From the IMG/VR virus record IMGVR_UViG_3300028920_000026, positions 64,001 through 128,000 of that record: 64,000 bases of DNA. The stretch is one strand, 5' to 3'. Source of the DNA: a virus. The position numbers were made by a program, and so were the translations under genes. Every line of letters begins with the position of its first letter. Positions within the stretch are counted from its first letter, which is position 1. Of the stretch, positions 1-64,000 are shown one piece after another. The notes under the pieces were generated by a model, which was not told the DNA's origin, searched no databases, and saw only the letters and a list, made by a program, of their open reading frames with translations.

Positions 1-314
1 ATGACGCGCTTCGGCGCGCCGCTATCAGGCTTGGAACATTCGTTGAAAATTCCGGCAAACACTGAGGTCGCGAACATGTTGGGTGTCATCGCTGGCGTCC
101 TGAGCTTTCTCGTTGCAGCTGATACATCATCTACAGACATGTGATAGAGGTCTGCGAACGGGTTCAATCCCTGCGTGAAGAACTAAACAAGTTGACGCCT
201 TCGCAGTTTCCTAAGCTACATGGGCAGACATCAGACCATGGCCCGAAGCTGCACATACCGACCCATGCTGACCTTCCAAGAATTCCGAATGTACACCGTA
301 GGTAAGTTAACAGC

Positions 315-1379
315 TTAGACGCGGAATAATCCTACGTCTGCTACGACCAGGTCACCTGTTCCTGGTCGCATTAGTACGTTCTCGTGGTGAACGTCGTTCC
401 AGCTCATGACGCCTCGCCTGTCGAGCCACTTGAGCGCCAGATATAGGCTGCGAAGCTTTGGGTTCTCGAGTCGTTCCTTCGTATCGGACAAGTCCATGTC
501 TGTGCTTTCAGGGAACGCCTGTCCCTTTTCGTCGAGGCCTGCAACGTCCGCAAGCCTGCGAGCAACGTTCTTCACGATGAATGTCCAGTTGTTGGCGCCC
601 TTCAGGTTCTTGAGCTCATCAAACTCCTCGTCAGAGATCCTATTGTCCTGCATCGCGTTGTTCAATGCGCTCAGAATCGGGTCTCCGATCGTCATCCTGA
701 ACCCGTAGTGTTGACGTGTTGGATCGTACGTCAGTGCCTCCTTGAGGAATTCGTGTGTCTTCAAGCGTGCCCAGTCCCGCTTTGAAACAACGATTCCGTG
801 GAACTTGTTGATCAGTGACCTCCTTGATCCGTTCCCGTAGCGCATGAGCTCACGCCAAAGCGCCTGGTCAACGTGCGGGATGATCTTTGATGCGATCTCG
901 TTCGCCCAGACACCGAGTTCCTGGTCGTTGCCTTGACGCCAGCCTTCGATGTTCGTCCCGCTTGGCATCGGAACAAGGAACTCCATGAGGATGGCGTAGA
1001 ACTCGATGCCTTTGTCGTCCTCGAGTGTCGCAAACGAGTCGATACGCGGCAGGTGCTTCGCTATGATCGGAGGTAGCTCGTTCCTGACCTCGTGTACTTT
1101 TTTGTACGTGTCAGCCTCGTCGGGATCGTCTGACAGCTTCAGCGCAAGGCGTTTACCGTCCTGTGTGACCTCCCACACGGTTCCGTACCCGCCGGCTCCT
1201 ACGAAGCCCGACTGGTCGCTGCCGCTCGGAACGATGTCAAGTCCGAGTTCGTCGATCGCGATCTGTAGGCGCTTCTTGTCCTCGAGCATCTCAGTCTTCT
1301 CAGAACTTCTGAACTCGTCGGGGGTGACTAGGCCTGCCTCTCGCAACAGATGCCTTAACTCTCCAAGGGCAATCCTCAT
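315..1379 (-). CDS. atypical protein kinase-like protein
   Basis: 354-aa ORF. Gly-rich loop GAGGYGTVW followed by ALK lysine. C-terminal WNDVHHENVLM...ADVGLF resembles the kinase catalytic loop (HRDxxxxN) and DFG, but the ORF ends right after the DFG-equivalent and has a ~250-aa insert between the G-loop and the catalytic loop. Confidence 0.45.
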   Translation of the reverse strand: MRIALGELRHLLREAGLVTPDEFRSSEKTEMLEDKKRLQIAIDELGLDIVPSGSDQSGFVGAGGYGTVWEVTQDGKRLALKLSDDPDEADTYKKVHEVRNELPPIIAKHLPRIDSFATLEDDKGIEFYAILMEFLVPMPSGTNIEGWRQGNDQELGVWANEIASKIIPHVDQALWRELMRYGNGSRRSLINKFHGIVVSKRDWARLKTHEFLKEALTYDPTRQHYGFRMTIGDPILSALNNAMQDNRISDEEFDELKNLKGANNWTFIVKNVARRLADVAGLDEKGQAFPESTDMDLSDTKERLENPKLRSLYLALKWLDRRGVMSWNDVHHENVLMRPGTGDLVVADVGLFRV

Positions 1380-1405
1380 GGCGTCATTTTAAGTACCCAC
1401 GCTCC

Positions 1406-2599
1406 GTGCATCGATGGTCACAATACTTAAATTGTGACGATCGGAGTGCCATGTCAAAAAAGAGGATCTTGCTGCTTCCCACAGGAAGCAGGACACTTCA
1501 GGTTGAACTCATCTACCGTCACACGGCGATGGAAAACAATGTGTTCGTACCCAGGCAGGGGACAATCCTTCCCAACGTAAAGAAGAAACTCGACTGGTCT
1601 GGCATATCTGTGTGGCCTACGCTCCTTTCCTCATCACCAGAAACGGACGAACTGAATATTGATGGTCCCGCAAGGGACTATCGCGTCAAGCACGGAGAGG
1701 ATAGCTTCGTGTCTCGCCAAAGAGCGCAGTTCGGGACACACAGGCCCGAGATGAAGGTGACAATTGTTGATGCTACAGAAATCATCAACATGGAGTTTGA
1801 CCTTTGCCACGTGTTTCGTGGGACGGGTAAGGGGACGAGCATCGACATGGCCAGGCGTCACATCTTCGATAAAGGAAACGTCCGGCGCTGGATCACGAGT
1901 GAGATGCGACCTTACAAGTATGCTGACCTCGGAAGCGACATCCATGATGACTGTCTGATTACGCAACCGTCTCCTGACGATATCGGAGCAAAGTTCAAGC
2001 GTCGGTGGAACCTATTTCCTTCTCGCGCGCAGCTGGTGGCATTGAACCTTCCGGACGATGTTCTGAGAGCATCCCAGAGGACAGGACTTGCTGGTTTCAA
2101 CCACAATTACCAGCGCAGGTATCCCAAAGAGTCAAAGATGTTTCACAACGCTGCTTCAATGTTGAAGCAGCAAAAGCTCGGCAAACTCGTCAATTATGGG
2201 GCGAACAAGCCCGGCGTCGGTTCTGACATCAGGACATCAAGGCCAAATGAAGGTAAACCAACTATCTCGTGCCGAGAGGCACTCGACATGAAGCGATCGC
2301 TGCGGTGTGTCGTTCACCTGAAGGGTGGCGATGTTGGGGGCGGCGTTGTGTGGTACACGATGCTTGTCGGAACACCGATGATTGTCCTGAGACACTACTA
2401 TAAGTTTACGGGCATGTACCGCTACTTTGAGGACGGGAAACACTGCATCGTCATAGATGACGCAGCAGGAGTCGTCAAGGCGGCTAGGGAGCTCAACAAC
2501 GACGCGGTGCTTGATACTTTCATCGGAAATATCATTGATCTTCGCGATCGGCTATGTGGAGCCGGAGACCTAGAGAGGTTCGTCGATGGATGTGTATGA
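1406..2599 (+). CDS. hypothetical protein
   Basis: 397-aa ORF, divergent from the kinase-like gene. No motif recognised. True start may be an internal ATG (~1452). Confidence 0.45.
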   Translation: MHRWSQYLNCDDRSAMSKKRILLLPTGSRTLQVELIYRHTAMENNVFVPRQGTILPNVKKKLDWSGISVWPTLLSSSPETDELNIDGPARDYRVKHGEDSFVSRQRAQFGTHRPEMKVTIVDATEIINMEFDLCHVFRGTGKGTSIDMARRHIFDKGNVRRWITSEMRPYKYADLGSDIHDDCLITQPSPDDIGAKFKRRWNLFPSRAQLVALNLPDDVLRASQRTGLAGFNHNYQRRYPKESKMFHNAASMLKQQKLGKLVNYGANKPGVGSDIRTSRPNEGKPTISCREALDMKRSLRCVVHLKGGDVGGGVVWYTMLVGTPMIVLRHYYKFTGMYRYFEDGKHCIVIDDAAGVVKAARELNNDAVLDTFIGNIIDLRDRLCGAGDLERFVDGCV

Positions 2600-3164
2600 A
2601 CAAATGAAGGTGTTTGGCATCGGATTGAGCAAAACGGCAACGAAAAGCCTCAGCGAGGGACTCGGGATGCTTGGACTCAATTCAGTCCACTGCCCATTCG
2701 ATGACAATGCGTATGCTCAGATCCTTAAAGGAAACTTCGACCTTGATGTCTTCAAACGTTTTGATGCCGTTGCCGACATCCCATGCGCACTGTGCTTTGC
2801 GCAGCTTGATGTGCTGTACCCAAACGCAAAGTTTGTCCTTACTCAGCGCGAACGTAAAAGCTGGCTGGATTCGTGTGAAGAACACTTCACAAAGCGAAAC
2901 CCAAACAAGAGGTCTGAGCTCCTCCGCGTCGCCGTCTATGGATGCGGGAAGTTCAATAGAGACCGTTTCGATTGGGTGTACGACAACTACGTTGCTTCGG
3001 TCAGGCGGCACTTCGATGGCAGACAAGACAAGCTACTCGAACTCAATATAATCGCTGGAGAAGGTTGGGCCAAGCTGTGTAGATTCCTCGACAGTCCAGA
3101 GCCAAAGAGAGGATTTCCGAGGATCAAGAACCCGCGTCAGTTTACACAGGCAAGGAAGAAGTAA
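2586..3164 (+). CDS. sulfotransferase-family protein
   Basis: N-terminal KVFGIGLSKTATKSL resembles the PAPS-binding P-loop of Sulfotransfer-type enzymes. First gene of a tightly packed, overlapping sugar-modification operon. Confidence 0.5.
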   Translation: MDVYEQMKVFGIGLSKTATKSLSEGLGMLGLNSVHCPFDDNAYAQILKGNFDLDVFKRFDAVADIPCALCFAQLDVLYPNAKFVLTQRERKSWLDSCEEHFTKRNPNKRSELLRVAVYGCGKFNRDRFDWVYDNYVASVRRHFDGRQDKLLELNIIAGEGWAKLCRFLDSPEPKRGFPRIKNPRQFTQARKK

Positions 3165-4462
3165 TGTTTGAGGCAGATGACATCATCAATGCGATCAACG
3201 ACTGTCGCGTCAAGGTCGGTGTTGTGGGACTTGGATACGTTGGTCTTCCGCTTGCACTCGCGTTTGTAAAGTCGGGTATCCGTGTGTTTGGGTTCGATAC
3301 AAACAGCGAGAGGGCCTGGAAGATCGGCGCGGGTGAGTCACCGATGAGTCACATTAGCCATGACAGCGTCATGAATGCGCTGTCGAGCGGGCTTCTGAGG
3401 ATTTCGAACAAGGCAAATACGCTTGAAGAATGTGATGTCATCCTTGTTTGTGTGCCGACACCGCTTGGCAAGAAGGGCGATCCAAACCTCGAAAGCGTGA
3501 CTGATGTGGCAAGGACGATCGCCAGGTTGCCAATGAAACCACGTTTGATTGTCCTTGAATCGACGGTCTATCCAGGCGCAACAGAAGGCTCGTTCAAGGA
3601 CGCTCTTGAGGAGGGCGGCGCGCGATGCGGAGAAGACTTTCTACTTGCGTTCTCTCCTGAACGTGAGGATCCGGGAAATCCTGACTTCGGCACAACATCG
3701 ATCCCAAAGATCGTTGGTGGATTCGATGATGTGGCAACGAAGGTTGCAACAGCGTTCTATGATGTTGCGTTCAATATAGTTGTTCCAGTCGAATCGCCCA
3801 AGGTCGCTGAGGCTGCGAAGCTCCTCGAGAACACGTTTAGGATGGTCAACATCGCGCTAGTAAACGAGGTGAAGGTCGCGTTCTACAGGATGGGAATCGA
3901 TCCACTCAGCGTGATCGATGCAGCATCAACGAAACCCTTTGGGTTCATGCGGTTCGATCCTGGCCCAGGCGTCGGAGGACACTGCATTCCGATCGATCCG
4001 CACTACCTGAACTGGTCTGCTGATAGCTACGGTAGACGCATCAAGATGATCGATGTTGCAGCTCGTGTAAATGGAATGATGCCTGCATACGTCATTGACA
4101 GGATCCGTGTCGGGCTTGCGTCTCGTGGTGAGGCAATCAGAGGTTCTCGTATCCTCATCGTTGGTGTTGCATACAAGCGCGGCGTGGATGATGTTCGCGA
4201 GTCCCCCGCGCTGGCGCTTATCGAGGTGCTTCGCGGGTTCGGTGCAGAGGTTGAATACCACGATCCATTGGTAAAGAACCTCGAACTGGGGGAGCTCGAG
4301 TTTTCTAGCGTCCCGCTGAGCGACGTGTCAAAGTTTTCGGCTGCTGTTGTGGCTACAGATCAGGAGCGTGTTGATTGGAACGTCCTCATAGAGAACGCGA
4401 AGCTCGTCATCGACGCCAGAGGTGTCTACAGAGGCGACCATCAGAACCTGGTGAGAGCATGA
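3164..4462 (+). CDS. UDP-sugar 6-dehydrogenase (UDP-GlcNAc/ManNAc dehydrogenase family, WbpA/WecC-like)
   Basis: N-terminal Rossmann VGVVGLGYVGLPLA. Catalytic GGHCIPIDP cysteine motif. ESTVYPG motif. 432 aa, typical of UDP-glucose/GDP-mannose dehydrogenase family. Confidence 0.85.
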   Translation: MFEADDIINAINDCRVKVGVVGLGYVGLPLALAFVKSGIRVFGFDTNSERAWKIGAGESPMSHISHDSVMNALSSGLLRISNKANTLEECDVILVCVPTPLGKKGDPNLESVTDVARTIARLPMKPRLIVLESTVYPGATEGSFKDALEEGGARCGEDFLLAFSPEREDPGNPDFGTTSIPKIVGGFDDVATKVATAFYDVAFNIVVPVESPKVAEAAKLLENTFRMVNIALVNEVKVAFYRMGIDPLSVIDAASTKPFGFMRFDPGPGVGGHCIPIDPHYLNWSADSYGRRIKMIDVAARVNGMMPAYVIDRIRVGLASRGEAIRGSRILIVGVAYKRGVDDVRESPALALIEVLRGFGAEVEYHDPLVKNLELGELEFSSVPLSDVSKFSAAVVATDQERVDWNVLIENAKLVIDARGVYRGDHQNLVRA

Positions 4463-5550
4463 AAGTTCCGTACAACGACCTATCACGTGTCAATGGTGAG
4501 TTTGTCGAAGAATTTCTTGAAGATGTTGTAGACATCATCGAAGGATCTTCGATCATCGGTGGAAGACACGTCGAAGAATTTGAAACAAGGTTTGGAGAGA
4601 TGGTTGGTAGGCCTGCTGCGGGGGTTTCGAACGGCACAGACGCGTTGGCCGTCATACTTCGTGCCCTAGAACTCGAACCCAAGGATGACAGGTACATCTA
4701 CTATCCAGCGAACACGTTTATTGGGTCGATCCTGAGCGGGATCAATATGGGCTTCAAATTCAAGCCGTTCGATGTGGAATTAACAACGTTAAACGCTCCC
4801 AGATCGTTCAGGCCTCCAGACGACGCACAGGCCGTGGTGCTTGTTCACCTCTATGGGTATGGAGTCAAGGGAGCGGGAACGCTTGCGACGAGGTGTCGAA
4901 GCGCAGGAATTCCACTCATCGAAGACTGCTCACAATCACACTTTCAGAAGGTTTTGGGTAGGGACGTCGGTACGTTCGGAGACGCAGGCTTCTTTTCATG
5001 CTATCCTGGTAAGAACTTGGGTGCTCTTGGGGACGCTGGCGTCATCATTGGTAGCGACAGCCTTGTTGCAAAGGCAAAGGCGCTGCGAAGCTATGGGTGC
5101 GTCAAGAAGCACGGCTACGAGTATGTTGGGTTCAACCATAGACTCGATGCGATTCAAGCTGCGTTCTTGACGCACAAGCTGAAGTACTCGACGCTTGATA
5201 TCAGCATGCGCAGAGACGTCGTAGCCGATCTGCTTCGTGCATGTTCCGGCAACGATGACATCCTCTCACTCGACGTTGGAATAGACGAGAGCGTCTGGCA
5301 CGTGTTTCCGGTGCTCGTTGAAGACAGGAACGCGTTCATTGAACACATGGAAGCGCACGAAGTACAGTGCGTCATTCACTATCCGACGGTCATCCACAAG
5401 GAACATACGTTCTCTCGGTGGGTTGTAGACGTAGAGTGCCCGATCGCTGAATACGCTGCGAAGCATGTCGTTAGCATTCCGTGTCATGGGCGGATGAGGG
5501 ATGAGGAGGTAAAGGTTGTCTGCAAAGCTATCGATTCCTTTAGGAACTAA
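4459..5550 (+). CDS. DegT/DnrJ/EryC1/StrS-family sugar aminotransferase (WbpE-like)
   Basis: ATGA overlap with upstream gene. Motifs NDLSRVN, GTDAL, and NHRLDAIQAA (PLP-dependent sugar aminotransferase signatures). Length ~363 aa. Confidence 0.85.
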   Translation: MKVPYNDLSRVNGEFVEEFLEDVVDIIEGSSIIGGRHVEEFETRFGEMVGRPAAGVSNGTDALAVILRALELEPKDDRYIYYPANTFIGSILSGINMGFKFKPFDVELTTLNAPRSFRPPDDAQAVVLVHLYGYGVKGAGTLATRCRSAGIPLIEDCSQSHFQKVLGRDVGTFGDAGFFSCYPGKNLGALGDAGVIIGSDSLVAKAKALRSYGCVKKHGYEYVGFNHRLDAIQAAFLTHKLKYSTLDISMRRDVVADLLRACSGNDDILSLDVGIDESVWHVFPVLVEDRNAFIEHMEAHEVQCVIHYPTVIHKEHTFSRWVVDVECPIAEYAAKHVVSIPCHGRMRDEEVKVVCKAIDSFRN

Positions 5551-6343
5551 GGTCGGAATCGTCGGCCTCGGCTATTGGGGGTCTATTGTTCGTCGTGTCG
5601 TTGGCAAGGAAAACGTCCACATGACGTACGACGTGAAGTACGACCCTACGGAACGCTATGAGAAGCTGCTTGTTGATTGTACACATGTCATCGTCGCATC
5701 TCCGGCGACGACACACGTAAGCATCGTAAATGATGCGATCAAACATGGGTGCCATGTGTTCTGTGAGAAGCCCTTGGGTGTTCATTCTTACATCGCGGAA
5801 CAGGCGTTCGATCTTGCGTTAAAGCGAGGAACAAAGCTTCACGTTGATTGGGTGTTTCGATACAACGAACAGGTGAAGAAGATCGTTGAACTCGACTGGT
5901 CGCTGCGTCGAGCAGACATGCTGCGCTTGAACAACGGTCCAGCGCGCCAAGACGTTGATGCAAAGCACGACCTCATGTGCCACGATCTCTCGATCATCCA
6001 CGCGCTCATGGAGCCAGAACGCTTTGTCGGGATGCAGATCGAAAAAACACAGAACGTTGAACACACTGCATCGTGTAGGATGTACGACGGGATATCGGAC
6101 GTTCGCATGCATGCAAGCTGGAACTTTCCTGCGAAGGTAAGGACGTGCGTCTTTACGTTTGATGAGGGGATAGTCGTGTGGGATGATTCGACGGGAATAC
6201 TACGAGTCAACGGTGATGATGTACGGTGCGATGGAAATCCTCCACTTACAAACAGCCTAGAATCGTTCTTCAACCATGATACTACGAGGGCATCGTATGA
6301 CGTGACGGCATCAGTCCTCAGAACGCTAGAGCGCGTCAAATGA
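5516..6343 (+). CDS. Gfo/Idh/MocA-family NAD(P)-dependent sugar oxidoreductase (WbpB-like)
   Basis: N-terminal VGIVGLGYWG Rossmann. EKPL motif. 275 aa. Positioned between dehydrogenase, aminotransferase and transferase genes. Confidence 0.7.
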   Translation: MSAKLSIPLGTKVGIVGLGYWGSIVRRVVGKENVHMTYDVKYDPTERYEKLLVDCTHVIVASPATTHVSIVNDAIKHGCHVFCEKPLGVHSYIAEQAFDLALKRGTKLHVDWVFRYNEQVKKIVELDWSLRRADMLRLNNGPARQDVDAKHDLMCHDLSIIHALMEPERFVGMQIEKTQNVEHTASCRMYDGISDVRMHASWNFPAKVRTCVFTFDEGIVVWDDSTGILRVNGDDVRCDGNPPLTNSLESFFNHDTTRASYDVTASVLRTLERVK

Positions 6344-7218
6344 TAGACGGGTACAAGGTCTTCGTCTGCTCGTTCGTCAGCAACTCAGTGACGACCGGAT
6401 ACGGGCCGATGATCGCTCCCGCGGTGAACTCGTGGTGTGATGTTTCGTACGTCGATAGGGTCGTTCTAGTCGACGGGATGTCAGATGACGACACGCGCTT
6501 GCTCGTGCCCGCTGATAGAAAGGTATCGATCGTCGACGGTCCAAGGTGGCCTGTAGATTCATGGTCGTGGAGGAACGTTATTGATGCAGAAAATACATTC
6601 GTCCAGGCTGTGCTCGACGATCCCCACCCGCGCAAGGTGTTTGCATACATGTCTATTGACAACGTCCTCTACCGTGATCACGCTGACCTCGCTGCGATGA
6701 GTAGGAGGATGATCAAAGATGATTTTGACTTTGTGATGATGCGTTTCGACAAGGCGTTCACACCTGCATACATCACGACTGATTATCCAGTCATGCCATC
6801 GAAGAACTGGTACATCTGCACGGCGACGCGTGTTGACGAGCGTTTCAAACCCACCAAGATCATCAATGAATGTGCCATTGATTACGAAAAGGCGGGTAAG
6901 ATCAGGGGAACGACGCACAGATTCAAGAGCGCACCGGTGTCATACGACATGTTCTTCTTCACGCGAGAACACGTTGAAGCAAAGGCGCAGCGCCACGTAG
7001 GGTTCCAGAACATGAAGCGCAAACCAACAATCAGCGAGCTCGTCGACAAACAGATGTCGAAGCTCAGGAAGCGCGGGATCAAGCTTCGCAAGGTATTGAT
7101 CGAACAACATCCAGAACGTATGCACGATGTTCTACAAAATACCCTAAGTGCTGAACACTACGGTTACAGTATGTTTGGATTGGTTGAGGGGGCAACTAAT
7201 GGCCTGAAGATCGTATGA
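6340..7218 (+). CDS. putative glycosyltransferase (GT2-like nucleotide-diphospho-sugar transferase fold)
   Basis: VVLVDGMSDDDT segment resembles the GT2 DxD/DDGSTD region. Weak call. Overlapping start and stop with neighbours. Confidence 0.35.
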   Translation: MIDGYKVFVCSFVSNSVTTGYGPMIAPAVNSWCDVSYVDRVVLVDGMSDDDTRLLVPADRKVSIVDGPRWPVDSWSWRNVIDAENTFVQAVLDDPHPRKVFAYMSIDNVLYRDHADLAAMSRRMIKDDFDFVMMRFDKAFTPAYITTDYPVMPSKNWYICTATRVDERFKPTKIINECAIDYEKAGKIRGTTHRFKSAPVSYDMFFFTREHVEAKAQRHVGFQNMKRKPTISELVDKQMSKLRKRGIKLRKVLIEQHPERMHDVLQNTLSAEHYGYSMFGLVEGATNGLKIV

Positions 7219-7835
7219 AGAAAGATGTAGTCGTTCTTGGAAAAGGAAACCTTGCTGTCCATGTAGCAAAGTACTTCCACGAAAAGTCTGATGATTATCG
7301 CCTTGTCTGTGTTGTACCGAACGATGATGAACCTGCGTGGGCTGGTGCCAAGCTTGCGGACTACGCCTACTTCAGGGATATCCCATGTGTCACCGTAAAC
7401 GATATCACAAACATTGACATTGCGTTCTCTATCTACCACGACAGGATCCTTAAGAAGGACTTCATCGACAGATGTGGAAGGATCTTCAACTTACACAATG
7501 GACCGCTTCCAAGATACCGCGGCGTCAGACCAGTGAACTGGGCCTTGAAGAACGGCGAAAACGAACACGGCGTGACCATCCATGAGATCAGTCCAGGTAT
7601 CGACGACGGTCCCATCATTGCTCAGGTGAAGTTTTCAATTTACCCTGAGATCGATGAGGTTTGGGATGTCTACCTGCGGTGCCTCGCGTTTGGAAAGCAG
7701 CTATTCGATTCAACGATTGAACGTCTAAACGACATAATTCCTCGTCCTCAGGACCACGGTCAAGCGACGATCTACTACTCAAAGCAGAATCATCTGCTTG
7801 GTGATCGCACCGACTGGCGGCGATGGGTGCAGTAG
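7215..7835 (+). CDS. formyltransferase (Fmt/ArnA N-domain-like sugar N-formyltransferase)
   Basis: NLHNGPLPRYRGVRPVNWAL ... HGVTIHEI..GIDDGPIIAQ matches the formyl_trans_N catalytic core (HxSLLPxxRG ... D.G.I). Confidence 0.7.
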   Translation: MKKDVVVLGKGNLAVHVAKYFHEKSDDYRLVCVVPNDDEPAWAGAKLADYAYFRDIPCVTVNDITNIDIAFSIYHDRILKKDFIDRCGRIFNLHNGPLPRYRGVRPVNWALKNGENEHGVTIHEISPGIDDGPIIAQVKFSIYPEIDEVWDVYLRCLAFGKQLFDSTIERLNDIIPRPQDHGQATIYYSKQNHLLGDRTDWRRWVQ

Positions 7836-7861
7836 CATTGAACTGATGGTACTGTACAATT

Positions 7862-8110
7862 ATGAAACGCGAAACGAGCGTCAAGTACAGGCTAAATTAT
7901 GAAGACATCGTAGCGCTCATCAGGACGAATGTTGCCGCCGAGGAGGGCGTCGGTGTTGAGCGCGTCGAGGTAACGCTTGATGCCAAGTCGCTTGGAATGG
8001 GACCATTCACGAGCACGAAACCCTTTGTTGCCGCTGAGGCAACCATCCTCACCGAAGGCGAAGCCGCTGAAAAAACAAAGCGAGCGTTGTTGCCACTACA
8101 AGGGCGCTAA
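7862..8110 (+). CDS. hypothetical protein
   Basis: 82-aa ORF after the sugar operon. Confidence 0.35.
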   Translation: MKRETSVKYRLNYEDIVALIRTNVAAEEGVGVERVEVTLDAKSLGMGPFTSTKPFVAAEATILTEGEAAEKTKRALLPLQGR

Positions 8111-8276
8111 CGTTAATATTATTGACATTTGCCCCCATCGCAGTGACACACTATAAGGGATTGTGATCAACGACAATACACGGTGTGTCGCGGTGATCAA
8201 ATTATATGTGTTGCTAGGGTGTCACTAGCGACGTAACTAACATGGTGGTTCATCAAGCCATAACTCATAGGGTTTA

Positions 8277-8843
8277 ATGACATACATGTCAAACGAAGAT
8301 TTCGAAAAACTTACGCCGTTCATCAAAGAAGGGTTGGGCCCAATAACAGAAGATGAATCCGTGTTGCACATCCGCGTGCAGGTCATCGACCCTTCAACGA
8401 GGCGCTTCGTTGACGTTGAAAAGGAAGTTGCAATGCGTAACGCGAAGGAGTGGTTTGAATTCTTCGCGTTAGGTCTTAGCTACGTTTTCCAGAACAAGAC
8501 GATCGCGTGGCGCGGGACCATCAAGCTACACGGCAAGAAGATCGTGGCGATCAAGGTCCTACGAGAGATCAGCGGTTTTTCGCCAGTGAGGACGCCGAAT
8601 GTGCAGTCGAACGTTAGCCTCACCCTGAAGGAGGCAAAGGAGAGCATCGAGGGTGCTTTGTTCCATGTCTTTGTTGTCGGTGAGCGAGCAAAGGCCGCCG
8701 TCGAAGTGGTCGTACTCGGTGCAAATCTGAGCATTGACTTCGAACGAGGCGCTCCACCAAAGTCGTCTCCCGAGGTACGGAACTACACAATCCCAGTCAT
8801 CTTTGACGTGGGAATACAATCTCAGGTAAATCTGTTCACATAG
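8277..8843 (+). CDS. hypothetical protein
   Basis: 188-aa ORF preceded by a repeat-rich intergenic region. Confidence 0.5.
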   Translation: MTYMSNEDFEKLTPFIKEGLGPITEDESVLHIRVQVIDPSTRRFVDVEKEVAMRNAKEWFEFFALGLSYVFQNKTIAWRGTIKLHGKKIVAIKVLREISGFSPVRTPNVQSNVSLTLKEAKESIEGALFHVFVVGERAKAAVEVVVLGANLSIDFERGAPPKSSPEVRNYTIPVIFDVGIQSQVNLFT

Positions 8844-8863
8844 GCAAGAGGGAAACAAAGGGA

Positions 8864-8989
8864 ATGAAGAAGCTAGCAACACTGGTAGTGCTAACGCTGT
8901 TGGCGCTGTTCATCGTCCCGGGTTGCAACCTGGGCACTAAGAAGTACGACAATCTCGTAGACCTCGACGAGGAATGCGAAGAGAAGTGA
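8864..8989 (+). CDS. small putative lipoprotein (41 aa)
   Basis: RBS-like GGGAA then ATG. MKKLATLVVLTLLALFIVPGC has a signal peptide with lipobox-like VPGC. Ends at TGA with the same frame continuing open. Confidence 0.25.
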   Translation: MKKLATLVVLTLLALFIVPGCNLGTKKYDNLVDLDEECEEK

Positions 8990-9070
8990 TCGAACATCGA
9001 CACGAACCTGCAGTGCCGCAAGGACATCGAAGGCGACCTCACAGATGATGAATGCAGCGACATCGTCAAC

Positions 9071-9280
9071 AAGGTGTTGAAGCCCTTTGTCAAGAAGGGT
9101 AACTTTTACGAAGGCCTCGACAAGGCAACGGGCGTGATTGCTCACGAGCCCACACCCACAGATGAAACAACGTTCATGGGGCTAGAGGCTGATGACGCCT
9201 CGCCGGACGGTGAAGGCACACCGTCGTGGTTGATTATCATGATCGTTATCATTGTTGTTGTCGTGATTTTGTCTTCGTGA
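9071..9280 (+). CDS. small membrane-anchored protein (C-terminal TM WLIIMIVIIVVVVILSS)
   Basis: ORF in the same frame as the upstream lipoprotein-like ORF, separated only by an in-frame TGA. GTG/TTG start. Confidence 0.25.
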   Translation, partial: KVLKPFVKKGNFYEGLDKATGVIAHEPTPTDETTFMGLEADDASPDGEGTPSWLIIMIVIIVVVVILSS

Positions 9281-9428
9281 TCAACAGCGGCAGCGGTGGA
9301 ACATTCATAGGAGGAGAAGGTTCTGGTGGCAAGTTGGAGCTCCGGTGGAGGTTTTAGCGGAGGCGGCTTTGGAAGGGGTGGCTCGGACGACAGTTGGTAG
9401 TGTTTAGAGACCTCGAAAATAATCCAAA

Positions 9429-9710
9429 GTGCGTCAACCGGATGTCTATTGGCACCGGTTTGATATTTTGAAAGTGATAGGTATGCAATTTCAGGTTTTC
9501 AGCTTCGAAATTGAAACATTCATGACGCTTGATGCCGCAGCGCGAGCGCTGAGAAACAAGTTCGTCCCAACGCGGCTCGGCAACGTGGTGATCGACAAGG
9601 GAGAACGTCGAAACATCACAATAGAAGAACGCAATATAGTTTTCAATCGAAGCGACGAGATATCGTGTGTGCAGAACCCACCGTTCGGTGGTATATTGCC
9701 GATTAGGTGA
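9429..9710 (+). CDS. hypothetical protein
   Basis: 93-aa ORF. Competes with a minus-strand ORF. Confidence 0.3.
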   Translation: MRQPDVYWHRFDILKVIGMQFQVFSFEIETFMTLDAAARALRNKFVPTRLGNVVIDKGERRNITIEERNIVFNRSDEISCVQNPPFGGILPIR

Positions 9711-9728
9711 CGAGTGGTGTAGTATGAT

Positions 9729-9968
9729 TTGGGCATGGTGCTCAAATTTGGCGAATCTGAAGTCCCTGTTCTTGATGTTGATGCAAGGAAGTTCATCCTA
9801 CTTGGAGGCCTCATTGAGATCGACATCCTTCCGGATGACATGATCGACGGGAACACCGTAAAGGTCAACATCGTACCGCTGCCCGACGGGACACTGGTGC
9901 TTCGGGTATCTGACAGGACAATTGAGCTTGACCTGGACAAACAAAAACGACTGTTGTCAATGATTTGA
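9729..9968 (+). CDS. hypothetical protein
   Basis: 79-aa ORF ending immediately before the next gene start. Confidence 0.4.
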   Translation: MGMVLKFGESEVPVLDVDARKFILLGGLIEIDILPDDMIDGNTVKVNIVPLPDGTLVLRVSDRTIELDLDKQKRLLSMI

Positions 9969-9969
9969 G

Positions 9970-10818
9970 ATGCAGACAAAGAAGCCTGCCCCCGCGCCCA
10001 GCGACGTCTACGAAAACGTCAAATCAATCCTCGACAAGGAACCGCGGCGGCGGCCGGCGTTTCGCATATTCAAGCAGACAACTAAGGAAAGTAACGTTGT
10101 TCCAGCAAACTCAGTGAGTGACGGTATTGACCTACACAAGTGGGATGCATCATCGTTCGAAGCGGCGAGCATGTTCAATGATTGTATTTGTTCAGGTGAA
10201 CGATACTGGGGTGATGTCTATCGTAGGAACTCAATTGCGTCTAAGACAACGCGATCGTTTTCTGACAAGCGAACTTTGTCGTACGTCGCAAATGGAGTCT
10301 GGCCTCCGAGGCTTGAGGAGTGGAGGTCCGTAGAGCGTAGTTACGTTCGCGCAAAGATCATCTTTGACTGGAAGGTCAGAGCGCTCGAAGCGTACAAGCG
10401 AGCGCTCTTCGACGCTCACCTGCCGATGTCAGACTACATGGGTCTGTACGTGCTCCTCGATTCAAAGGACGACTGGATGGTGTTCGATCATATCACGATG
10501 TGTGATGACGAGTCGATGTCAGTCTCATCAGCGTCGCAGGACGACATAGACGTGACAAATCCTGTAACCCAGATTGCAACGCAGAAAGAGGCTGACGAAT
10601 ACGTTAGGCTCAAGAACTCATACAATGATGGAGCGCAGCGGGTCTCGATCCTCGCTGCAACGCTGAAGAACTGGAACTTTGAGTCGATGGCTCCAAAGAG
10701 GAATGCAGGATCGTGTTACTATGTTTACGGTGACATCATCTCAATCACGATTGAGGGAGACGGTGACCTACCGACGTTTTGGCCCTGGGGACGCATTGCG
10801 TTCGTGCAAGAAAAATAA
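9970..10818 (+). CDS. hypothetical protein
   Basis: 282-aa ORF. Confidence 0.55.
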   Translation: MQTKKPAPAPSDVYENVKSILDKEPRRRPAFRIFKQTTKESNVVPANSVSDGIDLHKWDASSFEAASMFNDCICSGERYWGDVYRRNSIASKTTRSFSDKRTLSYVANGVWPPRLEEWRSVERSYVRAKIIFDWKVRALEAYKRALFDAHLPMSDYMGLYVLLDSKDDWMVFDHITMCDDESMSVSSASQDDIDVTNPVTQIATQKEADEYVRLKNSYNDGAQRVSILAATLKNWNFESMAPKRNAGSCYYVYGDIISITIEGDGDLPTFWPWGRIAFVQEK

Positions 10819-10826
10819 GAGAGATC

Positions 10827-11120
10827 ATGAGTAAAAACAAGGATGAGTCAACACTTGAAAGGGTAGAACGCGCACGCTCAATCGGAGGGTGCCCTCCGAG
10901 CTTGGGAATTCGACCACAGCGCGATCCAAACATCGTCTTGTGGAACCTCAGACCATCGAAGCACGCAAAGGTCGCCGTCTATAGGCGAGTAACGCGTTGG
11001 GATGGCTGGGAGGACGTCATCAAGCTCTTTAGGGGTTCGCCCCTTGCGTTCAGGATCTGGCGAAAGAACCACGCAATCCCTCCTGACGCAGAGATCATCA
11101 ACGAGTCCGTTCAGCGGTGA
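10827..11120 (+). CDS. hypothetical protein
   Basis: ATG at 10827 just after the upstream stop. 97 aa. Confidence 0.45.
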   Translation: MSKNKDESTLERVERARSIGGCPPSLGIRPQRDPNIVLWNLRPSKHAKVAVYRRVTRWDGWEDVIKLFRGSPLAFRIWRKNHAIPPDAEIINESVQR

Positions 11121-11135
11121 CTGATACTTAGCTGC

Positions 11136-11591
11136 ATGGGTTCATTGAACGCAAATGACGCCGCTCGGCGTGTCTCTGCGACGTGGTACAAGGACAGGCT
11201 CTTTCTGCTGTACATCCTTGTTACCTTTGGATTTGCTACGCTTTTGTTTGTGTCTGTGTTCTTCAACATGGGAATTGTTGCTCTGTTGACGTCTTTCGTG
11301 GGGGCCGCTCACTACGTGGTGTTGGCACTTGCACGTTCGCGTAGGGTGATACAGGAACTCATCCAGGGCGAACTCGCGGTGCCTGAAGACAGTTTGCTAT
11401 CGCAATCGGGTGCAGCTCACAAACAAAAGCGCGTACTAATTTCACAGTCGAATATCCCAGTGCAGGATAAACCCGTGCCGTCTACAATGTACAGGTTCGG
11501 AGGATCTCAGTGCCCTCCTCCACCGACTCCAGAAGAGTTGGATGATAGGTGGGACACGCAGGATCGTGACTCCGGGATATTCAACATCTAG
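11136..11591 (+). CDS. membrane protein
   Basis: Two hydrophobic helices near the N-terminus (LFLLYILVTFGFATLLFVSVFF, VALLTSFVGAAHYVVLAL). Confidence 0.5.
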   Translation: MGSLNANDAARRVSATWYKDRLFLLYILVTFGFATLLFVSVFFNMGIVALLTSFVGAAHYVVLALARSRRVIQELIQGELAVPEDSLLSQSGAAHKQKRVLISQSNIPVQDKPVPSTMYRFGGSQCPPPPTPEELDDRWDTQDRDSGIFNI

Positions 11592-11873
11592 ACAGGAATT
11601 GTTCCTGTAAAAGGAAGGCAGATGCAGTTGCCTTTTATGTCGTCTGACGATGACGACAGGTTTTCGTTCGTCTGGTTCAGCAGGATCTTCATCGGATGTA
11701 CGATTATCATTGGAGTTTCGTGGCTTTTTGTTCCCGACTTCGTCAACTTTGGATTAGTCGCGTTGTCCAGCGGATCGCTCTACGAGGGTATCTCACGAGT
11801 CTGACCGCTGTTCGTCTACGCAGCAATAGCATGGGTCGCTGTTACTTGCGTCAATTACGCTCGTCGCCAACAG

Positions 11874-12368
11874 ATGAACGAATGTTACAAAGGTCCTGAA
11901 ATCGATTCGCTCATGACGCTATTCAACGGTACATTCGTTTCAGTAAGAGCAGGTGTACTCGAAGAGCTGTGCTTCAGATACTTCTTCTTCCTTGCGCTAG
12001 CACCACTGATCGTCATCTCAGACTTCATTTTGGGCGGGTTTGCGTTTGAGTGGGGGCTTTTACATATCATCCATTACTACATCTTTGCTCCCATCGCCGA
12101 CTTCATGACGTTTGGCATGCTCACGCAGCAAATCTACGGATCACACCATTGGGCACTCGGTGCAGCGCTGCTCAGCTCAAACGCGACGTTCCGTGACGGG
12201 CACAAGTACCAAGGAGTTTTGGGTTGGATCAACTCATGGTTCCTTGGGATGGTCTTCTTCTGGATAATGTTCAACTATGGCCTGTGGGCGGCGATTGTCG
12301 TACATTTTCTGTACGACATGGAGCTATTCATAATCTCGGCGTTTGCAAAGTTCGTCTCTGGAAAGTGA
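11874..12368 (+). CDS. CPBP-family intramembrane metalloprotease (CAAX/Abi-like)
   Basis: EELCFRYFFF (EExxxR motif), multiple TM helices, and HFLYDME (HxxxD/N motif) typical of CPBP/Abi proteases. Confidence 0.55.
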   Translation: MNECYKGPEIDSLMTLFNGTFVSVRAGVLEELCFRYFFFLALAPLIVISDFILGGFAFEWGLLHIIHYYIFAPIADFMTFGMLTQQIYGSHHWALGAALLSSNATFRDGHKYQGVLGWINSWFLGMVFFWIMFNYGLWAAIVVHFLYDMELFIISAFAKFVSGK

Positions 12369-12912
12369 GTGCAGCTCGAAGGTCTGAGTTTTGCACACGA
12401 AACGTTGGTTCACAATTCAAACGCCCGTTATGTTCACGATGGGATGCGTCTCTGGGCGGGTTCAAGGACGTGTGTCAAGCGGTACGATGAAAACAATCTC
12501 TGGTAGAGGGTTGTCGATGAGCTCGCCCTCAACGATCGCCTCTCACGTGTGCCGCACAGAGTGTTCTTCGGTGAGGTGTTTGGTCAGGTACGACCATGAG
12601 AGGCACCACGTTGCGAGCCTTAGGGTGTTCGATGTGTTCAATGTCGTCGAAGGTCGATACCTCGATTACGATAAGGCTCGTGAGTTCGCGGACTTTGTTG
12701 GGCTCGACTGGGTGCCTGAACTGTTTAGAAGTCGCTGGTGTATCGCTCAGGAGAGCGATCTCTTATCCTTCTGCGAAGGACGGTCGATGATTGCATCAAA
12801 TGTTCGTGAGGGCTTTATCGTTAAGCCGCTGCGCGAGAGATACGATGATGAACTCGGGCGAGTTATCCTGAAGATGCGCGGTGAGGGCTTCCTCACCCGC
12901 AAGGGTGGTTGA
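12369..12912 (+). pseudogene. Rnl2-family RNA ligase remnant split over three reading frames
   Basis: Motif III-like VFFGEVFG (frame ending at the TGA ~12597). Motif IV EGFIVKP and motif V VILKMRGEGF in the 12391 ORF frame. The N-terminal frame ends at TAG ~12504. No intact KxDG lysine motif found. Confidence 0.5.
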
Positions 12913-12983
12913 TGGTGTCGAGAACTATACCATGCTAGCGGTAGGAGCGAAGTAGCCGAGAGCAACGAAGCATAAGGGTAAAG

Positions 12984-13226
12984 ATGCATCAAGAAGATCA
13001 ACAAGGAATGCAAGCGGCACGTATGCGTCAGGCCCTCCAGATCCTAAGCGGGCCAAGAGAGTATGCAATAACGGTCATTCAGTTCAACAATTCGTCGACA
13101 GAGATTAGACTCGACGAACCGATGAAGGGACCCGACAACTCTGGCGACTGGACTGTCCTTGATTGGAAGGCTTTCGAAACCGGTGCTGTCATCATGTGGC
13201 ACCGTCCTAAGTTCAGGAAGCCCTGA
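12984..13226 (+). CDS. hypothetical protein
   Basis: 80-aa ORF followed by a strong terminator. Confidence 0.4.
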   Translation: MHQEDQQGMQAARMRQALQILSGPREYAITVIQFNNSSTEIRLDEPMKGPDNSGDWTVLDWKAFETGAVIMWHRPKFRKP

Positions 13227-13246
13227 TACATACGCGCGAGTAGGCT

Positions 13247-13279
13247 GAGAGGGCCCACCAGGGCCCTCTCATTTTTCTT
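13247..13279 (+). terminator. rho-independent terminator
   Basis: GAGAGGGCCC-ACCA-GGGCCCTCTC perfect 10-bp GC-rich stem followed by ATTTTTCTT. Confidence 0.75.
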
Positions 13280-13530
13280 GTACACGAGGCATAATGCCCT
13301 CCTAATACAGGACGAGGGAATATGTCGTATGATCTATGAGACTTTTCAAGAATCGAAATCGAATGTGTAACTGATGTTATCTACTGAACCTCAGTATAGC
13401 GCACACAGTGCAACTCTGAAAAGGGCATCAGGCACGATCCGGTCTACAAGAAGAGCACTCGTGCTCGTGAGGTCATCGACAACATGCTTGTCAGGAGACG
13501 TGAACGCTGGATCGCAGATACTTAAACGGC

Positions 13531-14112
13531 ATGAAGATCGATCTGGCAACACTCAAGAAGATCGTTCGCGAAGAGGTCAAGAAGGCTGCTGACAGCAAGT
13601 CGCCAGGCATCGACGCAAAGACGAAGGAAGTCTCCTGGGAGAATGGCAAGCGCAAGAGGACACGCAAGCGAAAGCACACAGTGCAGGAAGGCGTGCTAAA
13701 GGAGACAGCAGACATGCTGAACGAAGCACACGGTGGTAGGAACTCTCAAATGTTCGCGCTTGGTGGAGATCGTAATGCATACGGTCCTTACACCAGTGAT
13801 CCTCGTGATCCTCGGTACGTAGGAGCAACGCTGTACGACTACAAAGCAAAGGTTGTTGTGTGTGGAGATAGGTCGTTCCTCAACGTCGTCTTTGACATGG
13901 AGGAAGACGAACCACACGTTAACATTGAGGCAACCAACGCGCTCGGAGCCCTTGAGGAGGACGAAGACGCGAATACGACACCGATTGACGCCCAGGAGGT
14001 CGCTTCGTGCTTTGAGGCTGATCCTGCCGCAAAGGATAACATCAGGGTCGAGATGATGGACAAGATTCGCGTTGAAGAAGAAGCAACGGCAGAAGATCGT
14101 TGGGGTGTCTGA
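13531..14112 (+). CDS. hypothetical protein
   Basis: 193-aa ORF with Lys/Arg-rich N-terminal part and acidic C-terminus. Confidence 0.5.
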   Translation: MKIDLATLKKIVREEVKKAADSKSPGIDAKTKEVSWENGKRKRTRKRKHTVQEGVLKETADMLNEAHGGRNSQMFALGGDRNAYGPYTSDPRDPRYVGATLYDYKAKVVVCGDRSFLNVVFDMEEDEPHVNIEATNALGALEEDEDANTTPIDAQEVASCFEADPAAKDNIRVEMMDKIRVEEEATAEDRWGV

Positions 14113-14489
14113 TGTTTATCACCGTTGGACAGCTTCGTACAATCATCCGTGGGCGCCTCGAGGAGTTCGTCGCAAACAAGCGCAAGACGGGCGGTGGCGC
14201 GCGTGCGAACTGGCGCCCACAGGGCGATTGGTTCGGCATGAACATGGGAGGTGGAGGTGGTGGCTTCTACGGAGGAATGGGGTGGGGCGATGGTTACGGC
14301 GGGTGGTGGCCTGACTGGGCAGAATCGTGGGGACGAGATGCAAGCGATGATGCCGCTGAATTTGCTGACATGCCAGGATTCATGGCACCCGGTAGTCCAG
14401 ACGCTGCGGCAAACGCCTCAATGGGAGTGCACGGGTATTCGTTTGATGCGGGTATGGATGGTGGCGATGGTGGTGATGGCGGCGAATAA
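14112..14489 (+). CDS. glycine/aromatic-rich secreted or structural protein
   Basis: ATG overlapping the upstream stop (TGATG). GGGGGGFYGGMGWGDGYGGWW low-complexity Gly/Trp/Tyr segment. Confidence 0.45.
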   Translation: MFITVGQLRTIIRGRLEEFVANKRKTGGGARANWRPQGDWFGMNMGGGGGGFYGGMGWGDGYGGWWPDWAESWGRDASDDAAEFADMPGFMAPGSPDAAANASMGVHGYSFDAGMDGGDGGDGGE

Positions 14490-14528
14490 TGCCGTGTCGC
14501 TGCGATATGTGTAGCTTACAATCTTCCA

Positions 14529-14777
14529 ATGGCAAGAAAAGTTGAGGTTGAAGACAGCGAGCCAAAGGACGTCGAAGAACGCATCAAGATGTATCTGAAT
14601 GGCGTCGTTGACGCAGTGTCCCAGCGAGCTGGGCGCATCTACGAGCCGAGCCTCGAACAATATAGGTACCAGAACGACTACGATGCTGGGTACGAACGTG
14701 GCAAAGAAGTGAGGTTATCTGAGGTCGATTACGCCCGAATCGTGTGCTCGCGAGAAGAAGCTAAAAGCATCCCATAA
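14529..14777 (+). CDS. hypothetical protein
   Basis: 82-aa ORF. Last gene before the first tRNA array. Confidence 0.45.
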   Translation: MARKVEVEDSEPKDVEERIKMYLNGVVDAVSQRAGRIYEPSLEQYRYQNDYDAGYERGKEVRLSEVDYARIVCSREEAKSIP

Positions 14778-14785
14778 GAAAAACC

Positions 14786-14821
14786 TGTGTACATGGGCCC
14801 TGAAGTGTGATACTGTATACT
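14786..14821 (+). promoter_or_regulatory. conserved promoter-like element with extended -10 (TGTATACT)
   Basis: TGTGTACATGGGCCCTGAAGTGTGATACTGTATACT. A near-identical copy is at 30451-30486. Both sit just 3' of a CDS stop and about 300 nt upstream of a tRNA array. Confidence 0.45.
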
Positions 14822-15082
14822 TGTGTGGCGCTCATCTCGCTTCACTTCATTCGGAACAATGACTACCGTAACGCAAAAGAAGATCGCTTGGCGCAAAGAG
14901 CGTCAGGTCGAGATCTATGTTGCGGATAATCGCAAGCAGGAGGAAAAGGTCATCTAGATTCCGAGTTACACACAGACTTTGTCAAGGCTCGGAAGAAGAT
15001 TCCGAGCCTTGATGCGTTTTGGGTAGTTGAATGATAATGCATTCGTATTGGTTCGTTACCAAACTATCGCACCAATAAAGAA

Positions 15083-15104
15083 ATTTTTTCTTTGTTCCTT
15101 GACA
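15083..15104 (+). promoter_or_regulatory. conserved TTTGTTCCTTGACAAC motif 15 nt upstream of the first tRNA of array 1
   Basis: Same 16-mer recurs at 30750-30770, again 14-15 nt upstream of the first tRNA (tRNA-Pro) of array 2. Confidence 0.4.
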
Positions 15105-15118
15105 ACTTGTTCGTACTT

Positions 15119-15205
15119 TGGTGCAGTAGACTCGTATGGAGCGAGACCTGACTGTAAATCAGACATCATTGTGATCATCGATCGGTTCAATTCCGACCTG
15201 CACCA
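15119..15205 (+). tRNA. tRNA-Tyr (GTA), long variable arm
   Basis: Acceptor GGTGCAG/CTGCACC, anticodon loop CTGTAAA, long variable arm, T-loop GGTTCAATTCC. Confidence 0.6.
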
Positions 15206-15213
15206 CACCACAT

Positions 15214-15286
15214 TCCTCGGTAGCTCAACTGGTAGAGCGCCCGGCTGTTAACCAGGTGGTTGCAGGTTCGACTCCTGCCTGGGGAG
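15214..15286 (+). tRNA. tRNA-Asn (GTT)
   Basis: Acceptor TCCTCGG/CTGGGGA (2 GU), D-arm GCTCAACTGGTAGAGC, anticodon loop CTGTTAA, T-arm GCAGGTTCGACTCCTGC. Confidence 0.65.
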
Positions 15287-15368
15287 CTGAGAAATCACTC
15301 GTCAGTAACGTACGACGTAAAGGTCATTCTGAATGACTGAGAACGTGAAAAATGAGTGTAAATTCTCT

Positions 15369-15439
15369 TGGGGTTTAGTTTAATGGTAAAATGTCAGGCT
15401 CTGAACCTGAAGATCTGTGTTCGATTCACAGCACTCCAA
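15369..15439 (+). tRNA. tRNA-Gln (CTG)
   Basis: Anticodon stem TCAGG/CCTGA with loop CTCTGAA. T-arm CTGTGTTCGATTCACAG. One acceptor mismatch. Confidence 0.5.
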
Positions 15440-15486
15440 CAAAGCTAAAATGTCCACATTGTGATCATACGTTTACAAAACATGAC

Positions 15487-15559
15487 GGGCTAGTCGGTTA
15501 ATTGGTTAAACCACCAGACTCTTAATCTGGGACTGTGGGTTCGAGTCCCACCTGGCCTA
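15487..15559 (+). tRNA. tRNA-Lys (CTT)
   Basis: Acceptor GGGCTAG/CTGGCCT, D-stem GGTT/AACC, anticodon stem CCAGA/TCTGG loop CTCTTAA, T-arm GTGGGTTCGAGTCCCAC. Confidence 0.6.
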
Positions 15560-15638
15560 CAACGTTGAAATTTCTTTGACACTCGTGTGTAAAACTTGTA
15601 CACCAGTGGTACACTGAATGTAGGAGAAGCACAATACG

Positions 15639-15956
15639 TTGGTATCAATCACCAAACGGATTGGCATTATCGGTGAATTAGCGATTGCTCAAGATCTTGT
15701 TGTACGAGGTTTTGATGTCTTTACTTCGATAGGCGACAATTCAAAGGTAGATTTGGTTGCTTTACGTAAAACGCAAACGTTTCGCATTCAAGTAAAGACG
15801 GTCAAAAGGGTAACGAGCGTTGTTCCTGTTGTTGGATTGAAATACGTAGCAAGAAAACATGTCTTGTATAATACTGCAGATGTTGACGTAATTGCAATTT
15901 ATGTTATCGAACAACGCATTATCGCATACGTACCGATGCATGAGTTGATGACTTAG
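15639..15956 (+). CDS. YraN/UPF0102-like small PD-(D/E)xK nuclease
   Basis: IGELAIAQDLVVRGFDVF...SKVDLVAL matches the GxxxExxA...G....GE(I/V)DL(I/V)A core of YraN-family endonucleases. AT-rich island inside the tRNA array. RBS AGGAGA upstream. TTG start. Confidence 0.5.
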   Translation: MVSITKRIGIIGELAIAQDLVVRGFDVFTSIGDNSKVDLVALRKTQTFRIQVKTVKRVTSVVPVVGLKYVARKHVLYNTADVDVIAIYVIEQRIIAYVPMHELMT

Positions 15957-16045
15957 AACAAAACAGGTCAATGTCATTAAGGATAACTCAATCAAAAATT
16001 GTCAAATTAAGAGAATGAAGTATCTAAAAGATTATGTAGAATTTC

Positions 16046-16118
16046 CCCCACGTAGCGTAACGGATAGCACACCTGACTACGAATCAGGAGAGTGAAGGTT
16101 CGAATCCTTTCGTGGGGT
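16046..16118 (+). tRNA. tRNA-Arg (ACG)
   Basis: Acceptor CCCCACG/CGTGGGG, anticodon stem CCTGA/TCAGG loop CTACGAA (A34 would require deamination to I), T-arm GAAGGTTCGAATCCTTT. Confidence 0.7.
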
Positions 16119-16120
16119 CT

Positions 16121-16193
16121 GCGGAGGAGTGAAATGGTTTACACACTGGGCTCATAACCCAGGAACAGCGAGGTTCGACTCCCGTCTCCGCTA
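16121..16193 (+). tRNA. tRNA-like, anticodon CAT, defective T-stem (possible pseudo-tRNA)
   Basis: Acceptor GCGGAGG/TCTCCGC, anticodon stem CTGGG/CCCAG loop CTCATAA. The T-loop TTCGACT is present but flanking bases form only 2-3 bp. D-stem also poor. Confidence 0.35.
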
Positions 16194-16195
16194 CG

Positions 16196-16396
16196 ATGGC
16201 ATTTATAAGGAAAAAGAAGCTGCAGGATGATGAAGGCTCAAAGAGAGAGGAGGTTCCGTTCGATATCGTAGAAAAGGAGGTTACGATGTCAGATGGTTCT
16301 GTCATCAGCTTTCCGGTGAAGGTCTACAACACTCTTGATCCACACCGGAATGTGCAGGGAGCTGCACAGCCGACGAATGCGTGGACTCATGAGTAG
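16196..16396 (+). CDS. hypothetical small protein
   Basis: 66-aa ORF starting at ATG immediately after a tRNA-like gene. Could be spurious. Confidence 0.2.
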   Translation: MAFIRKKKLQDDEGSKREEVPFDIVEKEVTMSDGSVISFPVKVYNTLDPHRNVQGAAQPTNAWTHE

Positions 16397-16399
16397 TAT

Positions 16400-16473
16400 T
16401 GGCACATGGTGTAGGTGGTTTCGCACGCCTGCCTGATAAGCAGGAAGATAGGGTTCAACTCCCTGTGTGCCAA
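16400..16473 (+). tRNA. tRNA-Ile (GAT)
   Basis: Acceptor TGGCACA/TGTGCCA, anticodon stem CCTGC/GCAGG loop CTGATAA, T-arm TAGGGTTCAACTCCCTG. Confidence 0.65.
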
Positions 16474-16728
16474 CTCTGCGAAGTAACCGAGCTCTTAGCG
16501 AGCAGTAGAACTACATGGTGTAATGTTTGCATACCAGGCGGAAACCTGGCGGTGTGGGATTCGAACTCCGCTGCAAGAAGGTGAACAGGCAGACACTCTA
16601 CAACGTAGAAGTGTTTAGATAGATCGGTGCTGTGTCATCCGCGTCGAGCGGGATCCCGCAGGTGTAGCAAACCTGCTCTTTGTCGGCGTAATAGCGTGGT
16701 TCAAGTACAGGCCACGTCACGTAAAATT

Positions 16729-16803
16729 GGTCCTATCGTCTAGTCCGGTCAGGACGCCAGACTCTCACTCTGGAAACGGCGGGTTCAAATCCCCCTAGGG
16801 TCA
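16729..16803 (+). tRNA. tRNA-Glu (CTC)
   Basis: Layout parallels E. coli tRNA-Glu (GGTCCTA TC GTCT ... GGAC). Anticodon stem CCAGA/TCTGG loop CTCTCAC. T-loop TTCAAAT. Confidence 0.6.
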
Positions 16804-16963
16804 CGGGTGGTTGGCTTCGAAAAAACGACAAGAAGGACGGGTCCAGCGCGTCTAACTCTTCTAGATGCAACGGGAACGGGTTGTTTTTCGGTGGGTTCGA
16901 TTCCCACTCGCCCAGCCATTTGGCTCCGTTTAATTCCCCTCGGAACTACGACAAGTAACCGTC

Positions 16964-17036
16964 AAATCGTTTAGTGTAGTGGACGCACCGTTGGCTCATA
17001 CCCAACAAGGTCAGGTTCGATTCCTGTAACAGTAGT
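16964..17036 (+). tRNA. tRNA-like with anticodon CAT (Met/Ile2-type), imperfect acceptor
   Basis: D-arm GTGTAGTGGACGCAC, anticodon stem GTTGG/CCAAC loop CTCATAC, T-loop GGTTCGATTCC. Acceptor pairing weak. Confidence 0.4.
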
Positions 17037-17049
17037 GAAAGTCAGCTAT

Positions 17050-17122
17050 GGGTCGTTGGTGTAACGGTTTAGCATTTCGGTTTCCAAGTCCGAAGATCAA
17101 GGTTCAAATCCTTGGCGACCTG
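17050..17122 (+). tRNA. tRNA-Trp (CCA)
   Basis: Acceptor GGGTCGT/GCGACCT, anticodon loop TTCCAAG between TCGGT/TCCGA, T-arm CAAGGTTCAAATCCTTG. Confidence 0.65.
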
Positions 17123-17283
17123 CGATTATATCGACGATGTAACAAGTGTTTCTACATGGAAGTAGCTTCTGGGTGTGAAAGGAGACCAACCCTTGCGACC
17201 TTCAATCGCGGAATCTTGGTCATCAGCGTGGAGCGTTCAGATGTTGTACATTAGCGGTTGTCTCGGTCTTTTTCTCCCTGAAT

Positions 17284-17354
17284 GGGTCACTGGTGCAACG
17301 GCAGCATAGCTGGCTCTTACCCAGTCGATCTCGGTTCGAATCCGAGGTGACCCA
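17284..17354 (+). tRNA. tRNA-Lys (CTT), second copy
   Basis: Acceptor GGGTCAC/GTGACCC, anticodon stem GCTGG/CCAGT loop CTCTTAC, T-arm CTCGGTTCGAATCCGAG. Confidence 0.55.
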
Positions 17355-17355
17355 C

Positions 17356-17427
17356 TGCGCGATGGAGCAGCCCGGTATTGCCAGTCTCATAAGCTGGAGG
17401 TCGCAGGTTCGAATCCTGCTCGCGCAA
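17356..17427 (+). tRNA. tRNA-Met (CAT), fMet-like D-arm
   Basis: Acceptor TGCGCGA/TCGCGCA, GAGCAGCCCGGTA D-region like initiator tRNA, anticodon stem CCAGT/GCTGG loop CTCATAA, T-arm GCAGGTTCGAATCCTGC. Confidence 0.55.
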
Positions 17428-17431
17428 CAAT

Positions 17432-17507
17432 GCCGATGTAGTTCAGCTACGAGAGAGCGACGGGCGTCCTGGCCCGTGAGTCCCTGGTGCAACCTCAGGC
17501 CTCGGCG
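17432..17507 (+). tRNA. atypical tRNA-like gene with 8-nt anticodon loop and variant T-loop
   Basis: Acceptor GCCGATG/CCTCGGC (6/7 bp), D-arm GTTCAGCTACGAGAGAGC, anticodon stem ACGGG/CCCGT enclosing CGTCCTGG (8 nt), T-arm CCTGG-TGCAACC-TCAGG (G55 instead of T55). Confidence 0.35.
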
Positions 17508-17586
17508 CGGCGATCTAGCGAAATGACATCACACTGGTATGCATAGGACCAGGTTCCTAGTTTGAGCCTGGGGATCGCCACAATGT

Positions 17587-17659
17587 GTCTCCGTAACTCA
17601 GTGGACAGAGTGCCACGCTTCGAACGTGGTGGACGTGGGTTCGAATCCTACCGGGGATG
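17587..17659 (+). tRNA. tRNA-Arg (TCG)
   Basis: Acceptor GTCTCCG/CGGGGAT, D-arm ACTCAGTGGACAGAGT, anticodon stem CCACG/CGTGG loop CTTCGAA, T-arm GTGGGTTCGAATCCTAC. Confidence 0.7.
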
Positions 17660-17801
17660 CGGTTATAACGAAGTAACAGTACCCTCTCACGTTAAGAGAG
17701 GGCATACCCAAGGTGAAAGGTCTCCGGCTATGATTATTTGGGTCCTTGTCCGGTTCGACAGAGGCGCAAGCAGGGGTGTTGAGACCTCTGGCCCAGCAGT
17801 A

Positions 17802-17874
17802 TGGGGCTGTAACTCAATTGGGAGAGTGCCAGCTTTGCAAGCTGGAAGTTGCGGGTTCGAACCCCGCCTGCTCC
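17802..17874 (+). tRNA. tRNA-Ala (TGC)
   Basis: Acceptor GGGGCTG with the G3:U70 Ala identity pair. Anticodon stem CCAGC/GCTGG loop TTTGCAA. T-arm GCGGGTTCGAACCCCGC. Confidence 0.7.
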
Positions 17875-18043
17875 ACTGGTGATGAGTAACTCTCGGATCG
17901 CTGGAACGTCCGGACCTAACGCAAGAGGTCGAATGTGAAAGTCACCAATAATCTCAAGTGTCTGTGGATGACAGGAGGATCTGTTAGTGCTGCAGATACG
18001 ACAAGTAACCTAACAAACGGGCCCGGCGGAGGATGCCGGTGGA

Positions 18044-18067
18044 CTGCACTTCGGTGCAGCGTGTTTT
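18044..18067 (+). terminator. terminator-like hairpin with TTCG tetraloop and T-run
   Basis: CTGCAC-TTCG-GTGCAG followed by CGTGTTTT, located inside the tRNA array just upstream of tRNA-Asp. Confidence 0.4.
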
Positions 18068-18082
18068 GGAGGTGAAAGTGTT

Positions 18083-18154
18083 GGTTCCGTCGTTTAGTGG
18101 TTAGGACATCTCCCTGTCACGGAGAAGACGAGGGTTCGATTCCCTTCGGGACCG
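18083..18154 (+). tRNA. tRNA-Asp (GTC), CCA encoded
   Basis: Acceptor GGTTCCG/CGGGACC, anticodon stem TCTCC/GGAGA loop CTGTCAC, T-arm GAGGGTTCGATTCCCTT, then GCCA. Confidence 0.7.
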
Positions 18155-18197
18155 CCAAGCCTTTTTAGAGGGAGCTCTGTACGAACAAGTTGTTGGC

Positions 18198-18408
18198 AAT
18201 CGAGCAGACCGGGTGATCGCCTGATTCGTCAGGAGGAAAGTCCGGGCACCGTAGAGTAGGACGCCAGATAACGCCTGGGTACAGTGATGTACATCGACGC
18301 AACAGAAAGTAAACCGCCTTCGGGTAGCTGCTTGAACCTATCTGTGAGGATCGGCCTAGATGAATGATCACCCTCGACAGAATCCGGCTTACAGGTCGGC
18401 TCGAAGCC
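18198..18408 (+). ncRNA. rnpB: RNase P RNA, bacterial type A catalytic domain only (no specificity domain), ~205 nt
   Basis: AGGAGGAAAGTCCGGGCACC (CR-I/P4 5' strand), GGACGCCAGATAACGCCTGGG (P15), CAACAGAAAGTAAACCGCC (cf. E. coli CAACAGAGAGCAAACCGCC), GGCCTAGATGAATGA (CR-IV/P4 3' strand), CGACAGAATCCGGCTTACAGGTCGGCTCGA (CR-V plus P1 3' strand). P1 TCGAGCAGACC/GGTCGGCTCGA. P2 GGGTGATC/GATCACCC. P3 CCTGA-TTCG-TCAGG. AAACCGCC is joined to GGTAGCTGCTTGAACC by a TTCG tetraloop where E. coli has the ~150-nt P9-P14 region. Confidence 0.8.
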
Positions 18409-18409
18409 T

Positions 18410-19204
18410 TCACGCCGCCCGCTGCAACCTGCGTCGCCGCCTATTTGCAGAACGTACGATCCTGTCGACCTCATCTGGCTCAAGCTGTGCAAGCTGGGTT
18501 GCAAGGTCCTCTGGTTCCTTCGTTGCAGGAACCTCGGTGGATGTTACTGCTTCCTGTGATGTTGGTTCCTGCGCAGCATCCTGTGCTGCCGCGAGGTCTT
18601 TGTTGATTTGTCCGCCGATCTCACGTAGTTCTTCAGAGATCTGTTCGAGCTGTTCAAAGTTGAGTTTCAACGCGCCACGCGCGACGGAGTCCAACGCGCC
18701 GTTCCATTCTGCATTTGAGAACTCAAATGCATTGATGATAAGGTTTGCGGCGTCCTTTTCTGACATCCTACGTACGGCTTGGTCGCGTATAGACGCATTG
18801 CTCTTTTCGTCGATGGCTGCTGAGAGGTACTGTTGAACGTTTTCAAAGCCAAACTTGAGCTCTTCGAGAAATGTTGCAAACTGCTTCAGTACTCCTCCCT
18901 TGTAGAGCCCGCCAAGCCAGTTACGCATCCTGTTCCTGATTGTCTTCCCGTCGCGGAAGTTTGTTGCCTGCTTGAGGTCCGCTCGCAGCTCGTCAACGAG
19001 TCCTTGAGAGACCTTTTCCATTTCATCCATGTGTGCTGCACCCATGAGTCGCGACACGCGCTCGGCCTTCTTGATCGCGTCGCTGTAGCGTTCTAAGAGG
19101 TCCTTGTTGATGGCCTCGGCGATCAACTGTTCTTCGTGAGTGATACGCTTTACGCCTTCGTTGACGCGGCGCTCGAGTCGTCTAACCTTCAAGCTCGTTG
19201 ACAT
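18410..19204 (-). CDS. hypothetical protein (coiled-coil/alpha-helical)
   Basis: 264-aa minus-strand ORF converging on the RNase P RNA 3' end. Arg-rich C-terminus. Confidence 0.6.
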   Translation of the reverse strand: MSTSLKVRRLERRVNEGVKRITHEEQLIAEAINKDLLERYSDAIKKAERVSRLMGAAHMDEMEKVSQGLVDELRADLKQATNFRDGKTIRNRMRNWLGGLYKGGVLKQFATFLEELKFGFENVQQYLSAAIDEKSNASIRDQAVRRMSEKDAANLIINAFEFSNAEWNGALDSVARGALKLNFEQLEQISEELREIGGQINKDLAAAQDAAQEPTSQEAVTSTEVPATKEPEDLATQLAQLEPDEVDRIVRSANRRRRRLQRAA

Positions 19205-19415
19205 GGCAATGATATCTATTCGATCCCAGGTACAACTTGCACTAGAGGGTTACCTTGAGCATTGTATGAAGGGAGAGTACGTACGCTGGTCCGGGCAGCT
19301 TGCAAAGGTCATAAACGAATGCTATGGTATTGTTGATGTTGTTGTCCTGCGGACAAGACGCGTTTATACATTGTTTGCGTCTGAGCTGGTATGGTTGAAC
19401 GTTAGGAGCGTATGA
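19140..19415 (+). CDS. hypothetical protein
   Basis: 91-aa ORF. Overlaps the 5' end of the minus-strand gene, so uncertain. Confidence 0.3.
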   Translation: MIRFTPSLTRRSSRLTFKLVDMAMISIRSQVQLALEGYLEHCMKGEYVRWSGQLAKVINECYGIVDVVVLRTRRVYTLFASELVWLNVRSV

Positions 19416-19804
19416 CTGTAACGATTTTCATCCTCTTTGTTGTTGTAATCGTTGCTGGAATCACGACGCAGTTCGTCGCGAAGAGCATGAACCTACATCG
19501 TAGGAAGAAGGTCATCGCTGCCGAGCCGCGCTTTCAACAAGTAGATGTCGGAAGGACGACCGTTAGGGTCATAATGTTCGATGATACTACGCACGACCTT
19601 GTCATCCAAGGTAGGGCGATATACGTTGACGACAAGGTCGGTATAATCGTCGAAGACTCGAAAAAAACGTTCTCTCGATGGCGCGAAACAGCGCAGACAG
19701 GGCTTCTACGCATCGAAGGAGACCGTTGGATCGGGTCACACCTCGTCAAGGAAGTTTACTGTGTCAACGAAATTGAACATTTCGTCGATGTCAGGATAGG
19801 GTAA
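19412..19804 (+). CDS. hypothetical membrane protein
   Basis: N-terminal TM helix VTIFILFVVVIVAGITT. 130 aa. Confidence 0.45.
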   Translation: MTVTIFILFVVVIVAGITTQFVAKSMNLHRRKKVIAAEPRFQQVDVGRTTVRVIMFDDTTHDLVIQGRAIYVDDKVGIIVEDSKKTFSRWRETAQTGLLRIEGDRWIGSHLVKEVYCVNEIEHFVDVRIG

Positions 19805-19811
19805 GCGACAC

Positions 19812-20048
19812 ATGGGCGACTTAATTGACCTTACAGAGTACAGGAAGGGTACGTGGGAAGACATCTGGGGTGCTGGTACTGGTGATGTTGCTATCCTGTT
19901 TCAGCACAACAGCAAGACGAACGAAGTCCGCCTCGAGACGAGGAAGAAGGGCAAACCCGTCAATGTGTTGACAGTCGTTCCAGCAAAGGCGATAGGTCTC
20001 ATGATGGTCCTCGAAGAGATCTTTGACAACAAAAATTGTGGTGCTTAA
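19812..20048 (+). CDS. hypothetical protein
   Basis: 78-aa ORF. Confidence 0.4.
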   Translation: MGDLIDLTEYRKGTWEDIWGAGTGDVAILFQHNSKTNEVRLETRKKGKPVNVLTVVPAKAIGLMMVLEEIFDNKNCGA

Positions 20049-20124
20049 AGTGTACACCGACGTAATTAGGAATACATTTTTGTCTATTGTAGACACTCTT
20101 GCGCTCGTCATAGGAACACTGTAA

Positions 20125-20472
20125 ATGGCGAAAAAGAACGCTAGCTACGCAAAATCGAATAGGTCATCTCGTAGGCGCTCGACAACAGTACAGAGATCCA
20201 TGCTCTTTACCATCGACCAGTTAGGTGAGCTGCCGGATGACGATCTCGTCAGACGAGCGGTACAGCTTCGAGCTGACATCGAAAATGTTAGAAGGGATAG
20301 GTGTAGCTCAACACCGTGGGAGATCGAGCTATGCTACGTGCAGCGTGAACTCGACTTGAGAAACAGTCGTAAGGGACGCTTTGGACCTTCTGATGATGAA
20401 GACGGCGATTTCTACCGCGAAGAAAACCTTCCATCCGCAGACCTGGACAACTCATCGTTCACGGATCTGTAA
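20125..20472 (+). CDS. hypothetical protein
   Basis: 115-aa ORF. Basic N-terminus, acidic C-terminus. Confidence 0.45.
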   Translation: MAKKNASYAKSNRSSRRRSTTVQRSMLFTIDQLGELPDDDLVRRAVQLRADIENVRRDRCSSTPWEIELCYVQRELDLRNSRKGRFGPSDDEDGDFYREENLPSADLDNSSFTDL

Positions 20473-20504
20473 ACACTCACAAACCGCGAGGGGATCGGAG
20501 AGAG

Positions 20505-21356
20505 ATGAACCAAGCATCTAACTCGATGCAGGCGTATCTGCAGTCGCTCTACAAATTTCCACGTCTGACCCATAAGGAGTTGTGTGAAGCGTATACGAAC
20601 ATGCACGCTACCACAACAACAGAAGGCGAAAAAGAACGTCTTCGTAACATGATCACCCAGTGCAATCTCAGGCTGGTTGTGAGCGTCGCGAAGACGTACA
20701 ACCACGGGCAGTTCCCGATGTTGGATCTCGTACAGGAAGGCAACATCGGCCTAATGAAGGCAGTTGAGCGCTTCGACCATACGCGTGGCTACCAATTCAG
20801 TACGTTCGCAACGTGGTGGATCCGTCAGGCAATTGGACAGTACGTTCAGAAACACAAACGCACGATCCGCATGCCCTCTCACGCGTTGACCGCCCAGAAG
20901 CGCCTATTACAGGCTACACAGGAGTTTCGCGAGGAGTTTGGAGTTGAGCCGACAGAAGCTGAGGTCTTTGACAGGGTCTCTGAGATTTCAGAGACTGTCA
21001 AGAAGGCAACGATGTTTGCAGGAAGAGGAACGGTCTCGCTTGAGGCACCAGCATACATCGCAGGAAAGTCGAGCAGCAATGGTCCCCATGGTGAGACGAC
21101 GATTGGATCGACCATCGAGGATCACACCCCAGGTTCCGACCCGTTCCTGAACTGTTCAGATGCCGAAATCATCAAGATCGTAAGGGAGGTGATGCATCAC
21201 CTCCCTCCAAAGGAAGCCGCAATCATCCGCCTGCGTTTTGGCCTCGTTGAAGAAAAGACGAACCATGAAAAGTATCCTGTGACGCAGGAAGAGGTCGATG
21301 GCATCTCTAACGGAGTAGGATTAGAGGATGCTAGCGACAATGATAACACTGCTTGA
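20505..21356 (+). CDS. sigma-70 family RNA polymerase sigma factor
   Basis: Region 2 LRLVVSVAKTY...LDLVQEGNIGLMKAVERFD..GYQFSTFATWWIRQAI. Region 4-like AAIIRLRFGL. 283 aa. Confidence 0.85.
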   Translation: MNQASNSMQAYLQSLYKFPRLTHKELCEAYTNMHATTTTEGEKERLRNMITQCNLRLVVSVAKTYNHGQFPMLDLVQEGNIGLMKAVERFDHTRGYQFSTFATWWIRQAIGQYVQKHKRTIRMPSHALTAQKRLLQATQEFREEFGVEPTEAEVFDRVSEISETVKKATMFAGRGTVSLEAPAYIAGKSSSNGPHGETTIGSTIEDHTPGSDPFLNCSDAEIIKIVREVMHHLPPKEAAIIRLRFGLVEEKTNHEKYPVTQEEVDGISNGVGLEDASDNDNTA

Positions 21357-21487
21357 ATTCATTATAGTCATCATCCTACCGTGCTACGTCCTGTACGGTG
21401 TTCTTGAAGGCGTGTCATGGGTTTGGTACAACTACGATTTTCTACCAAGGCTTGAACGACGGCTTCAAGAGATGAAGGGCGAAGACG

Positions 21488-21900
21488 ATGGATAACCTGT
21501 TGATTGTGTTGATCATCGCAGCTGTGTTTGTACCCACCCTGGCGAGCTTGGCTTCCAACTCGCATAGGGTGTTGATCGTGTTGATCATCGCGAGCGTGTT
21601 TGTACCTGTAATTGTCTACTTTGCGATTGACAACGCTCGGAACAAGAAGAAGCCTGCAAAAAAAAAGACAGAACAGCCAAAGCCTTCTGTTGACAAGCCA
21701 AAGCCTTCTGTTGACAAGGATCCAGTACGGCGAAAGGTTGAAGACATGTTCAACATGCTCGATCAATTGAAGCTAGGAGAATTTTCGCGGCAGGGAAAGC
21801 AGGACGTCAAAAGACAACCTCCTATTTCTGCCATATCAATTGCCGCAAAGCGCAAGGCGATAATCGACAATATAAGGCGCAATGAGGGTGACGATGGGAC
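21488..21900 (+). CDS. membrane protein with Lys/Pro-rich tandem-repeat linker (3' end uncertain)
   Basis: Two N-terminal TM helices, then KPSVDKPKPSVDK encoded by a perfect 21-bp tandem duplication. The downstream part of this frame overlaps the next gene and is probably not translated. Confidence 0.4.
21677..21718 (+). repeat. perfect 2 x 21-bp tandem repeat CCAAAGCCTTCTGTTGACAAG
   Basis: Direct duplication inside the 21488 ORF. Confidence 0.8.
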
Positions 21901-22205
21901 AGCAAGGGAAGACGTTCGACGCGGGCTACGCAACGATCAAAGGAGTAAACGACGGGACGAACTACAGGGAGATCGCAGAGCTCATGACGATAATCGGGTT
22001 TCCAATGAACCACTCATCGGCTCGGAACTACGTCGTGAGGGCGATGCAAAAGTTTGCGATCAGGATATGCAACGAGAACGGAATGAACCTGACGGAAGAT
22101 GAATCGCTCCGCATAGCAAGAGATCCTAGGTTTCAGGACGCCATGAGCGAGCTACTCCAGTACGTCGAGGTAGAGCGTCGTTCCGGCAGCGCTATACTTA
22201 CCTAG
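21894..22205 (+). CDS. putative helix-turn-helix DNA-binding protein
   Basis: NYREIAELMTIIGFPMNHSSARNYVVRAMQK resembles a sigma region 4/HTH segment. Start at ATG 21882 or 21894. Confidence 0.4.
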   Translation: MGQQGKTFDAGYATIKGVNDGTNYREIAELMTIIGFPMNHSSARNYVVRAMQKFAIRICNENGMNLTEDESLRIARDPRFQDAMSELLQYVEVERRSGSAILT

Positions 22206-22227
22206 ACGGACCGAGAGGTAACGACAC

Positions 22228-22719
22228 ATGAAGGTTCACATTAAAAGCAGTTCAAGCTTAACGCTGTTGAAGCTACTCAAGCGTCGTAGGATGTCTTTGA
22301 AGCAGTTCCTCGACGAACAGGCCATCACGACGTATGAGGGCCTGAAAAACCGCTGTCGAAACCTTGGTGTCGTTCCTCCTACTGAGTCTGAATACGGTCA
22401 CACGTCTCCTTCAACTGTGACAAACCAAGCAGAGGGATTGATTGTGCTCGATCCGATCCCTGCGAAGAGCGAAAAGTCGGGTAAGGAGCTCGAGGAGGTT
22501 TCACCGCGGCCCGCGTTGGTCGACCTCAGCGGTATCAACGTTGAAGAAGAAAAGCCGCGACGCCGCAGGCACAAGCGAAAGCCAGAGTCTGTCGTAGAAG
22601 AAGAACCTGTCGTGTTTAAGCCTGCGCCTAAGCTGAAACCAGAGGTCGTCGACATGCTAGTGCCAGAGGCGATTGACAGCGTTAAAGAGTTCGATCATCT
22701 GTTTTCAGGTAACAACTGA
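22228..22719 (+). CDS. hypothetical protein
   Basis: 163-aa ORF with basic RRRRHKRK stretch. Confidence 0.45.
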   Translation: MKVHIKSSSSLTLLKLLKRRRMSLKQFLDEQAITTYEGLKNRCRNLGVVPPTESEYGHTSPSTVTNQAEGLIVLDPIPAKSEKSGKELEEVSPRPALVDLSGINVEEEKPRRRRHKRKPESVVEEEPVVFKPAPKLKPEVVDMLVPEAIDSVKEFDHLFSGNN

Positions 22720-22761
22720 TCGTCGAGTGTAGTTCATACACCGACGAGGTAGGATCGGTGT

Positions 22762-24162
22762 ATGAACGATGCAGCAAGCGTGGATATCCTGACGGTCTGT
22801 GACATCTTGGAGAAACTCGAGGGAACCTCGAAGCGTACCGAAAAGGAGACAATACTCTTCGAACACAAAGAAAATGAGCTGCTGCGTGAGGTCTTCCGTG
22901 CGGCTCTGGATCCGTACACTAACTACGGCGTCGTGAAGTTCAAGAAGAACCCTGCGATGTTAACACCGACAGACGTTTTGTTTGAAAAACATTCGTTTGG
23001 AACATCACAGGACATGGAAGATCGCATCTTAGCGGATTTTCTGTTGGATTTGTTGCCCCAACTCGCAACACGAGCCCTTTCGGGAAACGCAGCGAAGTCC
23101 GCCGTAGAAAATGCATTTGCATACATGAATGGCATGCTTCGTAAGTGGTGTGAACGCATCTTAATTCACAAGCTTCGCAACGGCGTTCAAGCAAAGACTG
23201 TTAATAAGATCTGGCCGAAGACGATCTGCCCGTTCGAGGTCCAGCTGGCAAGCGTACTCGAGGCCGTTGCAACCGAGGACGGTGAGGGATTTGTGATCAA
23301 TGATCACGTTTCGTATCCAACGCAGGTCGAACCCAAGCTTGACGGCCTGCGTCTTATTGCGATCAAGCACCTTGGCATTGTCACGTTGTACACACGAAAT
23401 GGAACGGAATTAGAAACACTTCCTAGCTTGATCAAAGCACTCGAAGAGTGTGAACTCGACAACTTCGTCCTTGACGGTGAGGCAATGGGAGACGACTGGA
23501 ATGAATCGGCGTCGATCATCATGTCTCGTTCGCGTATGAAGGACGATGTAAACATCACATACCACGTTTTCGATATCATGTCGTATGACGAGTGGAGGCA
23601 ACGGAAGTGCAACGATCCGCTCGAAAAACGCCGCGAGCGTTTGATCCAGGTCGCGGCGCTTTTTCTTTCGAAGACACCTGTGCGACCGACCGACATCCGC
23701 ATTTGCAGTTCTGACGATGACATCAAGGAGTTTTACTTGAAGTGCCTTGACGAGGGATACGAGGGCGTCATGGTCAAGGACATTTCAAGTGTTTATGCGT
23801 TCAAGCGCAACCTCTCGTGGCGCAAACTCAAGCCTGAAGCAACTTACGAAGGCGTCGTCGTCGGAACATACGACGGAAACAAGGGCTCAAAGCGCGAAGG
23901 AAAGTTCGGAGGTTACAGTGTCTTGCTGCCGAACGGTATTGTGACGAAGGTTGGATCGGGCTTTTCGGACGCCCATAAGGCAGAGATTGATACCGATCGT
24001 AATTCGTGGGTCGGAAAAATCGTCGAGCTCGCCGGTCAACCTCCCCTTACGAAGGACGGGAAGATTCGCTTTCCGCGCCTCAAGCGCTACCGCGATGAGA
24101 GCGACGTGGATCCAAAGGTCATAGAGGCGTACGAAGCGTACATTCCGGAGGACGACGAATGA
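22762..24162 (+). CDS. ATP-dependent DNA ligase
   Basis: Motif I EPKLDGLRLIAI (KxDG), motif III FVLDGEAM, motif IV EGVMVKD, motif V WRKLKP. 466 aa. Confidence 0.85.
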   Translation: MNDAASVDILTVCDILEKLEGTSKRTEKETILFEHKENELLREVFRAALDPYTNYGVVKFKKNPAMLTPTDVLFEKHSFGTSQDMEDRILADFLLDLLPQLATRALSGNAAKSAVENAFAYMNGMLRKWCERILIHKLRNGVQAKTVNKIWPKTICPFEVQLASVLEAVATEDGEGFVINDHVSYPTQVEPKLDGLRLIAIKHLGIVTLYTRNGTELETLPSLIKALEECELDNFVLDGEAMGDDWNESASIIMSRSRMKDDVNITYHVFDIMSYDEWRQRKCNDPLEKRRERLIQVAALFLSKTPVRPTDIRICSSDDDIKEFYLKCLDEGYEGVMVKDISSVYAFKRNLSWRKLKPEATYEGVVVGTYDGNKGSKREGKFGGYSVLLPNGIVTKVGSGFSDAHKAEIDTDRNSWVGKIVELAGQPPLTKDGKIRFPRLKRYRDESDVDPKVIEAYEAYIPEDDE

Positions 24163-24455
24163 ATGTGATCAAGAGGGGCGTAAAGCCCAAAGACGCGTGG
24201 AAGCTTCGCTGCAGGTGTGGAAGCTGTGGTTCTGAACTTGAGGTTGTTTTCGAGGACATCTTCAAGAATAAGGCTGACATCTTTAAGAATGATGCTCCCG
24301 ACCAACGTGATTACTGCTGGTGCCACTACAAGTACGCATGCGGGTTTTGTGGTGTTCACAATATTATCTCAAACCAGGTACCAGACGATCTAAAAAGGCT
24401 CGTAATGCGGTCGAAACCTCCAAGGTACACGAGCTTGCAACCCACTGAAACGTGA
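24159..24455 (+). CDS. Cys-rich zinc-ribbon protein
   Basis: CRCGSCGS ... CWCHYKYACGFCG Cys clusters. ATGA overlap with ligase stop. Confidence 0.45.
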   Translation: MNVIKRGVKPKDAWKLRCRCGSCGSELEVVFEDIFKNKADIFKNDAPDQRDYCWCHYKYACGFCGVHNIISNQVPDDLKRLVMRSKPPRYTSLQPTET

Positions 24456-24467
24456 TCTACATCAGCG

Positions 24468-26093
24468 ATGGGTACGAGATACGAAGGAAAGACCATGGCA
24501 AGTAAAAGGAAGAAGAAACTTTCGCCTGAGGAACTTCGCAAGGCCGAAGAACGCCGAAAGGCAGGAGACGAGTTCGAACTCTCTCCACACCTGCTGGCGT
24601 TCCTTTCGGAGAGTCCGTTCTACGCCGAGATCTCACGACGTATTCACAAGCGTCGTACACGATCGATCCCAACACTCGCTGTGATGTGGAACCGCGAGCT
24701 AGACACGCTTGAACTCATCTACAACCAAGACTTTTTGGCTCCCCTCTCCCCACAGGAGATCAGGGGTTGCCTGATGCATGAGTACTTACACCTCATCTTC
24801 GGTCATCTCGCCGCTCGTCGGCGGGAACCTCCGCGGATGTGGAACATTGCGACGGACCTTGCAATCAATTCGCTGATCTACAAACAGAACGGCGCTGCAA
24901 GCTGGAGCAAAACGAACAAGCCGCTTCCACGATGTGGCCTTGTCCCTGGGCAGCCCGTCTGGCTGGACGATGAGGGCCGTACGATGACCTCGGATGAGAA
25001 GGCAGCACGGCCGTTGGCTGCTCTCATCGAGAGCATGAAGCCTGAGCTTGCGTCAGAGAACTACTTTAATCAGCTGATGGCTGAGGCCGAGAAACACAAG
25101 AAGGAGCAGTGTCCGATGTGTGGTGGCTCTGGCATCGTCTCGCCAGCAGACAAGCCCGGAGATGATGAGGACGACGATGACGGTGAAGGTTCCAAGGAGA
25201 GCCAGCAGGGTGACGAGGCGGAGTCGAGCGAGAGCAAAGGCGAAACGAGTGACGAAGGCCAGGACGAGGACGATGGGAACGGAAGCAGTGGTCATCAGCA
25301 CTCCGACGATGGGTTGCCCTGCCCGTGTTGTGGGGGACAAGGAAAAACGCCTGGTGGCGGAAGCGACATCGATTCGTTCGATGATCATTCCTTTTGGGAC
25401 GCAGTCACTGAGGACGTGCGTGACTACGTTGAGGCTCGCGTCAGAGACGTCATCGAGGGTGCCGTCAACGTTGCCGACCAGCAGCAGAACGGGTGGGGCA
25501 GCATTCCCGCAGAGATGCAGGCCGCGATTCGCAAGTCGATCTCACGCATCATCCCATGGCGCACTGTGCTACGGCAGTTCGTCGGAACTCTCCTCCCAGG
25601 TGATCGCGCAACGAGCATCAAGCGGATTAATCGTCGCTATCCATACGTTCATCCGGGCGTCAAGCGCGGCCGCACCGTAAAGCTCCTCGTCGCGATCGAC
25701 CAGTCTGGATCGGTTAACGATGAGATGCTTGCAATCTTCTTTGCGGAACTGGCGAGTCTCACTCGGCACACGGAAATCGACGTGCTACCGTTCGACTTCA
25801 GCGCTTCTCATGAGAGCATCTACAAGTGGCGCAAGAATCAGCCTCCTCCCAAGGGACGTGTATGCTGCGGTGGTACGAACTTCGATGCAGTAACCGAGGT
25901 TGTGAACGATCCACGGAATCGCGGCCGGTGGGACGGCGTCCTCATCGCGACGGACGGTGAGTGTGGCAAGCCAGGCGATACGCGCATCAAGCGCGGTTGG
26001 GTCATTGCGCAGGATCACAAGCTGTACTTCGACACCAACGAACTCCAGGTCTTCGTTAGCAAGGAGAGGCCGATGAAGGGGGCATGGCGATGA
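24468..26093 (+). CDS. DUF2201-type protein: N-terminal HExxH metallopeptidase-like domain plus C-terminal VWA domain
   Basis: MHEYLHLIFGH (HExxH). CPMCGGSG and CPCCGGQG zinc-ribbon pairs flanking a highly acidic linker. VAIDQSGSV MIDAS-like DxSxS with downstream VWA-like segment. Confidence 0.7.
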   Translation: MGTRYEGKTMASKRKKKLSPEELRKAEERRKAGDEFELSPHLLAFLSESPFYAEISRRIHKRRTRSIPTLAVMWNRELDTLELIYNQDFLAPLSPQEIRGCLMHEYLHLIFGHLAARRREPPRMWNIATDLAINSLIYKQNGAASWSKTNKPLPRCGLVPGQPVWLDDEGRTMTSDEKAARPLAALIESMKPELASENYFNQLMAEAEKHKKEQCPMCGGSGIVSPADKPGDDEDDDDGEGSKESQQGDEAESSESKGETSDEGQDEDDGNGSSGHQHSDDGLPCPCCGGQGKTPGGGSDIDSFDDHSFWDAVTEDVRDYVEARVRDVIEGAVNVADQQQNGWGSIPAEMQAAIRKSISRIIPWRTVLRQFVGTLLPGDRATSIKRINRRYPYVHPGVKRGRTVKLLVAIDQSGSVNDEMLAIFFAELASLTRHTEIDVLPFDFSASHESIYKWRKNQPPPKGRVCCGGTNFDAVTEVVNDPRNRGRWDGVLIATDGECGKPGDTRIKRGWVIAQDHKLYFDTNELQVFVSKERPMKGAWR

Positions 26094-26362
26094 TCGAGCT
26101 GCTCGTCTTCATCCTTGTTGTGGGAACGATTATCGCATTCGTTGCACGGGGTGGAGCCGCTGGAAGCATCGTCCTGACGCTCATCAGCATCGTCGTCGGC
26201 GTAGTACTTGGAACATGCGCGTTCGTACCATTCGCCCTCGCACTCTACCACGCGGGTTTCGGGCCGGCGTACATGTACATCATCCTGTGGGCGATCATCG
26301 TAGGAATAACGTCCTTGGGAACGTACGTACTCGGCTTGCTTACGATGCCAAGAGACGGTTAG
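26084..26362 (+). CDS. small integral membrane protein
   Basis: 92 aa, three hydrophobic helices. Confidence 0.45.
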   Translation: MAMIELLVFILVVGTIIAFVARGGAAGSIVLTLISIVVGVVLGTCAFVPFALALYHAGFGPAYMYIILWAIIVGITSLGTYVLGLLTMPRDG

Positions 26363-26374
26363 ATATGTTCCAAG

Positions 26375-26629
26375 ATGATCTTGGTTCCAGGAGACGCTGT
26401 CACGCTCATTGAGATGTGGGAGAATCGTCCACTCTATAAGAACATAGGCGACTATGACGACACCGTGGGTCAGATAAACTCTGGCGACCACGGTGTCGTC
26501 ATATGCACTCATGGGTCTAGCAGGCTCATGACGCTGGTTCTAGCGAACAATAGCTACGGTTGGATACCCACGTCCTGGCTCAGGAAAATCCCTCAGCAAG
26601 TGGGCGATGGACAACCAATACACAATTAG
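26375..26629 (+). CDS. hypothetical protein
   Basis: 84-aa ORF. Confidence 0.4.
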   Translation: MILVPGDAVTLIEMWENRPLYKNIGDYDDTVGQINSGDHGVVICTHGSSRLMTLVLANNSYGWIPTSWLRKIPQQVGDGQPIHN

Positions 26630-27142
26630 GACACTCACGTGATGTTCGAGTGTATCCTGCACGCTTCGTCATCATGAGGGTGAACCGGTGTACGTGAAGT
26701 ATAAGTATCCTTACGAAACATGTCACTTAAGATCTACGGACGTGACCAGCATCGCCAACGCAAGGTCTACTCACAGTACAGAAACCCAGTAAACGTACAG
26801 GAGCGAGCACGTAGGGTCTACAGCCACGCGCGCCGCAAGCCAAGATTCCTCATTGCAAAGGTCGTTGATGACGATTGATCAAAGTAGCATGCCTGTCTTT
26901 ACAAGAGGAGGTAGATCAGAGTACCCAGCACTTTGATATGACAGCTTGACGACAACTAACGCAAATGTTGCAAGCATCCGCTATTGGAACGGTACGGCGT
27001 ACACAACATTTGCGTTCACAGAGTTTGTCATCTACAGGAACTACATGAACCGCGAACAAAGGGACCTCATTGAGAGAAGCTGAAAGCAGCGATACCAGTG
27101 ATGGTCGTCGAGCACTGTGAGAACTACTTAGGATGAGGAGGA

Positions 27143-28264
27143 ATGCCCCAAACATACGACAAGCAGCGGTTTCGAAAGACGTACTCGTTCTTTCGTGCCA
27201 GGCCACAGGCGTTGGTCACGAGCGTGTCGGGATCCGGAGGAGATGTGGACATTGACGCTGTGATCTTTGACGACGACGGCGTCAAGGACGTTCAGAACAT
27301 TCGAGCCGACAGGAGCCCGTACCAGTCACCGATCGACAACACGTTGAACGGCATCGTAAACCTCAGTTCTGAACTCGTCGGTGGACCAACTGCTGGTGTC
27401 CGTGCTCACTACGCCGCGTGCGGAGGGGGCGAAGGCAACACGATCCTCGCAGGTTCTGACTATGCGTGCATCCCAGGTGGCCGCAGAAACCAGTGCGGCG
27501 CGAACTATGCGTTTGCCGTCGGAAACCAATGTATCTCAGCAGGAACGGGCTCGTTCTCTGCTGGAAACTCATCCGAGGCGCAGGCGGACTATTCGTTCGC
27601 AGTAGGACAAGGATGCATCGCGAGTTCGAACGGTTCCGTTGCATTGGGCACAACGTGCTCAGCAAACGCGATCTACGCGATTGCGCTTGGACTGAACTCT
27701 ACTGCATCCGGCGCGTATTCTACAGCGATCGGCTGGAACGCTGAAGCTTCAGCTTTATCATCGTTTGCATTCGGTAGGAACGCAAGCTCTTCAGGAAAGG
27801 ATTCATTCGCGTTCGGTAGGTACGCTAACGCTCCAAATATCGGACAGTTCTCATTTTCATCGTTTGTGTTCTCGAACAGTCCAGGGACGGCTCAGCGTAA
27901 CTTCCTGATGCTCGGCAACTCGAGCAACAATGGGTCTATCGTTGCGTTGCAGGACAATGATGGTGGAACATTCACGTTGATCGACGACAAGACATACGAG
28001 ATCCAGGCACGGGTGCTTGCTGGATCGGGTGGTGCCATCGATAAGCGTGCGTCGTGGACTCGTCAGCTTCTCGTCCATACGTCTGGTTCTGTTGTCATCA
28101 TTGACGGCATCAATGAAACGTGGAACAACCCGAACTCGACAGAATGGAGCTTCAATTTCATCGAATCTGGACTAGAACTACAAACGTACTTCACAGGTTC
28201 GGTCGACGACGGCAACGTACGAGCACTCGTCCTGTTTGACGTACTGGAGCTTGAGAACCCATGA
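27143..28264 (+). CDS. fibre-like structural protein with short Gly/Ser/Ala repeats
   Basis: Repeated NYAFAVG / YSFAVG / SFAFG / SFAFG beta-strand-like motifs. Low complexity typical of tail or head fibres. Confidence 0.55.
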   Translation: MPQTYDKQRFRKTYSFFRARPQALVTSVSGSGGDVDIDAVIFDDDGVKDVQNIRADRSPYQSPIDNTLNGIVNLSSELVGGPTAGVRAHYAACGGGEGNTILAGSDYACIPGGRRNQCGANYAFAVGNQCISAGTGSFSAGNSSEAQADYSFAVGQGCIASSNGSVALGTTCSANAIYAIALGLNSTASGAYSTAIGWNAEASALSSFAFGRNASSSGKDSFAFGRYANAPNIGQFSFSSFVFSNSPGTAQRNFLMLGNSSNNGSIVALQDNDGGTFTLIDDKTYEIQARVLAGSGGAIDKRASWTRQLLVHTSGSVVIIDGINETWNNPNSTEWSFNFIESGLELQTYFTGSVDDGNVRALVLFDVLELENP

Positions 28265-29082
28265 TCAACTTTGTGACAGTCGTACTCTCAGGCAGCAGGT
28301 CCGATGATATTCCGTCGGGCTATGTTCCAGTCTCGGGACCGAGTGGAACGTTCTTCGTCCAGGCGCTCACTGATTCTATCAGCGATACGTTGATTCCGTT
28401 CCTGACGGGTGCAACGTTTTCCGGTGCCATCACAGCGTCCGTGCTGCTCGGGCCAGGAACGACTGGACAGTTCACGGGAAGCATTGACAGCGCTATCAGC
28501 GCATCGTATGCCGATTTTGCGACATCAGCATCGTACGCTGATGTCGCCTTGACGGCATCAATTGCGATCGATACCGAGCTTCTACTCGATACATCACCAT
28601 TCGTGTTGTTTACGGGTTCACAGCGGCTCTCATCTTCAAGTGTCCTTCAGTCATCTGATGGGACGATCAATGTCGATGCCTCTGTTCCCGGAGAGGTAAA
28701 CCTCTCTGTGACAACACCTTTCTTTATTCCGTTGTTCAATGGTTTTACGTCACTGACGGATGTAGATGTAACATCATCGATATTTGGAGGCGGATACATT
28801 GATACGACGGAATTCGCAGGATTCGTCTCAGGTACGTTTGACGTACTGATAAATCCGCTGACGAGCTCACTAACGGGTGTGTTCCAACTCTACGATGAAG
28901 CGGTTACAGGTAGCCTTGCTGTGCTTACAGCATCGTCAGATGTTACAGGAACGTTCCAGCTATTCTCTACATCAGTTGTCGTACCGACAGGTTCAAGAGC
29001 GTACTCGGTGTTTGCAAGGGTGGAAGATTTTGGTTCTGGGAGCCTTCAAATCTCGATGTCAAGGGTTAAATTGACATCGTGA
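28261..29082 (+). CDS. fibre-like structural protein
   Basis: Ser/Thr/Gly-rich 273-aa ORF. ATGA overlap with upstream gene. Confidence 0.5.
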   Translation: MINFVTVVLSGSRSDDIPSGYVPVSGPSGTFFVQALTDSISDTLIPFLTGATFSGAITASVLLGPGTTGQFTGSIDSAISASYADFATSASYADVALTASIAIDTELLLDTSPFVLFTGSQRLSSSSVLQSSDGTINVDASVPGEVNLSVTTPFFIPLFNGFTSLTDVDVTSSIFGGGYIDTTEFAGFVSGTFDVLINPLTSSLTGVFQLYDEAVTGSLAVLTASSDVTGTFQLFSTSVVVPTGSRAYSVFARVEDFGSGSLQISMSRVKLTS

Positions 29083-29651
29083 GCGATGAACTGACGTTGA
29101 GGAGACACTTGGCCTCTGCACTATCGAGCGACGATGATCGTTCGAAGCTTCGTGCAGGAGAGCTTCATGCGCTTCTTGGTGAATTCACAGACGCATATAA
29201 GATGTTCACACAGGCAACGCAGTCAAAGATCGAAGAGGTCAGGTGGGTGGCGTTGGTGAAGTTGGCAACGGCGATGAAGTTCATTGGTTGTTTCTCTCTT
29301 GAAAAGATGCTTGAGCCTCTCATGGATGCGTACGAGCTACGTCCACGGTTTGCAGATCCCCTCATCGTCGCGTCACAGTTCTGTAGAGAGGCAGGAAAGG
29401 TTCATACCGCGTTGCTGTTCTCGACTACGGCGATCGGTATCCCGATGCCAGACGATACGCGAGATCCTGATGTCTATGCGTGGAAGACGGTCTACGAATA
29501 CGCTCTGTGTGCAGCGCAGGTCCCTATATACTACGAGAACGCGCTGGGTGCGTTCAATGAGATACTTTCTCGTAACGACATCCGCCTCCCAGACGCTGTA
29601 CGAGCATCGTGCGTTGCCGAGCGACAGAAGCTTTTGGAGGATTTACCATGA
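29079..29651 (+). CDS. hypothetical protein
   Basis: 190-aa ORF, overlapping start and stop. Confidence 0.5.
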   Translation: MSDELTLRRHLASALSSDDDRSKLRAGELHALLGEFTDAYKMFTQATQSKIEEVRWVALVKLATAMKFIGCFSLEKMLEPLMDAYELRPRFADPLIVASQFCREAGKVHTALLFSTTAIGIPMPDDTRDPDVYAWKTVYEYALCAAQVPIYYENALGAFNEILSRNDIRLPDAVRASCVAERQKLLEDLP

Positions 29652-30442
29652 AGAACGTTGTTGAACGTGTTAAGAACGGTGAAGCGTTGTGGTCGTGGCG
29701 AAAGATCACGATCAAACCACACAACCCACCTGACGAGCTCGAGAGCGCTGTGCTCGAGGTGAACGTTATGCGCGATGCGATGCGTCTCAAGAATGACAAA
29801 GGGCAGTGGATCAGGTTTCCTGTCACCGCGATCGAACAACAGCAGATCGCTGATGTTGTTGGTGGAATCTTTCATACAGAACGTACACAGGACGAACGGC
29901 ACTTGGCTGCAACTGCGCTGTTTGATCCGATCATTCAGGTTCCACCAGGCAGCGGTAGGATCGTCGCAACATCACACGAGGATGACTACAACAGGTATGT
30001 AGACCAAGCGATCGAGAAGACAGGAGACGATGGTATCGTGAGCTCTGTAGGCAAGCCTTGGACGCTTACAAACAACATGGTAAAGCAGCAACGTCATGGG
30101 CTTCAGACAGCGTACAACTACGGATGGCACTCACACAGTGCCATTTATACGGGTCCGGGTGGAATGCGCGTTTGGCAACCTGTGATCAATCCGATGTCAA
30201 AATACATCCATAACAACGTACACAAGGATCCATCACAGGTGTGCGAATTCCTGTCGCGCAGTGCAACAATCATTGATGGTCAGGGGTCACAGACGTTTGT
30301 TGATCTTATAGACGTCTATCAACACGACATTTGGTGCCACTTTGTAACGTACGACGGTAAGTCTCTGAAGCACGTTCGACAGCCTGCTGTACCTGAAATC
30401 AAAGGTACGATCGTACTTCCACCAATCGAGATAACGTCCTAA
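29648..30442 (+). CDS. hypothetical protein
   Basis: ATG at 29648 (ATGA overlap). 264 aa. Confidence 0.5.
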   Translation: MKNVVERVKNGEALWSWRKITIKPHNPPDELESAVLEVNVMRDAMRLKNDKGQWIRFPVTAIEQQQIADVVGGIFHTERTQDERHLAATALFDPIIQVPPGSGRIVATSHEDDYNRYVDQAIEKTGDDGIVSSVGKPWTLTNNMVKQQRHGLQTAYNYGWHSHSAIYTGPGGMRVWQPVINPMSKYIHNNVHKDPSQVCEFLSRSATIIDGQGSQTFVDLIDVYQHDIWCHFVTYDGKSLKHVRQPAVPEIKGTIVLPPIEITS

Positions 30443-30450
30443 GAAAAAGT

Positions 30451-30486
30451 TGTGTACAAGGGTACTTGAGTGTGATACTGTATGAT
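30451..30486 (+). promoter_or_regulatory. second copy of the conserved promoter-like element (extended -10 TGTATGAT)
   Basis: TGTGTACAAGGGTACTTGAGTGTGATACTGTATGAT. Paralogous to 14786-14821. Confidence 0.45.
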
Positions 30487-30680
30487 CGTGACCGCAGTTG
30501 GCGGTTTGGACGGTTTCATCAATGCTACGTCTCACCACATCAACAGGACCGACATCGAGTGTAAGAACCTCGATAAGGCTCGGTTTGTGTGTGGTCATGC
30601 CGTCCGTCAGTCCATCGACGCTCCCCCATACGGGGACGTTTAAAAGCTGACATAGGCCCCATATTTCGGGCTAGAAAAGA

Positions 30681-30735
30681 CAGGGCGTAGCGTAAATTGG
30701 GGACGTGTCTGTAGGTTCGATTCCTGCCGCCTTGG
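30681..30735 (+). tRNA. anticodon-arm-less tRNA-like minihelix (~55 nt)
   Basis: Acceptor CAGGGCG/CGCCTTG (7 bp), TA, D-arm GCGT-AAATTGGGG-ACGT, then directly T-arm GTAGG-TTCGATT-CCTGC. No anticodon stem-loop. Confidence 0.35.
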
Positions 30736-30749
30736 CTGATAAAGGAAGA

Positions 30750-30770
30750 AAATTCCTTTGTTCCTTGACA
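30750..30770 (+). promoter_or_regulatory. conserved TTTGTTCCTTGACAAC motif upstream of tRNA array 2
   Basis: Identical 16-mer to 15089-15104. tRNA-Pro starts 14 nt downstream. Confidence 0.4.
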
Positions 30771-30784
30771 ACCTACATTCTCTT

Positions 30785-30858
30785 CGGGGCGTAGCTCAGT
30801 CTGGTAGAGCACGTGCTTTGGGAGCACGGAGTCGCACGTTCGATTCGTGTCGCCCCGA
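30785..30858 (+). tRNA. tRNA-Pro (TGG)
   Basis: Acceptor CGGGGCG/CGCCCCG, D-arm GCTCAGTCTGGTAGAGC, anticodon stem CGTGC/GCACG loop TTTGGGA, T-arm GCACGTTCGATTCGTGT. Confidence 0.7.
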
Positions 30859-31022
30859 CATAAGCCTATGTTTTGAGCATTTTTCTGTACCAACAGATTG
30901 TTGAATCCTATTCACTGCACCATCGAGAATCTACTCATGCCTACCCTGTCATGTCACTCCGATCAAGGCGCAATAGTGATGCGCTTTCCAATTCTGCCGA
31001 TGGCTCATGACTCGTTTTCGGC

Positions 31023-31268
31023 GTGAATAAGGAGAGTTTTGACTTGTCGGCCAGCCAAACTGCAGTGCGTATTTTGAACAGTCTGTCTGGGGTCTTCGTT
31101 GACAAGGTTTTACAGGCTGAAGATGCACACCAGGTGTTCGTTCGTGCTCGATTCGAGCCCACCAGCCTGCGCAGAATCCAAGCGAGGTTTCAAGCAGAGT
31201 TGGGACTCAACGACGCGCACGTGGTGCGCGTGCCCCCAACGCTTCAAAGGAATCCTCGCCTGATTTGA
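31023..31268 (+). CDS. hypothetical small protein
   Basis: 81-aa ORF between tRNA genes. Weak. Confidence 0.3.
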   Translation: MNKESFDLSASQTAVRILNSLSGVFVDKVLQAEDAHQVFVRARFEPTSLRRIQARFQAELGLNDAHVVRVPPTLQRNPRLI

Positions 31269-31330
31269 TGTGATGATATGGTATCGGTGGGCCTGTAGAG
31301 CATCAGCACTGTTCCGGGACGCACACACAT

Positions 31331-31403
31331 TAGGGTGTAATGTCAGCGGCAGACGGCCTCCCTTGGAAGGAGGAGGACGTGGGTTCGAGTCCCACCTCCC
31401 TGA
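31331..31403 (+). tRNA. tRNA-Pro (TGG)-like, imperfect acceptor
   Basis: Anticodon stem CCTCC/GGAGG loop CTTGGAA, D-stem TGTC/GACG, T-arm GTGGGTTCGAGTCCCAC. Acceptor TAGGGTG/CTCCCTG has a mismatch. Confidence 0.5.
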
Positions 31404-31405
31404 CG

Positions 31406-31942
31406 ATGTTGAATGATCTAAAATGGGTACGAGTCATTGAACCACACAGGACGATCGCAAGGCAGTTTGCGCACATGCAGGGTCTTTCGATGAAACATCA
31501 CGGAAAGGACTATGACGATTGGAGGAACGTTCAGGGTATGCTCGGTGAGGTCGTCCTTGCACAGATGCTCGGTTGTCTAAAGACGTGGCGCGAACACAAG
31601 GTTGAAACGCTCGCTTTGGACGCAGCATGGGACGGTGGGTACGACATGGCCTTCAACAATGTTCGTATCGATTGTAAGACGATCGCGTTCAGAAACCCGA
31701 ACAAGGTCGCCGACCTTCACCTTTACAGGGGCGACCACGAAGGCTGCGATGTGTATGCAGCGATGCTGATCAACGAGGCTGAACTCATGAGAGAGAAGGA
31801 CCTCCATAGCATCGATTGGATCGACAAGGTCTGGTGTGCAGGGTGGATAAACAGAAACTCGTTCACACAGCGTCACATGGGAAGGCTGCGTTTTCCATTT
31901 AAGGGTCTTCAACGCATAGATGAAATGGTTTTGTCGCGGTAG
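31406..31942 (+). CDS. hypothetical protein
   Basis: ATG right after the tRNA. 178 aa. Stop overlaps the tRNA-Phe 5' end. Confidence 0.5.
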   Translation: MLNDLKWVRVIEPHRTIARQFAHMQGLSMKHHGKDYDDWRNVQGMLGEVVLAQMLGCLKTWREHKVETLALDAAWDGGYDMAFNNVRIDCKTIAFRNPNKVADLHLYRGDHEGCDVYAAMLINEAELMREKDLHSIDWIDKVWCAGWINRNSFTQRHMGRLRFPFKGLQRIDEMVLSR

Positions 31943-32005
31943 CTCAGTTGGTAGAGCGCCTGCCTGAAGAGCAGGGCGTCGGGGGTTCGAACCCCTCCCG
32001 CGGCA
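31933..32005 (+). tRNA. tRNA-Phe (GAA)
   Basis: Acceptor GTCGCGG/CCGCGGC, D-arm GCTCAGTTGGTAGAGC, anticodon stem CCTGC/GCAGG loop CTGAAGA, T-arm GGGGGTTCGAACCCCTC. Confidence 0.7.
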
Positions 32006-32028
32006 CAGAATGGATACTTATCGTCAGA

Positions 32029-32562
32029 ATGGCAAAGAAGGACGACAAGGAGGTTGTGCCTGTCAACTTGATCAGCCCAAGCGAATCGAACTGGCCAAAA
32101 AAGAGCGTGACAAGTGCAAGCGACTGGCTGAAGAACTGGGCTGGGTTGCTGACTGCCGTCGCCGCGCTGCTGGCATCAGGCGGAACATACCTGCGTCCTT
32201 CGGAGGATCCAAAGTACAAGGAGTCGTATGAAGTTCTAAAGGAAAGGTACGACGATCAAGTCGAGGATATCGAAAGGCTCGAATCAAACGTCAAGTACCT
32301 CTATAGGCTTCGAGAGGAAGAGGACAGGACAAGACGAGTTGCGGCTACGCTTGAAACGTCAGCGTATGAGATCGAGGACAACATCCTCCGGCGGGAGCTC
32401 GAAACAAGGTACGGTAAGAAGTTCGCTGATGAGTACATGGACAAACGAGCAAAGAATAGGCGAGAGATCAGACAGGAATATGTAGGGAAGCTCAATAGGA
32501 AGCCACCGAGGGTACATGACACAATAGGCAAGAAGCTTCCACCCTATGGGCAGAAGGAATGA
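32029..32562 (+). CDS. membrane-anchored coiled-coil protein
   Basis: ATG 32029. TM segment WAGLLTAVAALLASGG followed by charged helical region. Confidence 0.5.
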   Translation: MAKKDDKEVVPVNLISPSESNWPKKSVTSASDWLKNWAGLLTAVAALLASGGTYLRPSEDPKYKESYEVLKERYDDQVEDIERLESNVKYLYRLREEEDRTRRVAATLETSAYEIEDNILRRELETRYGKKFADEYMDKRAKNRREIRQEYVGKLNRKPPRVHDTIGKKLPPYGQKE

Positions 32563-32631
32563 CGACGTGGCCGAGAGGCAAGGCACCTGGCTGCAACCCA
32601 GGCAACGCTGGTTCGAATCCGGCCGTCGTCT
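32561..32631 (+). tRNA. tRNA-Cys (GCA)
   Basis: Acceptor GACGACG/CGTCGTC, anticodon stem CCTGG/CCAGG loop CTGCAAC, T-arm GCTGGTTCGAATCCGGC. Confidence 0.65.
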
Positions 32632-32657
32632 CCGCGTAAATTAGTATTGAACTGAAT

Positions 32658-32692
32658 CCGGATGGGTTCGAGTAAGAAAGATGAAGTGGTGC
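32658..32692 (+). repeat. imperfect direct repeat copy A (GGATGGGTTCGAGTAAGAAAGATGAAGTGGTG)
   Basis: Matches 32951-32984 (GGATGGATCCGTGAAAGAAAAATGAAGTGGTG). The pair brackets a ~290-bp tRNA-containing segment. Confidence 0.6.
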
Positions 32693-32719
32693 CGAGTAAG
32701 GGCTATTGGTCCCGCGACG

Positions 32720-32808
32720 GGAAGCATAACCTATCCTTGGCGGAATTGGCATACGCGGACTGTCTAAAACAGTTTGCCTGAAAGGGCGTGCGGGTTCGAG
32801 TCTCGCAG
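32720..32808 (+). tRNA. tRNA-like element with long variable region (class II-like), boundaries unresolved
   Basis: Clear T-arm GCGGG-TTCGAGT-CTCGC, stem-loop ACTGT-CTAAAAC-ACAGT, GCC-TGAAA-GGC extra arm. No convincing 5' acceptor partner for AGGACTG. Confidence 0.3.
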
Positions 32809-32830
32809 GACTGAAGGTGAAAGGTACGTC

Positions 32831-32902
32831 GCTGGTGTGGTGATAATGGCAGCACGGTTCCCTGGTAAGGAACAAGCATGAGTTCGATTCTCGTCTCCAG
32901 CT
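32831..32902 (+). tRNA. tRNA-Thr (GGT)
   Basis: Acceptor GCTGGTG/CTCCAGC (one mismatch), anticodon stem GTTCC/GGAAC loop CTGGTAA, T-arm ATGAGTTCGATTCTCGT. Confidence 0.6.
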
Positions 32903-32950
32903 CGCGTAAGTTTTATCGAACTACATAATGATGTATGTTTAATGCAATTC

Positions 32951-32984
32951 GGATGGATCCGTGAAAGAAAAATGAAGTGGTGAA
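32951..32984 (+). repeat. imperfect direct repeat copy B
   Basis: See 32658-32692. Lies immediately upstream of the 32988 CDS start and contains its RBS-like AAGAAA. Confidence 0.6.
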
Positions 32985-32987
32985 AAC

Positions 32988-33749
32988 ATGATATTTAGAA
33001 ATATCATGACGCCTAAAGAGAAGGCAGAACACTTCCATGCGCTCAACAAGGACGGAAAGTGGAAGCCACGGGATCTCAAGAAGTTCGACGTCAAGAAACG
33101 TAACATCGAAGGACTCGGTGAGAGGTACTACGCGATCCCGGAGTCTCGAGAGGCGTACGAACGCCTGCAGTCGAGCAGAGGTATTGGTATCGCAAGCTGG
33201 GATGACATGGTCAAAAAGGTGAAGGGCCATGGGCTATCGCCGTTCCAGAAACAGCTCGTCCAGCAGGTAAACGGATACGCAAAGACGCACCCTGTCTATG
33301 ACAATGAGAAGGGATACGTTGAGGTTGGGTTCAGGTACCCTGCGATGATGGAACACTTCAAGAAGAAGTTCAAGTTTGTCAGAGGGTACGATATCGCTCC
33401 ACCTTCGATCGCAGTCGCTCAGCACCTTGGCTACGACGTCCACTTACACGACATCAGTGATGTAGGTGACCCAATCGACCTTAAGGACGTCAGGCTTCTC
33501 TGTGCACACGAGGTGTTTGAGCATACACCAAACCCCATTGACGCACTAACAAAGGTCTACAATGCTGCCGACGATGGAATGTTCATCCACCTCAGCGTTC
33601 CACTGCAGTCAGGTCGTCCGAAGATCCAGTTCGCTCACCTGTGGGAGTTCAAGAAGGGCGACATCGAAAAGATTCTTAAAAGAGTCGGTTGGAACGTTAT
33701 CAAGGTCAAGAAGGTGAATCACTCAGAGGTTGCCTTCGCAAAGAAGTGA
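32988..33749 (+). CDS. putative class I SAM-dependent methyltransferase
   Basis: YVEVGFRYP (motif I-like), DIAPPS, LLCAHEVFEHTPNP (motif resembling the FDxVxxxxVLEH block of Methyltransf_11/12). Confidence 0.5.
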   Translation: MIFRNIMTPKEKAEHFHALNKDGKWKPRDLKKFDVKKRNIEGLGERYYAIPESREAYERLQSSRGIGIASWDDMVKKVKGHGLSPFQKQLVQQVNGYAKTHPVYDNEKGYVEVGFRYPAMMEHFKKKFKFVRGYDIAPPSIAVAQHLGYDVHLHDISDVGDPIDLKDVRLLCAHEVFEHTPNPIDALTKVYNAADDGMFIHLSVPLQSGRPKIQFAHLWEFKKGDIEKILKRVGWNVIKVKKVNHSEVAFAKK

Positions 33750-34224
33750 GTGTAAAATGACAGATGATGATGACATCAAGGCTGCGCAGTTGAGGAACGC
33801 TCGCATCAAGGAATGGAGCGTCATTATCGGAATCGTTGCGTCAATCGTCCTCGGCGGGTTTTCCTATTTCAAGGAAGAGAAGGAAGACACGGCAAAGAAG
33901 GCGTACATTGAGGTCACAAAGCAGCTTGAAACAGCATCGCGAGAACGTGTGCAGCTCCAAAAAGACCTTGCATCGATCAGAGGATACCTTGCTGCGAAGT
34001 CTGAACGTCCTGTCAAGCTGCGCATCGATCCAGAGGACACAGAGAGCGCAGTGACGCAGCTCGCTGACGCAGCACGGCCAAGGGTAACGTACAGAAATGC
34101 GCCGTCTCCAGCCCCGACGATTGAAGTTGCCGCAAGCCCAGCGGAACCCGAAGAGATCCCAGAGCTCGAAGCGGCCGCAGAAGAATATTCGGCACCTCCC
34201 GTTGAGGAACTTGTTGCTGAATAA
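33730..34224 (+). CDS. membrane protein with Pro/Glu/Ala-rich C-terminal tail
   Basis: TM helix WSVIIGIVASIVLGGF then coiled region and PAPTIEVAASPAEPEEIPELE tail. Confidence 0.45.
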   Translation: MPSQRSECKMTDDDDIKAAQLRNARIKEWSVIIGIVASIVLGGFSYFKEEKEDTAKKAYIEVTKQLETASRERVQLQKDLASIRGYLAAKSERPVKLRIDPEDTESAVTQLADAARPRVTYRNAPSPAPTIEVAASPAEPEEIPELEAAAEEYSAPPVEELVAE

Positions 34225-34244
34225 GCGCAAGAGAAGTAACCTAC

Positions 34245-34316
34245 GACGCAGTAGCTCAGTTGGTAGAGCGCCGCCATGGTAGGCGGAGGTCGTCGGATCG
34301 AAGCCGACCTGCAGAA
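34245..34316 (+). tRNA. atypical tRNA-like gene (6-nt anticodon loop, A54 in T-loop)
   Basis: D-arm GCTCAGTTGGTAGAGC canonical. Stem CCGCC/GGCGG encloses ATGGTA (6 nt). T-arm GTCGG-ATCGAAG-CCGAC. Acceptor only ~4 bp. Confidence 0.3.
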
Positions 34317-34334
34317 GGTGAAACACTTGGGCGC

Positions 34335-34407
34335 GCTGGGTTAGTTTAACTGGTTAGAATCACTGCCTCGTAAGCAGTAGGTCCGGGTTCGACCCCCGGT
34401 CCCAGCT
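34335..34407 (+). tRNA. tRNA-Thr (CGT), CCA encoded
   Basis: Acceptor GCTGGGT/TCCCAGC, anticodon stem ACTGC/GCAGT loop CTCGTAA, T-arm CCGGGTTCGACCCCCGG, then TCCA. Confidence 0.65.
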
Positions 34408-34411
34408 CCAC

Positions 34412-34484
34412 GCCTCTATAGTTCAACGGCATAGAATAATCGGTTTGTACCCGATTGATTCCGGTTCGAATCCGGGTGGAGGCT
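34412..34484 (+). tRNA. tRNA-Thr (TGT)
   Basis: Acceptor GCCTCTA/TGGAGGC, anticodon stem ATCGG/CCGAT loop TTTGTAC, T-arm TCCGGTTCGAATCCGGG. Confidence 0.65.
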
Positions 34485-34512
34485 CAATTGAACTTGCATT
34501 ATACTTATTGAT

Positions 34513-35100
34513 GTGGCAAGTTCAAAACATCGAAATCAGTGGACGACCAAAGATTGGGATTCTATTGAGTTTAATGAACTTTCGTGGAGAAAAAAACGAG
34601 AACGTCTTTTTCGTGTAGCTAATTACGCATGTCCAATTTGCGGGTTTAACAAACGTAGACATGATGGTCGTCATGTTTTAGAAATTGATCATATCGATGG
34701 AGATCATTCAAACAATACAGAAGAAAATTTGCGTGTACTTTGTCCAAATTGTCATGCACTTACGCCAAATTTTCGAAATTGGGGAAGAACAAATAAGAAA
34801 ACATCAAATCGTCTTCGGCGAGAAAATAAGGGATTTGATGAAGTGCGTAAACGTAGAATTGTCGAAGAAAATGCATATGTTGAAATGTTCAAATTGACAG
34901 TTTTATCTGCACATGAAAGTGGAGAAATTAATTTTGCACGCTTTGGATGGGTACAACAATTAAGCGAAAAACTTGGAGATAGGTGCCCGCAAGCGGTCAG
35001 CAGAAGAGTGCAACGATTACTTCCACAATTTTATGTTGAACATTGCTTCATAAGAGGTAAAAAACGCCTACGACGCGAGAATAAAGATTTTAGCAAGTAA
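34513..35100 (+). CDS. HNH homing-type endonuclease
   Basis: CPICG ... HVLEIDHIDGDHSNNTEENLRVLCPNCHA HNH/zinc motif. Markedly AT-rich island embedded between tRNA genes. GTG start. Confidence 0.8.
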   Translation: MASSKHRNQWTTKDWDSIEFNELSWRKKRERLFRVANYACPICGFNKRRHDGRHVLEIDHIDGDHSNNTEENLRVLCPNCHALTPNFRNWGRTNKKTSNRLRRENKGFDEVRKRRIVEENAYVEMFKLTVLSAHESGEINFARFGWVQQLSEKLGDRCPQAVSRRVQRLLPQFYVEHCFIRGKKRLRRENKDFSK

Positions 35101-35101
35101 C

Positions 35102-35173
35102 CTTGAGGTGTTGTAAGTGGTAGCATTATTTGCGTCCAACTTGCGGTAATGGGTTCGAGTCCCATCCCAGGAG
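35102..35173 (+). tRNA. tRNA-like element (T-arm ATGGG-TTCGAGT-CCCAT), anticodon unresolved
   Basis: AGTGGTAG D-loop-like segment and canonical T-arm. No convincing acceptor or anticodon stem. Confidence 0.25.
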
Positions 35174-35965
35174 GTGAACGCAATACTTACATCTATGCTC
35201 ATGACAGTGGAAGGGCTTCGTAGCCTCGTTTACGAGGCGATCGCGGACGTTTGGACTCCCGAAAAGCTTCGCCAACGCCGTGGATTTAGTCCAGATGTTG
35301 CAAAGATGCTGATGACAGCGCATCCCAAGAAGATGGCGGAATTAGGTCTTTCGGAGGATGATATTGAGAACCTTCCGATGGTTGGTGAAGGTACGAAGGG
35401 CATCGCATTCGACCTTGGCGACAAGGTTCTAAAATTCACTGACGATGCTGAAGAGGCTGCTTCCTCGGCTGCATTGATGAACGTAAACGATCCAATCTTT
35501 GCAAAGTACTACAGTGTTTTTCGCTTCGGACAAACACCAAACTTTTTTGGTATCGTCCTTGAGAAGCTCGTCCCGTTGGAAAAAAGCGAGGCGGACGAGC
35601 TAGACAACCTGCTTCAGGAAGTGAAGTTCCACGCTTTTCTTTCGTTGGGAAACTACGATCCTGACGAGATGACAAAGATCTACATGGAAAAGGTGAAAGA
35701 CGGAGTTGGAAGGCTTGAACTCAGCGAACGAGAACGCCGCGAGATGATTCAAAGGTTTTTTGACAAGTGGGCAAAGGTGATGCGTGACTTCAGGATCTAC
35801 AGGATGATGAAGGCGCTTCAGAAGGCAGGCATTCAGTTCGGCGACTACCACGCCGGCAACATCATGAAGCGCCAATCGACAGGTGAACCCGTCATCATCG
35901 ACCTTGGGTACTCTTCGGGCGCAAAGGGTCAGATCGAAACAGTAAACGAATCTTATGGTGCCTGA
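35174..35965 (+). CDS. hypothetical protein
   Basis: 263-aa ORF. Stop TGA lies inside the acceptor stem of the following tRNA. Confidence 0.5.
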   Translation: MNAILTSMLMTVEGLRSLVYEAIADVWTPEKLRQRRGFSPDVAKMLMTAHPKKMAELGLSEDDIENLPMVGEGTKGIAFDLGDKVLKFTDDAEEAASSAALMNVNDPIFAKYYSVFRFGQTPNFFGIVLEKLVPLEKSEADELDNLLQEVKFHAFLSLGNYDPDEMTKIYMEKVKDGVGRLELSERERREMIQRFFDKWAKVMRDFRIYRMMKALQKAGIQFGDYHAGNIMKRQSTGEPVIIDLGYSSGAKGQIETVNESYGA

Positions 35966-36029
35966 GCACGATCGATTGAGTGGACTGGCTGTGACCCAGT
36001 TATAGCGGGTTCGATTCCCGTCGGGCACT
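35958..36029 (+). tRNA. tRNA-His (GTG)-like with 3-bp D-stem
   Basis: Acceptor GTGCCTG/CGGGCAC, anticodon stem ACTGG/CCAGT loop CTGTGAC, T-arm GCGGGTTCGATTCCCGT. G at -1 but U73. Confidence 0.5.
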
Positions 36030-36090
36030 CCGTGCAATCTTGTCAAAAAGTTGTTATACTTAGTGTATCTACTAACAGCCACTAGCTAGC

Positions 36091-36492
36091 TTGTTCGACC
36101 TTTCAACTAAGGAAACAACAATGTCATACGCAATTGGCCATGTAGTATTTGGTATCGCATATGATCATGACGATCACGGCGAGAAACTGAAGCAGCTTGC
36201 AGAGACAAACGAAGAATTAGCCGAGTACAATCTGGAAGATATTGAATCGCTTGGTTTCGAAACACCCTATAACGGCTCAGCAATGTGGCCTATTGGTTGG
36301 ATTGGTAAATGCTACGATACCATTAATGAATGCAGCGATTTTGAAGTTGACTCGTGGTATGAATCGTTAAACTCAAAGCGTGAACAATTTCAGAGGGACT
36401 TTCAGGAATGTTTCGATAGTCTTCCTGAGTTTATGAAAGAGATGCTTAAAGACGAGAAGCCCAAACTTTGGGTTGTGTGGGGAACATCGTGA
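36091..36492 (+). CDS. hypothetical acidic protein
   Basis: 133-aa ORF with RBS-like AAGGAAACAACAATG. Confidence 0.5.
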   Translation: MFDLSTKETTMSYAIGHVVFGIAYDHDDHGEKLKQLAETNEELAEYNLEDIESLGFETPYNGSAMWPIGWIGKCYDTINECSDFEVDSWYESLNSKREQFQRDFQECFDSLPEFMKEMLKDEKPKLWVVWGTS

Positions 36493-36530
36493 CTTTGCAA
36501 GGTATTCAATACTGAAAATAGATAAATGAT

Positions 36531-36601
36531 GTGTCAGAAAGCAAACGGTGAGCTAACTGGTTGTGGCCCAGTTGTACGTGGTTCGACTCCACGCTGACAC
36601 A
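36531..36601 (+). tRNA. tRNA-His (GTG)
   Basis: Acceptor GTGTCAG/CTGACAC perfect, anticodon stem ACTGG/CCAGT loop TTGTGGC, T-arm CGTGGTTCGACTCCACG. Confidence 0.7.
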
Positions 36602-36806
36602 CTGATCGTCGTGTCCCTTAAAAACAGGCAGCGTTGGGGGACTTCAGATTCGAATCCTGGCTAACCAAAGTATAGCTGCCGCGACGATCAACTGCTTGGC
36701 GCCTACGTGATCTAGGTAGGATCTCACGTCTGCCTCGCAGCGAGCCTTCTCGAATATCCGGTGAGACGGAAATTTTCGGATGGCTGGCGTGGGGAATAGA
36801 TCGTAA

Positions 36807-36880
36807 CCGTACGTAGCCCAACTGGCAGAGGCCGCTGCCTCAGAAGCAGTGTAGTGCAGGTTCGAATCCCGCCGTGCGGA
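36807..36880 (+). tRNA. tRNA with CAG anticodon (Leu) but class I (short variable arm) architecture
   Basis: Acceptor CCGTACG/CGTGCGG, anticodon stem GCTGC/GCAGT loop CTCAGAA, 5-nt variable region, T-arm GCAGGTTCGAATCCCGC (one mismatch), A73. Confidence 0.5.
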
Positions 36881-36913
36881 CAAATATAAGAGTGGAAAAC
36901 GTAAATGAATTTT

Positions 36914-36985
36914 GGCGACGAAACCGAATGGCTAGGTGTGCCTCTCATAAGGGTATTGTCGTGGGTTCGATTCCCACCGTCGCTA
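36914..36985 (+). tRNA. tRNA with CAT anticodon (Met or Ile2-lysidine type)
   Basis: Acceptor GGCGACG/CGTCGCT, anticodon loop CTCATAA between TGCCT/GGGTA (GU-rich stem), T-arm GTGGGTTCGATTCCCAC. Confidence 0.55.
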
Positions 36986-37095
36986 CGGGCGTTGAATGAA
37001 GGTGATCTGAGGTGTTATGTAGACGGTATCGGTATCGATCCTTGAAACGGCTCCGATCGCGTTCGAACCCAGAACGTCCACGAAGGAGTAGGAAA

Positions 37096-37765
37096 ATGAA
37101 GGAAGGTGTCATCATCGAAATCACTGCCGCAGAAGGTGGTGCAGACGCAAAGCTCCTGGTCGCCGACCAGCTTCGAGCGTATACAAACGTCGCTTTGCGG
37201 AGGCGTCTTTGACGCTACGCTCATAGACGAGCGACCAGGGTTCATCAGCGTAGCGTTTGAAGGAAAGGGCGTAAGGTCGCTCTTTGCTGACGAACCTGGT
37301 GGACATCGCTGGCAGCGTGTTCCTCCAACAGAAAAGCGTGGCCGTGTCCACACATCAACGGTTACAGTCTCCGTTGTTGATATGAACGATCGTTCTGTTG
37401 AACGACTCGATATGAACGACATCGAGGTCACGGTCGCTCGTGGAAGTGGACCAGGAGGGCAGCACAGAAACAAGACAGAATCGTGTGTGACAGTCGTTCA
37501 CAGGCCCACAGGAACAACCGCCAAGGCAGACCTAAGAAGCCAACACAGGTCCCGTGAAATGGCACTCAAGGTACTCGAAGGGCGCCTGAAAATTGCAAAA
37601 GAGCGCCAGATGATGGATAATATGGCGCGGGAAAGAAAAGCTCAGAAAGGCTCCGGGATGCGTGGCGACAAGGTCAGAACGTACAGAGTACGCGATGATG
37701 TTGTTACAGACCATCGCACCGGCAGGAAACTGAAGCTTTCGTCCTGGTTGAAGGGTGATTGGTAA
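37096..37765 (+). CDS. class I peptide chain release factor lacking domain 1, expressed through a prfB-type +1 programmed frameshift (join 37096..37209, 37211..37765)
   Basis: RBS AAGGAG then ATG 37096. Frame-1 segment IEITAAEGGADAKLLVADQLRAYTNVA matches the RF domain-2 start. It ends at CTT TGA C (37207-37213), preceded by GGAGG at the E. coli prfB SD spacing. The +1 frame continues DATLIDERPG ... GGHRWQRVPPTE (RF1-like PxT region) ... GSGPGGQHRNKTES (GGQ) ... TDHRTG. Protein homology is continuous across the shift. Confidence 0.75.
37199..37213 (+). promoter_or_regulatory. programmed +1 ribosomal frameshift site (GGAGG CGT CTT TGA C)
   Basis: Same slippery CUU U GA C heptad and internal Shine-Dalgarno spacing as the autoregulatory site of bacterial prfB. 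Confidence 0.7.
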
Positions 37766-37768
37766 AAG

Positions 37769-38179
37769 ATGAAGATCCTTGTGTGCGGTTCTCGGTTCTG
37801 GAAGGATATCGAGACGATTGCGGACGTGCTTTCGACATTCTCTCCTGACACGACTGTGGTACACGGTGCGTGTCGGGGCGCTGACTTCATAGCCGGTGAG
37901 GTCTCTAAACAGCTTGGTTTCACGGTGCGCCCGTACCCTGCAAACTGGAACAGATTCAAGGTGAAACACAAAAATCCAGCTGGCATCATCAGAAACCAGG
38001 AGATGCTCGACAAGGAACACAGGTACGACGATCCGATCATACTGTGCATCGCGTTCCATGACGACCTTGAACGATCTGCAGGAACAAAGGACATGGTCGA
38101 ACGAGCATCCCGAGCAGCAATCCCAGTTAGGAACGTGAGGTCGTCCGATGCAGAAACAAGACAAAGGGACAATCGATAG
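37769..38179 (+). CDS. SLOG-fold protein (DUF2493/YspA-like)
   Basis: ILVCGSR ... VVHGACRGADFIAGEV matches the DUF2493 Rossmann-like SLOG core (VGGxRxF ... GGAxGAD). 136 aa. Confidence 0.5.
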   Translation: MKILVCGSRFWKDIETIADVLSTFSPDTTVVHGACRGADFIAGEVSKQLGFTVRPYPANWNRFKVKHKNPAGIIRNQEMLDKEHRYDDPIILCIAFHDDLERSAGTKDMVERASRAAIPVRNVRSSDAETRQRDNR

Positions 38180-38600
38180 GTTCATAAACGATTTTGCGTT
38201 TCTTAGTAACTTCCACCCAAGCACGATCAGGTGGCGCGGGTTGAAGTGGAAGACAGTCGAACACGCCTACCAGGCTGCAAAGACGCTCGACGAGAAGCAA
38301 CAGCAGATGATCCACGAGTCAAAAACACCTGCTGAAGCAAAGAAGCTTGGTAGGGCTGTAACGATTCGTCCTGACTGGGATGATGTCAAGTTGTCAATCA
38401 TGGAGGAACTCATTCGTCTCAAATTTGAGAATCCACTACTTCGATATGCGTTACTTCAAACTGGTGAAAGGCCGCTTGTTGAAGGAAATCATTGGAATGA
38501 CACAACGTGGGGGATATGTAGAGGTAAGGGACAAAACTTACTTGGTAAGATTCTTATGAAAGTTCGTGATGAGTGTCGTGACGAAGAAATTGCTTCCTGA
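38148..38600 (+). CDS. NADAR-family protein (YbiA-like, DUF1768)
   Basis: FLSNFHP ... VEHAYQAAK ... W.DVKL..M......KF motifs typical of NADAR domain. Overlaps upstream gene by 32 nt. Confidence 0.65.
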   Translation: MQKQDKGTIDRFINDFAFLSNFHPSTIRWRGLKWKTVEHAYQAAKTLDEKQQQMIHESKTPAEAKKLGRAVTIRPDWDDVKLSIMEELIRLKFENPLLRYALLQTGERPLVEGNHWNDTTWGICRGKGQNLLGKILMKVRDECRDEEIAS

Positions 38601-38862
38601 TGGATACATCGGCTCTCCTTGACCGAGCCCATTGCGCAGTCTTTTTGTTAGACGAATGGGGACACGGATGCTAACAACAGCTTGGCTGATCCGGGGCAGC
38701 TTACGAAATGCGTGAAATCGTGGCTAAATTTGGAGAAGGCGCGCTTGCAATGTCCACCTCCGTACATCGTTCACCTCACTACGACCAATGTCGGCGCGCC
38801 GCTGTTGACCATCCGTAACACTCCCACAAATTGAAAAAGGTTTTGAAGAGCTGATTGCAAAC

Positions 38863-38946
38863 GCTGGCGTGCCGGAACTGGCATACGGGCTGCGCTGAGA
38901 ACGCAGTGGGAGAAATCCCATGTGGGTTCGAGTCCCACCGTCAGCA
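38863..38946 (+). tRNA. tRNA-Leu (GAG), class II
   Basis: Acceptor GCTGGCG/CGTCAGC, anticodon stem CTGCG/CGCAG loop CTGAGAA, variable arm TGGGA-GAAA-TCCCA, T-arm GTGGGTTCGAGTCCCAC, A73. Confidence 0.7.
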
Positions 38947-38991
38947 CCGTGCCTTGTACTACGTGCAAATGATGTGTACAATTGGTATACG

Positions 38992-39324
38992 ATGCAAGGA
39001 AACCAATCATCAGTTCCTGTCTGTTCGACTGCGTGCAAGTACACCCGAAGCGACGAGCTCCTCTTTGACGCTGAAGAGTTCGAAGTTGTCAAGTACATCC
39101 GAGATGAAGTCAGGAAGCGGTGCGGGGATATACAGCCCTGGTTGCTGCTCACGAGAATCGAGTCCTTTGACAAGACGAACTACGAGCTATCTGTAATGAA
39201 CAAGCTCGGATACCGGATGACGGGTGAACCCATCGAACGGATCCGCGCAGTTGTTGCAGAGTTGCTTGAAACGTTGACGCTGCCCGACAAGAAGGAACAG
39301 GATGGCGAAAAAGAAGTCAATTAG
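38992..39324 (+). CDS. hypothetical protein
   Basis: Internal ATG downstream of the tRNA. 110 aa. Confidence 0.4.
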   Translation: MQGNQSSVPVCSTACKYTRSDELLFDAEEFEVVKYIRDEVRKRCGDIQPWLLLTRIESFDKTNYELSVMNKLGYRMTGEPIERIRAVVAELLETLTLPDKKEQDGEKEVN

Positions 39325-39634
39325 CGGAACGTACTCGTACAAGATCCGCGATAGAATGACGGGCCTGTTTCGTGTTGGTGGCGCCGACAAGGGCTCATGG
39401 AGTTGGTCAAAGACCGGAAAGACATGGACGACATGGGCTGCGTTCAAGTCTCACCTCAGCCAGTACGCTCCCAATCCAATGCCCGCATGGTGGGAAATCA
39501 TCGTTGTTGCACCGATTCCGGGCACAAACATCAACGCCGAAGTAGCCCGCAACATGACTGAAATTGAAGTCGTAGAACTTGCGTTTGAGCACTACCTAGC
39601 ATCAAAGGCGAGTTCTGACGAAAGCTCCTCATAG
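39302..39634 (+). CDS. hypothetical protein
   Basis: 110-aa ORF, Trp-rich. Stop inside the next tRNA 5' end. Confidence 0.45.
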   Translation: MAKKKSISGTYSYKIRDRMTGLFRVGGADKGSWSWSKTGKTWTTWAAFKSHLSQYAPNPMPAWWEIIVVAPIPGTNINAEVARNMTEIEVVELAFEHYLASKASSDESSS

Positions 39635-39696
39635 TTCAACGGACAGAGCGCAAGCCTCCTAAGCTTGAAATCCTGGTTCGAATCCAGGCGGGGAGA
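39625..39696 (+). tRNA. tRNA-Arg (CCT)
   Basis: Acceptor CTCCTCA/CGGGGAG, D-arm GTTCAACGGACAGAGC, anticodon stem CAAGC/GCTTG loop CTCCTAA, T-arm CCTGGTTCGAATCCAGG. Confidence 0.65.
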
Positions 39697-39698
39697 CA

Positions 39699-39905
39699 AT
39701 GATGGCAACAGAACTCTGGATGGAAAACGACGGTCTACACGTCAAGGACGGCGTTGAGTACGTTTATGAAGATGCGTATGTCAAATCAATAACGTTCCAT
39801 ATGGAGTGTAACGACGATAGCGTCAAAATCGAAAAGTTCAATCTGAAGACATCGCCATTGAACGAGATTCCCGTCATCCCAAGGTTGTCAAACACGTCCC
39901 AGTAG
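39699..39905 (+). CDS. hypothetical small protein
   Basis: 68-aa ORF between two tRNA-Arg genes. Confidence 0.35.
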   Translation: MMATELWMENDGLHVKDGVEYVYEDAYVKSITFHMECNDDSVKIEKFNLKTSPLNEIPVIPRLSNTSQ

Positions 39906-39969
39906 CTCAATTGGATATAGCGCCGGTCTTCTAAACCGGATGTTGAGGGTTCGAATCCTTCCTGGGATG
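39896..39969 (+). tRNA. tRNA-Arg (TCT)
   Basis: Acceptor GTCCCAG/CTGGGAT, anticodon stem CCGGT/ACCGG loop CTTCTAA, T-arm GAGGGTTCGAATCCTTC. Confidence 0.65.
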
Positions 39970-39975
39970 CTGGGG

Positions 39976-40275
39976 ATGGCGGGGAAACGAAAGGCGTTTT
40001 GCATTGAGTGGTCGAACCTTTCTGATCGCGAGGTCAACGGGTGTTCGTTACACGCAAGCATGTCTGATGCAGACAACTATGAAAAGCGAGCGATAGCTCG
40101 CAACGATGGTCGATTTCCCTCTGCGAAGTTCAAGGTAAGGGTCAGCAATGACATCTGGACTGGCATCACGGCCGCAAAGGAGGCGAGATGCCCTGGAATC
40201 AGATACTTTAGATCTGATTACATCGCATTGAAACGGGCACAGCAGGATGAAGAAGGTCAACGTAACGGTCGTTAG
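39976..40275 (+). CDS. hypothetical protein
   Basis: Internal Met of the 39940 ORF downstream of the tRNA. Start uncertain. Confidence 0.3.
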   Translation: MAGKRKAFCIEWSNLSDREVNGCSLHASMSDADNYEKRAIARNDGRFPSAKFKVRVSNDIWTGITAAKEARCPGIRYFRSDYIALKRAQQDEEGQRNGR

Positions 40276-40396
40276 TGACACAAAAAATCCCAAGAAGTTT
40301 CTTGAGTCTGAGCAGCAACCCCCAAAGACACGAAGAGAGCGCCTTGCAAGAGAGGCGTTGACAACGAGCGACGTGATCCCGTTCAAAAAGAAGTGA

Positions 40397-40469
40397 GTGC
40401 GACGATACAGCTGGTGAAGTAACCTGCTCGACAAGCAGGTCCCGCAGGGTTCGATCCCCTGGTCGCATA
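40397..40469 (+). tRNA. tRNA-Val (GAC)
   Basis: Acceptor GTGCGAC/GTCGCAT, anticodon stem CCTGC/GCAGG loop TCGACAA, T-arm CAGGGTTCGATCCCCTG. Confidence 0.65.
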
Positions 40470-40474
40470 CCAAG

Positions 40475-40547
40475 CGCTCGCGAGCTTGCTGGTGAAGGCG
40501 CCTCTTTCACGAAGAGGAATTGCTGGGTTCGATCCCCAGGTGAGCGA
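40475..40547 (+). tRNA. tRNA-Val (CAC)
   Basis: Acceptor CGCTCGC/GTGAGCG, anticodon stem CCTCT/AGAGG loop TTCACGA, T-arm CTGGGTTCGATCCCCAG. Confidence 0.65.
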
Positions 40548-40580
40548 CGAAGTTGACCAATCGAGTGCTTTGTAGTACAA

Positions 40581-40654
40581 TGGGACTTAGCTCAGTAGGT
40601 AGAGCGCCTCCCTTACAAGGAGGAGGTCGTTCGGTTCGAAACCGACAGTCCCAA
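40581..40654 (+). tRNA. tRNA-Val (TAC)
   Basis: Acceptor TGGGACT/AGTCCCA perfect, D-arm GCTCAGTAGGTAGAGC, anticodon stem CCTCC/GGAGG loop CTTACAA, T-loop TTCGAAA. Confidence 0.7.
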
Positions 40655-40656
40655 CG

Positions 40657-40744
40657 GAAGCGTGGCAGAGTGGTTTATTGCACTAGTCTTGAAAACTAGC
40701 GAGGTCCGAAAGGGCCCCCGTGGGTTCGAATCCCACCGCTTCCT
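40657..40744 (+). tRNA. tRNA-Ser (TGA), class II, CCA encoded
   Basis: Acceptor GGAAGCG/CGCTTCC, anticodon stem CTAGT/ACTAG loop CTTGAAA, long variable arm, T-arm GTGGGTTCGAATCCCAC, then TCCA. Confidence 0.7.
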
Positions 40745-40746
40745 CC

Positions 40747-40977
40747 ATGCAATATGAAGCAAAGATGACAGTAACGTTGTCATTTACGCGCACCGGAGAT
40801 CATTCTGATGCGGCTACATTAATGTCTGTTGTTGGTTGCCTCAAGGGTTTACTTCACGGTGAACTAAATGTGATCAGCGGGCAGATTCAGGACGCAGAGC
40901 TTCATCCGTTTAAGTTCGACAGTATCGAAAACATCACAGTCGAGAGCATCACGTACACAAACACCAAGGAGGCATGA
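40747..40977 (+). CDS. hypothetical small protein
   Basis: ATG overlapping the tRNA CCA (CCATG). 76 aa. Confidence 0.35.
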   Translation: MQYEAKMTVTLSFTRTGDHSDAATLMSVVGCLKGLLHGELNVISGQIQDAELHPFKFDSIENITVESITYTNTKEA

Positions 40978-41171
40978 TGTCAATCAAGAGGATTGGAGAC
41001 CTAGTTGAAAAGAAACACATCGGTATAAAGTGGGACTCTCCACGCCCGTGTCACCATCCAGAACACAACGTTCCGATGCACATCAGCCTTCCCAACGGGA
41101 GGTATGAACATACGTGTCCTGCGTGTGGAAAAGTCACGCAATTTGCAATCAACAATCCAGTTCTTATGTAA
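40974..41171 (+). CDS. small zinc-ribbon protein
   Basis: CHHPEH ... CPACG Cys/His pairs. ATGA overlap. Confidence 0.4.
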   Translation: MMSIKRIGDLVEKKHIGIKWDSPRPCHHPEHNVPMHISLPNGRYEHTCPACGKVTQFAINNPVLM

Positions 41172-41199
41172 GTTCAACCTCTATGATTTGCTAATGCCC

Positions 41200-41287
41200 G
41201 GAAGCACAACCCAACAGTCGGCGATGGGACCCGATTGGAAGTCGGGCGAGTGTAAAAGCCTTGCAGGTTCGACCCCTGCTGCTTCCG
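41200..41287 (+). tRNA. tRNA-Ser (GGA), class II
   Basis: Acceptor GGAAGCA/TGCTTCC, anticodon stem CCCGA/TCGGG loop TTGGAAG, variable arm CGAGTGTAAAAGCCTTG, T-arm GCAGGTTCGACCCCTGC. Confidence 0.65.
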
Positions 41288-41676
41288 TGATGACAACTGA
41301 AGCGATTGTCGTAAATCCGTATAGAGAACACATCAAAAATATTAATGATATTAGCTTCCTCAACCTGAAACTGTTCGTGAACAGCTTTTTGAGCTTCTTG
41401 AAACTGCAAGAAGTACGTTAAGGGTACGTGGTATCATTGATGAAGAAGAAAAATTTTCTTTAGTTGCAGAAGAAAATTTGCATAGAATCGATTATAAAAC
41501 AAAACGTGCCATCAATATCCTTGATGTCGAACGCGATCGCGAACGACAGTTGCTGTTATCGCCAAGCGTTTGCGTCATAAGATTTCAATGACGCAAAATA
41601 TGGTGTTGCGACAATATTTACATGATGAATATGAGCTTCTAACTCAGATTCTAGATGAGTATCACGGGAGGACGCC

Positions 41677-41922
41677 ATGAACGATAAGGTTTATATCGTC
41701 ATCCATCTTGCATGTCTACGAAACGGTGACTTCGGTGTACACGGAGCGTACCTCGACAAGGAACGAGCTCAAACGCGGATGAAAAAAGTCGTAGATGAAC
41801 AAAGGAGGCAGCCACTGACTGGTCAGCACGAGCAGAGCTGGATCTACTGCATCAAGATGATTTCTGGTACTCAACAATTGGTGAGACGATATTCATCGAA
41901 GAGACAACGCTTGATGCGGTAG
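41677..41922 (+). CDS. hypothetical protein
   Basis: 81-aa ORF following an AT-rich island with several sub-60-aa ORFs. Confidence 0.4.
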   Translation: MNDKVYIVIHLACLRNGDFGVHGAYLDKERAQTRMKKVVDEQRRQPLTGQHEQSWIYCIKMISGTQQLVRRYSSKRQRLMR

Positions 41923-42060
41923 ATAAATCATAGGCACCCGATCAAGGTCATCTTGAATCCAATTCTACGAATGTTTGGGTTCAGTATCGTAAGCGTTTTT
42001 GACGATGATGTATTCTTGCGATTTGAGATGAGGCCCTACCCTCAGTACTGTAGGAAACTT

Positions 42061-42148
42061 GGAAGGACTACCCGACGGTTGGCGACGGGACCTCACTGCT
42101 AACGAGGCGAGTGTAAAAGCCTTGTGGGTTCGATCCCCACTCCTTCCG
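42061..42148 (+). tRNA. tRNA-Ser (GCT), class II
   Basis: Acceptor GGAAGGA/TCCTTCC, anticodon loop CTGCTAA, same GAGTGTAAAAGCCTTG variable arm as Ser(GGA), T-arm GTGGGTTCGATCCCCAC. Confidence 0.65.
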
Positions 42149-42149
42149 C

Positions 42150-42248
42150 GGAAAGACTACCGAATCAGGAGATCGGAGCCCATAGTAACTCTATGGGTGA
42201 TGACGACGATCAAATACCGTTATGCGGGTTCGACTTCCGCTCTTTCCG
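42150..42248 (+). tRNA. atypical ~99-nt tRNA-like gene with perfect acceptor and T-arm but extra internal hairpins
   Basis: Acceptor GGAAAGA/TCTTTCC perfect, T-arm GCGGG-TTCGACT-TCCGC. Internal 7-bp hairpin CCCATAG-TAACT-CTATGGG and a 25-nt region before the T-arm. Anticodon not assignable. Confidence 0.35.
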
Positions 42249-42250
42249 CT

Positions 42251-42487
42251 ATGCACTTCATAAGTGAACAGATCAATGAGCTCATTCAGGAATCTACGAG
42301 CCCATCGCACGCGCTTGGAATGATCTCTGATCTTCTTCATTTTGCAAAGTCGACTCGACAGATCGTTGAGGGGGCGATTAGAGGATCCGTTGACGACGAT
42401 GAAGGAACAATGACGTGCGAGGTGTTCTTTCGAATTTCATCTGCAACAGGATTTGTTAGAGTTTCGATAGAAGAGCAACATTGGTAG
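42251..42487 (+). CDS. hypothetical small protein
   Basis: Internal Met of the 42059 ORF located right after the tRNA-like gene. 78 aa. Confidence 0.3.
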   Translation: MHFISEQINELIQESTSPSHALGMISDLLHFAKSTRQIVEGAIRGSVDDDEGTMTCEVFFRISSATGFVRVSIEEQHW

Positions 42488-42570
42488 GTCCACCCGACGG
42501 CCGGCGACGGGCACTGTCTCGAACACAGCGGAGCGTAACAGCTTTGGGGGTTCGATCCCCTCACCTACCG
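42483..42570 (+). tRNA. tRNA-Ser (CGA), class II
   Basis: Acceptor GGTAGGT/ACCTACC, anticodon loop CTCGAAC, variable arm GAGCGTAACAGCTTTG, T-arm GGGGGTTCGATCCCCTC. Confidence 0.65.
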
Positions 42571-42714
42571 CAGCCAAGGTACGTAACGCAACAAGGATAC
42601 CAAGCAAAAGAAAGATTGGGACGTACCTCTCCACAGTAACCGATGAATCAGCTTGGGGATTTTGAAGGTGAAAGGGAACGGCAAACTCTACTTAGATCAT
42701 CCTTGCTTAGATAT

Positions 42715-42786
42715 GCACTCGTAATTCAGTGGTAGAATGTCACCTTGCCAAGGTGGACGTCGCGGGTTCGAATCCCGCCGAGTGCA
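42715..42786 (+). tRNA. tRNA-Gly (GCC)
   Basis: Acceptor GCACTCG/CGAGTGC, D-arm ATTCAGTGGTAGAAT, anticodon stem TCACC/GGTGG loop TTGCCAA, T-arm GCGGGTTCGAATCCCGC. Confidence 0.7.
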
Positions 42787-42790
42787 CTGC

Positions 42791-42864
42791 GCGCCATTGG
42801 TGTTCAACGGTTAGCATGTGAGCCTTCCAAGCTTGAGGTGAGGGTTCGAATCCCTCATGGTGCT
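42791..42864 (+). tRNA. tRNA-Gly (TCC)
   Basis: Acceptor GCGCCAT/ATGGTGC, anticodon stem TGAGC/GCTTG loop CTTCCAA, T-arm GAGGGTTCGAATCCCTC. Confidence 0.7.
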
Positions 42865-42889
42865 CTGAAGAGAATGTAGGTTGTCGCAA

Positions 42890-42974
42890 GGTCCCTTGGC
42901 GGAATTAGGCAGACGCAGTAGGCTCAAACCCTGCGGCCCTTCGGGGCGTCCCTGTTCGAATCCGGGAGGGACTA
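42890..42974 (+). tRNA. tRNA-Leu (CAA), class II
   Basis: Acceptor GGTCCCT/AGGGACT, anticodon stem GTAGG/CCTGC loop CTCAAAC, variable arm GGCCC-TTCG-GGGC, T-arm CCCTGTTCGAATCCGGG, A73. Confidence 0.65.
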
Positions 42975-43037
42975 CGATGAAAGGAAAAAGCACGTTGGCT
43001 CGCGATCCCAGGCTCTAGCTTTCAAGGAGCTAGAAGA

Positions 43038-43253
43038 ATGGAAATTTACATCGAGATTCCGCCTCCTGTCATACTATGTGGTCTTAGACCCTGGCGTAGG
43101 CACCATCTTTGCCTTGGTCAGGACAAGCGTGTCGCTCGTCGCACATGGCGACGAAACCTCAACATGATCATGAAGAGGATGACACATGATCCCGAGACGT
43201 ACTACGACGAAGGTTTCAACGTGCATACACTGACATCATGGGACGTAGACTAA
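43038..43253 (+). CDS. hypothetical small protein
   Basis: 71-aa ORF with RBS-like GGAGCTAGAAGAATG. Confidence 0.3.
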   Translation: MEIYIEIPPPVILCGLRPWRRHHLCLGQDKRVARRTWRRNLNMIMKRMTHDPETYYDEGFNVHTLTSWDVD

Positions 43254-43526
43254 TGCTCTCCTTGCTCATATCGGCGCCGGTGATCCCGGCAGATAGGCAA
43301 GGAGAGCATGAATCACAAATGCAAGCGCCCCAAGAACCGACGAGCCGGATGCCTGATGTGTAGTAAACTACACAAGGCGAACGGATGCAAGCGTTCGAAG
43401 CACAACCTGCTGCCTCGCAACAGGAAAAGCTTCATCAATAAACGTGAACAGCTCATCGAGTGTACATCTTGATCCAGTGTATTATGTCTGTAACAGGACG
43501 GTTACATACTGATCCAAGGAGTCAAG

Positions 43527-43739
43527 TTGCTACGTATCTTCGATGTTCTGTGTAAATCACATTCGAGAAACGATGCAGCCGTCGTACTGACGAGCGCTCG
43601 AATCAGGCGTGAGTTGCCTCACGTACGAAACGTTGCTGCCGACCACCGGCGGAACGTCCTGACAGTGGGATGTTCGTTAGACGATGCCGAACTCATAGCG
43701 CTGATGCGCGAAAACGTTGAGTTAACGACTGCTCGTTGA
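43527..43739 (+). CDS. hypothetical small protein
   Basis: 70-aa ORF (TTG start). Confidence 0.25.
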   Translation: MLRIFDVLCKSHSRNDAAVVLTSARIRRELPHVRNVAADHRRNVLTVGCSLDDAELIALMRENVELTTAR

Positions 43740-44035
43740 TACAGAAATGTAACAAAACCGGAATAGGTATGTTACAGAAAGGAGGTGACTCCAAATGATG
43801 GAAGTTGTCATTTGCGCAAGCATGATCCCGAGCCTTGGCGTTCTCATAGCACAGATCTATGAGGCATTCAAGAGATAGAGGCCGTGGCACTCCTGGTCGG
43901 GGTCGGGCGTCTTATACACGTCTGCGTTAAAGGGTTCAATTCCCTTGCGGTCTACAACGACTCGGCCGAGTCGTTGTCGATAGTGAAAAATCATCAAACG
44001 CAAGAAATCCGATGATTTTGCGTACAGCTCCGCGG

Positions 44036-44554
44036 TCATGACATGACAACTCTGATGATTGTAAACTTGACGTCATGTCTACGCGATGAGAGCGCCTTCA
44101 TACATCTGATCTGTCTGTCAGAGTCCTCAAAGTAGCGAACGCTTGAGATTTCCATCTCATCGATGAGCGTCTCGAGGAACGCAGCCTTTCCTCCAGGACC
44201 GTCTGCTTCGGGTCCGATTGCATAGACCTTGACGTCAGGCATGTTGTAGAGGTCAAGGAACTCCTTTGGACCCGTGGTGGAGCTGCGAGCGGTAAGGATG
44301 ATGAGGCTATTGGCACCATCATTGTTGTAGCGTTCCTTTGCGATCCTCAACACTGTCCAGTTCGTTTCGTGCGCATCGTCTAGGCGATTGAACTGTGTAA
44401 CGTCATAGTCGTACTTTTCATTGTCCGGTAAGTGTGTTCGCCACTCGGACGAGTTCATCCAAACCTCTGAACCTGTCGTCTTATCGACAGCCTTGACCAT
44501 CGAGTGTGTCCTGCAGAGGGTATCGTCGAAGTCAAATACATCGAGGTGAGTCAT
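44036..44554 (-). CDS. HAD-superfamily phosphatase (Pnkp phosphatase-domain-like)
   Basis: Start MTHLDVFDFDDTLC (DxDxT motif I), LIILTAR (motif II), YFEDSD (motif IV). Divergent from the adjacent RNA ligase gene. Confidence 0.65.
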   Translation of the reverse strand: MTHLDVFDFDDTLCRTHSMVKAVDKTTGSEVWMNSSEWRTHLPDNEKYDYDVTQFNRLDDAHETNWTVLRIAKERYNNDGANSLIILTARSSTTGPKEFLDLYNMPDVKVYAIGPEADGPGGKAAFLETLIDEMEISSVRYFEDSDRQIRCMKALSSRRHDVKFTIIRVVMS

Positions 44555-44760
44555 GATAACATCAATCTTAATATATGATGTCGCAGAGTTCAAATGCTGT
44601 GTTTATGGCTGGGCATTTTGCATCGACGAAAGCGCAAAGTCGTATGCCACAACCTCAAAGACACGACCTCGACCGAACCCAGCCGGAACAGAGATTCTTT
44701 TGGTTCCAATGAACACTGTCACAAATACACCTGATGTAACTAGGGGATAGTATCACCATC

Positions 44761-46002
44761 ATGGCTAGCCCACATGTAATCGAGTACCTGCGTACGCACA
44801 CGCTCTACGAACTGTATGAAAATCATGGCGTAAAGTTTCGTGTTGATGCGTTACGTACAAAGATCAGCCTGAACTATGATCAGCTGAAGCTTAAGGCAGG
44901 AGACATCATTGCAGAGTGTTGCCGCGGGCTCATCATTAGGCCAGACTTTGTTTGTAGGTTCGGCAGTGGAAGACTTCCTGCCGACGACGCAGCACTTGAA
45001 CACATGAAGCTCGGACAGTGCCACGTTGTTTCGCGTCCGATGGACAAGTTCTATAACTACGGTGAACATGGCACAGCAGATGTTGATCAGTCGACGATGA
45101 ATGTGCTCGAAAAGCTCGACGATACGATGTGTCACCTATACTTCGACAGGTTCTTAGGCCAGTGGTGCGTGGCAACGCGGTCGATTCCAGATGCTGATCT
45201 ACCCATCAGGCAGGGAGACATCGTCCTCAGCAACAAGACGTTCTCTGACGTCTTTTGGGAAGCGTTTGATGCAACCGTCAAGGCCCGATGTTCATCACGA
45301 GCTGACGCGTTGGATGACTTGATGGTGGGTTATACGTACGTCTTTGAGCTGACAACGCCACAGAATCGAATTGTTGTCAAGTACGACGAATCAAAGGTTA
45401 CGCTCATCGCAGTCCGGCAGACGCGAACAGGCCAGGAACTAAACATCTTCATCGATCATAGGGTGCGTCAGCTTCCATTCCCTCGACCTCGTACATGGCA
45501 CCTCAACGATCCTATTGCCATAGCGGCGCGTGCGGATTCGTTTGATCCGACGAAACTCGAAGGATTTGTTACAATTGATAACAAATTTAGACGTGTTAAG
45601 ATCAAGAACTCGCTGTGGGCCTCCTCATCAAAGATGAAGGACAGCGCAACAAACTCAAAGCGCAACGCCGTGCTCGCAGCGTTCAAAGGTACACTTGACG
45701 ATATCATGCCACTTGTGGACGATGAATCACGTGAATACCTAATGAAGGTCAAGGAAGGCATACGTGAGTACGTTGACGCAACACAGATCATGTACAACCG
45801 GTTCGCAGAACAGTGTGAGCCTGGAGACTACAAGACATTCGCGTCTCTCGTAAACGCTGCCCAACCTCCGATACACGCTGCATACTTCATGACGTTCAGG
45901 GGTCGGTGTAAGAACGTGCGTGAGTTTTTTGACCAGGCGACGGCGAACGGACGTTTGACTCGCAAGACCCTCGACGTGATTATTCAACACCTTGGGCTGT
46001 AG
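44761..46002 (+). CDS. RNA ligase 1 (RnlA)-like protein with variant motif I (KLDD)
   Basis: VLEKLDDTMCHLY at the motif I position (KxDG with G to D). EGFVTIDNKFRRVKIKN resembles nucleotidyltransferase motifs IV/V. 413 aa. Confidence 0.55.
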   Translation: MASPHVIEYLRTHTLYELYENHGVKFRVDALRTKISLNYDQLKLKAGDIIAECCRGLIIRPDFVCRFGSGRLPADDAALEHMKLGQCHVVSRPMDKFYNYGEHGTADVDQSTMNVLEKLDDTMCHLYFDRFLGQWCVATRSIPDADLPIRQGDIVLSNKTFSDVFWEAFDATVKARCSSRADALDDLMVGYTYVFELTTPQNRIVVKYDESKVTLIAVRQTRTGQELNIFIDHRVRQLPFPRPRTWHLNDPIAIAARADSFDPTKLEGFVTIDNKFRRVKIKNSLWASSSKMKDSATNSKRNAVLAAFKGTLDDIMPLVDDESREYLMKVKEGIREYVDATQIMYNRFAEQCEPGDYKTFASLVNAAQPPIHAAYFMTFRGRCKNVREFFDQATANGRLTRKTLDVIIQHLGL

Positions 46003-46004
46003 CC

Positions 46005-46454
46005 ATGGTCTACCAGAACAGGTTTATTCTAGCGGCCCTTCGAGCGGTACGAGAGACTGGTTTTGACCCTCGTCTAAAGGCACATGTGGGTGCTGTCATC
46101 ACACGTGGTGGCTCGATCATAAGCGTTGCTACGAATACGTACGGGACCGATCCCTATACGCTGGCTCGTACAGAGAACGGATACGTAGACTCTGTGCATG
46201 CCGAGGTGAACGCGATCATGCGAGTCCGCCACAAGGTTGATCTTGATGGGACCAAAATGTGGGTTGTACGCCTGACAAAACCAAATCCAGATCTTTTAAC
46301 TGACAGTATGATTGCTCTTGCAGAACCTTGCAACGTATGCAAGAACGTGATCATGCGACATGGTATCAGGCGTGTATATTACACGATTGACGAACAGACA
46401 ACAGCGTGTTGGCGAGTTCCACGAATTGACGTACCGCGCAAACATCGACCTTAA
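46005..46454 (+). CDS. CMP/dCMP-type zinc deaminase (ComEB/Cd-like; TadA-like function not excluded)
   Basis: HAEVNAI ... PCNVCKNVIMRHGIRRVYY zinc-binding H(A)E / PCxxC signature with the GIxxVxY tail typical of dCMP deaminases. Confidence 0.65.
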   Translation: MVYQNRFILAALRAVRETGFDPRLKAHVGAVITRGGSIISVATNTYGTDPYTLARTENGYVDSVHAEVNAIMRVRHKVDLDGTKMWVVRLTKPNPDLLTDSMIALAEPCNVCKNVIMRHGIRRVYYTIDEQTTACWRVPRIDVPRKHRP

Positions 46455-47320
46455 AAGGTATAATTGTACCATCCTCTAACAACATATTCACGTATTTCAG
46501 CTTCTGACAGCGCACGTGAAATGATACGTACATCTTCGATTCGTCCTTGAAAATTTCGATCTGTTCTGTCTGGTGGGCCACCGATACACCACCCCCATGT
46601 TGTTGGATTTGCCCACGATAAAGTACCAGCTGTCGCACTACGCCCTATTAACGTTCCGTTAATGAATCCATATTGGCCATTTGTGTCTGATACATGTGCA
46701 ATGTGATACCACTTATTTGCACCGTTTGTCCAATCGCTAATTGTTCCAAGTGTAGCCTGTGAGCTATTCTTTCGACAGATAAAGTTTCCTGAACTATCAA
46801 TACCACCACCAATCGTATTTGACGGATACGAATTGTTTGCGCGCCAAACAATAATTCCCCATGTTCCTTGCGACGTTGTTGTTGGATAAATCCACGCCAT
46901 CCACGTAAGTTCGTCCCAACCGGTAAGATTTGAGCTCAATGGTGCTTGTAGCTGAGCCGCTTGAAACAACATTGATTTATCAATCATTCCATCTTGAGAC
47001 GGTGTCACCGTTCCCGCATCAACCGACCATTCAGATTCGCCAGCAGAACCACGATTTGTAACAGTCGTAGATGATTCATTTAAATAAATGGCGATGACAT
47101 GATCATCATCGAGCGAAACCCTGGGCGCTGTGTCCTTTGACACAGCCTCGACGATTGTTGAATGAGCTATAATCGTTTCAGGAGCGTAGTTTCCTGCTAT
47201 ATCGGGTGAACTATGCGTCCATGTGATCTTTTGGTACGTACTTTGAGAAATAGCACGCATCTTGTACGTTGTAAGTGGAAGCATCGTGTTACGTGATCCT
47301 GAACATTTCTGCAATGACAA
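46451..47320 (-). CDS. LamG-like (concanavalin A-like lectin) domain protein, probable receptor-binding or tail-fibre tip
   Basis: WMAWIYP ... GIIVW ... FQGRIEDVRIISRALSEAEI jelly-roll LamG signature. AT-rich compared with flanks. Confidence 0.55.
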   Translation of the reverse strand: MSLQKCSGSRNTMLPLTTYKMRAISQSTYQKITWTHSSPDIAGNYAPETIIAHSTIVEAVSKDTAPRVSLDDDHVIAIYLNESSTTVTNRGSAGESEWSVDAGTVTPSQDGMIDKSMLFQAAQLQAPLSSNLTGWDELTWMAWIYPTTTSQGTWGIIVWRANNSYPSNTIGGGIDSSGNFICRKNSSQATLGTISDWTNGANKWYHIAHVSDTNGQYGFINGTLIGRSATAGTLSWANPTTWGWCIGGPPDRTDRNFQGRIEDVRIISRALSEAEIREYVVRGWYNYTF

Positions 47321-47903
47321 AGTGAGAAGAACCTGAGGGTTCCAAAGAAATCTGGCCCTCGTATATACACGATCCTGTGTTCAATAGAACGCCTGTTGAT
47401 AATAGTGTCTTTGTTTCTGACTGTGTCGTAAGGAGACACAGCTGTTCTTCTGTCGTAAAATTGAATAAACGAAACGATCCAGTATAAGAACTTGTTGACA
47501 CATGACCGATAACTTCAAACGTCTTGGAAAGTGTGGAAAGATTCGATCCGTCAACATGTATGCTGCCTACAGTAAACCATCCATCTTGTTCATATGTTGT
47601 TACACCATTGTGAAGATGTAATACGTCAAATGATCCTGAACCAGAAGACACACTCCCAGTGATTGAAGCAATATTATTTGCAAAGTTGATGGTGATATTT
47701 GGACCGGGAGTTAACACAAATGCATTTGGTAAAGAACCAGTCGTTGCAGCGACAATAAATTGAGCATTAGCGTCTCCTGTTCCGCCTCCTCCCACACCTT
47801 GAATTGAACTAGTTGGAACAAGTTGCCACTGTTTAATATCATTTAAAAAAATCCACAGATGTGGTTCAACCACATCTGGTTCACCAAGATATGGATTTCC
47901 CAT
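47289..47903 (-). CDS. tail-fibre-like structural protein
   Basis: 204-aa Gly/Ser/Thr-rich ORF in the AT-rich cassette. Confidence 0.5.
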   Translation of the reverse strand: MGNPYLGEPDVVEPHLWIFLNDIKQWQLVPTSSIQGVGGGGTGDANAQFIVAATTGSLPNAFVLTPGPNITINFANNIASITGSVSSGSGSFDVLHLHNGVTTYEQDGWFTVGSIHVDGSNLSTLSKTFEVIGHVSTSSYTGSFRLFNFTTEEQLCLLTTQSETKTLLSTGVLLNTGSCIYEGQISLEPSGSSHFVIAEMFRIT

Positions 47904-48751
47904 TAGAAATACTTTCGAGTCGTAATAAACAGTTTATGTACTTGTTTATTCGATAAAATTTTATTGTACATAAGAAACATTCCAATGTCATAATATTCTG
48001 AAATTGATGTTTCTGCGCCGTGACCAAAAAAAATTGAATCTAACGGTCTTTGCGAGAAGGTTCCAGTACCAGAACTTTGAACAGTAAGAGCTTGAGGTAC
48101 ACCGTTATGCCAGATGTAGCTATTGGTATAATCGCTGGCGATACAGATAAATTGCATAGATTCCGGCCCAAACGTCAATACTGGATTTGTGGTATAAACG
48201 ATGTGATCGTTGCCAGACATATTGAAATGCAGGTACAAACGCGCAGGGTCTGTGTCATCATCTGGATGTACTCGTAGACGAAAACCATCAACCTGAGAGA
48301 ATATTCTAACATGGTGACGATCGGCTGCGTTTGTAGGAACAGGTCGAATCCAAATGCACCATGTTTTACCGCCAGTAAACATGCGTGTTTCAAAAAAATC
48401 TTTCATCCATTGAAACGAAGGGAGCGTTGTTGTACGCAATCCATAGAACGATTCTGGACTGCTGCTACGTGTACTAATCAGCTTAACTTTTTCGTTGTTT
48501 GAATTGTTATATGTTGATACTTGCGCTGCTTTGTTTGTGATTCCTAAAAATTTTAGGAAATCTGTAATGTTTTCGTTGTTTGCAACGAGTTGTTTTCGTG
48601 CGATGTTATGCACGAAAAGACTGGATGTGCCTTCATCAACGGTTCGAGGTACGTCTGGGAGACACATATCACTGTTGGGATCAGTAAATACGCATAATCC
48701 ATCAGGATCTATACGAATCTGCCCGGTCGATTGCATCAGATGCTCCTCCAT
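47903..48751 (-). CDS. LamG-like domain protein
   Basis: WCIWIRPVP ... IVYT ... DIGMFLMYNKILSNKQVHKLF LamG-like core. Confidence 0.55.
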   Translation of the reverse strand: MEEHLMQSTGQIRIDPDGLCVFTDPNSDMCLPDVPRTVDEGTSSLFVHNIARKQLVANNENITDFLKFLGITNKAAQVSTYNNSNNEKVKLISTRSSSPESFYGLRTTTLPSFQWMKDFFETRMFTGGKTWCIWIRPVPTNAADRHHVRIFSQVDGFRLRVHPDDDTDPARLYLHFNMSGNDHIVYTTNPVLTFGPESMQFICIASDYTNSYIWHNGVPQALTVQSSGTGTFSQRPLDSIFFGHGAETSISEYYDIGMFLMYNKILSNKQVHKLFITTRKYF

Positions 48752-51564
48752 ACATTGTTTGTAAAATCTCGAATTAGCTCGATACCTGCGTTTGCAGGTA
48801 TAATTTTGTCATTTGAAAAAAGAAATCTATTTTCAATAGCAGACCCTGTGTTATTGTTTTTTAGGCTAAAACTAGCACTTGATACATTGAAAAGCGTTCT
48901 TCGTCTATCTGATGGCGTAGCATATGATGCATCAAGACCTGTGATTTCATATGTGCCCGTTGATTGTACGTTGATAAACAAAACAGTTGCGTCAATTGGC
49001 GTATATGATAAATCATTCGTTATCAATGTTGTCAATATACATGTGGCCTCGTTTGTATATACGGGCGATGAAACGCCACGTAATCCATTGACGTAAACAT
49101 TTTTCCACCACTCATGGTTACGAGCAACGTTTGATACACGAATATCGTTTAGTTTGGCATCTAAACTAGATGAACCGTCAGGAAGACCACCTACTGCCCA
49201 CCATCCACCACTCACAAAATCAATAGAACCTGTAAGCGGTTTGCTACAGATGAAGTCTCCATTTTGGTAGACGTTTATCGCGCTACCTGTAACGGTGAAT
49301 CCTACGAGGTTCCACGCGTTTAGACGAAGTGATCGGTCCGTCGATAGTTGTAGCAGGTTTTCGTTATTCGCTGTTGAGCGTATTTGAACGTACAACGAAG
49401 CAAACGCGCCAGAGAGACCCATCGCAAGAGGCGGATTAGGCTCAGGAGCACCGGTTACGGCGTTCTTTTGGACAATGATTCCTTCGGCCAATGTATATGG
49501 CCAGATCCATCCAGAAACTGTGAATCCGTCTGTACCTTCGTGTGGTTGGGCCGCGCCACTTCCTGTCGCAAAGCTCGTAGATCCAGAAAACTCTACCGCA
49601 TAGTCAAAGACTCCTGCTTTGTAGAAGTTGATGTTCGAACCCGTGATGTCAGCAAGCGATCCACTCGATCCATAGTTTGTGATCAACGTACCAGAACGCT
49701 CATTGATCCTCCAAACGATGATATCATCAGCGTCTTGAGGTTGTCTTCGTGACCCAGTCGACAGCGCGTTTGTGATGACAATCGAACCGCTTGGGCCTTC
49801 ATCAGAGATAGAGATTCCCGCCCCACCATAAATGGCGCGAGCATTCGGCAGGCTTCCGGTGTGTTGGACTACGACGTACGATGCGTTCTTGTCACCGTCT
49901 CCTGTACCTGTTCCTCCTCCGATCGCGCCTGAGATGTACAGGTGCCACTGATCACCGAACACCTCGGCAACGATCCCGTTGGATGCCGTGAAGAACGGTA
50001 CTCCTGATGAGACCTCAGTTAGTGATCCTGTAAACGTTCCAGAGACGGGCCCTGTGAACGTTGCACCTGAGATCGTTGCAACGATTCCATCGTTTATGTC
50101 AAGGTCGATCGACGAACCTGCACCGTTGTCGGTAATCGTGACACCGCTGCTTGTGAGAACATTCAGGTATCGTTCGTTCGGAAGCGACGCCGTATTTGCG
50201 CCAACAAGGATGAACGTTGCCTCACGATCGGCACCTAAATTTGGCGCTGAAATTGTGATTTGACCACTTGAAGCGCTTGTGATGCCGACATTAGCACCCG
50301 CAACGAGGTATGATGTTCCATTCGGAAGCTTTGTAATCGAACCTGACAACCCGCACCAGAAATATGCATTTGATCGAATATGCGTATTCTGATCAGACAA
50401 CACTTCAAAATATGGAAAGCCGGAAGCATCACTAATATAGAAAAGCGTGCCACTAAACGAGTCTACAAATGATGCGATTGTTCCACTTGGTCCAACATAC
50501 CTGACTTCTGAGAACTCCTGTGACGCTGTTACGAGAGGTATCCAACTTGACGTCTGAACGATCTGCGTTGTTCCATACCTGATCGACCCGGAGAAGACAG
50601 CATCACCACCAAAGACAGCAAACTGCGCCGACGTGTTGTTGATTCCACGCGTTCCGCCCACGTAGAAATACGCGTTTGCGCCGTAGCTTCCAGCAAAGTT
50701 TCCAATCGGATCGATTGAGATCGTACCTGTCGTACGCATGTTGTCGTTGCTACCGATCCACGTTGCGCGGTCACCACCGCCGTCCTCAATGATCGAGATG
50801 CGACCATCAGACTGCACAGTAAGTGATGGAAGGTGATACGTACCTGAGGCTCCTGGAATGTCTGGGAGTGATCCGTTTGATGCAGCAGTAACTCGACCAA
50901 ACGAATCTACAGTGATGTTTGCGAGCGTGTACGATCCATCTGCGTTAGTTGTATCTAATCCAAGGACAATGTTGCTGCTTGGGCCGTTGTCTATAAGCGT
51001 AAGTTGACCAGCGTTGACATCAAGTGTCCTTTGGTTTGTAAACACATTTTCTGAGTTCACTGTAATGAATGATGCGCTGAGGAGAGTTGACCCTACTCCG
51101 CTACCACCCGTAACGAGAACTTGCCATCTGTCTACGTTCCAGAAAACAGCAAGTGAATTGTAGTTTTCATCTATCGTGATTGCATATGTTTGACCTACCT
51201 GAACCGTTCCTTCCTGTGTAGTGATGATGATCGGGTTGTCAAATGCAGTTCCGGCATAATCTTTGATAAAAATGACTTGCCCATCGCGCGCCTTTGATGG
51301 AAGCCAGACTGTCGCAGTTGTTTCCGATTGGTTATCAATTTCGACTATCGTGTCATCGTTCGTAAGGCTTCCTGTCTGTGTAGCTACCGTAAGTGTTATG
51401 CGACGTGGCTTGAGCGCAAACCTACCTAGGACATGAAGTTCAGAGGGATCGTTAAGTGTACCGATTTGCGTGTTCGATGGGATAACAACGCGGCTTATCC
51501 TGTCTTTATTAACATCTTTGATAAACAGGAATGGTGATTTGTCTCTTTCAGCCTTCGTTGTCAT
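48736..51564 (-). CDS. large tail-fibre or baseplate-associated structural protein (942 aa)
   Basis: Long Gly/Ser/Thr/Asn-rich beta-structure sequence with C-terminal LamG-like segment (WWAVGGLPDGSSSLDAKLNDIRVSNVARNHEWW). Confidence 0.6.
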   Translation of the reverse strand: MTTKAERDKSPFLFIKDVNKDRISRVVIPSNTQIGTLNDPSELHVLGRFALKPRRITLTVATQTGSLTNDDTIVEIDNQSETTATVWLPSKARDGQVIFIKDYAGTAFDNPIIITTQEGTVQVGQTYAITIDENYNSLAVFWNVDRWQVLVTGGSGVGSTLLSASFITVNSENVFTNQRTLDVNAGQLTLIDNGPSSNIVLGLDTTNADGSYTLANITVDSFGRVTAASNGSLPDIPGASGTYHLPSLTVQSDGRISIIEDGGGDRATWIGSNDNMRTTGTISIDPIGNFAGSYGANAYFYVGGTRGINNTSAQFAVFGGDAVFSGSIRYGTTQIVQTSSWIPLVTASQEFSEVRYVGPSGTIASFVDSFSGTLFYISDASGFPYFEVLSDQNTHIRSNAYFWCGLSGSITKLPNGTSYLVAGANVGITSASSGQITISAPNLGADREATFILVGANTASLPNERYLNVLTSSGVTITDNGAGSSIDLDINDGIVATISGATFTGPVSGTFTGSLTEVSSGVPFFTASNGIVAEVFGDQWHLYISGAIGGGTGTGDGDKNASYVVVQHTGSLPNARAIYGGAGISISDEGPSGSIVITNALSTGSRRQPQDADDIIVWRINERSGTLITNYGSSGSLADITGSNINFYKAGVFDYAVEFSGSTSFATGSGAAQPHEGTDGFTVSGWIWPYTLAEGIIVQKNAVTGAPEPNPPLAMGLSGAFASLYVQIRSTANNENLLQLSTDRSLRLNAWNLVGFTVTGSAINVYQNGDFICSKPLTGSIDFVSGGWWAVGGLPDGSSSLDAKLNDIRVSNVARNHEWWKNVYVNGLRGVSSPVYTNEATCILTTLITNDLSYTPIDATVLFINVQSTGTYEITGLDASYATPSDRRRTLFNVSSASFSLKNNNTGSAIENRFLFSNDKIIPANAGIELIRDFTNNVWRSI

Positions 51565-51597
51565 TAGCGCACTCTATCTATGATTTCGACTCAATGA

Positions 51598-54500
51598 TCA
51601 GATGGTCAAGTTATTGTTTTCATCAGTAGAGAATGTTGTGATTGCCTGATTCAGCGCATTGACGTTGATATCAGGTCTGTTTGTTGCAATCCCGTCGATA
51701 TAAGGCATGCTCGACGTCGCAGCATAGCTAAGGTTTGATGACCACGTATTATCAGGCGATGTGAGTCGTCCGGTGATCGGATTGATGAACCTAATGTAGA
51801 CGGGTCCCGGTCGAGGTAGCTTTGTCTTTGTACCAAACCTTCGACGTAGCCTTTTGAATCTACGGCGTGTATTTTCGTTTATACCAGCACTTTGGTTGAT
51901 GCCTTGCAAAGACCCATAGTATGCAGCAAAGGGTCTTTGCTCGAGCATGTCCCTAAACTGTCCGTATTTATTTCGTCTGAACACACATGATGAATTTGTT
52001 GGAATTCCACTGAGCAGACCATACTTCCACCCTCGAATCTCTGGATGCAGGCAGAATGTATATCCTGTGCCGGGCGAATGTGGCACACGTGGGAAGGGTG
52101 AATGAGTTGTTCCAGCAACGTCCGTAGCAGTGTTAGGCGGTGAACCATCATATTCAATATCAGGACGAACGTAGCCATTTATTATCTCGTTTGCGGCACC
52201 AGTGTAGCTATTATAGTCACCGAATCCGTACATAACCATTAACGCATCATCGTCTGATAGTGGGCGAATGTTTGAAAACGAAAATACATCGCTGTACTGA
52301 TCAGAGAACCATCGTCCGAATACGCTCCACGAACTACGGTACCAGACACCACCAGCCCAAACGGTGATGCCTGCAACAGGTACAATCGAATCTAGCGTTT
52401 CGAGTTCTGTTGGCGAGAACTTGATCAGGTATCGTACCGCGTATGCAGCAATGATGTTATCAAGACGTTGGATACCTGCATAGTGAGGTTCAAATGGATA
52501 GCTCCAGGACCAACGCTTGTCTGTAACATCATTCCAGAACTTGTTGACGTCCCAAAGCCACATCGCGCCGGCATACTCGTACCCTTCACCGATTCCAAGT
52601 GCTGCTCCATTTTTTGCTGCGCATGCCCTTGGATCGGGGACAAGACTGTCCCAAAACGTTTCATCATCAGAGACATGTCGAACATTTCTTAGGAGTCCTG
52701 CAACCTCGTACTGCTTTGTAAGTCTAATCGATTTGTAACCGTCTTGGATGAAACCATTATCGTGTGACGCTTGTGTAACACTAAACGCAACTTCTTTGTT
52801 ATTTTGAGTGAAGACGTCTGTTTCGCTCGTCCTTGCGTATTTTGGTTTCAATTCAAGAAGTGAACCTGTCACAAAAGAGTCATCGAATGTACCAGAGAAT
52901 ATTCGTCTATCGACGACTTCGAACTGATCAAGGACTGGGTTGTCTTTGATGATCTCATGGATGCCGTCTGAATCGAGCGGCTGACTTAGAGTATCATGAA
53001 ATTCTTTGGAATTTTGAACATGACTACCAAATAATGTGATCTTAACAGATGAACCTGATGGGATTTTGATGTCGTGCCAATCTTCGTTGTAGAAGTAATT
53101 CTCATCAAGCGAAACGTCTGCTGTTGTATAGACACGAGGTCGAGTCTTGCTTATGGCAAGAACGATCTGCTGTCCTGGAAATACAAGGTATGGGCTGTTC
53201 CTATATTTCAATAATGAGATAGGATGTGTCAGAATAAAGTTGTCGTTCGTAGAAATAATGTTTTCGATCGCGGCAGGTGGTGATGTACCAAAAAAGAATT
53301 TGTTTTCAATCTTATTGACATTTTTTTTCGTTTCGTGCTCACGTCCGAAAATCGACTGTCCAGAACTTTCAAATCCAGTTTGACTTCTACCAAAGTTATT
53401 AACCCAACTATTCCTAAAGATCGATCCGCTTTGTGTGGTACCATTGCTTGTTACAGAGTTTTTGATCTTAATCTCAGGTTGTGCGATAAAATCTCTGACG
53501 AGTGCTCTGTTTTCAGAGGAAATTGTTAGATTTGCATCGCGGCGCAAGGTAGCGTAAATACCATTAGAGATCATTGCTGTCGTTAGCATTCTGACGCTAC
53601 CGGTAAACATCGTACCACTCGTGTTGGGTTCGACGTATGCTGCGGCACATCCTCCGATCCCATCGAACCCTTCAATGTACATTTGTGCTGTATTGGGAGA
53701 GAATGTTGAGTCTTCAAAAATGACGTTCGATCCAGAATCGCCCGTATGTGTAAATGTTGCAGAAAGAATAAGATCTCTACGACGTTCTTCGCCAAATCGT
53801 AACTGATTGAACAAGGCAACGGTGACAGCAGGGCCGCCCATGTCAACGTATGATCCATATTGCGTTGTTAACGCTCCGATCGGTTGGAATACACGCGTTT
53901 TATCTTCAAACCACTTTGGTCCTGCTTCGATCGGTAATTCAATGATTGCCTTTTCAATGAGAAAAGGCTGAACAATTGGAAGCGTAAACGTTTCAAGCTG
54001 TGACGCATCATAGTCTGCATTTATGCATATGCTTTTTCCATACTCTGTTTGAATTGCGTCAGTGTATGATCTTCCAGAGAACATGTCATTGATATTTGAA
54101 TCTGTTTGACCAGCCGCAGCCAACAAACCGCCGCTTGCAAGCGTTCCATTCGCCGAACCACTAACGATGACATTTCCGATAGGACCAAACCCACGATAGT
54201 CTTCTGGGACTGCGTGTCTGTTTGAATCGTTACGGGCAAACCTGTTGTCAAGAGCTGTAATTGAATCAACTTCGCCATTCTCATCAAATGCGTATGATAC
54301 ACCCTTCTGATAGAACTGTTTAAACTTTGCATCGTAGTACAGAATTGAGCTTGTTGTTTCAAGCATTCGAGTCGTATATTCGATTGGAAATTCGAGCTTT
54401 AACTGCGTTTTTGACCAGATCGGTTGATCAAATCCGTTTAGATCGTCTGGATTTGATCCTGTCGCAAAGAACGCATATTCTGCTTGATTGAAAACAATGC

Positions 54501-55794
54501 TATGATTGTTTGCTTCGCTAAACGGTGCAATAGGCGTAAAATTTTCGACGCTTGCGCCAAACTTGAACACATCGAATGCGCCCTGCGTTGATCCAGATGT
54601 TTCAAAGCCCCCTTCATAGATGTCGCGACGTGTTTGCGCCTCTTGCTTGTTGCCACCAAAATTACGAGGAAGTTTTGTGGGATAGTTGACAATCTGCAGC
54701 GCTCCACTCGTAATGTTTAATGATCGTCTATCATCAAATTGGCTTCTTGAAGCGCCACCGGTCCTTAAGAATTTTGGATATCTCGATAATGAGTCAAACC
54801 CACGTACAAACAAGCGTGGAAGAATTTTACGACGTTTTGTTGGAGGTTGAAAGACGAACATTGCGCCTTTTCCTCTTTGTCCAGGCCAATGTTCCCAAGG
54901 TCGAAGAGATTTAACATAAGGTGTCGGAGCACCATCACCTGCAGCATCTGTCCACGATGCATTATAGATGGATCCACCCTTGTAGTAGCGTTCTCGTTTG
55001 ACGTAGATGCCTAATTCACGTGAAAAATCTCTAAATCTATTCTTTGATAGGATATTTCCAAAAATACCGATTGTAGCGTCTTCAGTCGGTGAAATTCCTT
55101 CCTGCAATCGTAGTGAATTACGTGGTGTATACCTGAATTCGATTCTTCCATTTTCGTAGAGAACAAGTTCAAAGCGAATAATTGAAGACGCAAGTGGTGA
55201 TGAATAATTTGTTAGAGATGTCCACCTAATAATGAGTCGACGCCCAAGTGGACTGTTATTATCACGCATGTACTTAACACCTGCCTGCACAGGCCTGTAA
55301 ATTTCACGTGGTCGCCATCTTCCATACAAAAGGTTGAATACTTCTGTTGATGACATTCCTGCGCTTGTGGGATTGTCATAAACATTCTTGCTATCATCAA
55401 ACCATGGTGCAAGCATGACGTGATCGGTCGTCATGTTCATTCGAATGAATTCGTTCTGCCATTCACCACCATCAACAAAATTTGTTTGTTGCCAACCAAA
55501 TAATTCAAGTTCTGATGTTTCATCAATCGTTGCCCATCCGTGTGTGTTGATGTGAATGTTTGCGTATGTTTGTTGATCAAATGGAAAATCAAATCCGATT
55601 TCCATTTGACCCCACGCGTCGTTTGTTCCGCCTTTACCGATATCCTCAAATTCACCCACCATTTTTGGAACAGGCATCATCTGCGTGTCTGCGAAGTGAG
55701 TGAGGCCCACGTCCTCCTCTACAACGTAAAACAACGTGTAGTCTTCAATGTTTGCAACAGGAGGCTGTCGAGATGCTTTCGATGACGCTGGCAT
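51598..55794 (-). CDS. very large virion structural protein (1398 aa)
   Basis: Uninterrupted 4.2-kb ORF in the structural module. Confidence 0.6.
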   Translation of the reverse strand: MPASSKASRQPPVANIEDYTLFYVVEEDVGLTHFADTQMMPVPKMVGEFEDIGKGGTNDAWGQMEIGFDFPFDQQTYANIHINTHGWATIDETSELELFGWQQTNFVDGGEWQNEFIRMNMTTDHVMLAPWFDDSKNVYDNPTSAGMSSTEVFNLLYGRWRPREIYRPVQAGVKYMRDNNSPLGRRLIIRWTSLTNYSSPLASSIIRFELVLYENGRIEFRYTPRNSLRLQEGISPTEDATIGIFGNILSKNRFRDFSRELGIYVKRERYYKGGSIYNASWTDAAGDGAPTPYVKSLRPWEHWPGQRGKGAMFVFQPPTKRRKILPRLFVRGFDSLSRYPKFLRTGGASRSQFDDRRSLNITSGALQIVNYPTKLPRNFGGNKQEAQTRRDIYEGGFETSGSTQGAFDVFKFGASVENFTPIAPFSEANNHSIVFNQAEYAFFATGSNPDDLNGFDQPIWSKTQLKLEFPIEYTTRMLETTSSILYYDAKFKQFYQKGVSYAFDENGEVDSITALDNRFARNDSNRHAVPEDYRGFGPIGNVIVSGSANGTLASGGLLAAAGQTDSNINDMFSGRSYTDAIQTEYGKSICINADYDASQLETFTLPIVQPFLIEKAIIELPIEAGPKWFEDKTRVFQPIGALTTQYGSYVDMGGPAVTVALFNQLRFGEERRRDLILSATFTHTGDSGSNVIFEDSTFSPNTAQMYIEGFDGIGGCAAAYVEPNTSGTMFTGSVRMLTTAMISNGIYATLRRDANLTISSENRALVRDFIAQPEIKIKNSVTSNGTTQSGSIFRNSWVNNFGRSQTGFESSGQSIFGREHETKKNVNKIENKFFFGTSPPAAIENIISTNDNFILTHPISLLKYRNSPYLVFPGQQIVLAISKTRPRVYTTADVSLDENYFYNEDWHDIKIPSGSSVKITLFGSHVQNSKEFHDTLSQPLDSDGIHEIIKDNPVLDQFEVVDRRIFSGTFDDSFVTGSLLELKPKYARTSETDVFTQNNKEVAFSVTQASHDNGFIQDGYKSIRLTKQYEVAGLLRNVRHVSDDETFWDSLVPDPRACAAKNGAALGIGEGYEYAGAMWLWDVNKFWNDVTDKRWSWSYPFEPHYAGIQRLDNIIAAYAVRYLIKFSPTELETLDSIVPVAGITVWAGGVWYRSSWSVFGRWFSDQYSDVFSFSNIRPLSDDDALMVMYGFGDYNSYTGAANEIINGYVRPDIEYDGSPPNTATDVAGTTHSPFPRVPHSPGTGYTFCLHPEIRGWKYGLLSGIPTNSSCVFRRNKYGQFRDMLEQRPFAAYYGSLQGINQSAGINENTRRRFKRLRRRFGTKTKLPRPGPVYIRFINPITGRLTSPDNTWSSNLSYAATSSMPYIDGIATNRPDINVNALNQAITTFSTDENNNLTI

Positions 55795-56747
55795 TAGAAT
55801 GTAAGTCCTCCAAACGATAGCGAATCTGTACCTACGCCTTGCACTGCGTCGTACGTAAACCCAGACGTCGCCGCTATCTGATTGTACTTCACGTACGTAT
55901 CTGTCGATGCATAAGTGATGCTCTCTGACCCCGAGACGTATACAGCGCTGAGCGCTGCGCCGAGGTCGTCTTCATACGTATCAGACAGCGGATGGTCTCT
56001 TGGGAGACGCTCATCAACGAACGGCGACAGCGGACGTTGGTCGCTGTTAAAGAAGCCTTCCATCGGAACGTTTCCCAGCATGTCGATGAGGTCGAGGTAC
56101 GGAACGCTGCCTTCTGACGGGTCGAAGTAGTCGACTGTCTTGATCTGGTTCGCTGCCTTCACTGGGTTGGTGTTTCCGCCCATGAGTTCGCCGCGAATTG
56201 TATGTGTTTCAAACGGAACATCGATGCTGAAGAACGCAGCTGCGGCACGGATGACGAGCGGTTCGATCACACCGTCAAACTCGTAGTTGTCGCTTGCATT
56301 GTAGTCCTTTGTCACGATGGGCCACGTGATGGTGTACGATGACGAGTAGAACTGATCAACATCGCCTTGTGCTTTGATGAACTCGACAGGATCAAAGAGG
56401 TCGATTTCTTCGAAGAAGTCCTGATCGTGTCTGAATGATGTTCCATACCCGTACTGCCTCCTTGGAAGTACGTGTCCTGGTTCACCTGCGTGGATTTTTA
56501 CGAGCCCAGCATCATAATGCTTGATATCAGAAATTTCAACGCCTTGCCTGTAGGCATCAATGCCAGATGTATCAATCGATCCAGAATTGATGATTTGTAT
56601 CGTCAAAGAATGTGGACTGACAAGGCTCGCGTAGATGAAATGAAATGATCCAGATGGACCAATTGGAGCATACTTGACGTTTGGACCCTCATAGAAGAAT
56701 GGACGTTCAGGAGTAAAATCGGGTCTAAAGAACTTATTAACAATCAT
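55794..56747 (-). CDS. structural protein
   Basis: 317-aa ORF. ATG overlaps the downstream gene stop (module operon). Confidence 0.55.
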   Translation of the reverse strand: MIVNKFFRPDFTPERPFFYEGPNVKYAPIGPSGSFHFIYASLVSPHSLTIQIINSGSIDTSGIDAYRQGVEISDIKHYDAGLVKIHAGEPGHVLPRRQYGYGTSFRHDQDFFEEIDLFDPVEFIKAQGDVDQFYSSSYTITWPIVTKDYNASDNYEFDGVIEPLVIRAAAAFFSIDVPFETHTIRGELMGGNTNPVKAANQIKTVDYFDPSEGSVPYLDLIDMLGNVPMEGFFNSDQRPLSPFVDERLPRDHPLSDTYEDDLGAALSAVYVSGSESITYASTDTYVKYNQIAATSGFTYDAVQGVGTDSLSFGGLTF

Positions 56748-56753
56748 AATACG

Positions 56754-59700
56754 TTACCACCTCCTTAACGACCCGGCAACCTGTTGGACAAGTAGAACAT
56801 CTCTGAATCTTTGCCTATCATCCTCACCGAGGTACATTTCCTCAAACCTGTATGTTACTTTATGACGTTCAAGCATGTGAGACTCAACAAGGAAGTTTGC
56901 TCCTCTAAAGTTTGTTTTTCGTGGAATCAGCTGATTGATGAACGTTCCGATCGCTGTATCGAACCATCTGAAAAACTCGAAGAACGTTTTGAAGTCAAGC
57001 TTTCCTTCGATCCTGTTGAAGTAGATGTCACGTAGCTGTTCGAGCTCTGGGTAGTCATCCGCGAATGCAAGCTCGGGAGAGCCGATTGCGTTTCCTAACT
57101 CTTCGAGCGTTGAGAAGATCGTGATGATATCCCTGTTCAAGGAATCGATGAGTGAGAACTCGATCGCAAAGCGAACATCGTCTGTCGGTCTTTCGTATGG
57201 AGGGACCTCGTACGCAGGTCCCCAGTTCGTCCACGCATACTTGTCGACGAGTTTTAACGTTTGTGCGCCTCTGATCCTGATCTTTTCATACGAGACGCCT
57301 TCGTCGAAGTACGGTGAGAAGTAACTGTGATCGAAGAGTTCACCCACCAAGGCATTTTCATACAGCCTGAATCCTGTTCCTGTCAGGTGCATGCCATTCT
57401 GCGAGTGATCCCAGAGAAACAGCGTTCCTGTTGGGAACTCGTTGCTCGCGGTTGCAATCGGCTGCCTATCGTCCTGTGAGTAGACGGCGTGCATGCGGAG
57501 GCGTTCGAACGATCCCGAGCTCGTTGTGTTGAAGTTGAAATTCACCTTTGCGTTGTCAACACCGACGCTCTTGTAGTTTTGCGAATGTTCTTTGAACTCT
57601 GTGTCAGACAAGGCCATTGACCAGAACCTGATGTTGGATACCAGACCGACGAAATTGGTCGCTCGTGCCTCATCAGGGGCCCATAGAGTATTGTTTAGGT
57701 ACAGGTAACCAGACTCATCATAGGACGTACCGGAATTTACAGTTGCATTCTCGCCAACCTGGATGAACGCGCCCGATGCATTTGTAGAGCCTGAGTATAA
57801 CGTTGAACCTGAATAGTAGTACGTTCCGCTTACGTTGATCTGATGACCAAACGCTCGCAGAGAGTGAACCTCCATGCTTCCTGTTGGATTTGATAACTCA
57901 TAAAAGAACGATGATGTAGAGAATTCATGAATGATCTCACCGTAATTTTGACTACTTGCCTTGATGAAGTACGAACCCGTGTAGAGGCTTCCTACGTTAG
58001 TCGGTCGCCTGTGACCAAACGCAACAAGCCATTTGTCGCCATTAAAGATACCAGCGTCTCCCGTAGAAAGCGGAAGCGTGACCTCATGATAAGGCGAGTT
58101 AGGAGCAGAACCAGGACGTATGTGGAGGTTGATCCTTGAACCAGCGCTCGAGGAGATTGCCGTACAATTCACAACAATTCCACCTTCACTGTCGTTGCTT
58201 CCTGTTACAACGACTCGTCCGAGGCTCTGTGTTGCGTTGAAACCAGCTTCCGTCGTAAGCAGCTTTCTAGGCGGATAGCGATAAATTGCCTCGAATGTCC
58301 ATGATCCGCTAGTCAGCAGGCCATCCGACGGACCATTGGAGACACCGTGTGGTGGATACTGCGTTGAGCTGACGAATGTTCCAGAGATGTAGGGTTCGCC
58401 CGGTTCAACACGTGAGCCAGTTAGGAATGGAGAGACGACGAGCGAACCTGTGTTCATCTTGAGCATTACACCTGGTTCAATCTTTGTCTCGCGGGAGATC
58501 TCGATGTTGTTTGATGTGGGTCCGCCGTACTCCCTGATCCTCACACTGTTCTCTGGATCGATGCCGATCGCTCTAAGGAACGCTTGGATCGCGTAGAGCG
58601 TGCCCTTTGTCCTGATGATCTTTGGCATGTGGATGAGGACGCGCTTCATGAGTTCGTCCTGCACGATGCGGAGCGGAATGTCGTCAGTTTCAACTTCATC
58701 AGCGATATTTTCAGCTTCTATATACTGTTCGATCGACGACTCGTTGAACAGCGGAGGCATGTCAACGCCCCAGCGTCTGACAAGCCTGTAGAGGAATGTG
58801 TTTGGTGTTGTATCGTAGTCTTCAAATGCCACATGGTGAAGGTTGACAAACTGGTCGACCATCACCTTGATCTCGTCAAAGAACCTCGCGTAGATGTACA
58901 GGAATGCGAGGATCATCTGTGTCTGACCGACCTCGCCTTGGCCTGGGATGCCTTCACCACCATAAACATCGCTCATCGATCCTGCAACAGTCTCGCTGCC
59001 TTCAAAAAACTGTCCCTGCAGCAGCCAGTGTTCAGGAACAAGACGAGTGATAAGGTTTGGATTTTCGCTATCGTAAAGGGTACCGCTTTCGAGTAGTTCT
59101 TCATTGAGAGACACGACTGATGCAAACGCTGGAAACAGGACCGGACTCAGGTCGTCCTGTTCGAACTCCATGATTGATTCGGGATCATCATCGTAGCTCT
59201 TGCGGAGCGATCCGGTGAAGTTTGCCACGAGCGAGTGTAGGCTGTTGCCAGAGCTGTCAAGTACGATTGCATTGACAGCGTTGTTCTCATCCGGTACGAG
59301 CGGAGGGGCCGGTTCGTTGAACTTGAAGTACAGCTTGAGGTCATCATCAGACGTAATAGCCTTCTGGTGATATACCTGTTGCTGCTTTGTTGAACGCAGC
59401 GCGTGGAACAGTCGAAATTCATCGATGCTACCAGAGAACATTTGCATCGGTGTGATTGTGGATCCTCCCACAGTAAATGAAGAGCCCGTTCCAATGTACA
59501 ACGGTGAATCATCGATGTCAATTGCTCCGATGAGCGGCCGCCTTGTCGAGACACCGATCTGTTTTGCGTTGTTGTAGAGCAGCGCGACTGATTCTGGACG
59601 AGTCCTGTCAAGCATCGCACAGATGTGGTTGTACCTGCCACGTTCGAGCTCGCCGACGACAGATGTTGTCGTCGTACCCGACATCACAGCAAAGTGTAAG

Positions 59701-60323
59701 TCGACAGTGGGGGCGGACGACGAAGAAAGGTATAGCGACCAACCAGAATTTGAACCTGAGTCGAACTTCTGACAGAGGACCTGGACGTCATTTGACTGCG
59801 ACGGGATGAGAACATGTGCCTCGATCGAAAACGACTTATTGAGCGGATTCATCACCGCAATGCCCTGAGCGTTCGATGCGAGCTCTGGAAACAGCGCGCC
59901 CTGCTTGTCGTTTACCTGGATGTATGATGTACCATCGAACAGCAATGATCCCTTGTACTTTGGGAACCTGTCGAACACCCAGCGTTCGAATCCGGTAAGC
60001 CCGTCAAAGAACCTTTCGACCTCCTGTTTTGTGCCATCAAAGGGAAATCCATTGATGATCTGATCAAAGGCAATGTTTACGAGCGCTTCAGCACTCATGA
60101 AAAAGCAGTGGTTCTGAAACCCTGACCAATCGACGTTTAGTTGTTGGCTCGACTTCAGTGGTTCACCACGTGGATCATACTTGAACGAAGACGTGCTTTC
60201 AATGTTCGTGTTGCTCAGGACAGCCAGGCTCGCAACGATGGGTCTGTTGCCTTCGATCGACGCCTTGATGAATGACGGTAACGTAAACGTCTTTGTTGGA
60301 GTATTTTTCTTGATGTCAGCCAT
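56754..60323 (-). CDS. very large baseplate or tail structural protein (1189 aa)
   Basis: Uninterrupted 3.6-kb ORF. Confidence 0.6.
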   Translation of the reverse strand: MADIKKNTPTKTFTLPSFIKASIEGNRPIVASLAVLSNTNIESTSSFKYDPRGEPLKSSQQLNVDWSGFQNHCFFMSAEALVNIAFDQIINGFPFDGTKQEVERFFDGLTGFERWVFDRFPKYKGSLLFDGTSYIQVNDKQGALFPELASNAQGIAVMNPLNKSFSIEAHVLIPSQSNDVQVLCQKFDSGSNSGWSLYLSSSSAPTVDLHFAVMSGTTTTSVVGELERGRYNHICAMLDRTRPESVALLYNNAKQIGVSTRRPLIGAIDIDDSPLYIGTGSSFTVGGSTITPMQMFSGSIDEFRLFHALRSTKQQQVYHQKAITSDDDLKLYFKFNEPAPPLVPDENNAVNAIVLDSSGNSLHSLVANFTGSLRKSYDDDPESIMEFEQDDLSPVLFPAFASVVSLNEELLESGTLYDSENPNLITRLVPEHWLLQGQFFEGSETVAGSMSDVYGGEGIPGQGEVGQTQMILAFLYIYARFFDEIKVMVDQFVNLHHVAFEDYDTTPNTFLYRLVRRWGVDMPPLFNESSIEQYIEAENIADEVETDDIPLRIVQDELMKRVLIHMPKIIRTKGTLYAIQAFLRAIGIDPENSVRIREYGGPTSNNIEISRETKIEPGVMLKMNTGSLVVSPFLTGSRVEPGEPYISGTFVSSTQYPPHGVSNGPSDGLLTSGSWTFEAIYRYPPRKLLTTEAGFNATQSLGRVVVTGSNDSEGGIVVNCTAISSSAGSRINLHIRPGSAPNSPYHEVTLPLSTGDAGIFNGDKWLVAFGHRRPTNVGSLYTGSYFIKASSQNYGEIIHEFSTSSFFYELSNPTGSMEVHSLRAFGHQINVSGTYYYSGSTLYSGSTNASGAFIQVGENATVNSGTSYDESGYLYLNNTLWAPDEARATNFVGLVSNIRFWSMALSDTEFKEHSQNYKSVGVDNAKVNFNFNTTSSGSFERLRMHAVYSQDDRQPIATASNEFPTGTLFLWDHSQNGMHLTGTGFRLYENALVGELFDHSYFSPYFDEGVSYEKIRIRGAQTLKLVDKYAWTNWGPAYEVPPYERPTDDVRFAIEFSLIDSLNRDIITIFSTLEELGNAIGSPELAFADDYPELEQLRDIYFNRIEGKLDFKTFFEFFRWFDTAIGTFINQLIPRKTNFRGANFLVESHMLERHKVTYRFEEMYLGEDDRQRFRDVLLVQQVAGSLRRW

Positions 60324-60332
60324 GCTTTACGC

Positions 60333-61838
60333 TCAGAGCTGCAGGTCGTTGATCCTAAAAACAGGCGATACGTCCCTATAGACGAATTGGCTTCCGTACG
60401 CATCAATCATTACATCGATGACGTACGAACGTTGGTCTCGTAGGCTCGATGTGTCTAGCTCAAAGTACATTCCCGCGTTGTCTGAAGAACATCTTGTTGA
60501 CTTATACGTCGTATCGAATGGAATGACCCTCTCTGCTGTGATGGCGTCTCGAACTTGGTAGTGAACGTCTCTAATGACAATTCCTGGGAGCTCAATTGGA
60601 CGCTTGACGAACTTGATGCGTGGTGAAGTGTGATCGAAGATGTTTACCCTGACGATGAGACGTTCGTCGGTCTTGTGTGATTGCCTTAGACCTGTCGCGG
60701 TGATCGTATACTTGCTCTGTTCGAGGCGCCGCTGTGTCCTTGTCGGTGGATAGAACGTGACATTTGAACCCGTGACAAACGCGATCGTCTCATCGAGTGA
60801 AGTCCAGATCGGTGTGAAATCGACTGAACCTGTTTCGAGTAGCTTTGCTGTCACGTACTGGTCAGATGCTGGGATGTGTGCATCAGCGTAGTAGATTCCA
60901 TCGATGTGACTTACACCGCGAGCAAACTGCGAGCCTGTGAAGTAGAAGTCGTGTGTTCCTCCAGAGATAGGTGTAGTAAGCCTAAGCATGAGGCTGTTTG
61001 AACCTGTGATCTCAACGGTGCCGCTAAGAAGGTTTGCTGGATCGCCCCTCCTGTAGCTGTACATGAAGATGCTTCCAGAGCTATCAAGCTCAAGGATCTG
61101 TGAATCATCAAGGATTGAATCGTCAAACCTTACCTTGAGCTGTGGATGCTTGTCCTCATTGTAGGCGTTTCGTCCACCAAAACGCTTTACAAAGTACGAT
61201 CGTGTATCATTTTCAATCGCCTCGCTGTAAGAGACCCTAAACCCTGCGTCTGGAATCAGGCCAACGAGCGTCGCCGAAACTGCAGCTGTGACGTCTACAC
61301 AGAGGTCTTCTTCGCCTGAGACGAACGTCTGTGTAGACCTTACGCTTGTACCACTGATCTCTGTAACGTAGTCGACAGAATCGCTTGCGTCTCCGCCAAA
61401 CCCACAGCCAGATGTGATCCAAGGGACGTCTGGATACGATGCTGTCAGCCAGTTCGTTGAATCGGAGTCGGAGTATTTGACGATGTCTCGACCACCTCCT
61501 TCGTCAAACGATTGCGATAGTGGATACACATCGACATCAAAGTTTGTAGGTGTAGGTTGCCCGCCATAGACGTCGAACAGATGCATGCTTACGTTGAACG
61601 ATGGGTCTGTGATGTCGATTTGCTGCGATGTTACAAGCGCGCGAAGTGGATCGAGGTCGAACCAGACAAGAAGGCGTGTTTGTTCGGACACCGCGGAACC
61701 AGACACTTCGTTCTGACCGTACAATTTGTAGAGGTCAAGCGACGCAGCCTGGCCCACATTTGCGTTGGTCCTTCTCTCACCCTCGATGATCCTATCTGTG
61801 ATGTAGGTGTCGGATCGAGCTCGAAGCGTCTTGAACAT
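60333..61838 (-). CDS. baseplate-associated structural protein
   Basis: 501-aa ORF. Stop abuts the start of the next gene. Confidence 0.55.
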   Translation of the reverse strand: MFKTLRARSDTYITDRIIEGERRTNANVGQAASLDLYKLYGQNEVSGSAVSEQTRLLVWFDLDPLRALVTSQQIDITDPSFNVSMHLFDVYGGQPTPTNFDVDVYPLSQSFDEGGGRDIVKYSDSDSTNWLTASYPDVPWITSGCGFGGDASDSVDYVTEISGTSVRSTQTFVSGEEDLCVDVTAAVSATLVGLIPDAGFRVSYSEAIENDTRSYFVKRFGGRNAYNEDKHPQLKVRFDDSILDDSQILELDSSGSIFMYSYRRGDPANLLSGTVEITGSNSLMLRLTTPISGGTHDFYFTGSQFARGVSHIDGIYYADAHIPASDQYVTAKLLETGSVDFTPIWTSLDETIAFVTGSNVTFYPPTRTQRRLEQSKYTITATGLRQSHKTDERLIVRVNIFDHTSPRIKFVKRPIELPGIVIRDVHYQVRDAITAERVIPFDTTYKSTRCSSDNAGMYFELDTSSLRDQRSYVIDVMIDAYGSQFVYRDVSPVFRINDLQL

Positions 61839-63676
61839 TAGACAGCCCTTCCTACGATGTTGACGTTAGGGTATTTGACCTCAAAGATTCCACCCGACGG
61901 TGGGAAGACAATGTCCTTGAATGTATTCGAATCAACATCAAATGTACGATCGCTGTACGTCCTGTTGGCAACAACACCTGTCAGGTTGTTCACGTTCAAT
62001 GCGTTTAGCGAAATAACACCACGTATCGCCATGATCGAGTTCCTGATCTCAGAAAGCACAAGCGGCTGATCGATATGGAAGTTTTGAACTCTGAAGAAGC
62101 TCTTCAGCCTGATGAGGATCTGCTGCAATACAACCTGCTTGTTTACCGAAGGATCAATGACAACTTCGAAATTTACCTCGATGTTGATGATCTGGGCATC
62201 TAACACATCGATGGCGTCAGAAATCATCCTATACGGATTCAAGAACCTAACGAGGTTTACTTTCAATGTATCGGAGGCAGTTGTCAGTGTACCGTTGGGA
62301 GAGCGTGAGGCGATGAATAACTGTGATGCAAGTGGATTGCTTGAATTCGACCTAACAGCTGCTCTGTATACACGTCCGAAGTTGCTTGGAAGCGTGTATA
62401 CCCTTGCCAATAGGTCTTCTCTGCTGACAATACGTTCTTGCGATGCCTTGATGGTCGGAATCAGCTCCTTGAGGTCGCTGACTGTCGGTGGATCTTCACC
62501 GCCAGATGCCTTTTCGGCATTTGATGCCTCTGTACTCGATCGTACGCCTGCAGCAGTCACAGGTGTTGGATTGTTCGGGAAGTACATCCTGAGTGCCTCG
62601 ATTGATCGAACCTCAGTAGGACCAGCATTGTGCGAAAGTCCACCACCATACCTGTACGCGACAGTCAATTCGACGTCTGCAGCAGCAACACCAAGCGTTT
62701 TGGTCTGCAACATCTTCTTCGGGTTGAGTGGTTTTCGAGCGAACGTCCTCCTGTAAGGATATCTGATCGCAAATTCTGATGGATCTGGAATGATGTCATC
62801 ATCAAGTGTCTCTGCTGATCCGCCACCGAAGATCAGGGTTGTACGACGGTCATTCATGTTGACGTCAGAGATAAACCTATACGGTGCTGGAATTAGCTTG
62901 ATCGTTTCTGGAACTTCGCCTACATCATCCCTTACATTCGGAATGTTCTGATAAATGACGTCATCCGTGAGAGCTGACACTTCGTAATAGTCGTTGCCCA
63001 GATTGTCGTATACTGCGATGATCTGGGTTACGTTTGCGTTAGATAACGTCAATCGCCTGAATGGGACAAATGATCCTACGCTGAATGATTCGGATGTTTC
63101 TCGACCTGAGATACATTCGCCATTGGCAAACATGACAAACGTGAGAACGCTGCCGTTTGCGTTAGTTCTACCGACCCTCAACGACGCAACATACGAACCA
63201 TCATCGTTCTTCTTTCGAAAATCGATGTCTTCAAGCAATGTGAATGTCACTCCCGAGTCTGACGATACTGTTGTGCCAGCCTGAATGATTGGTATCGCAT
63301 CCCACTGTGGCACGGTGCTGTTGCCGTCCTGCGTAGCAGGAACCTGGGTGTAGAATGTCACGTTGACTAAGGATGGTGACGCTCCTGTGATCGGAACGCC
63401 TTCAGATTTGAGGTGTCGTTCGATGTTCCTGTCCTCGAACGCCGTCTCAGGATCGAGCTCCTGGTACTGGTGATCGAGGTAGAACGAGAGGTTGTCACCT
63501 ACGTACGCCGCCATGTCGACGAACAACCCGCCGAGGCCGTTTTCAGAGAAGTCCTGGATCATGTTCGGGTAATATTGGCGTGCGTATGCAACCAGTTGAG
63601 CCCTGAACGAATCAAAATCTCTGGCGATGTACCTCCTCTGGCGAGGCTCTTTGGTTATATTGCTCTTGACTGTCAT
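61838..63676 (-). CDS. baseplate wedge protein, J-like (T4 gp6 / Mu gp47 family)
   Basis: N-terminus RDFDSFRAQLVAYARQYYPNMIQDFSENGLGGLFVDMAAYVGDNLSFYLDHQYQE matches the Baseplate_J-like start (DFESIRAELIxxxxxxxPxWTDFxESDxGxxLIELxAYVxDxLSYYxDR). Confidence 0.7.
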   Translation of the reverse strand: MTVKSNITKEPRQRRYIARDFDSFRAQLVAYARQYYPNMIQDFSENGLGGLFVDMAAYVGDNLSFYLDHQYQELDPETAFEDRNIERHLKSEGVPITGASPSLVNVTFYTQVPATQDGNSTVPQWDAIPIIQAGTTVSSDSGVTFTLLEDIDFRKKNDDGSYVASLRVGRTNANGSVLTFVMFANGECISGRETSESFSVGSFVPFRRLTLSNANVTQIIAVYDNLGNDYYEVSALTDDVIYQNIPNVRDDVGEVPETIKLIPAPYRFISDVNMNDRRTTLIFGGGSAETLDDDIIPDPSEFAIRYPYRRTFARKPLNPKKMLQTKTLGVAAADVELTVAYRYGGGLSHNAGPTEVRSIEALRMYFPNNPTPVTAAGVRSSTEASNAEKASGGEDPPTVSDLKELIPTIKASQERIVSREDLLARVYTLPSNFGRVYRAAVRSNSSNPLASQLFIASRSPNGTLTTASDTLKVNLVRFLNPYRMISDAIDVLDAQIINIEVNFEVVIDPSVNKQVVLQQILIRLKSFFRVQNFHIDQPLVLSEIRNSIMAIRGVISLNALNVNNLTGVVANRTYSDRTFDVDSNTFKDIVFPPSGGIFEVKYPNVNIVGRAV

Positions 63677-64000
63677 TGCCGCTCATGGTAAGTATCGAAG
63701 TGTCCTACGGGACGAACATGGTTAGCTTGATCGATGCGTTGGTTATCTGTAGTGCTGGAACGTCATACGTGATCATGAGTGAAATCGCTGCGATCTTTCC
63801 GTTGTTCTTTGTCCTATCGACCTTGGATGTAAAGTCGTTTAGGTTGATGTATGGCATCCACTTGTCGACGGCCTTTTTGATCCTCTCGATCGCAGTTGAA
63901 TCAAAGTCATCCAGCGAAACGAACTCCGTCAGTACGGGACGTAGGTTTGCACCGTAGTCATACAGGCCGACTCGTTCGCCGTGGTTCGTCAGCAGAAGGT

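Follow-up and report, generated by a model that had tools for sequence, protein, structure and literature searches.

The best explanation for the tRNA genes described here, to which we assign a probability of about 0.8, is that a myovirus-like phage of ~331 kb carries two tRNA arrays on the same strand and processes and uses them as proposed below. Each array would yield one or a few long precursor transcripts, and the mature tRNAs would constitute the phage's own decoding pool for ~90-94% of its codons. The stretch analysed (64 kb, hereafter the window) belongs to a myovirus-like metagenomic phage contig of 331,213 bp, for which no close relative was found.

As many as 67 tRNAs, as well as RF1/RF2 and tRNA ligases, have been described in huge phages (PMC7162821). 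Viral clusters with 15-37 tRNA genes are also on record, and eight of these cover all 20 isotypes (PMC6409571). Clusters accompanied by HNH or PD-(D/E)XK nucleases, by RNA ligases and by a release factor have been seen before in huge phages, and ~45 tRNA genes in two clusters are nothing unusual for a phage of very large size. The array is thus of an already known type; a reduced RNase P RNA, the inverted repeats bracketing the arrays and the presence of C74 without CCA are of greater interest.

Composition of the arrays

ARAGORN, run with default settings on the 64-kb window, called 37 tRNA genes, of which 13 lie in array 1 (15214-18157) and 24 in array 2 (30785-43955); every one is on the + strand. 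When the window was shuffled 20 times with its dinucleotides preserved, the same settings gave no tRNA gene. Rfam returned 33 tRNA matches at the gathering score and 34 with permissive filters; 30 overlap default ARAGORN calls and four are additions (16120 and 36914, both CAT; 35958, His GTG; 34248, GGT-like). Relaxed ARAGORN runs added about five more: 15120-15206, 17432, 17509 (CAT) and 42989 with -ps90, a setting at which shuffles yield ~1 such call per window, and 42150-42249 with introns allowed. The union of the detectors comes to ~46 genes, namely 37 tRNA genes called with high confidence and ~9 tRNA-like genes that are weaker or non-canonical. The 30 genes passing both detectors have canonical features. 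The seven default calls without a tRNA-model match in Rfam are marked by G8, C33, mismatches in the acceptor stem or an odd D arm, and some of them may therefore be inactive.

A preliminary description had counted ~45 tRNA and tRNA-like genes covering all 20 amino acids. Its count stands; every anticodon that it listed was recovered, and Leu-TAA (32731, with a mismatched acceptor stem) and Ile-TAT (43879) can be added. The non-canonical members that it reported are present, for example a class II Tyr-like gene and a Leu-CAG gene of class I shape, as are the G3:U70 pair of tRNA-Ala, seen on reading the sequence, and the encoded CCA of some genes. Nineteen amino acids are firmly covered; for Tyr there is a single class II gene, which is non-canonical.

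Small ORFs and two nucleases of mobile type are scattered among the tRNA genes. The members of the two arrays are as follows (A, ARAGORN default; R, Rfam).

Array 1 (15.1-18.2 kb)
15121-15206, +, Tyr-like class II tRNA, non-canonical: loop CTGTAAA (GTA), A73, C74, 4-nt connector before the D stem; by eye, no call from default ARAGORN or Rfam; -ps90 labels it 'Phe AAA' in a different register
15214-15287, +, tRNA-Asn GTT; A, R
15369-15440, +, tRNA-Gln CTG; A, R
15487-15560, +, tRNA-Lys CTT; A, R
16046-16119, +, tRNA-Arg ACG; A, R
16120-16194, +, CAT tRNA with initiator hallmarks (U1xU72 mismatch, GGG/CCC in the anticodon stem), also G8; R
16400-16474, +, tRNA-Ile GAT; A, R
16507-16582, +, weak tRNA-like remnant, no stable fold found; by eye
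16729-16804, +, tRNA-Glu CTC; A, R
16834-16918, +, tRNA-like remnant with canonical T arm GGTGG-GTTCGATT-CCCAC; ARAGORN -ps80
16965-17035, +, CAT tRNA, degenerate acceptor stem (5/7 pairs), no C74; A, R (34 bits)
17050-17123, +, tRNA-Trp CCA; A, R
17284-17355, +, tRNA-Lys CTT, second copy; A, R
17356-17428, +, tRNA-Met CAT (elongator or Ile2 type), 1-nt spacer from the preceding tRNA; A, R
17432-17508, +, tRNA-like element, 6-nt 'anticodon' loop, T loop TGCAACC, probably no decoder; ARAGORN -ps90
17509-17581, +, tRNA-like element, loop TGCATAG (G33), T loop TTTGAGC, perfect acceptor stem, fold z-score -3.4; ARAGORN -ps90
17587-17660, +, tRNA-Arg TCG; A, R
17803-17876, +, tRNA-Ala TGC with G3:U70; A, R
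18083-18157, +, tRNA-Asp GTC, CCA encoded; A, R

Array 2 (30.8-44.0 kb)
30785-30859, +, tRNA-Pro TGG; A, R
31331-31404, +, tRNA-Pro TGG, second copy; A, R
31933-32006, +, tRNA-Phe GAA, whose U8-A9-G10 also supplies the TAG that ends the upstream ORF; A, R
32561-32633, +, tRNA-Cys GCA; A, R
32731-32814, +, tRNA-Leu TAA, class II, acceptor stem 5/7 pairs, no C74, of doubtful function; A, no match in Rfam
32831-32903, +, tRNA-Thr GGT; A, R
34248-34312, +, tRNA-like element, 4-bp acceptor stem, 6-nt loop (ATGGTA), T loop ATCGAAG; R (38.7 bits)
34335-34410, +, tRNA-Thr CGT, CCA encoded; A, R
34412-34485, +, tRNA-Thr TGT; A, R
35108-35170, +, tRNA-like remnant with canonical T arm, between the HNH stop and the next ORF's ribosome-binding site
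35958-36029, +, tRNA-His GTG, G-1 encoded, U73; R only (41.7 bits)
36531-36602, +, tRNA-His GTG, G-1 not encoded, A73; A
36807-36881, +, tRNA-Leu CAG, class I shape borne out by a 4-nt variable loop, Leu-type D loop, A73; A, R
36914-36986, +, CAT tRNA (elongator Met or Ile2 type); R
38863-38948, +, tRNA-Leu GAG (class II); A, R
39625-39697, +, tRNA-Arg CCT; A, R
39896-39970, +, tRNA-Arg TCT; A, R
40397-40472, +, tRNA-Val GAC with G8 and C33, CCA encoded; A, no match in Rfam
40475-40548, +, tRNA-Val CAC with G8; A, no match in Rfam
40581-40655, +, tRNA-Val TAC; A, R
40656-40747, +, tRNA-Ser TGA, CCA encoded; A, R
41199-41288, +, tRNA-Ser GGA, unusual long D arm; A; sole Rfam model matched tRNA-Sec, weakly
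42061-42149, +, tRNA-Ser GCT, 3-nt connector, paralogue of 41199 and 42483; A
42150-42249, +, Ser-like class II tRNA-like RNA, 'anticodon' arm with 8-bp stem and 5-nt loop, fold z-score -4.1; ARAGORN with introns allowed
42483-42571, +, tRNA-Ser CGA; A
42715-42787, +, tRNA-Gly GCC; A, R
42791-42865, +, tRNA-Gly TCC; A, R
42890-42975, +, tRNA-Leu CAA (class II), outside the bracket; A, R
42989-43076, +, very weak tRNA-like call, acceptor 4/7 pairs, odd T loop, probably a relic or false positive; ARAGORN -ps90
43879-43955, +, tRNA-Ile TAT, reads ATA; A, no match in Rfam

Borders of the arrays

A hairpin and a 16-mer are common to both arrays and lie upstream of each, and a long-range inverted repeat, starting within the shared 16-mer, surrounds each array.

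14980-15014, +, terminator-like hairpin (15 bp stem, T run), closing the upstream unit just ahead of array 1
15077-15093, +, AT-rich hairpin/palindrome AAAGAAA-TTT-TTTCTTT, preceding array 1
15091-15106, +, 16-mer TTTGTTCCTTGACAAC, copy 1, preceding array 1
15102-15116, +, array 1 bracket, 5' arm of inverted repeat, ACAACTTGTTCGTAC
18179-18193, +, array 1 bracket, 3' arm, GTACGAACAAGTTGT, 15/15 complementary to 15102-15116
30741-30761, +, AT-rich hairpin AAAGGAAG-AAAA-TTCCTTT, preceding array 2
30757-30772, +, 16-mer TTTGTTCCTTGACAAC, copy 2, preceding array 2
30767-30790, +, array 2 bracket, 5' arm of inverted repeat
42862-42885, +, array 2 bracket, 3' arm, 22/24 complementary to 30767-30790, perfect core of 19 nt

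The two AT-rich hairpins differ by compensatory changes, and the 16-mer has only these two exact copies in the window. No sigma-70-type promoter could be placed, the TTGACA of the 16-mer being without a usable -10 element.

3' ends and a reduced RNase P RNA

C74 is encoded in 34 of the 37 ARAGORN genes and CCA in only four (18083, 34335, 40397 and 40656), and in five neighbour pairs the spacer is a single C, which is C74. This pattern suggests that the 5' cut releasing one tRNA would leave its upstream neighbour ending in N73-C74, an end that a CCA-adding enzyme could complete with no need for a 3' nuclease. The retention of C74 in nearly all genes argues for selection on processing.

Trimming of the 5' ends would fall to RNase P. 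The preliminary description had mentioned an RNase P RNA; downstream of array 1, Rfam identifies one with a score of 118.5 bits, above the gathering score of 100.

18201-18407, +, reduced RNase P RNA, 207 nt, type A core

This RNA retains P1-P4, the P4 strands (CR-I, CR-V) and the J18/2 stretch, and it has lost the S-domain (specificity domain) and the P15-P17 region. P1 and P2 covary: none of 10,000 permutations matched the observed self-pairing energy. Similar reduced RNAs occur at 13 other IMG/VR loci (12 distinct sequences), within co-oriented tRNA arrays, and the cultured Microbacterium phage A3Wally likewise has one inside a tRNA array. We found no description in the literature of such a stripped-down RNase P RNA for any phage. 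The catalytic-domain-only RNA probably helps in 5' trimming, presumably with the host RnpA protein; neither an rnpA gene nor one for a CCA-adding enzyme was seen within the 64-kb window.

Proteins encoded in and around the arrays

12391-12912, +, RNA ligase family protein (PF09414)
15639-15956, +, PD-(D/E)XK endonuclease ORF (PF11645, E 1.8e-16), probably a mobile nuclease
34513-35100, +, AT-rich HNH endonuclease ORF within array 2, probably a homing nuclease
37106-37765, +, short RF1 homologue within array 2, 219 aa, with PPT and GGQ motifs
44761-46002, +, T4 RnlA-like RNA ligase (PF09511; TIGR02308 73.6 bits, under its cut-off)

The embedded nucleases and the RNA ligases of the preliminary description are thus both found, the latter as two family matches. 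The ligases would mend cleaved tRNAs, and the homing-type nucleases would account for the spread and turnover of the arrays, with several decayed copies left behind. The reported release factor has a homologue, but this is a truncated RF1 that lacks domain 1. The deaminase, also counted as part of the translation toolkit, matches dCMP/cytidine deaminases, ComEB weakly and no TadA family model; by its sequence it looks like a dCMP deaminase, and nothing therefore ties it to tRNA. Given these two proteins, the non-canonical Tyr gene, the codon gaps described below and the similar complements documented elsewhere, calling the set 'unusually complete' was an overstatement.

Codon coverage and relatives

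A U34 tRNA is missing from the window for each of Lys, Glu and Gln, and so is Leu-TAG. Four codons that together account for ~6% of codons, namely GAA, AAA, CAA and CTA, are without a phage decoder there; GAA is the commonest Glu codon of the phage. Reading of CGU, CGC and CGA by tRNA-Arg ACG (16046) requires A34-to-I editing. The phage pool would favour G-ending Lys and Gln codons and would keep phage translation going when the host's tRNAs become limiting, are degraded or come under attack.

Relatives of the embedded release factor occur on 29 IMG/VR contigs. One locus, L036, shares the tRNA order Pro-Pro-Phe-Cys-His-Leu-Met...Leu-Arg-Val-Val-Ser-Gly-Gly...Leu beside the release factor and also carries a deaminase, tail-fibre-like genes and, where the window has the RnlA-like ligase, an unannotated 449-aa ORF. 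The tRNA sequences of syntenic relatives diverge fast; gene order is kept with L036 despite this divergence.

Alternative explanations

Anticodon nucleases usually target Lys-UUU, Glu-UUC and Gln-UUG. Exactly these tRNAs are absent from the window, which also yielded no polynucleotide kinase/phosphatase to partner the ligase; both observations speak against defence evasion, rather than codon supply, as the main purpose of the arrays. Under that explanation the phage would replace tRNAs cleaved or depleted by anticodon nucleases or host shut-off, changes in the anticodon loop, D arm and T loop would make its own tRNAs poor nuclease substrates, and non-decoding tRNA-like RNAs would act as decoys. 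We regard it as having an appreciable, though minority, chance of being correct: odd loops recur often (C33 in Val-GAC, G33 in 17509, 5-6-nt loops in 17432, 34248 and 42150), the arrays are flanked by two RNA ligases, ligases for cleaved tRNAs are known in huge phages (PMC7162821), and phage tRNAs have been reported to escape host nucleases by way of anticodon-loop changes (PMC10264068). It is moreover compatible with processing and use of the arrays as proposed, and does not exclude them.

It seems rather unlikely that the arrays are in large part selfish or decaying DNA, in which homing endonucleases spread tRNA blocks that were then duplicated and decayed, leaving a sizeable share of the ~46 genes as pseudogenes without a role. 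The PD-(D/E)XK and HNH ORFs inside the arrays, at least eight degenerate tRNA-like elements or remnants, the fast divergence among syntenic relatives and the Anabaena long tRNA array, in which 3 of the 26 genes act like pseudogenes (PMC8421152), agree with such a history; the 30 canonical genes passing both detectors, the order conserved with L036, the C74 kept in 34/37 and the perfect acceptor stems and C74 of several odd members do not. Bacterial chromosomes and plasmids can also carry long arrays, with 26-43 tRNA genes (PMC8421152; PMC5966550), but mis-binning of such an array (L-array or tRNA array unit) as viral is highly improbable, given that PHROG matches reveal genes for a baseplate wedge and tail fibres within 5-20 kb on this contig, that relatives lie on IMG/VR viral contigs, that L036 has matching structural genes and that no ribosomal or housekeeping genes were seen in the window. 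We attach just as little probability to a late-infection switch of the genetic code by suppressor tRNAs and the phage release factor. The RF1 homologue embedded in array 2 and the CTA-anticodon tRNAs of two more distant relatives (L016, L027) would fit such recoding, but default ARAGORN finds no CTA, TCA or TTA anticodon in the window, and structural ORFs of 942-1398 aa are open in the standard code.

Two dense tRNA arrays of a known kind

ARAGORN with default settings called 37 tRNA genes in the window, all on the + strand, 13 of them in 15214-18157 (array 1) and 24 in 30785-43955 (array 2), and made no call in 20 dinucleotide-preserving shuffles of the window. Matches to the Rfam tRNA model numbered 33 at the gathering score and 34 with permissive filters; 30 genes were common to Rfam and ARAGORN, and Rfam recovered the following beyond the default ARAGORN set:

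16120-16193, + strand, tRNA with anticodon CAT
34248-34312, + strand, tRNA-like element
35958-36029, + strand, tRNA-His (GTG)
36914-36985, + strand, tRNA with anticodon CAT

At a threshold of 90%, ARAGORN added four + strand elements within the arrays (15120-15206, 17432-17508, 17509-17581 and 42989-43076), against a background of about one call per 64 kb in the shuffles, both strands counted; 42150-42249 was gained when introns were allowed. All detectors combined give ~46 tRNA or tRNA-like genes in the window, close to the ~45 of the preliminary description. Every anticodon listed there was recovered, together with Leu-TAA (32731) and Ile-TAT (43879), and the G3:U70 pair ascribed to tRNA-Ala can be read directly in the sequence. 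At least four more remnants retain a recognisable T arm (16834-16918, 30690-30740, 35108-35170 and 37010-37081). Array 1 holds 17 elements in 3.0 kb and array 2 ~28 in 13.2 kb, all on the + strand, so that both reach the density of at least two tRNAs per kb on one strand by which Morgado and Vicente (2019, PMC6409571) define a cluster. The 10 kb that precede the window contain no tRNAs.

As an observation the array is correct, and it is ordinary in kind. Viral tRNA clusters, mycobacteriophage and Streptomyces phage examples included, contain 15-37 densely packed genes on the same strand, and some comprise all 20 isotypes with HNH endonucleases inside (PMC6409571). Dense phage clusters with embedded HNH or Seg-type nucleases are documented (PMC6409571, PMC8421152), and huge phages carry up to 67 tRNAs, release factors and tRNA ligases, RNase P being nowhere mentioned in that account (Al-Shayeb et al. 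2020, PMC7162821). Since dense clusters, 20-isotype sets, nucleases and even larger tRNA numbers are all on record, the arrays fall within an already known phage class and represent another case of the known pattern in which larger phages carry more translation apparatus. Their added interest is the maturation context: a recurrent, unannotated and reduced RNase P RNA, paired leader-trailer repeats, and 3' ends encoded only as far as C74.

Decoding capacity

Codon usage was compiled from 64 ORFs of the window and compared with the tRNA set under conservative wobble rules. By this measure 89.6% of phage codons are covered, or ~94% if U34 of the Ala and Pro tRNAs reads all four bases, a mode of reading on which GCY and CCY depend. 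AAA, GAA, CAA and CTA have no decoder in the window. The tRNAs for Lys (two copies, 15487 and 17284, CTT), Glu (16729, CTC) and Gln (15369, CTG) are C34 species only and Leu-TAG is absent from the window; these four codons are consequently left to the host. GAA is the majority Glu codon of the phage, while AAG and CAG are its preferred Lys and Gln codons. This preference for AAG and CAG would fit the classical view that phage tRNAs supplement codons poorly read by the host. The related IMG/VR locus L036 is likewise restricted to C34 species, and more distant relatives have both types. U34 species depend on complex wobble modification and are well-known targets of anticodon nucleases.

Non-canonical tRNAs

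For seven of the ARAGORN calls the Rfam tRNA model gave no match even at E = 1:

tRNA-Val (GAC), G8 and C33
tRNA-Val (CAC), G8
tRNA-Leu (TAA), 32731, acceptor stem with 5/7 pairs
tRNA-Ile (TAT), 43879, 3-nt connector
tRNA-Ser (GGA, GCT and CGA), three paralogues with long D arms and a weak match to the tRNA-Sec model only

Four further elements cannot decode in any standard way:

17432-17508, + strand, 6-nt loop, T loop TGCAACC
17509-17581, + strand, G33, T loop TTTGAGC
34248-34312, + strand, 4-bp acceptor stem, 6-nt loop
42150-42249, + strand, Ser-like, class II, 8-bp stem with 5-nt loop, stable fold (z = -4.1)

The last of these could be read as tRNA-Tyr by assuming a 4-nt 'intron'. We rejected this reading because tRNA introns in bacteria are group I introns and because the arm forms an 8-bp stem capped by a 5-nt loop. 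The other Tyr candidate, 15121-15206, combines the loop CTGTAAA with a class II arm, A73 and C74; it requires a 4-nt connector before its CTCG/CGAG D stem, and relaxed ARAGORN reads it in a different register, as 'Phe AAA'. The coverage of all 20 amino acids claimed in the preliminary description therefore holds for 19 isotypes at ARAGORN default, Tyr being represented only by this non-canonical gene or by the non-decoding 42150-42249.

The CAT gene at 16120 combines a U1xU72 mismatch with three G:C pairs at the base of the anticodon stem, features which we take to mark it as the initiator type. The class I shape proposed for Leu-CAG (36807-36881) was borne out, the gene retaining a D loop of Leu type (CAACTGGCAGA) and A73. 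Other large, unrelated phages also have Leu-anticodon tRNAs of class I length that lack the long variable arm:

L016 (comparison locus), 9376-9449 and 13357-13431, same D loop and A73 as in the window
L053 (comparison locus), 2461-2695, identified by length only
phage A3Wally, tRNA-Leu genes of 72-74 nt, identified by annotation and length

Two designs of tRNA-His coexist, one with an encoded G-1 opposite U73 (35958-36029) and one without G-1 and with A73 (36531-36602). The latter is the design of some Alphaproteobacteria. Covariation tests on single odd tRNAs are impossible, as even the best homologue of the release factor encoded in array 2 is only 67% identical. The tRNAs of L036 have diverged too far to be matched with those of the window.

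A reduced RNase P RNA nested in phage tRNA arrays

Positions 18201-18407 match the type A RNase P RNA model (RF00010) end to end (model 1-367) with 118.5 bits against a gathering score of 100, which confirms the RNase P RNA reported to accompany the arrays, in a reduced form. The RNA measures 207 nt, as compared with ~370 nt for a standard one; 85 model positions are missing in the specificity domain and 52 in the P15-P17/L15 region. The missing parts are P7-P14, with CR II and CR III, and the CCA-binding L15/P15-P17 region; these deletions identify it as a reduced derivative and not a standard type A member. The core P1-P4, the conserved P4 strands and J18/2 are present.

IMG/VR was scanned for two P4 strands spaced unusually close to each other, and gaps of 116-206 nt yielded 14 loci. 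Twelve of them (11 distinct sequences, L037 and L041 sharing one) hold an RF00010-like RNA of ~209-270 nt, with match strengths of 63.5 bits, 50-85 bits or nhmmer E values of 1e-7 to 1e-25; with the window this makes 13 loci. All 12 RNAs are nested in co-oriented tRNA arrays, often 0-3 nt from the tRNAs. The other two loci (L032 and L034) have no Rfam match and appear to be chance occurrences, L032 looking like coding DNA. A strict RNase P pattern gave no viral match, nor did the P4-strand pattern with a gap of 86-116 nt. Among cultured phages, blastn found a further copy in A3Wally, which exactly fills the unannotated gap between two tRNA-Pro genes (nhmmer E 8.6e-49); the array of this phage also contains HNH endonucleases and an RNA ligase. 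All copies except that of the window lie below the Rfam gathering threshold and are thus missed by routine annotation.

Table. Reduced RNase P RNAs in loci from the IMG/VR scan and in phage A3Wally (locus; positions; strand where noted)
L033; 676-884; - strand
L037; 4368-4594; - strand
L038; 1410-1666
L039; 8917-9151
L040; 5635-5877
L041; 8569-8795
L042; 1206-1465
L043; 2248-2468; - strand
L051; 3884-4140; - strand
L052; 437-705
L053; 5401-5637; - strand
L054; 3604-3864
L049 (A3Wally, MZ150783.1 ~93853-94068); 2314-2529; 216 nt

The motifs GAGGAAAGTCCGG and ACAGAA.CCGGCTTA, which correspond to the P4 strands and the J18/2 core, are invariant in eight aligned sequences, and one pair in P4 covaries. 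RNAalifold on a MAFFT alignment recovered P4 only, and P1/P2 was tested by a permutation of self versus cross pairing. In 10 distinct sequences the P1/P2 3' strands pair at -12 kcal/mol with the 5' region of the same RNA versus -6 kcal/mol with the 5' regions of the others, a result reached by none of 10,000 permutations. Because P4 is invariant and the P1/P2 strands pair far better within their own RNA, comparative evidence indicates that the reduced RNase P RNAs are conserved structured RNAs and not debris.

A match in the INPHARED record of 'Microcystis phage MaAM05' was discarded: it lies among fabI, engB and mtgA, and its P4 strands are ~290 nt apart, the normal spacing of bacterial RNase P RNA. 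This region of the record (L050, MW495066.1 112823-117868) looks like bacterial DNA within a phage record.

Encoded 3' ends, spacers and overlapping ORFs

C follows the discriminator in 34 of the 37 genes. CCA is encoded in only four, in keeping with the statement that some genes encode it. The 3' ends vary among the comparison loci: L003, L006 and L033 have CCA throughout, L016, L017 and L023 mostly T, and L036 a mixture of C, CC and CCA in nearly all genes. Five neighbouring pairs of tRNAs or tRNA-like elements are separated by a single C (16119, 17355, 17508, 40655 and 42149). At these junctions, RNase P cleavage at the downstream tRNA would leave the upstream tRNA ending in N73-C74, which the CCA-adding enzyme would presumably accept as substrate.

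Five ORFs in array 2, ending at 31942, 32562, 35965, 39634 and 39905, overlap the next tRNA by 2-10 nt, so that on any single transcript mRNA integrity and tRNA release would be in competition. Three of the five stop at the U8-A9-G10 (TAG) of the tRNA, and excision of that tRNA would strip the mRNA of its stop codon.

Array starts and bracketing repeats

A strong terminator-like hairpin (14980-15014) closes the unit upstream of array 1. At the head of each array stands an AT-rich hairpin followed by a common 16-mer (15077-15106 and 30741-30772), the two hairpins differing by compensatory changes. The exact 16-mer, TTTGTTCCTTGACAAC, has only two copies in the window, 14 and 12 nt 5' of the first tRNA, and its core is missing from all the comparison loci. 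Its TTGACA is not followed by a sigma-70-type -10 element at 16-18 nt, and scans for sigma-70-type promoters and terminators within the arrays gave chance level only. With one mismatch at most, CCTTGACAAC occurs 16 times in the window versus 5.3 expected, and may be a promoter element for the RpoD-like sigma factor of the phage.

Several short motifs recur in the spacers. In one module AAGTAACC is followed by a structured or tRNA-like segment and, ~50-75 nt downstream, by (A)GGTGAA(A/C); its sites lie at ~16480, 16952, 17668, 18002, 34233 and 35097. The 13-mer ACGACAAGTAACC has two exact copies, and GGTGAAAG stands 4-10 nt upstream of several tRNA 5' ends.

Long-range inverted repeats enclose both arrays, the 5' arm beginning within the 16-mer in each case:

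15102-15116 / 18179-18193, bracket of array 1, 15/15 nt complementary, loop of 3.1 kb
30767-30790 / 42862-42885, bracket of array 2, 22/24 nt complementary with a 19-nt perfect core, loop of 12.1 kb

The modelled arm duplexes have energies of -23.8 kcal/mol (array 1) and -44.6 kcal/mol (array 2). The array 1 bracket ends 8 nt 5' of the RNase P RNA and that of array 2 between Gly-TCC and Leu-CAA.

In bacterial rRNA operons, complementary leader and trailer sequences kilobases apart form stems that are cut by RNase III. We favour, at slightly less than even odds, a similar RNA-level leader-trailer stem for the two brackets, the arms of which are likewise complementary and flank a block of stable RNA. 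They differ from the rRNA stems in enclosing tRNAs, in their loops of 3.1 and 12.1 kb and in that cleavage is putative. Perfect 15-nt repeats also arise by chance elsewhere in the window, and the argument accordingly rests on the position of the repeats and not on their length. The unique portions of the arms are not the same in array 1 and array 2, complementarity being retained in both. No bracketing repeat was found in six other arrays (L036, L033, L037, L038, L042 and L043), which counts against any general role. The same repeats might instead act at the DNA level, as inversion or terminal repeats, a reading to which we assign a distinctly lower probability; contigs of SRR8554435, base-for-base identical to the window wherever they overlap it, end inside tRNAs and are therefore uninformative on inversion. 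That the arms are paired regulatory sites has, in our view, the same lower probability.

A possible phage-borne maturation module

These observations can be combined in one reading, to which we give a probability of about 0.45: large phages may carry their own minimal RNase P ribozyme, a type A catalytic domain of 207-270 nt, in the tRNA array, where it would mature non-canonical tRNAs and lessen the reliance on the host RNase P RNA. As the gene lies between tRNA genes on the same strand, tRNA processing would itself free the RNase P RNA. Without the domain that checks the elbow of the substrate, the RNA would suit tRNAs with odd T and D loops. In the phage of the window, the leader-trailer stems around the two arrays and the C74-only ends would, under the same reading, also belong to this RNase P module.

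In the full-text literature, as far as it was covered, no RNase P RNA encoded by a phage is described, which is absence of evidence only. The closest likeness lies in the RNase P RNA of type T from Pyrobaculum and its relatives (Lai et al. 2010, as summarised in PMC7191817), which is ~200 nt long and keeps the catalytic domain while nearly all of the specificity domain is lost. The phage RNAs resemble it in the parts lost. However, type T is archaeal, chromosomal and the sole cellular RNase P RNA, whereas the phage RNAs go back to bacterial type A and are extra copies placed between tRNA genes.

The huge phages of Al-Shayeb et al. (2020, PMC7162821) share with the window a genome of >200 kb, dozens of tRNAs distinct from those of the host, RF1/RF2 homologues, tRNA ligases, a sigma factor and an origin in metagenomes only; bracketing repeats, C74-only 3' ends and an RNase P RNA set the window apart from that account. 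Unlike the clusters of PMC6409571, the window has two arrays, with many intervening ORFs and ~5 and ~2 tRNAs per kb, many non-canonical members and an attached RNase P RNA. The Anabaena trn operon and other L-arrays comprise 23-43 tRNA genes, some of them pseudogenes, with horizontal spread and an associated homing endonuclease (PMC8421152). L-arrays are chromosomal or plasmid-borne and induced by translational stress, whereas the array of the window stands in a phage context.

Should the reduced RNAs prove active, minimal RNase P ribozymes of bacterial type would have a natural source in phages, whereas they are so far known only as engineered constructs or from the one archaeal lineage with type T; phage tRNA supply would then reach beyond the genes to their processing. 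The cultured carrier A3Wally, whose host is Microbacterium foliorum, makes the question of activity directly testable. The C74-only ends and the leader-trailer repeats predict how a tRNA precursor of 3-12 kb would be cut.

The phage, its relatives and its other genes

Array 2 encodes a short release factor (37106-37765, 219 aa), identical copies of which are present on an ENA contig of 331,213 bp (ERZ27252253, k141_1101516) and on one Logan contig from SRR8554435. Neither megablast of 14-20 kb nor tblastn of a 501-aa structural protein gave a match in INPHARED, and the sigma factor of the window found no relatives as a probe of IMG/VR. The best large relative is L036, with a release factor 67% identical, the same order of tRNA isotypes and the same order of genes: release factor, a 449-aa ORF where the window has its RnlA-like ligase, deaminase and tail-fibre-like genes. 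From the empty INPHARED searches and the order common to L036, we infer that the window derives from a huge phage without close sequenced relative, and that array 2 is an old, syntenic trait of its lineage.

The block on the - strand at 46-64 kb codes, by PHROG matches, for proteins of the baseplate wedge and tail fibre. The + strand block encodes an RpoD-like sigma factor, an ATP-dependent DNA ligase, a sugar-nucleotide modification cluster, two RNA ligases, a NADAR protein, a YspA/SLOG protein and a methyltransferase. The sugar-nucleotide cluster (2586-7835) comprises a sulfotransferase, a UDP-glucose dehydrogenase, a DegT-type aminotransferase, an oxidoreductase and an ArnA-like formyltransferase. 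The last was not accepted as a Met-tRNA formyltransferase, given its place in this cluster and its equal match to ArnA. The UDP-glucose dehydrogenase is at most 44% identical to proteins of Chloroflexota and other genomes and is uninformative on the host.

The release factor has the PPT and SGPGGQ motifs and aligns to residues 152-318 of T. thermophilus RF1, while the N-terminal ~150 residues (domain 1) of RF1, a protein of ~360 aa and four domains, have no counterpart; its NCBIfam scores are far under the cut-offs. The gene is thus an RF1 homologue and not a full four-domain RF1. With its homologues P0002-P0120 it belongs to a family of >3,300 short homologues (~170-220 aa), many on contigs of 100-450 kb and several located within tRNA arrays in IMG/VR. 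The deaminase gene is present, and its function as a tRNA-editing enzyme was rejected after family-model matches, in which it resembles a nucleotide-metabolism enzyme. To call this an unusually complete translation toolkit, as the preliminary description did, is an overstatement, since decoders are missing, Tyr is non-canonical, RF1 is truncated and the deaminase is of the kind just named.

The RnlA-like ligase matches PF09511 with E 1.2e-8 and TIGR02308 with 73.6 bits against a cut-off of 242. T4 has eight tRNAs in a polycistronic cluster which is processed by the host's RNase P RNA and in which the SegB homing endonuclease is embedded. Its tRNA region resembles the window in having some genes without CCA, which rely on CCA addition, and an embedded homing nuclease; the RnlA-type ligase of its genome has a candidate counterpart in the RnlA-like ligase, and processing of a polycistronic cluster by RNase P is the probable route in the window as well. 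It differs in its reliance on host RNase P RNA and in the kinase partner of the ligase: a polynucleotide kinase/phosphatase was not found among the scanned ORFs of the window.

The window contains neither a GOLLD RNA nor a tmRNA; such RNAs occur inside the tRNA arrays of related or RNase P-bearing viral contigs (L016 15787-16249; L039 2438-2853 and 6827-7195; L017 577-932; L040 1-209).

Follow-up and report, generated by a model that had tools for sequence, protein, structure and literature searches.

A short segment that follows a run of tRNA genes in a jumbo-phage genome resembles the RNA subunit of bacterial RNase P, and the question is whether it encodes a naturally minimised ribozyme or the remnant of a larger one. 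The window analysed here is a 64,000-nt stretch of a jumbo-phage contig of 331,213 bp (IMG/VR record IMGVR_UViG_3300028920_000026, positions 64,001 to 128,000). An earlier note, made from the letters of the window, had described the segment as a drastically minimised RNase P RNA, reduced to its catalytic domain, with which the phage would bring its own pre-tRNA 5′ processing.

An RNase P RNA homologue at the end of a phage tRNA cluster

The 207 nt at 18201-18407 (+) are a homologue of bacterial type A RNase P RNA, matching the Rfam model RF00010 with 118.5 bits (E 1.2e-35), above the gathering score of 100. A cmsearch with the Rfam RNase P models was the search by which the earlier note had offered to be refuted, and it gave this significant match. 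When repeated at a permissive threshold, the alignment of 18201-18407 covered the model end to end (positions 1-367), and a full Rfam scan of the window returned it as the single RNase P match. The homology is real and statistically secure. An identical copy is present in Logan contig L001. Three reductions are seen relative to RF00010: a shortened P3, an 85-position model segment within P11 (P12-P14) to which no bases of the window RNA align, and a 52-position segment (P15-P17) to which two bases align. A plain minimum free energy fold of the RNA (z = -1.1) is uninformative because P4 is a pseudoknot.

ARAGORN identified 37 tRNA genes in the window, rather than the roughly 45 first estimated, all on the (+) strand. 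They do not form one giant array with the RNA at its end, as had been proposed, but two clusters, and the RNase P RNA ends the first of these (13 tRNAs, 15214-18157, +). The second cluster (24 tRNAs, 30785-43955, +) contained no RNase P RNA in the Rfam scan. The last gene of cluster 1, a tRNA-Asp(GTC) with an encoded CCA (18083-18157, +), lies 44 nt upstream of the RNA. On the other side is a convergent ORF of 264 aa (18410-19204, -) whose stop codon lies 3 nt past the RNA. This ORF has only two homologues among 5.8 billion proteins (38-39% identity), both on syntenic contigs, L016 and L017, to which it provides the synteny anchor.

The window is phage DNA, encoding baseplate wedge proteins (phrog_6, phrog_219) and a tail-fibre protein, together with a T4 Rnl1-like RNA ligase, an ATP-dependent DNA ligase and a sigma-70-family factor. 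The earlier note was thus right that the phage encodes an RNase P RNA homologue, much shortened and on the strand of the tRNAs, as the RF00010 match and the surrounding phage genes show. Promoter and terminator scans were at background level. Neither a tblastn search with the RnpA proteins of E. coli, B. subtilis and T. maritima nor a search for the RNR motif found an RnpA-like ORF in the window (64 of 331 kb), a screen of low sensitivity. Neither a second intact copy nor a separately encoded missing piece, as in a split ribozyme, was present in the window or in the 9.7 kb beyond its start.

Architecture of the 207-nt RNA

The elements of the RNA were placed using the Rfam structure line and an alignment to L016, the syntenic contig that carries a complete homologue; all lie on the (+) strand. 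Every sequence block quoted in the earlier note was located. The P1 5′ strand (18201-18210) pairs with 18394-18403, and the closing pairing CGAGCAGACC/GGTCGGCTCG holds as described, with 9 of 10 pairs formed and one A.G mismatch. The P2 5′ strand (18211-18218) pairs with 18366-18373 and has two compensatory changes relative to L016; P3 (18220-18233), cut to 5 bp with a UUCG loop, has four. J3/4 and the P4 5′ strand, AGGAAAGTCCGGGC (18234-18247, within the quoted block GGAGGAAAGTCCGGGC at 18232-18247), belong to the catalytic core, are identical to the Rfam consensus and are invariant in 13 phage RNAs.

The next segment (18246-18263) leads from the P5 5′ strand (GCACC) through J5/7 and the P6 5′ strand to the P7 5′ strand (GGACG). 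The L016 alignment shows that P5 and P7 are orphaned here, their 3′ partners having been deleted. The orphaned P6 strand carries a window-specific change from GAGC to GAGT at 18257, where 10 or more of the 12 other phage RNAs retain the C; the change is compatible with both an inactive copy and a functional one. Directly 3′ of the P7 strand is a hairpin, GCCAGATAACGCCTGG (18264-18278, UAAC loop; quoted block GCCAGATAACGCCTGGG at 18263-18279), which had been taken as P15-like. The Rfam structure line instead puts it at P8, and the hairpin after it, GTACAGTGATGTAC (18279-18292), is P9 with a GUGA (GNRA) loop. P8 and P9 together (18264-18292) carry three compensatory changes relative to L016.

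The orphaned P10/P11 5′ strand, ATCGACGC, and J11/12, AACAGAAAGTAAAC, follow at 18293-18314. A P12 stub with its UUCG cap (TTCG, 18319-18322; quoted block CAACAGAAAGTAAACCGCC, 18300-18318) and an L15/P15 remnant then occupy 18315-18331, separated by a junction that matches L016 minus a 117-nt block. The junction lies inside a CGGG at 18321-18324, and the sequence across it is CCTTCGGGTAGC (within 18290-18345). The remnant, GGGTAGCTGC, is the surviving 3′ half of L15 with the P15 3′ strand (within 18315-18331). P18 (18337-18354) has a GUGA loop and one U.C mismatch. J18/2, CCTAGATGAAT (18355-18365; quoted block GGCCTAGATGAATGA, 18353-18367), the P2 3′ strand, J2/4 and the P4 3′ strand, ACAGAATCCGGCTTA (18377-18391), complete the core within 18355-18391 in the Rfam alignment.

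P8 and P9 belong to the specificity (S-) domain of RNase P RNA, and P15-P17 to the catalytic domain, where they bind the tRNA 3′-CCA. The RNA is therefore not a catalytic domain on its own: P8, P9 and J11/12 survive from the S-domain, and the catalytic domain is not intact because the P5 3′ strand and P15-P17 are gone, along with P6 and J5/15. The related claim that the whole S-domain is absent is right for the AGGGTGAAA/GGTG and GTAAGAGC blocks, which are missing, and wrong for P8, P9, J11/12 and the 5′ strands of P7, P10 and P11, which are present.

Compared with a type A RNA as a whole, the P4 pseudoknot with its conserved J3/4-P4 and J2/4-P4 segments is retained together with J18/2, and P1, P2, P3 and P18 are all paired. 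The P5 and P7 closing helices and the P7-P10 four-way junction are represented by 5′ strands only, which Rfam marks as non-pairs. Of the T-loop module (P10/11, J11/12 with J12/13, P13 and P14), J11/12 and the P12 stub are left, the 3′ strands of P10 and P11, J12/13, P13 and P14 having gone; of J5/15 with A248, the CCA-binding P15-P17 internal loop and the P6 pairing, the 3′ half of L15 and P15 alone survives. The central 90 nt have no dominant alternative fold, with many unrelated structures near -16.6 kcal/mol. On inspection of the sequence, GCACC could re-pair with GGT-A-GC as a bulged substitute for P5.

A single 117-nt deletion relative to a syntenic phage RNA

L016 shares with the window the ligase, the sigma factor, the convergent ORF, the RNase P RNA and a tRNA, and at the corresponding site it has a complete type A RNase P RNA of 326 nt (259.4 bits) that contains P5, P7-P11, J12/13, P13, P14, P15-P17 and P18. 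Pairwise alignment showed that the L016 RNA, once a single contiguous block of 117 nt is removed, corresponds to the window RNA, with flanks that are otherwise near-identical; over all aligned columns, flanks included, the two RNAs are about 72% identical. The block, CAAGGGTGAAA...GTTTACGGG (CAAGGG...TTTACGGG), is bounded by a CGGG direct repeat, and taking it out of L016 recreates the window junction. Lost with it are the 3′ side of the P12 stub, J12/13, P13 and P14, the 3′ strands of P11, P10, P7 and P5, J5/15 with A248, P15-P17 and the P6 partner.

The earlier note had read the TTCG as a tetraloop that newly closes the shortened RNA. It is instead an inherited P12 cap, because the already truncated P12 of L016 has the same CCGCC-UUCG-GGC. 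Likewise, the drastic minimisation does not call for design, since one 117-nt microhomology deletion accounts for the shape. We therefore regard the shape of the window RNA as the apparent product of a single deletion between CGGG repeats rather than an evolved minimal design. The four helices that keep one strand each bear the mark of a random deletion and are unlike evolved reductions.

A junction of this kind could in principle arise in the computer, if the true genome were full-length and the assembler had collapsed 117 nt. Short rnpB-like matches in metagenomes are sometimes artefacts, and three of those discussed below (L014, L012 and L007) have NN gaps where the S-domain should be. The window junction contains no N, and an identical 207-nt RNA is found both in the separately built Logan contig SRR8554435_7062 and in the 331-kb ENA MEGAHIT contig. 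A de Bruijn graph built at k=141 would also not be collapsed by a repeat of a mere 4 nt. Given the independent Logan assembly and the absence of Ns at the junction, we consider an assembly artefact very improbable.

In P2, P3, P8, P9 and P18, at least 11 base pairs are still formed although both of their bases differ from those of L016. These compensatory changes may have come before or after the deletion. They do bear on a different origin for the RNA, as a random piece of a host rnpB that the phage captured and that at no time had a function in the phage lineage. The sequence is of bacterial type A, as that of a captured fragment would be. However, a complete copy occupies the syntenic position in the diverged L016, numerous compensatory changes separate the two RNAs, and the L016 RNA is nearer to its phage counterparts than to nine bacterial loci; a captured fragment is thus hardly credible. 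A genome-contig scan for a donor or host of the RNA gave taxa that were scattered and uninformative.

Presence and absence of the gene at this site

Two marker proteins were used to relate the window to L016 and L017. L016 and L017 are sisters, with 65% and 82% identity for the two proteins, and each has 38-39% and 58-59% identity to the window, giving the tree (window,(L016,L017)). On this protein-identity tree, the RNase P RNA gene is present with a deletion in the window, full in L016 and absent from L017. The L017 locus has the order ligase, sigma factor, ORF and tRNAs, with no RNase P RNA at the site, the tRNAs and a small ORF running into the convergent ORF.

Further relatives (L019-L023) were located through the sigma factor. 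In L019 and in a 324-kb phage (L020/L021) there is no RNase P RNA at the site, and a tRNA directly abuts the convergent ORF. No RNase P motif was seen in the array-1 locus of a more distant, 369-kb phage (L022/L023); this phage has a full-length RNase P RNA elsewhere, in another tRNA array (L078, on the same contig). On this pattern of presence and absence, the gene is dispensable at this locus.

Complete RNase P RNA genes in jumbo-phage tRNA arrays

A scan of IMG/VR for the P4 motif gave 82 loci. Full-length type A RNAs amid dense tRNAs were confirmed with Rfam at L060, L081, L047, L098, L078, L103, L028, L102, L052, L035, L039 and L062, and a further RNA, at L038, is cut off by the contig end. 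The jumbo-phage RNAs are 298-365 nt long and score 173-308 bits, on viral contigs of 100-497 kb; at least 13 jumbo-phage contigs in IMG/VR have an RNase P RNA in a tRNA array. On the basis of these full-length loci, rnpB recurs among jumbo phages that have tRNA arrays. Complete RNase P RNA genes are common in the arrays of such phages, and this is a more robust finding than the reading of the window copy.

The full-length RNAs (L016, L078, L098, L060, L081 and others) have the same position relative to tRNA genes as the window copy. L016 belongs to the same phage clade by its syntenic neighbours, and the L078 contig by its shared sigma factor. The RNAs of these relatives are complete, whereas the window copy has its 117-nt deletion. 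In an alignment of 13 sequences, the block from P12 to L15 is kept in all 12 other phage RNAs and is gone in the window copy alone.

The reduced architecture was not found in a second sequence among the 12 phage RNAs, in pattern scans of IMG/VR or in JGI metagenomes. The IMG/VR scans for a short P4-to-P4 spacing and a UUCG-capped P12 junction gave no matches. The JGI scan gave 13 short-spacing matches, none with the window architecture; besides the three with scaffold gaps (L014, L012 and L007), several came from cellular contigs, with genes for PFK, an ABC transporter or UDP-galactopyranose mutase. A search of IMG/VR with the DNA ligase gave a single short contig. Searches of INPHARED with the 207-nt RNA, with 24 kb of the window and with a 1398-aa protein found no relatives. 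The RNA matches there were bacterial DNA labelled as phage, and no isolated phage in that collection had a detectable homologue: an Acinetobacter 'phage' contig carries coaD and fdx, and the 'Microcystis phage MaAM05' region carries fabI, engB and mtgA.

A separate, conserved family of reduced RNAs (alignment A3) of 196-238 nt includes L065, L010, L009, L015, L006 and L004; L065 lies inside a tRNA array on a 203-kb IMG/VR contig. This family keeps an invariant GCAAC (the P5 3′ end with J5/15) and CGGGTAG (L15) and shows covariation in P1-P3. Reductions that have persisted in nature keep what is missing from the window RNA.

Catalytic capacity of the window RNA

The core motifs of P4, J18/2 and J2/4 are all intact. 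Setting the threshold for conservation at 10 or more of the 12 other phage RNAs gives 109 columns, of which the window RNA matches 71, differs at 8 and has lost 30. It thus matches 71 of the 79 conserved columns that it retains, and full-length phage RNAs differ at 4-25 when each is left out in turn. Because the retained part shows no extra decay, some residual function is conceivable, if doubtful. The data would fit either a recent deletion or a remainder that is still constrained.

In type A RNAs, tertiary braces join L18 with P8, L8 with P4 and L9 with P1, and the partners P8, P9, P18, P1 and P4 all survive in the window RNA. The P8/P18 brace is covered in PMC5839562. One could therefore picture a working, naturally minimised ribozyme in which P1-P4, J18/2 and J2/4 form the active site, P8, P9 and P18 act as braces and a bulged P5 (GCACC with GGT-A-GC) closes the core; host RnpA would bind the leader, so that recognition of the T-loop and CCA would be unneeded for phage tRNAs. 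The intact core motifs and the score over the gathering threshold are in keeping with this, as are the lack of excess substitutions at retained conserved columns, the preserved place and strand in the tRNA cluster, and the occurrence of reduced RNase P RNAs next to tRNA arrays on viral contigs. The compensatory changes relative to L016 would point to long-term structural selection, but they may predate the deletion. RNase P RNAs without P15 in some CPR bacteria (PMC8172020), and the archaeal type T, which is without most of the S-domain, function with protein help.

Several observations weigh against catalysis. The junction is exactly that of a one-step event, with no later remodelling and with four orphan strands kept, and the variant is confined to one lineage. 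A248 with J5/15 and P15-17 are gone, and the naturally reduced A3 family retains P5, J5/15 and L15. With P15-17 taken out of the full-size E. coli RNase P RNA, catalytic efficiency falls about 50000-fold; the E. coli C-domain RNA, itself some 500-fold below the full-size RNA, shows no detectable activity without P15-17 (PMC5839562), and it is to this last construct that the window RNA is equivalent. We therefore think it unlikely that this 207-nt RNA, made in a single deletion step, is a working catalytic subunit without the T-loop module, P15-17 and A248.

A non-catalytic role can also be imagined. P2, P3, P4, J18/2 and J2/4 are the protein-contacted region of the bacterial holoenzyme, and all are retained, so that the truncated RNA might bind host RnpA or pre-tRNA leaders and titrate or redirect host RNase P. 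For camelpox virus, the idea of an RNase P-like RNA that acts as a decoy has been discussed, although that RNA lowered host RNase P activity by only about 20% (PMC3001073). Nothing points specifically to such a role here, and the relatives carry complete, presumably active genes; we regard a decoy or regulator as improbable.

On balance, we favour the reading in which the window copy descends from a phage-borne type A rnpB by one recent deletion and is probably catalytically dead or severely impaired. Jumbo phages of one clade, which encode sigma factors, carry complete type A RNase P RNA genes within their tRNA arrays or at the ends of these, and such full-length genes, with host RnpA, may raise the rate of 5′-leader removal from the phages' many pre-tRNAs. 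In the window phage, the gene has lost 117 nt by deletion between two CGGG repeats, and with them the parts for T-loop recognition (J12/13, P13 and P14) and 3′-CCA binding (P15-P17 and P6). The remaining RNA would be catalytically dead or orders of magnitude slower, and the phage would depend on host RNase P. There is no close relative with which to date the deletion, which we infer to be recent. A phage supplying its own pre-tRNA 5′ processing, as first suggested, is thus plausible for the relatives with full-length genes and doubtful for the window copy.

Comparison with known RNase P RNAs

With RF00010 and E. coli M1 RNA, the window RNA shares P1-P4 with the GGAAAGUCCGG/ACAGAAnCCGGCUUA pseudoknot, P8, P9, P18, J18/2 and J11/12. 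It differs in being phage-encoded, in its length (207 nt, compared with about 330-400 for type A) and in being without J12/13, P13, P14, P15-P17, P6, A248 and the 3′ strands of P5, P7, P10 and P11. The engineered E. coli C-domain RNA, Eco CP RPR (PMC5839562), likewise has no T-stem-loop binding module, and its ΔP15-17 form, like the window RNA, has no CCA-binding module; however, Eco CP RPR keeps P5, J5/15 and P15-18, whereas the window RNA keeps P8 and P9 and has lost the P5 3′ strand.

The archaeal type T RNAs of Pyrobaculum and relatives are natural RNAs of ~200 nt with a degenerated S-domain (PMC5839562, PMC13462272). They have a complete C-domain, with P6 modelled as present and P18 absent, work with several proteins and are conserved in their lineage; the window RNA is without P15-17 and P6, has P18 and is a singleton. 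The CPR RNase P RNAs, which often fall under Rfam thresholds, are bacterial-type RNAs without P12, P13, P14, P16, P17, P18 or, in one case, most of P15 (PMC8172020). They are the sole cellular rnpB of complete genomes and their helices are paired, unlike the phage-borne window RNA with its orphan strands.

Full-text literature searches returned no report of a phage-encoded RNase P RNA, and the sole virus-encoded RNase P-like RNA found in the searched literature was the camelpox/orthopoxvirus candidate, which has only a loose structural similarity and showed no processing of pre-tRNA (PMC3001073). The phage RNAs, unlike the camelpox RNA, are clear homologues in both sequence and structure. In the huge-phage survey of Al-Shayeb et al. 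(2020), tmRNA is mentioned and RNase P is absent. The presence of rnpB in jumbo-phage tRNA arrays therefore appears to be unreported.

With these genes, RNase P RNA, the oldest ribozyme of tRNA maturation, joins the translation-related genes that are carried by phages. Nature has here provided a deletion mutant, the window copy, together with a full-length counterpart in L016, and the pair speaks to an old question, that of the minimal catalytic core of RNase P, in this case a type A RNA without P10-P17 acting with RnpA. If active, the window RNA would be the smallest bacterial-type RNase P RNA known; if inactive, as we expect, it would be an ordinary case of the decay of an accessory phage gene.

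RNase P RNA genes in the tRNA arrays of other viral contigs

The dense tRNA arrays of IMG/VR viral contigs of 100–497 kb were found to hold genes for full-length RNase P RNAs of bacterial type A. Designating each contig locus by an L-number, these genes lie at L060:5754–6097, L081:8153–8517, L047:800–1149, L098:6330–6684, L078:6074–6431 (a 369-kb related phage), L103:536–887, L028:12670–13008, L102:3911–4249, L052:4462–4786, L035:4030–4350, L039:512–862 and L062:6583–6880. They are 298–365 nt long and score 173–308 bits, apart from a partial RNA at L038:875–1112 (238 nt, 108 bits), where the contig end cuts the match off. No report of a phage-encoded RNase P RNA was found in the literature searched.

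Two INPHARED records filed as phage also carry an unannotated rnpB, in both cases amid bacterial chromosomal DNA: CAKLQF020000022.1 (47.3–47.7 kb, L024), where the neighbours are coaD and fdx, and MW495066.1 (112.8–117.9 kb, L107), where they are fabI, engB and mtgA. This bacterial DNA likely represents prophage flanks or contamination.

Reduced RNase P RNAs

Alignment A3 defines a separate conserved RNase P RNA family of 196–238 nt, with scores (70–79 bits) under the Rfam gathering score. P1–P3 covary within the family and the GCAAC and CGGGTAG sequences (J5/15 and L15) are invariant, while P18 is absent and the S-domain is tiny. Most members adjoin tRNA clusters. The members are L065:5637–5874, whose 203-kb viral contig has a tmRNA as well; L009:3706–3917, with strong PHROG matches; L010:1642–1851; L015:20–233; L006:3965–4178; and L004:3617–3812, whose contig looks cellular.

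Further rnpB-like sequences of about 210–230 nt were present on metagenome contigs. Those at L014, L012 and L007 are artefacts, because NN scaffold gaps occupy the expected position of the S-domain. The sequences at L005:1810–2021 and L008:933–1156 look like internal deletions or misassemblies. The remaining sequence (L013:5748–5961) is on a bacterial contig that also has a c-di-AMP riboswitch, and its RNA appears to be without P10–P14 and P18.

Possible sequence signals around the window RNase P RNA

The motif TACGA(A/T)CAA(G/A)TTGT is conserved 3′ of the final array 1 tRNA at each of the three loci compared: the window (18160–18200), its syntenic relative L016 (about 11185–11265, minus strand) and L017, the sister of L016 (about 6290–6320, minus strand). 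It is present with or without an RNase P RNA downstream. A small ORF follows it in L016 and L017, and in the window it immediately adjoins P1. The motif may be a phage promoter. Just 5′ of tRNA-Asp, the window also has a hairpin, CTGCAC-TTCG-GTGCAG (18044–18059, plus strand), that resembles a terminator and is followed by a T-rich stretch. Should transcription stop at this hairpin, tRNA-Asp could be transcribed together with the RNase P RNA as a separate unit.

Other RNAs and genes of the jumbo phages

Two jumbo viral contigs had further RNAs in their tRNA regions: a group I intron at L062:3325–3528 (RF00028, 68 bits) and a tmRNA at L065:1–209 (RF00023). In the 369-kb related phage, a tRNA with a CTA anticodon (L022:7310–7385), labelled Pyl by ARAGORN, is an amber suppressor; a second, odd tRNA (8359–8452) had its anticodon called as two bases.

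The phage has a nucleotide-sugar modification cluster (window 1406–7835, plus strand; the same genes are at L108:3545–9929), with precomputed Pfam matches to UDP-glucose dehydrogenase, DegT/DnrJ aminotransferase, GFO_IDH_MocA oxidoreductase, formyltransferase and sulfotransferase. A sigma-70-family factor (region 2; 20505–21356, plus strand) has homologues in the thousands. Many are on 200–370-kb contigs and mark a large jumbo phage clade, in which the syntenic order is tRNA array, sigma factor, DNA ligase and DUF2201. Finally, a T4 Rnl1-like RNA ligase (PF09511, phrog_562) is encoded at 44761–46002 (plus strand), about 800 nt past the last tRNA of cluster 2, which suggests phage tRNA repair.

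Follow-up and report, generated by a model that had tools for sequence, protein, structure and literature searches.

Autoregulatory +1 frameshifting has its textbook example in prfB, the gene for release factor 2 (RF2), and has so far been treated as specific to RF2; in E. coli the prfB shift site is found at codon 26, near the start of the open reading frame (ORF). In motif-bearing bacterial genomes the premature stop of prfB is TGA in 98.6% of cases and TAG in none of the motifs (0/8,164), and for prfA a 2025 survey of >12,000 bacterial genomes gave no convincing case of frameshift (PMC12421855). The release factor (RF) gene of Mimivirus and Megavirus uses both frameshifting and readthrough, in an autoregulatory scheme that resembles the bacterial one (Jeudy et al. 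2012, PMC3521657). Control of an RF by readthrough of an early in-frame stop had been hypothesised at a time when the prfB sequence was not yet available, and as late as 2016 was described as unknown (PMC5009743). RF1 and RF2 genes are also known from recoded phages (bioRxiv 10.1101/2021.08.26.457843); those of Lak, crAss-like, Jade and Agate phages are discussed as part of code switching, with neither a recoding site nor a missing domain 1 mentioned in the passages on release factors of either paper. In the openly accessible full-text literature searched, no phage RF1 with a frameshift or without domain 1 was found to be described.

The DNA analysed here (the window, 64,000 nt) comes from a huge phage, with a contig of at least 331 kb; megablast gave no near-identical match among cultured or deposited phages. 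Bases 37096-37765 very probably constitute one gene encoding a 222-aa RF1-type class I RF without domain 1, synthesized by way of a programmed +1 frameshift that we infer wholly from sequence. Features of the gene are as follows.

37083..37088, + strand: Shine-Dalgarno (SD) sequence AAGGAG of the true start, 7 nt 5′ of ATG 37096, by direct sequence reading
37096..37212, + strand: frame-0 ORF, 38 codons and TGA; start of RF domain 2 (its first strand and its helix alpha5), with EITAAEGGADAK
37199..37203, + strand: internal SD-like GGAGG, proposed frameshift stimulator, 3 nt 5′ of the shift codon (spacer CGT)
37207..37213, + strand: shift site CTT_TGA_C, with P-site Leu codon CTT (37207-37209), premature stop TGA (37210-37212) and +4 base C (37213)
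37211..37765, + strand: +1-frame ORF from GAC (Asp39) to TAA; rest of domain 2, domains 3 and 4
37214..37254, + strand: predicted hairpin GCUACGCU ... AGCGUAGC, beginning directly 3′ of the shift site; role uncertain
37322..37330, + strand: Pro-Pro-Thr at the position of the RF1 PxT stop-recognition tripeptide, within GGHRWQRVPPTEKRGRVHTST
37454..37462, + strand: GGQ catalytic motif of domain 3, within GSGPGGQHRNKTES (GPGGQ)

Frame 0 opens with ATG 37096-37098, is translated as MKEGVIIEITAAEGGADAKLLVADQLRAYTNVALRRRL up to the stop, and has the 3′-end CGG AGG CGT CTT TGA C; the +1 frame then reads DATLIDERPGF... through TAA 37763-37765, giving the spliced product the junction peptide ...NVALRRRLDATLIDER... 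(...ALRRRL-DATLIDER...). An earlier note on this DNA had taken the two overlapping frames for one release factor of ~227 aa. Homology to RFs does cross the junction unbroken in both phmmer and Pfam searches, with the length corrected to 222 aa: residues 5-209 of the spliced product align with residues 107-318 of T. thermophilus RF1 with no gap at the junction (phmmer against PDB, E = 5e-40), and Pfam places PCRF at 3-91 and RF-1 at 103-207. One finding that the note had named as fatal to its reading was a single-base indel at the shift site; two assemblies, Logan SRR8554435 and ENA ERZ27252253 (whose raw data may be related), have the same sequence over 2,660 bp spanning the site, and neither has a continuous frame there.

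The cassette, too, is of prfB style as proposed in the note, with GGAGG exactly 3 nt upstream of CTT TGA C and the homologous ORF resuming in the +1 frame. Similarity to prfB extends over the SD-like element, the 3-nt spacer, the CUU UGA C heptamer, the +1 direction, the Asp that follows and the fact that a class I RF is encoded. Three sequence elements of a prfB-type +1 programmed frameshift, namely a CUU-stop with continuation in the +1 frame, an SD-like element and a weak stop context, are present. Unlike prfB, the phage gene is RF1-type, lacks domain 1 and belongs to a family occurring in phages; furthermore, its site is situated in domain 2, at about residue 140 of T. thermophilus RF1, whereas the prfB site is in domain 1, so the two sites are not homologous. 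The 12-base signal GGAGGNNNCTTTGAC occurs once in the 64-kb window versus 0.03 occurrences expected from shuffles, and at real gene ends within the window TGA is followed by C in only 4 cases out of 34. The hairpin downstream of the shift site has folding z-scores of −3.0 and −3.5 and is not kept in relatives (median percentile 0.5-0.7); a conserved downstream RNA structure acting as a stimulator was rejected on these grounds, being strong in the window and absent across the family. Scanning for promoters and terminators produced no signal above chance, and an Rfam search over 36400-39100 returned tRNAs only.

Alignment of the spliced product to RF HMMs, which the earlier note had asked for, ranks RF1 first, RF2 second and PrfH third (190, 114 and 78 bits with NCBIfam models). 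The RF1 match is limited to profile positions 105-338 and falls short of the equivalog cutoffs, with 190 versus 400 for NF001859 and 181 versus 423 for TIGR00019. Scores are below the cutoffs also for RF2 (TIGR00020, 113.6 versus 370) and for PrfH (TIGR03072, 78.2 versus 166.65); the product has neither the SPF of RF2 nor domain 1. Domain 1, the part of an RF contacting the L11 stalk and RF3, is missing as the note had said: none is encoded upstream, where a tRNA ends at 36985, 110 nt 5′ of the ATG. The GGQ motif, reported there as kept, is indeed found in GSGPGGQHRNKTES and is unchanged across every sequence of alignments A1 and A2. The AlphaFold (AF2) structure predicted from alignment A2 has pLDDT of 87 overall, ∼95 near the junction and 89-96 in the frame-0 part, and its best Foldseek matches are ribosome-bound RF1 (TM 0.82-0.83). 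Both halves of the gene retain RF motifs and a fold that is predicted with confidence. The product is similar to bacterial RF1 (PrfA) in domains 2-4, in the Q-x-x-P-x-T...H-T-S-T loop, in GGQ and in its best sequence and fold matches; it differs in lacking the ∼105-aa domain 1 and a short insertion before the GF/GGY strand, as well as in the tip of alpha5, AEGG.DAK in the phage family versus GTGG(D/E)EA in RF1. In the alignment, EITAAEGGADAK of the frame-0 part is the counterpart of the RF1 tip EIRAGTGGEEA.

By homology, the gene is a member of a large phage and metagenome family of ∼220-aa RF1-like genes with 40-65% identity. Gene callers split the genes of this family, leaving N-terminally wrong proteins of 170-215 aa. 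Among the 120 closest database proteins, 87 have the +1-frame signature xF[D/E/S/N/K], and 17 are uninterrupted proteins of ∼220 aa, the latter confirming the spliced reading. At the DNA level we compared 61 relatives: a +1 shift is required in 35, another 22 are interrupted by an in-frame stop instead, and four are uninterrupted. The +1-type relatives have the CTT-stop shift site in 34 of 35 cases and C at +4 in 30 of 35; GGAGG at the exact 3-nt spacing is present in 16 of the 34 CTT-stop relatives, and an obvious SD-like element is missing in about one-third of the +1 type. The contigs bearing the cassette span 26-71% GC. Where an Arg codon makes up the SD-like element, 19 of 23 genes have CGG, versus 1-6 of 18-28 in 15 other conserved Arg columns, and the shift-site Leu is CTT in 29 of 29 aligned genes; this bias and the invariant CTT show selection on the RNA signal beyond the protein. 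With such comparative data, which the earlier reader had not had, a programmed shift is very likely.

About 89% of the closest relatives have TGA as their premature stop. Unlike prfB, where UAG is absent from all 8,164 motifs (PMC12421855), the phage relatives also use UAG and UAA: among the 35 +1-type relatives TAG was seen in eight and TAA in two, along with TGA, and the recognition loops are indistinguishable. TAG makes up 31% of ORF ends in TAG-type loci versus 20% in TGA-type loci, a weak trend in few loci. In the sister clades, the base after the in-frame premature stop is A or C in 22 of 22 cases and never G or T, which makes for a weak-terminator context. In a neighbor-joining (NJ) tree the +1 site looks ancestral within its clade, with scattered losses, similar to the pattern reported for prfB (PMC12421855). 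With tblastn, family members were detected in only two uncultured huge-phage records; among the best 80 matches from 185,579 species genomes, the short family was represented by three MAG contigs only, all with the +1 site, the remainder being ordinary full-length RF1.

The Mimivirus and Megavirus factor is likewise a giant-virus termination factor with internal stops to be passed (PMC3521657); it is eRF1-type, from viruses of eukaryotes, with both events in one gene, whereas the phage factor is bacterial-type and has its frameshift and in-frame-stop versions in separate phage clades. Recoded phages share with the window phage the possession of class I RF genes, while the window phage uses the standard code. 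The following features are found near the RF gene.

36914..36985, + strand: tRNA with anticodon CAT, directly upstream (Rfam match of 53.8 bits; missed by ARAGORN)
38863..38948, + strand: phage tRNA-Leu(GAG), CUU-reading isoacceptor (context; no link to the shift shown)
44761-46002: T4 Rnl1-like RNA ligase, 7 kb from the RF gene

The RF gene is located inside the phage tRNA region and has as neighbors tRNAs, a SLOG/YspA-like gene and a NADAR gene. The phage set comprises ∼38 tRNAs, with no suppressor tRNA.

The loop QRVPPTEKRGRVHTST has the PxT, flanking Gln and His-Thr of an RF1-type recognition region, and GGQ is present as well; the QRVPPTE of the earlier note is there, with PxT and not the SPF of RF2. 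Residues Gln73, Pro76, Thr78 and His85-Thr86-Ser87-Thr88 occupy the RF1 positions that read A at position 2 and A/G at position 3, and from this loop the product is predicted to read UAA and UAG. The canonical RF1s recovered carry PVT, PET or PKT at the tripeptide; in the short family we saw PPT, PPN, SPT, PET, PPG and one deletion, a variation without a parallel in canonical RF1, and stop-codon specificity may therefore be relaxed. Nearly all members have an RF1-like decoding loop, which is strongly conserved. By inspection, there was no correlation between which premature stop is present and the recognition tripeptide.

We propose the following mechanism. Translation would begin at ATG 37096, and the ribosome would arrive with CUU in the P site and UGA-C, a weak terminator at which it would pause, in the A site. 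GGAGG, 3 nt upstream, would base-pair with the anti-SD of 16S rRNA, the peptidyl-tRNA-Leu would slip from CUU onto UUU, and decoding would restart in the +1 frame at GAC. Efficient termination at UGA would yield only the 38-aa peptide and slow termination the full factor, so that the output of the gene would be inversely coupled to termination efficiency at this site. Bound in the A site at UAA or UAG, the product would hydrolyse peptidyl-tRNA via GGQ and presumably supplement host RF1 in infection, beside the ∼38 phage tRNAs.

The stop of the gate is UGA, the loop predicts reading of UAA/UAG, and relatives have TGA, TAG or TAA at this point; for an RF1-specific factor the UGA gate is not autoregulatory. 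The earlier note had suggested an RF1-like factor under control of host RF2 activity. For the window gene this follows if PPT gives UAA/UAG specificity; for the family a gate strictly specific to RF2 does not fit, as the stops of relatives are TAG and TAA too and other clades carry an in-frame stop with no change of frame. The family rule thus looks like a gate responding to inefficient termination rather than specific sensing of RF2. The same loop found with TAG and TAA stops implies either a generic gate or a specificity unlike the one suggested by the motif.

Alternatively, the same +1 shift could be self-regulating, with a factor that would read UGA or all three stops and with true negative feedback as in prfB. 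The prfB product itself reads the premature stop of its gene (PMC12421855). In the phage family TGA predominates in the closest relatives, yet TAG and TAA occur with no matching change in the loop, for which an any-stop factor would be the simplest explanation; residue 3 of the tripeptide can be T, N, S or G, with an occasional S at residue 1, and Asp replaces the RF1 Glu at the alpha5 tip. Nevertheless, the window protein carries the full series of RF1 recognition residues listed above, and the HMM preference for RF1 over RF2 amounts to 76 bits. We know of no natural omnipotent RF of bacterial type. On balance, we regard self-regulation as rather unlikely. A role in rescue of damaged or stalled ribosomes, similar to PrfH or ArfB, instead of termination at stop codons appears improbable. 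PrfH is also a class I RF paralogue with no domain 1 (PMC6514570), the RF gene has a neighborhood of tRNA and RNA-repair genes including the Rnl1-like ligase, and the PxT tripeptide is gone from one relative (L001). The PrfH score, though, is 78 bits against 181-190 for the RF1 models; PrfH is operonic with RtcB and has no PxT/SPF reader, whereas the phage gene keeps an RF1 loop conserved through nearly the whole family and has no RtcB among the 10 neighboring ORFs scanned, and its product is devoid of an ArfB-type C-terminal tail.

Two separate products could be made with no shift, the 38-aa peptide and a protein started internally, e.g. at GTG 37106 in the +1 frame, the start chosen by gene callers, which opens a 219-aa ORF with AAGGAA immediately 5′ and corresponds to database entry P0001. 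This would be surprising, since the N-terminus encoded in the +1 frame, MSSSKSLPQKVV... (MSSSK...), has no homology and is not conserved, and the 3′ ORFs called in relatives begin at arbitrary points; also, it is frame 0 that holds EI(R)AAEGG.DAK, the domain 2 alpha5 tip present in every family member and in RF1, and a protein without this element would miss part of the decoding domain. It is hardly credible that the frame break is functionless, a pseudogene or a 1-nt assembly indel: the gene is known from one metagenome-derived sequence and is split by gene callers, but two assemblies are identical here, dozens of relatives, most of whose synonymous sites have diverged, have the break at this very codon and with an identical CTT-stop-C heptamer, RF motifs and a confidently predicted fold are seen in both halves, and the 12-base signal is scarcely expected by chance. 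Membership in a stop-codon reassignment module, such as that of the RF1 and RF2 genes of TGA- or TAG-recoded phages cited above, is equally hard to accept. A tie to reassignment is not supported: all three stops end genes in the window (TGA 34, TAA 24 and TAG 14, by a crude ORF call), with no suppressor among the 38 tRNAs. Under code 11, 83% of the window is taken up by ORFs of 80 aa or more. Code 4 was tried as an explanation of the in-frame TGA of the sister clades and rejected: in a comparison of ORF lengths under codes 11, 4 and 15 the totals were uninformative, but the longest neighboring ORFs were no longer under code 4 than under code 11, and several of the genes with in-frame TGA end in TGA themselves.

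Returning to the preferred reading, a phage RF1-type factor gated by a +1 shift, we can extend it to the family only tentatively. It is possible, rather than probable, that the short RFs form a phage-specific minimal class I RF family in which an early stop nearly always gates synthesis, the gate apparently having arisen repeatedly, at two positions, by two mechanisms and with all three stops. Both positions appear to line up with aromatic residues in canonical RF1, one of them apparently the Trp of the RRGW motif, whose codons can spell GGAGG-GGN-UGG. The mechanisms appear to be shifting by +1 at CUU-stop and, presumably, readthrough of an in-frame stop.

If true, a prfB-like frameshift would be known for the first time from an RF1-type gene, and readthrough of an early in-frame stop would have its first natural example as a control on a bacterial-type RF gene. 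A cassette rebuilt at a non-homologous site in an RF1-type gene, along with UAG, UAA and in-frame variants, would show convergent gating of RFs by their own kind of signal, and the natural variants allow one to dissect contributions of the SD-like sequence, stop identity and the +4 base. That an RF devoid of the domain interacting with RF3 and L11 is made only under slow termination is a testable hypothesis, and it bears on the control of host translation by huge phages whose tRNA sets are near-complete. Huge phages would then monitor and take over the termination capacity of the infected cell, possibly with a factor for more than two stops.

Two overlapping frames on the + strand make up the release-factor gene at 37096-37765, and every element that the earlier note had described for a prfB-style +1 frameshift is present in the sequence. 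Joined by omission of T37210, the frames would yield a single product as proposed, though of 222 amino acids instead of the estimated ~227. The claim that domain 1 is missing also stands: there is no space upstream for an RF domain 1, the 3′ end of a tRNA lying at 36985.

Features of the release-factor gene and its surroundings
36914-36985: tRNA, anticodon CAT (Rfam, 53.8 bits; not reported by ARAGORN)
37083-37088, +: Shine-Dalgarno (SD) AAGGAG, read from the sequence, 5′ of ATG 37096
from ATG 37096, +: frame-0 ORF, 38 residues, 3′ end CGG AGG CGT CTT TGA C
37199-37203, +: GGAGG, SD-like
37207-37209, +: CTT, predicted shift codon
37210-37212, +: TGA premature stop
37213, +: C after the stop (+4)
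to TAA 37763-37765, +: +1 frame, joined to frame 0 by omitting T37210
37769-38179: SLOG/YspA-like gene, directly 3′ of the release-factor gene
38148-38600: NADAR gene, overlapping the SLOG/YspA-like gene
44761-46002: T4 Rnl1-like RNA ligase, ~7 kb away, inside the tRNA region

The motif GGAGGNNNCTTTGAC (12 specified bases) occurs once in the window versus 0.03 expected. A stable hairpin with an outer stem of 8-9 bp (z about -3 to -3.5) is predicted at 37214-37254, starting one base past the shift site; according to the folding prediction it is the most stable 45-nt stretch of the gene. Its conservation was looked for in relatives and not found.

In the spliced product Pfam placed PCRF at residues 3-91 and RF-1 at 103-207. 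NCBIfam ranked RF1 (190 and 181 bits) above RF2 (114), PrfH (78) and ArfB (27), all under the equivalog cutoffs because the profile match begins only at about position 105. In a phmmer search against PDB residues 5-209 were aligned to residues 107-318 of Thermus thermophilus RF1 with no gap at the junction (E = 5e-40). The loop GGHRWQRVPPTEKRGRVHTST agrees with RF1 at Gln, Pro-x-Thr and His-Thr-Ser-Thr; GGQ is there, and the SPF of RF2 was not found in the product. Seamless homology across the two frames and an RF1-type PxT loop, both read earlier from the sequence, are thus borne out. The AlphaFold2 model, built from an alignment of the spliced protein with database relatives, has a mean pLDDT of 87.3, reaching 92-96 across residues 11-70, junction included. 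Foldseek matched it best to structures of ribosome-bound RF1 (TM 0.82-0.83; RF2 ~0.75), and the junction Leu38/Asp39 is predicted to sit in domain 2 between helix 16-35 and strand 39-46. From RF structure, a factor lacking domain 1 is predicted to be independent of RF3 and the L11 stalk. A PrfH identity is judged unlikely from its score and from the 10 neighbouring ORFs scanned, which include no RtcB.

A single-base indel would have produced the same two frames. An identical stretch of 2,660 bp that spans the site occurs both in a Logan assembly of SRR8554435 and in an ENA contig of 331,213 bp, two assemblies that possibly share raw reads; the stronger evidence against an error comes from relatives with the same break. 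In a tblastn search of deposited phages we saw only two members of the short family (RF1-like genes of phages and metagenomes, ~220 aa, without domain 1), both from uncultured huge phages; at the same codon LR745208 (485 kb, 42% identity) carries CGG AGG GGT CTT TGA C. Dozens of further relatives, sharing 40-65% identity, came from scans of IMG/VR and metagenomes; their contigs range from 26 to 71% GC and reach 1.17 Mb.

Recoding classes in 61 genes of the short family, each with its 5′ part intact (raw tallies, kinship ignored; best-scoring loci, not a random sample)
+1 shift needed: 35 genes; CTT-stop in 34; stop TGA in 25, TAG in 8, TAA in 2; C at +4 in 30
In-frame premature stop, frame unchanged: 22 genes; 21 TGA, 1 TAG; next base A in 15, C in 7, G or T in none
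Uninterrupted: 4 genes

Of the 34 CTT-stop genes, 16 have GGAGG exactly 3 nt 5′ of CTT, and an SD-like core of 4 nt or more is found in 24 of the 35 genes that need a +1 shift. The one frame change without CTT-stop (locus L025, ~3001-3417) comes with an apparent ~18-aa deletion after the EGG motif and probably reflects decay of the gene or a misassembly. The 120 closest database proteins, each of 170-235 aa, include 17 that are uninterrupted (~220 aa), start as the window gene does and read RRG(F/L/I)(S/E/D) across the site; 87 others are 3′ ORFs with the +1-frame translation of the cassette at their N-termini, frequently GGVFD, i.e. GGAGG-NGT-CTT-TGA-C read one base on. The stops inferred from these 87 signatures are TGA (77), TAG (8) and TAA (2).

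When the codons of 29 +1-type genes are aligned, the conserved Arg within the SD-like element is encoded by CGG in 19 of 23, against only 1-6 of 18-28 at 15 other conserved Arg columns, and the Leu before the premature stop is CTT in all 29. TGA followed by C is the weakest termination context in Escherichia coli. Of the 34 TGA stops at gene ends in the window, taken from a crude ORF call, 15 are followed by T, 10 by A and only 4 by C; C being the rarest, the internal TGA-C uses the rarest context there.

We infer that the gene would work as prfB does. In prfB the pause at CUU-UGA-C and SD:anti-SD pairing at 3-nt spacing move peptidyl-tRNA-Leu from CUU to UUU; the same pause and pairing would push it from CUU to UUU here, with full-length yield falling as termination at the premature stop becomes more efficient. 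With UGA as the stop and a loop that predicts reading of UAA/UAG, the gate of the window gene would respond to host RF2, the control proposed in the earlier note. For this gene the proposal would follow; the rest of the family qualifies it. Cassettes with CTT_TAG_C (L015, L028, L031, L044, L046, L050, L062, L082) and CTT_TAA_C (L045, L055) occur with the same loop, and other members carry an in-frame stop. Judged from sequence, these variants suggest a general gate on slow termination. They could also mean that the specificity of the factor is broader than its loop motif implies, which we consider unlikely.

With the truncated L028 left out, seven TAG-type genes are complete at the 3′ end; five of them terminate in TAG, as does L016 with its in-frame TAG, and no TGA-type gene does. 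In-frame premature stops lie at ~codon 46 (L003, L005, L006, L009, L011, L016, L026) or ~codon 36 (L034-L036, L038, L039, L043, L049, L052-L054, L063, L067, L070, L099); in both sister clades they align with a Trp or aromatic residue of canonical RF1, and the RF genes of these clades, bacterial in type, look like candidates for programmed readthrough. A tRNA-Trp(CCA) lies close by in four of the six tRNA-containing in-frame-TGA loci (L003 4975-5048, L009 1511-1587, L054 828-902, L070 745-818) versus one of nine frameshift-type loci (L061), and by analogy might read the in-frame UGA in the fashion of the Hirsh suppressor. The tripeptide is unusually variable for RF1 (PPT, PPN, SPT, PET, PPG, one deletion). 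In L001 (LR745208.1, ~3215-3235) QRTSNGRIHSS replaces QRVPPTEKRGRVHTS, so that the PxT tripeptide is gone while GCGGQ is present; normal stop-codon reading may have been lost in this factor.

The window cassette has the architecture of prfB in a different position. The prfB site is close to the ORF start, in domain 1 (PMC12421855), a domain absent from the window gene, the site of which falls near residue 140, in domain 2, of T. thermophilus RF1. Canonical RF1s from the scans have R-R-G-W there (e.g. L136 YAERRGWKVEI, L077 YAQKRGWGF), the window gene R-R-R-L|D, and one sister clade G-TGA precisely at the position of the Trp codon. RRGW can be spelled CGG AGG GGN TGG, so that an SD-like sequence and a codon differing from TGA by one transition would have been available beforehand; we infer this as the reason for the origin of the site at this position. 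Another recoding position, ~9 codons downstream, is aligned with the aromatic residue of GF/GGY in RF1; one clade has in-frame TGA or TAG there, its members L018 and L111 a CTT_TGA_C +1 site instead. In a crude neighbour-joining tree without support values the short family is separate from full-length RF1, recoding types are mostly clade-specific with uninterrupted genes dispersed within the +1 clade, and the three stop codons have replaced one another several times.

Code reassignment was rejected: window ORFs end in TGA (34), TAA (24) and TAG (14) by a crude greedy call covering 83% of the window, and none of the 38 window tRNAs is a suppressor. At in-frame-TGA loci the longest neighbouring ORFs (200-700 aa) were essentially the same under code 4, and several RF genes there end in TGA. 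The CAT tRNA at 36914-36985, third of its anticodon in the window, is possibly tRNA-Ile2 or initiator. The SLOG/YspA-like and NADAR pair follows the RF gene in both source assemblies; other neighbours are tRNAs, an HNH gene and a methyltransferase, and a dCMP deaminase lies beside the Rnl1-like ligase (both within 44761-46454, tRNA region). Genes for tRNAs, often inside arrays, occur within 3 kb of the RF gene in 22 of 52 relatives' loci. Phage tmRNA genes within a few kb of it (L022 1558-1917; L054 4598-4977) suggest that termination and rescue functions are grouped together. The 80 best matches in 185,579 species genomes include the short family on only three MAG contigs, each with the +1 site, the rest being ordinary RF1; the family therefore appears phage-specific.

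Prince et al. found conserved frameshift elements in none of 34 disrupted prfA genes and TAG in none of 8,164 bacterial prfB motifs (PMC12421855). Atkins et al. (2016) called early in-frame UGA in RF2 genes or UAG in RF1 genes unknown, and the sole viral RF they cited as needing readthrough and frameshifting is the Mimivirus eRF1 gene (PMC5009743). The release-factor passages of the huge-phage and recoded-phage papers (the latter bioRxiv 10.1101/2021.08.26.457843) mention RF1 and RF2 genes without recoding or truncation; a term search for 'frameshift' found nothing in the huge-phage paper, and phages are absent from a review of RF evolution (PMC6514570). In the openly searchable literature we found no description of the short family. 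On sequence evidence, the known mechanism of prfB would appear to have been rebuilt at a different site in a truncated, phage-specific and different release-factor lineage.
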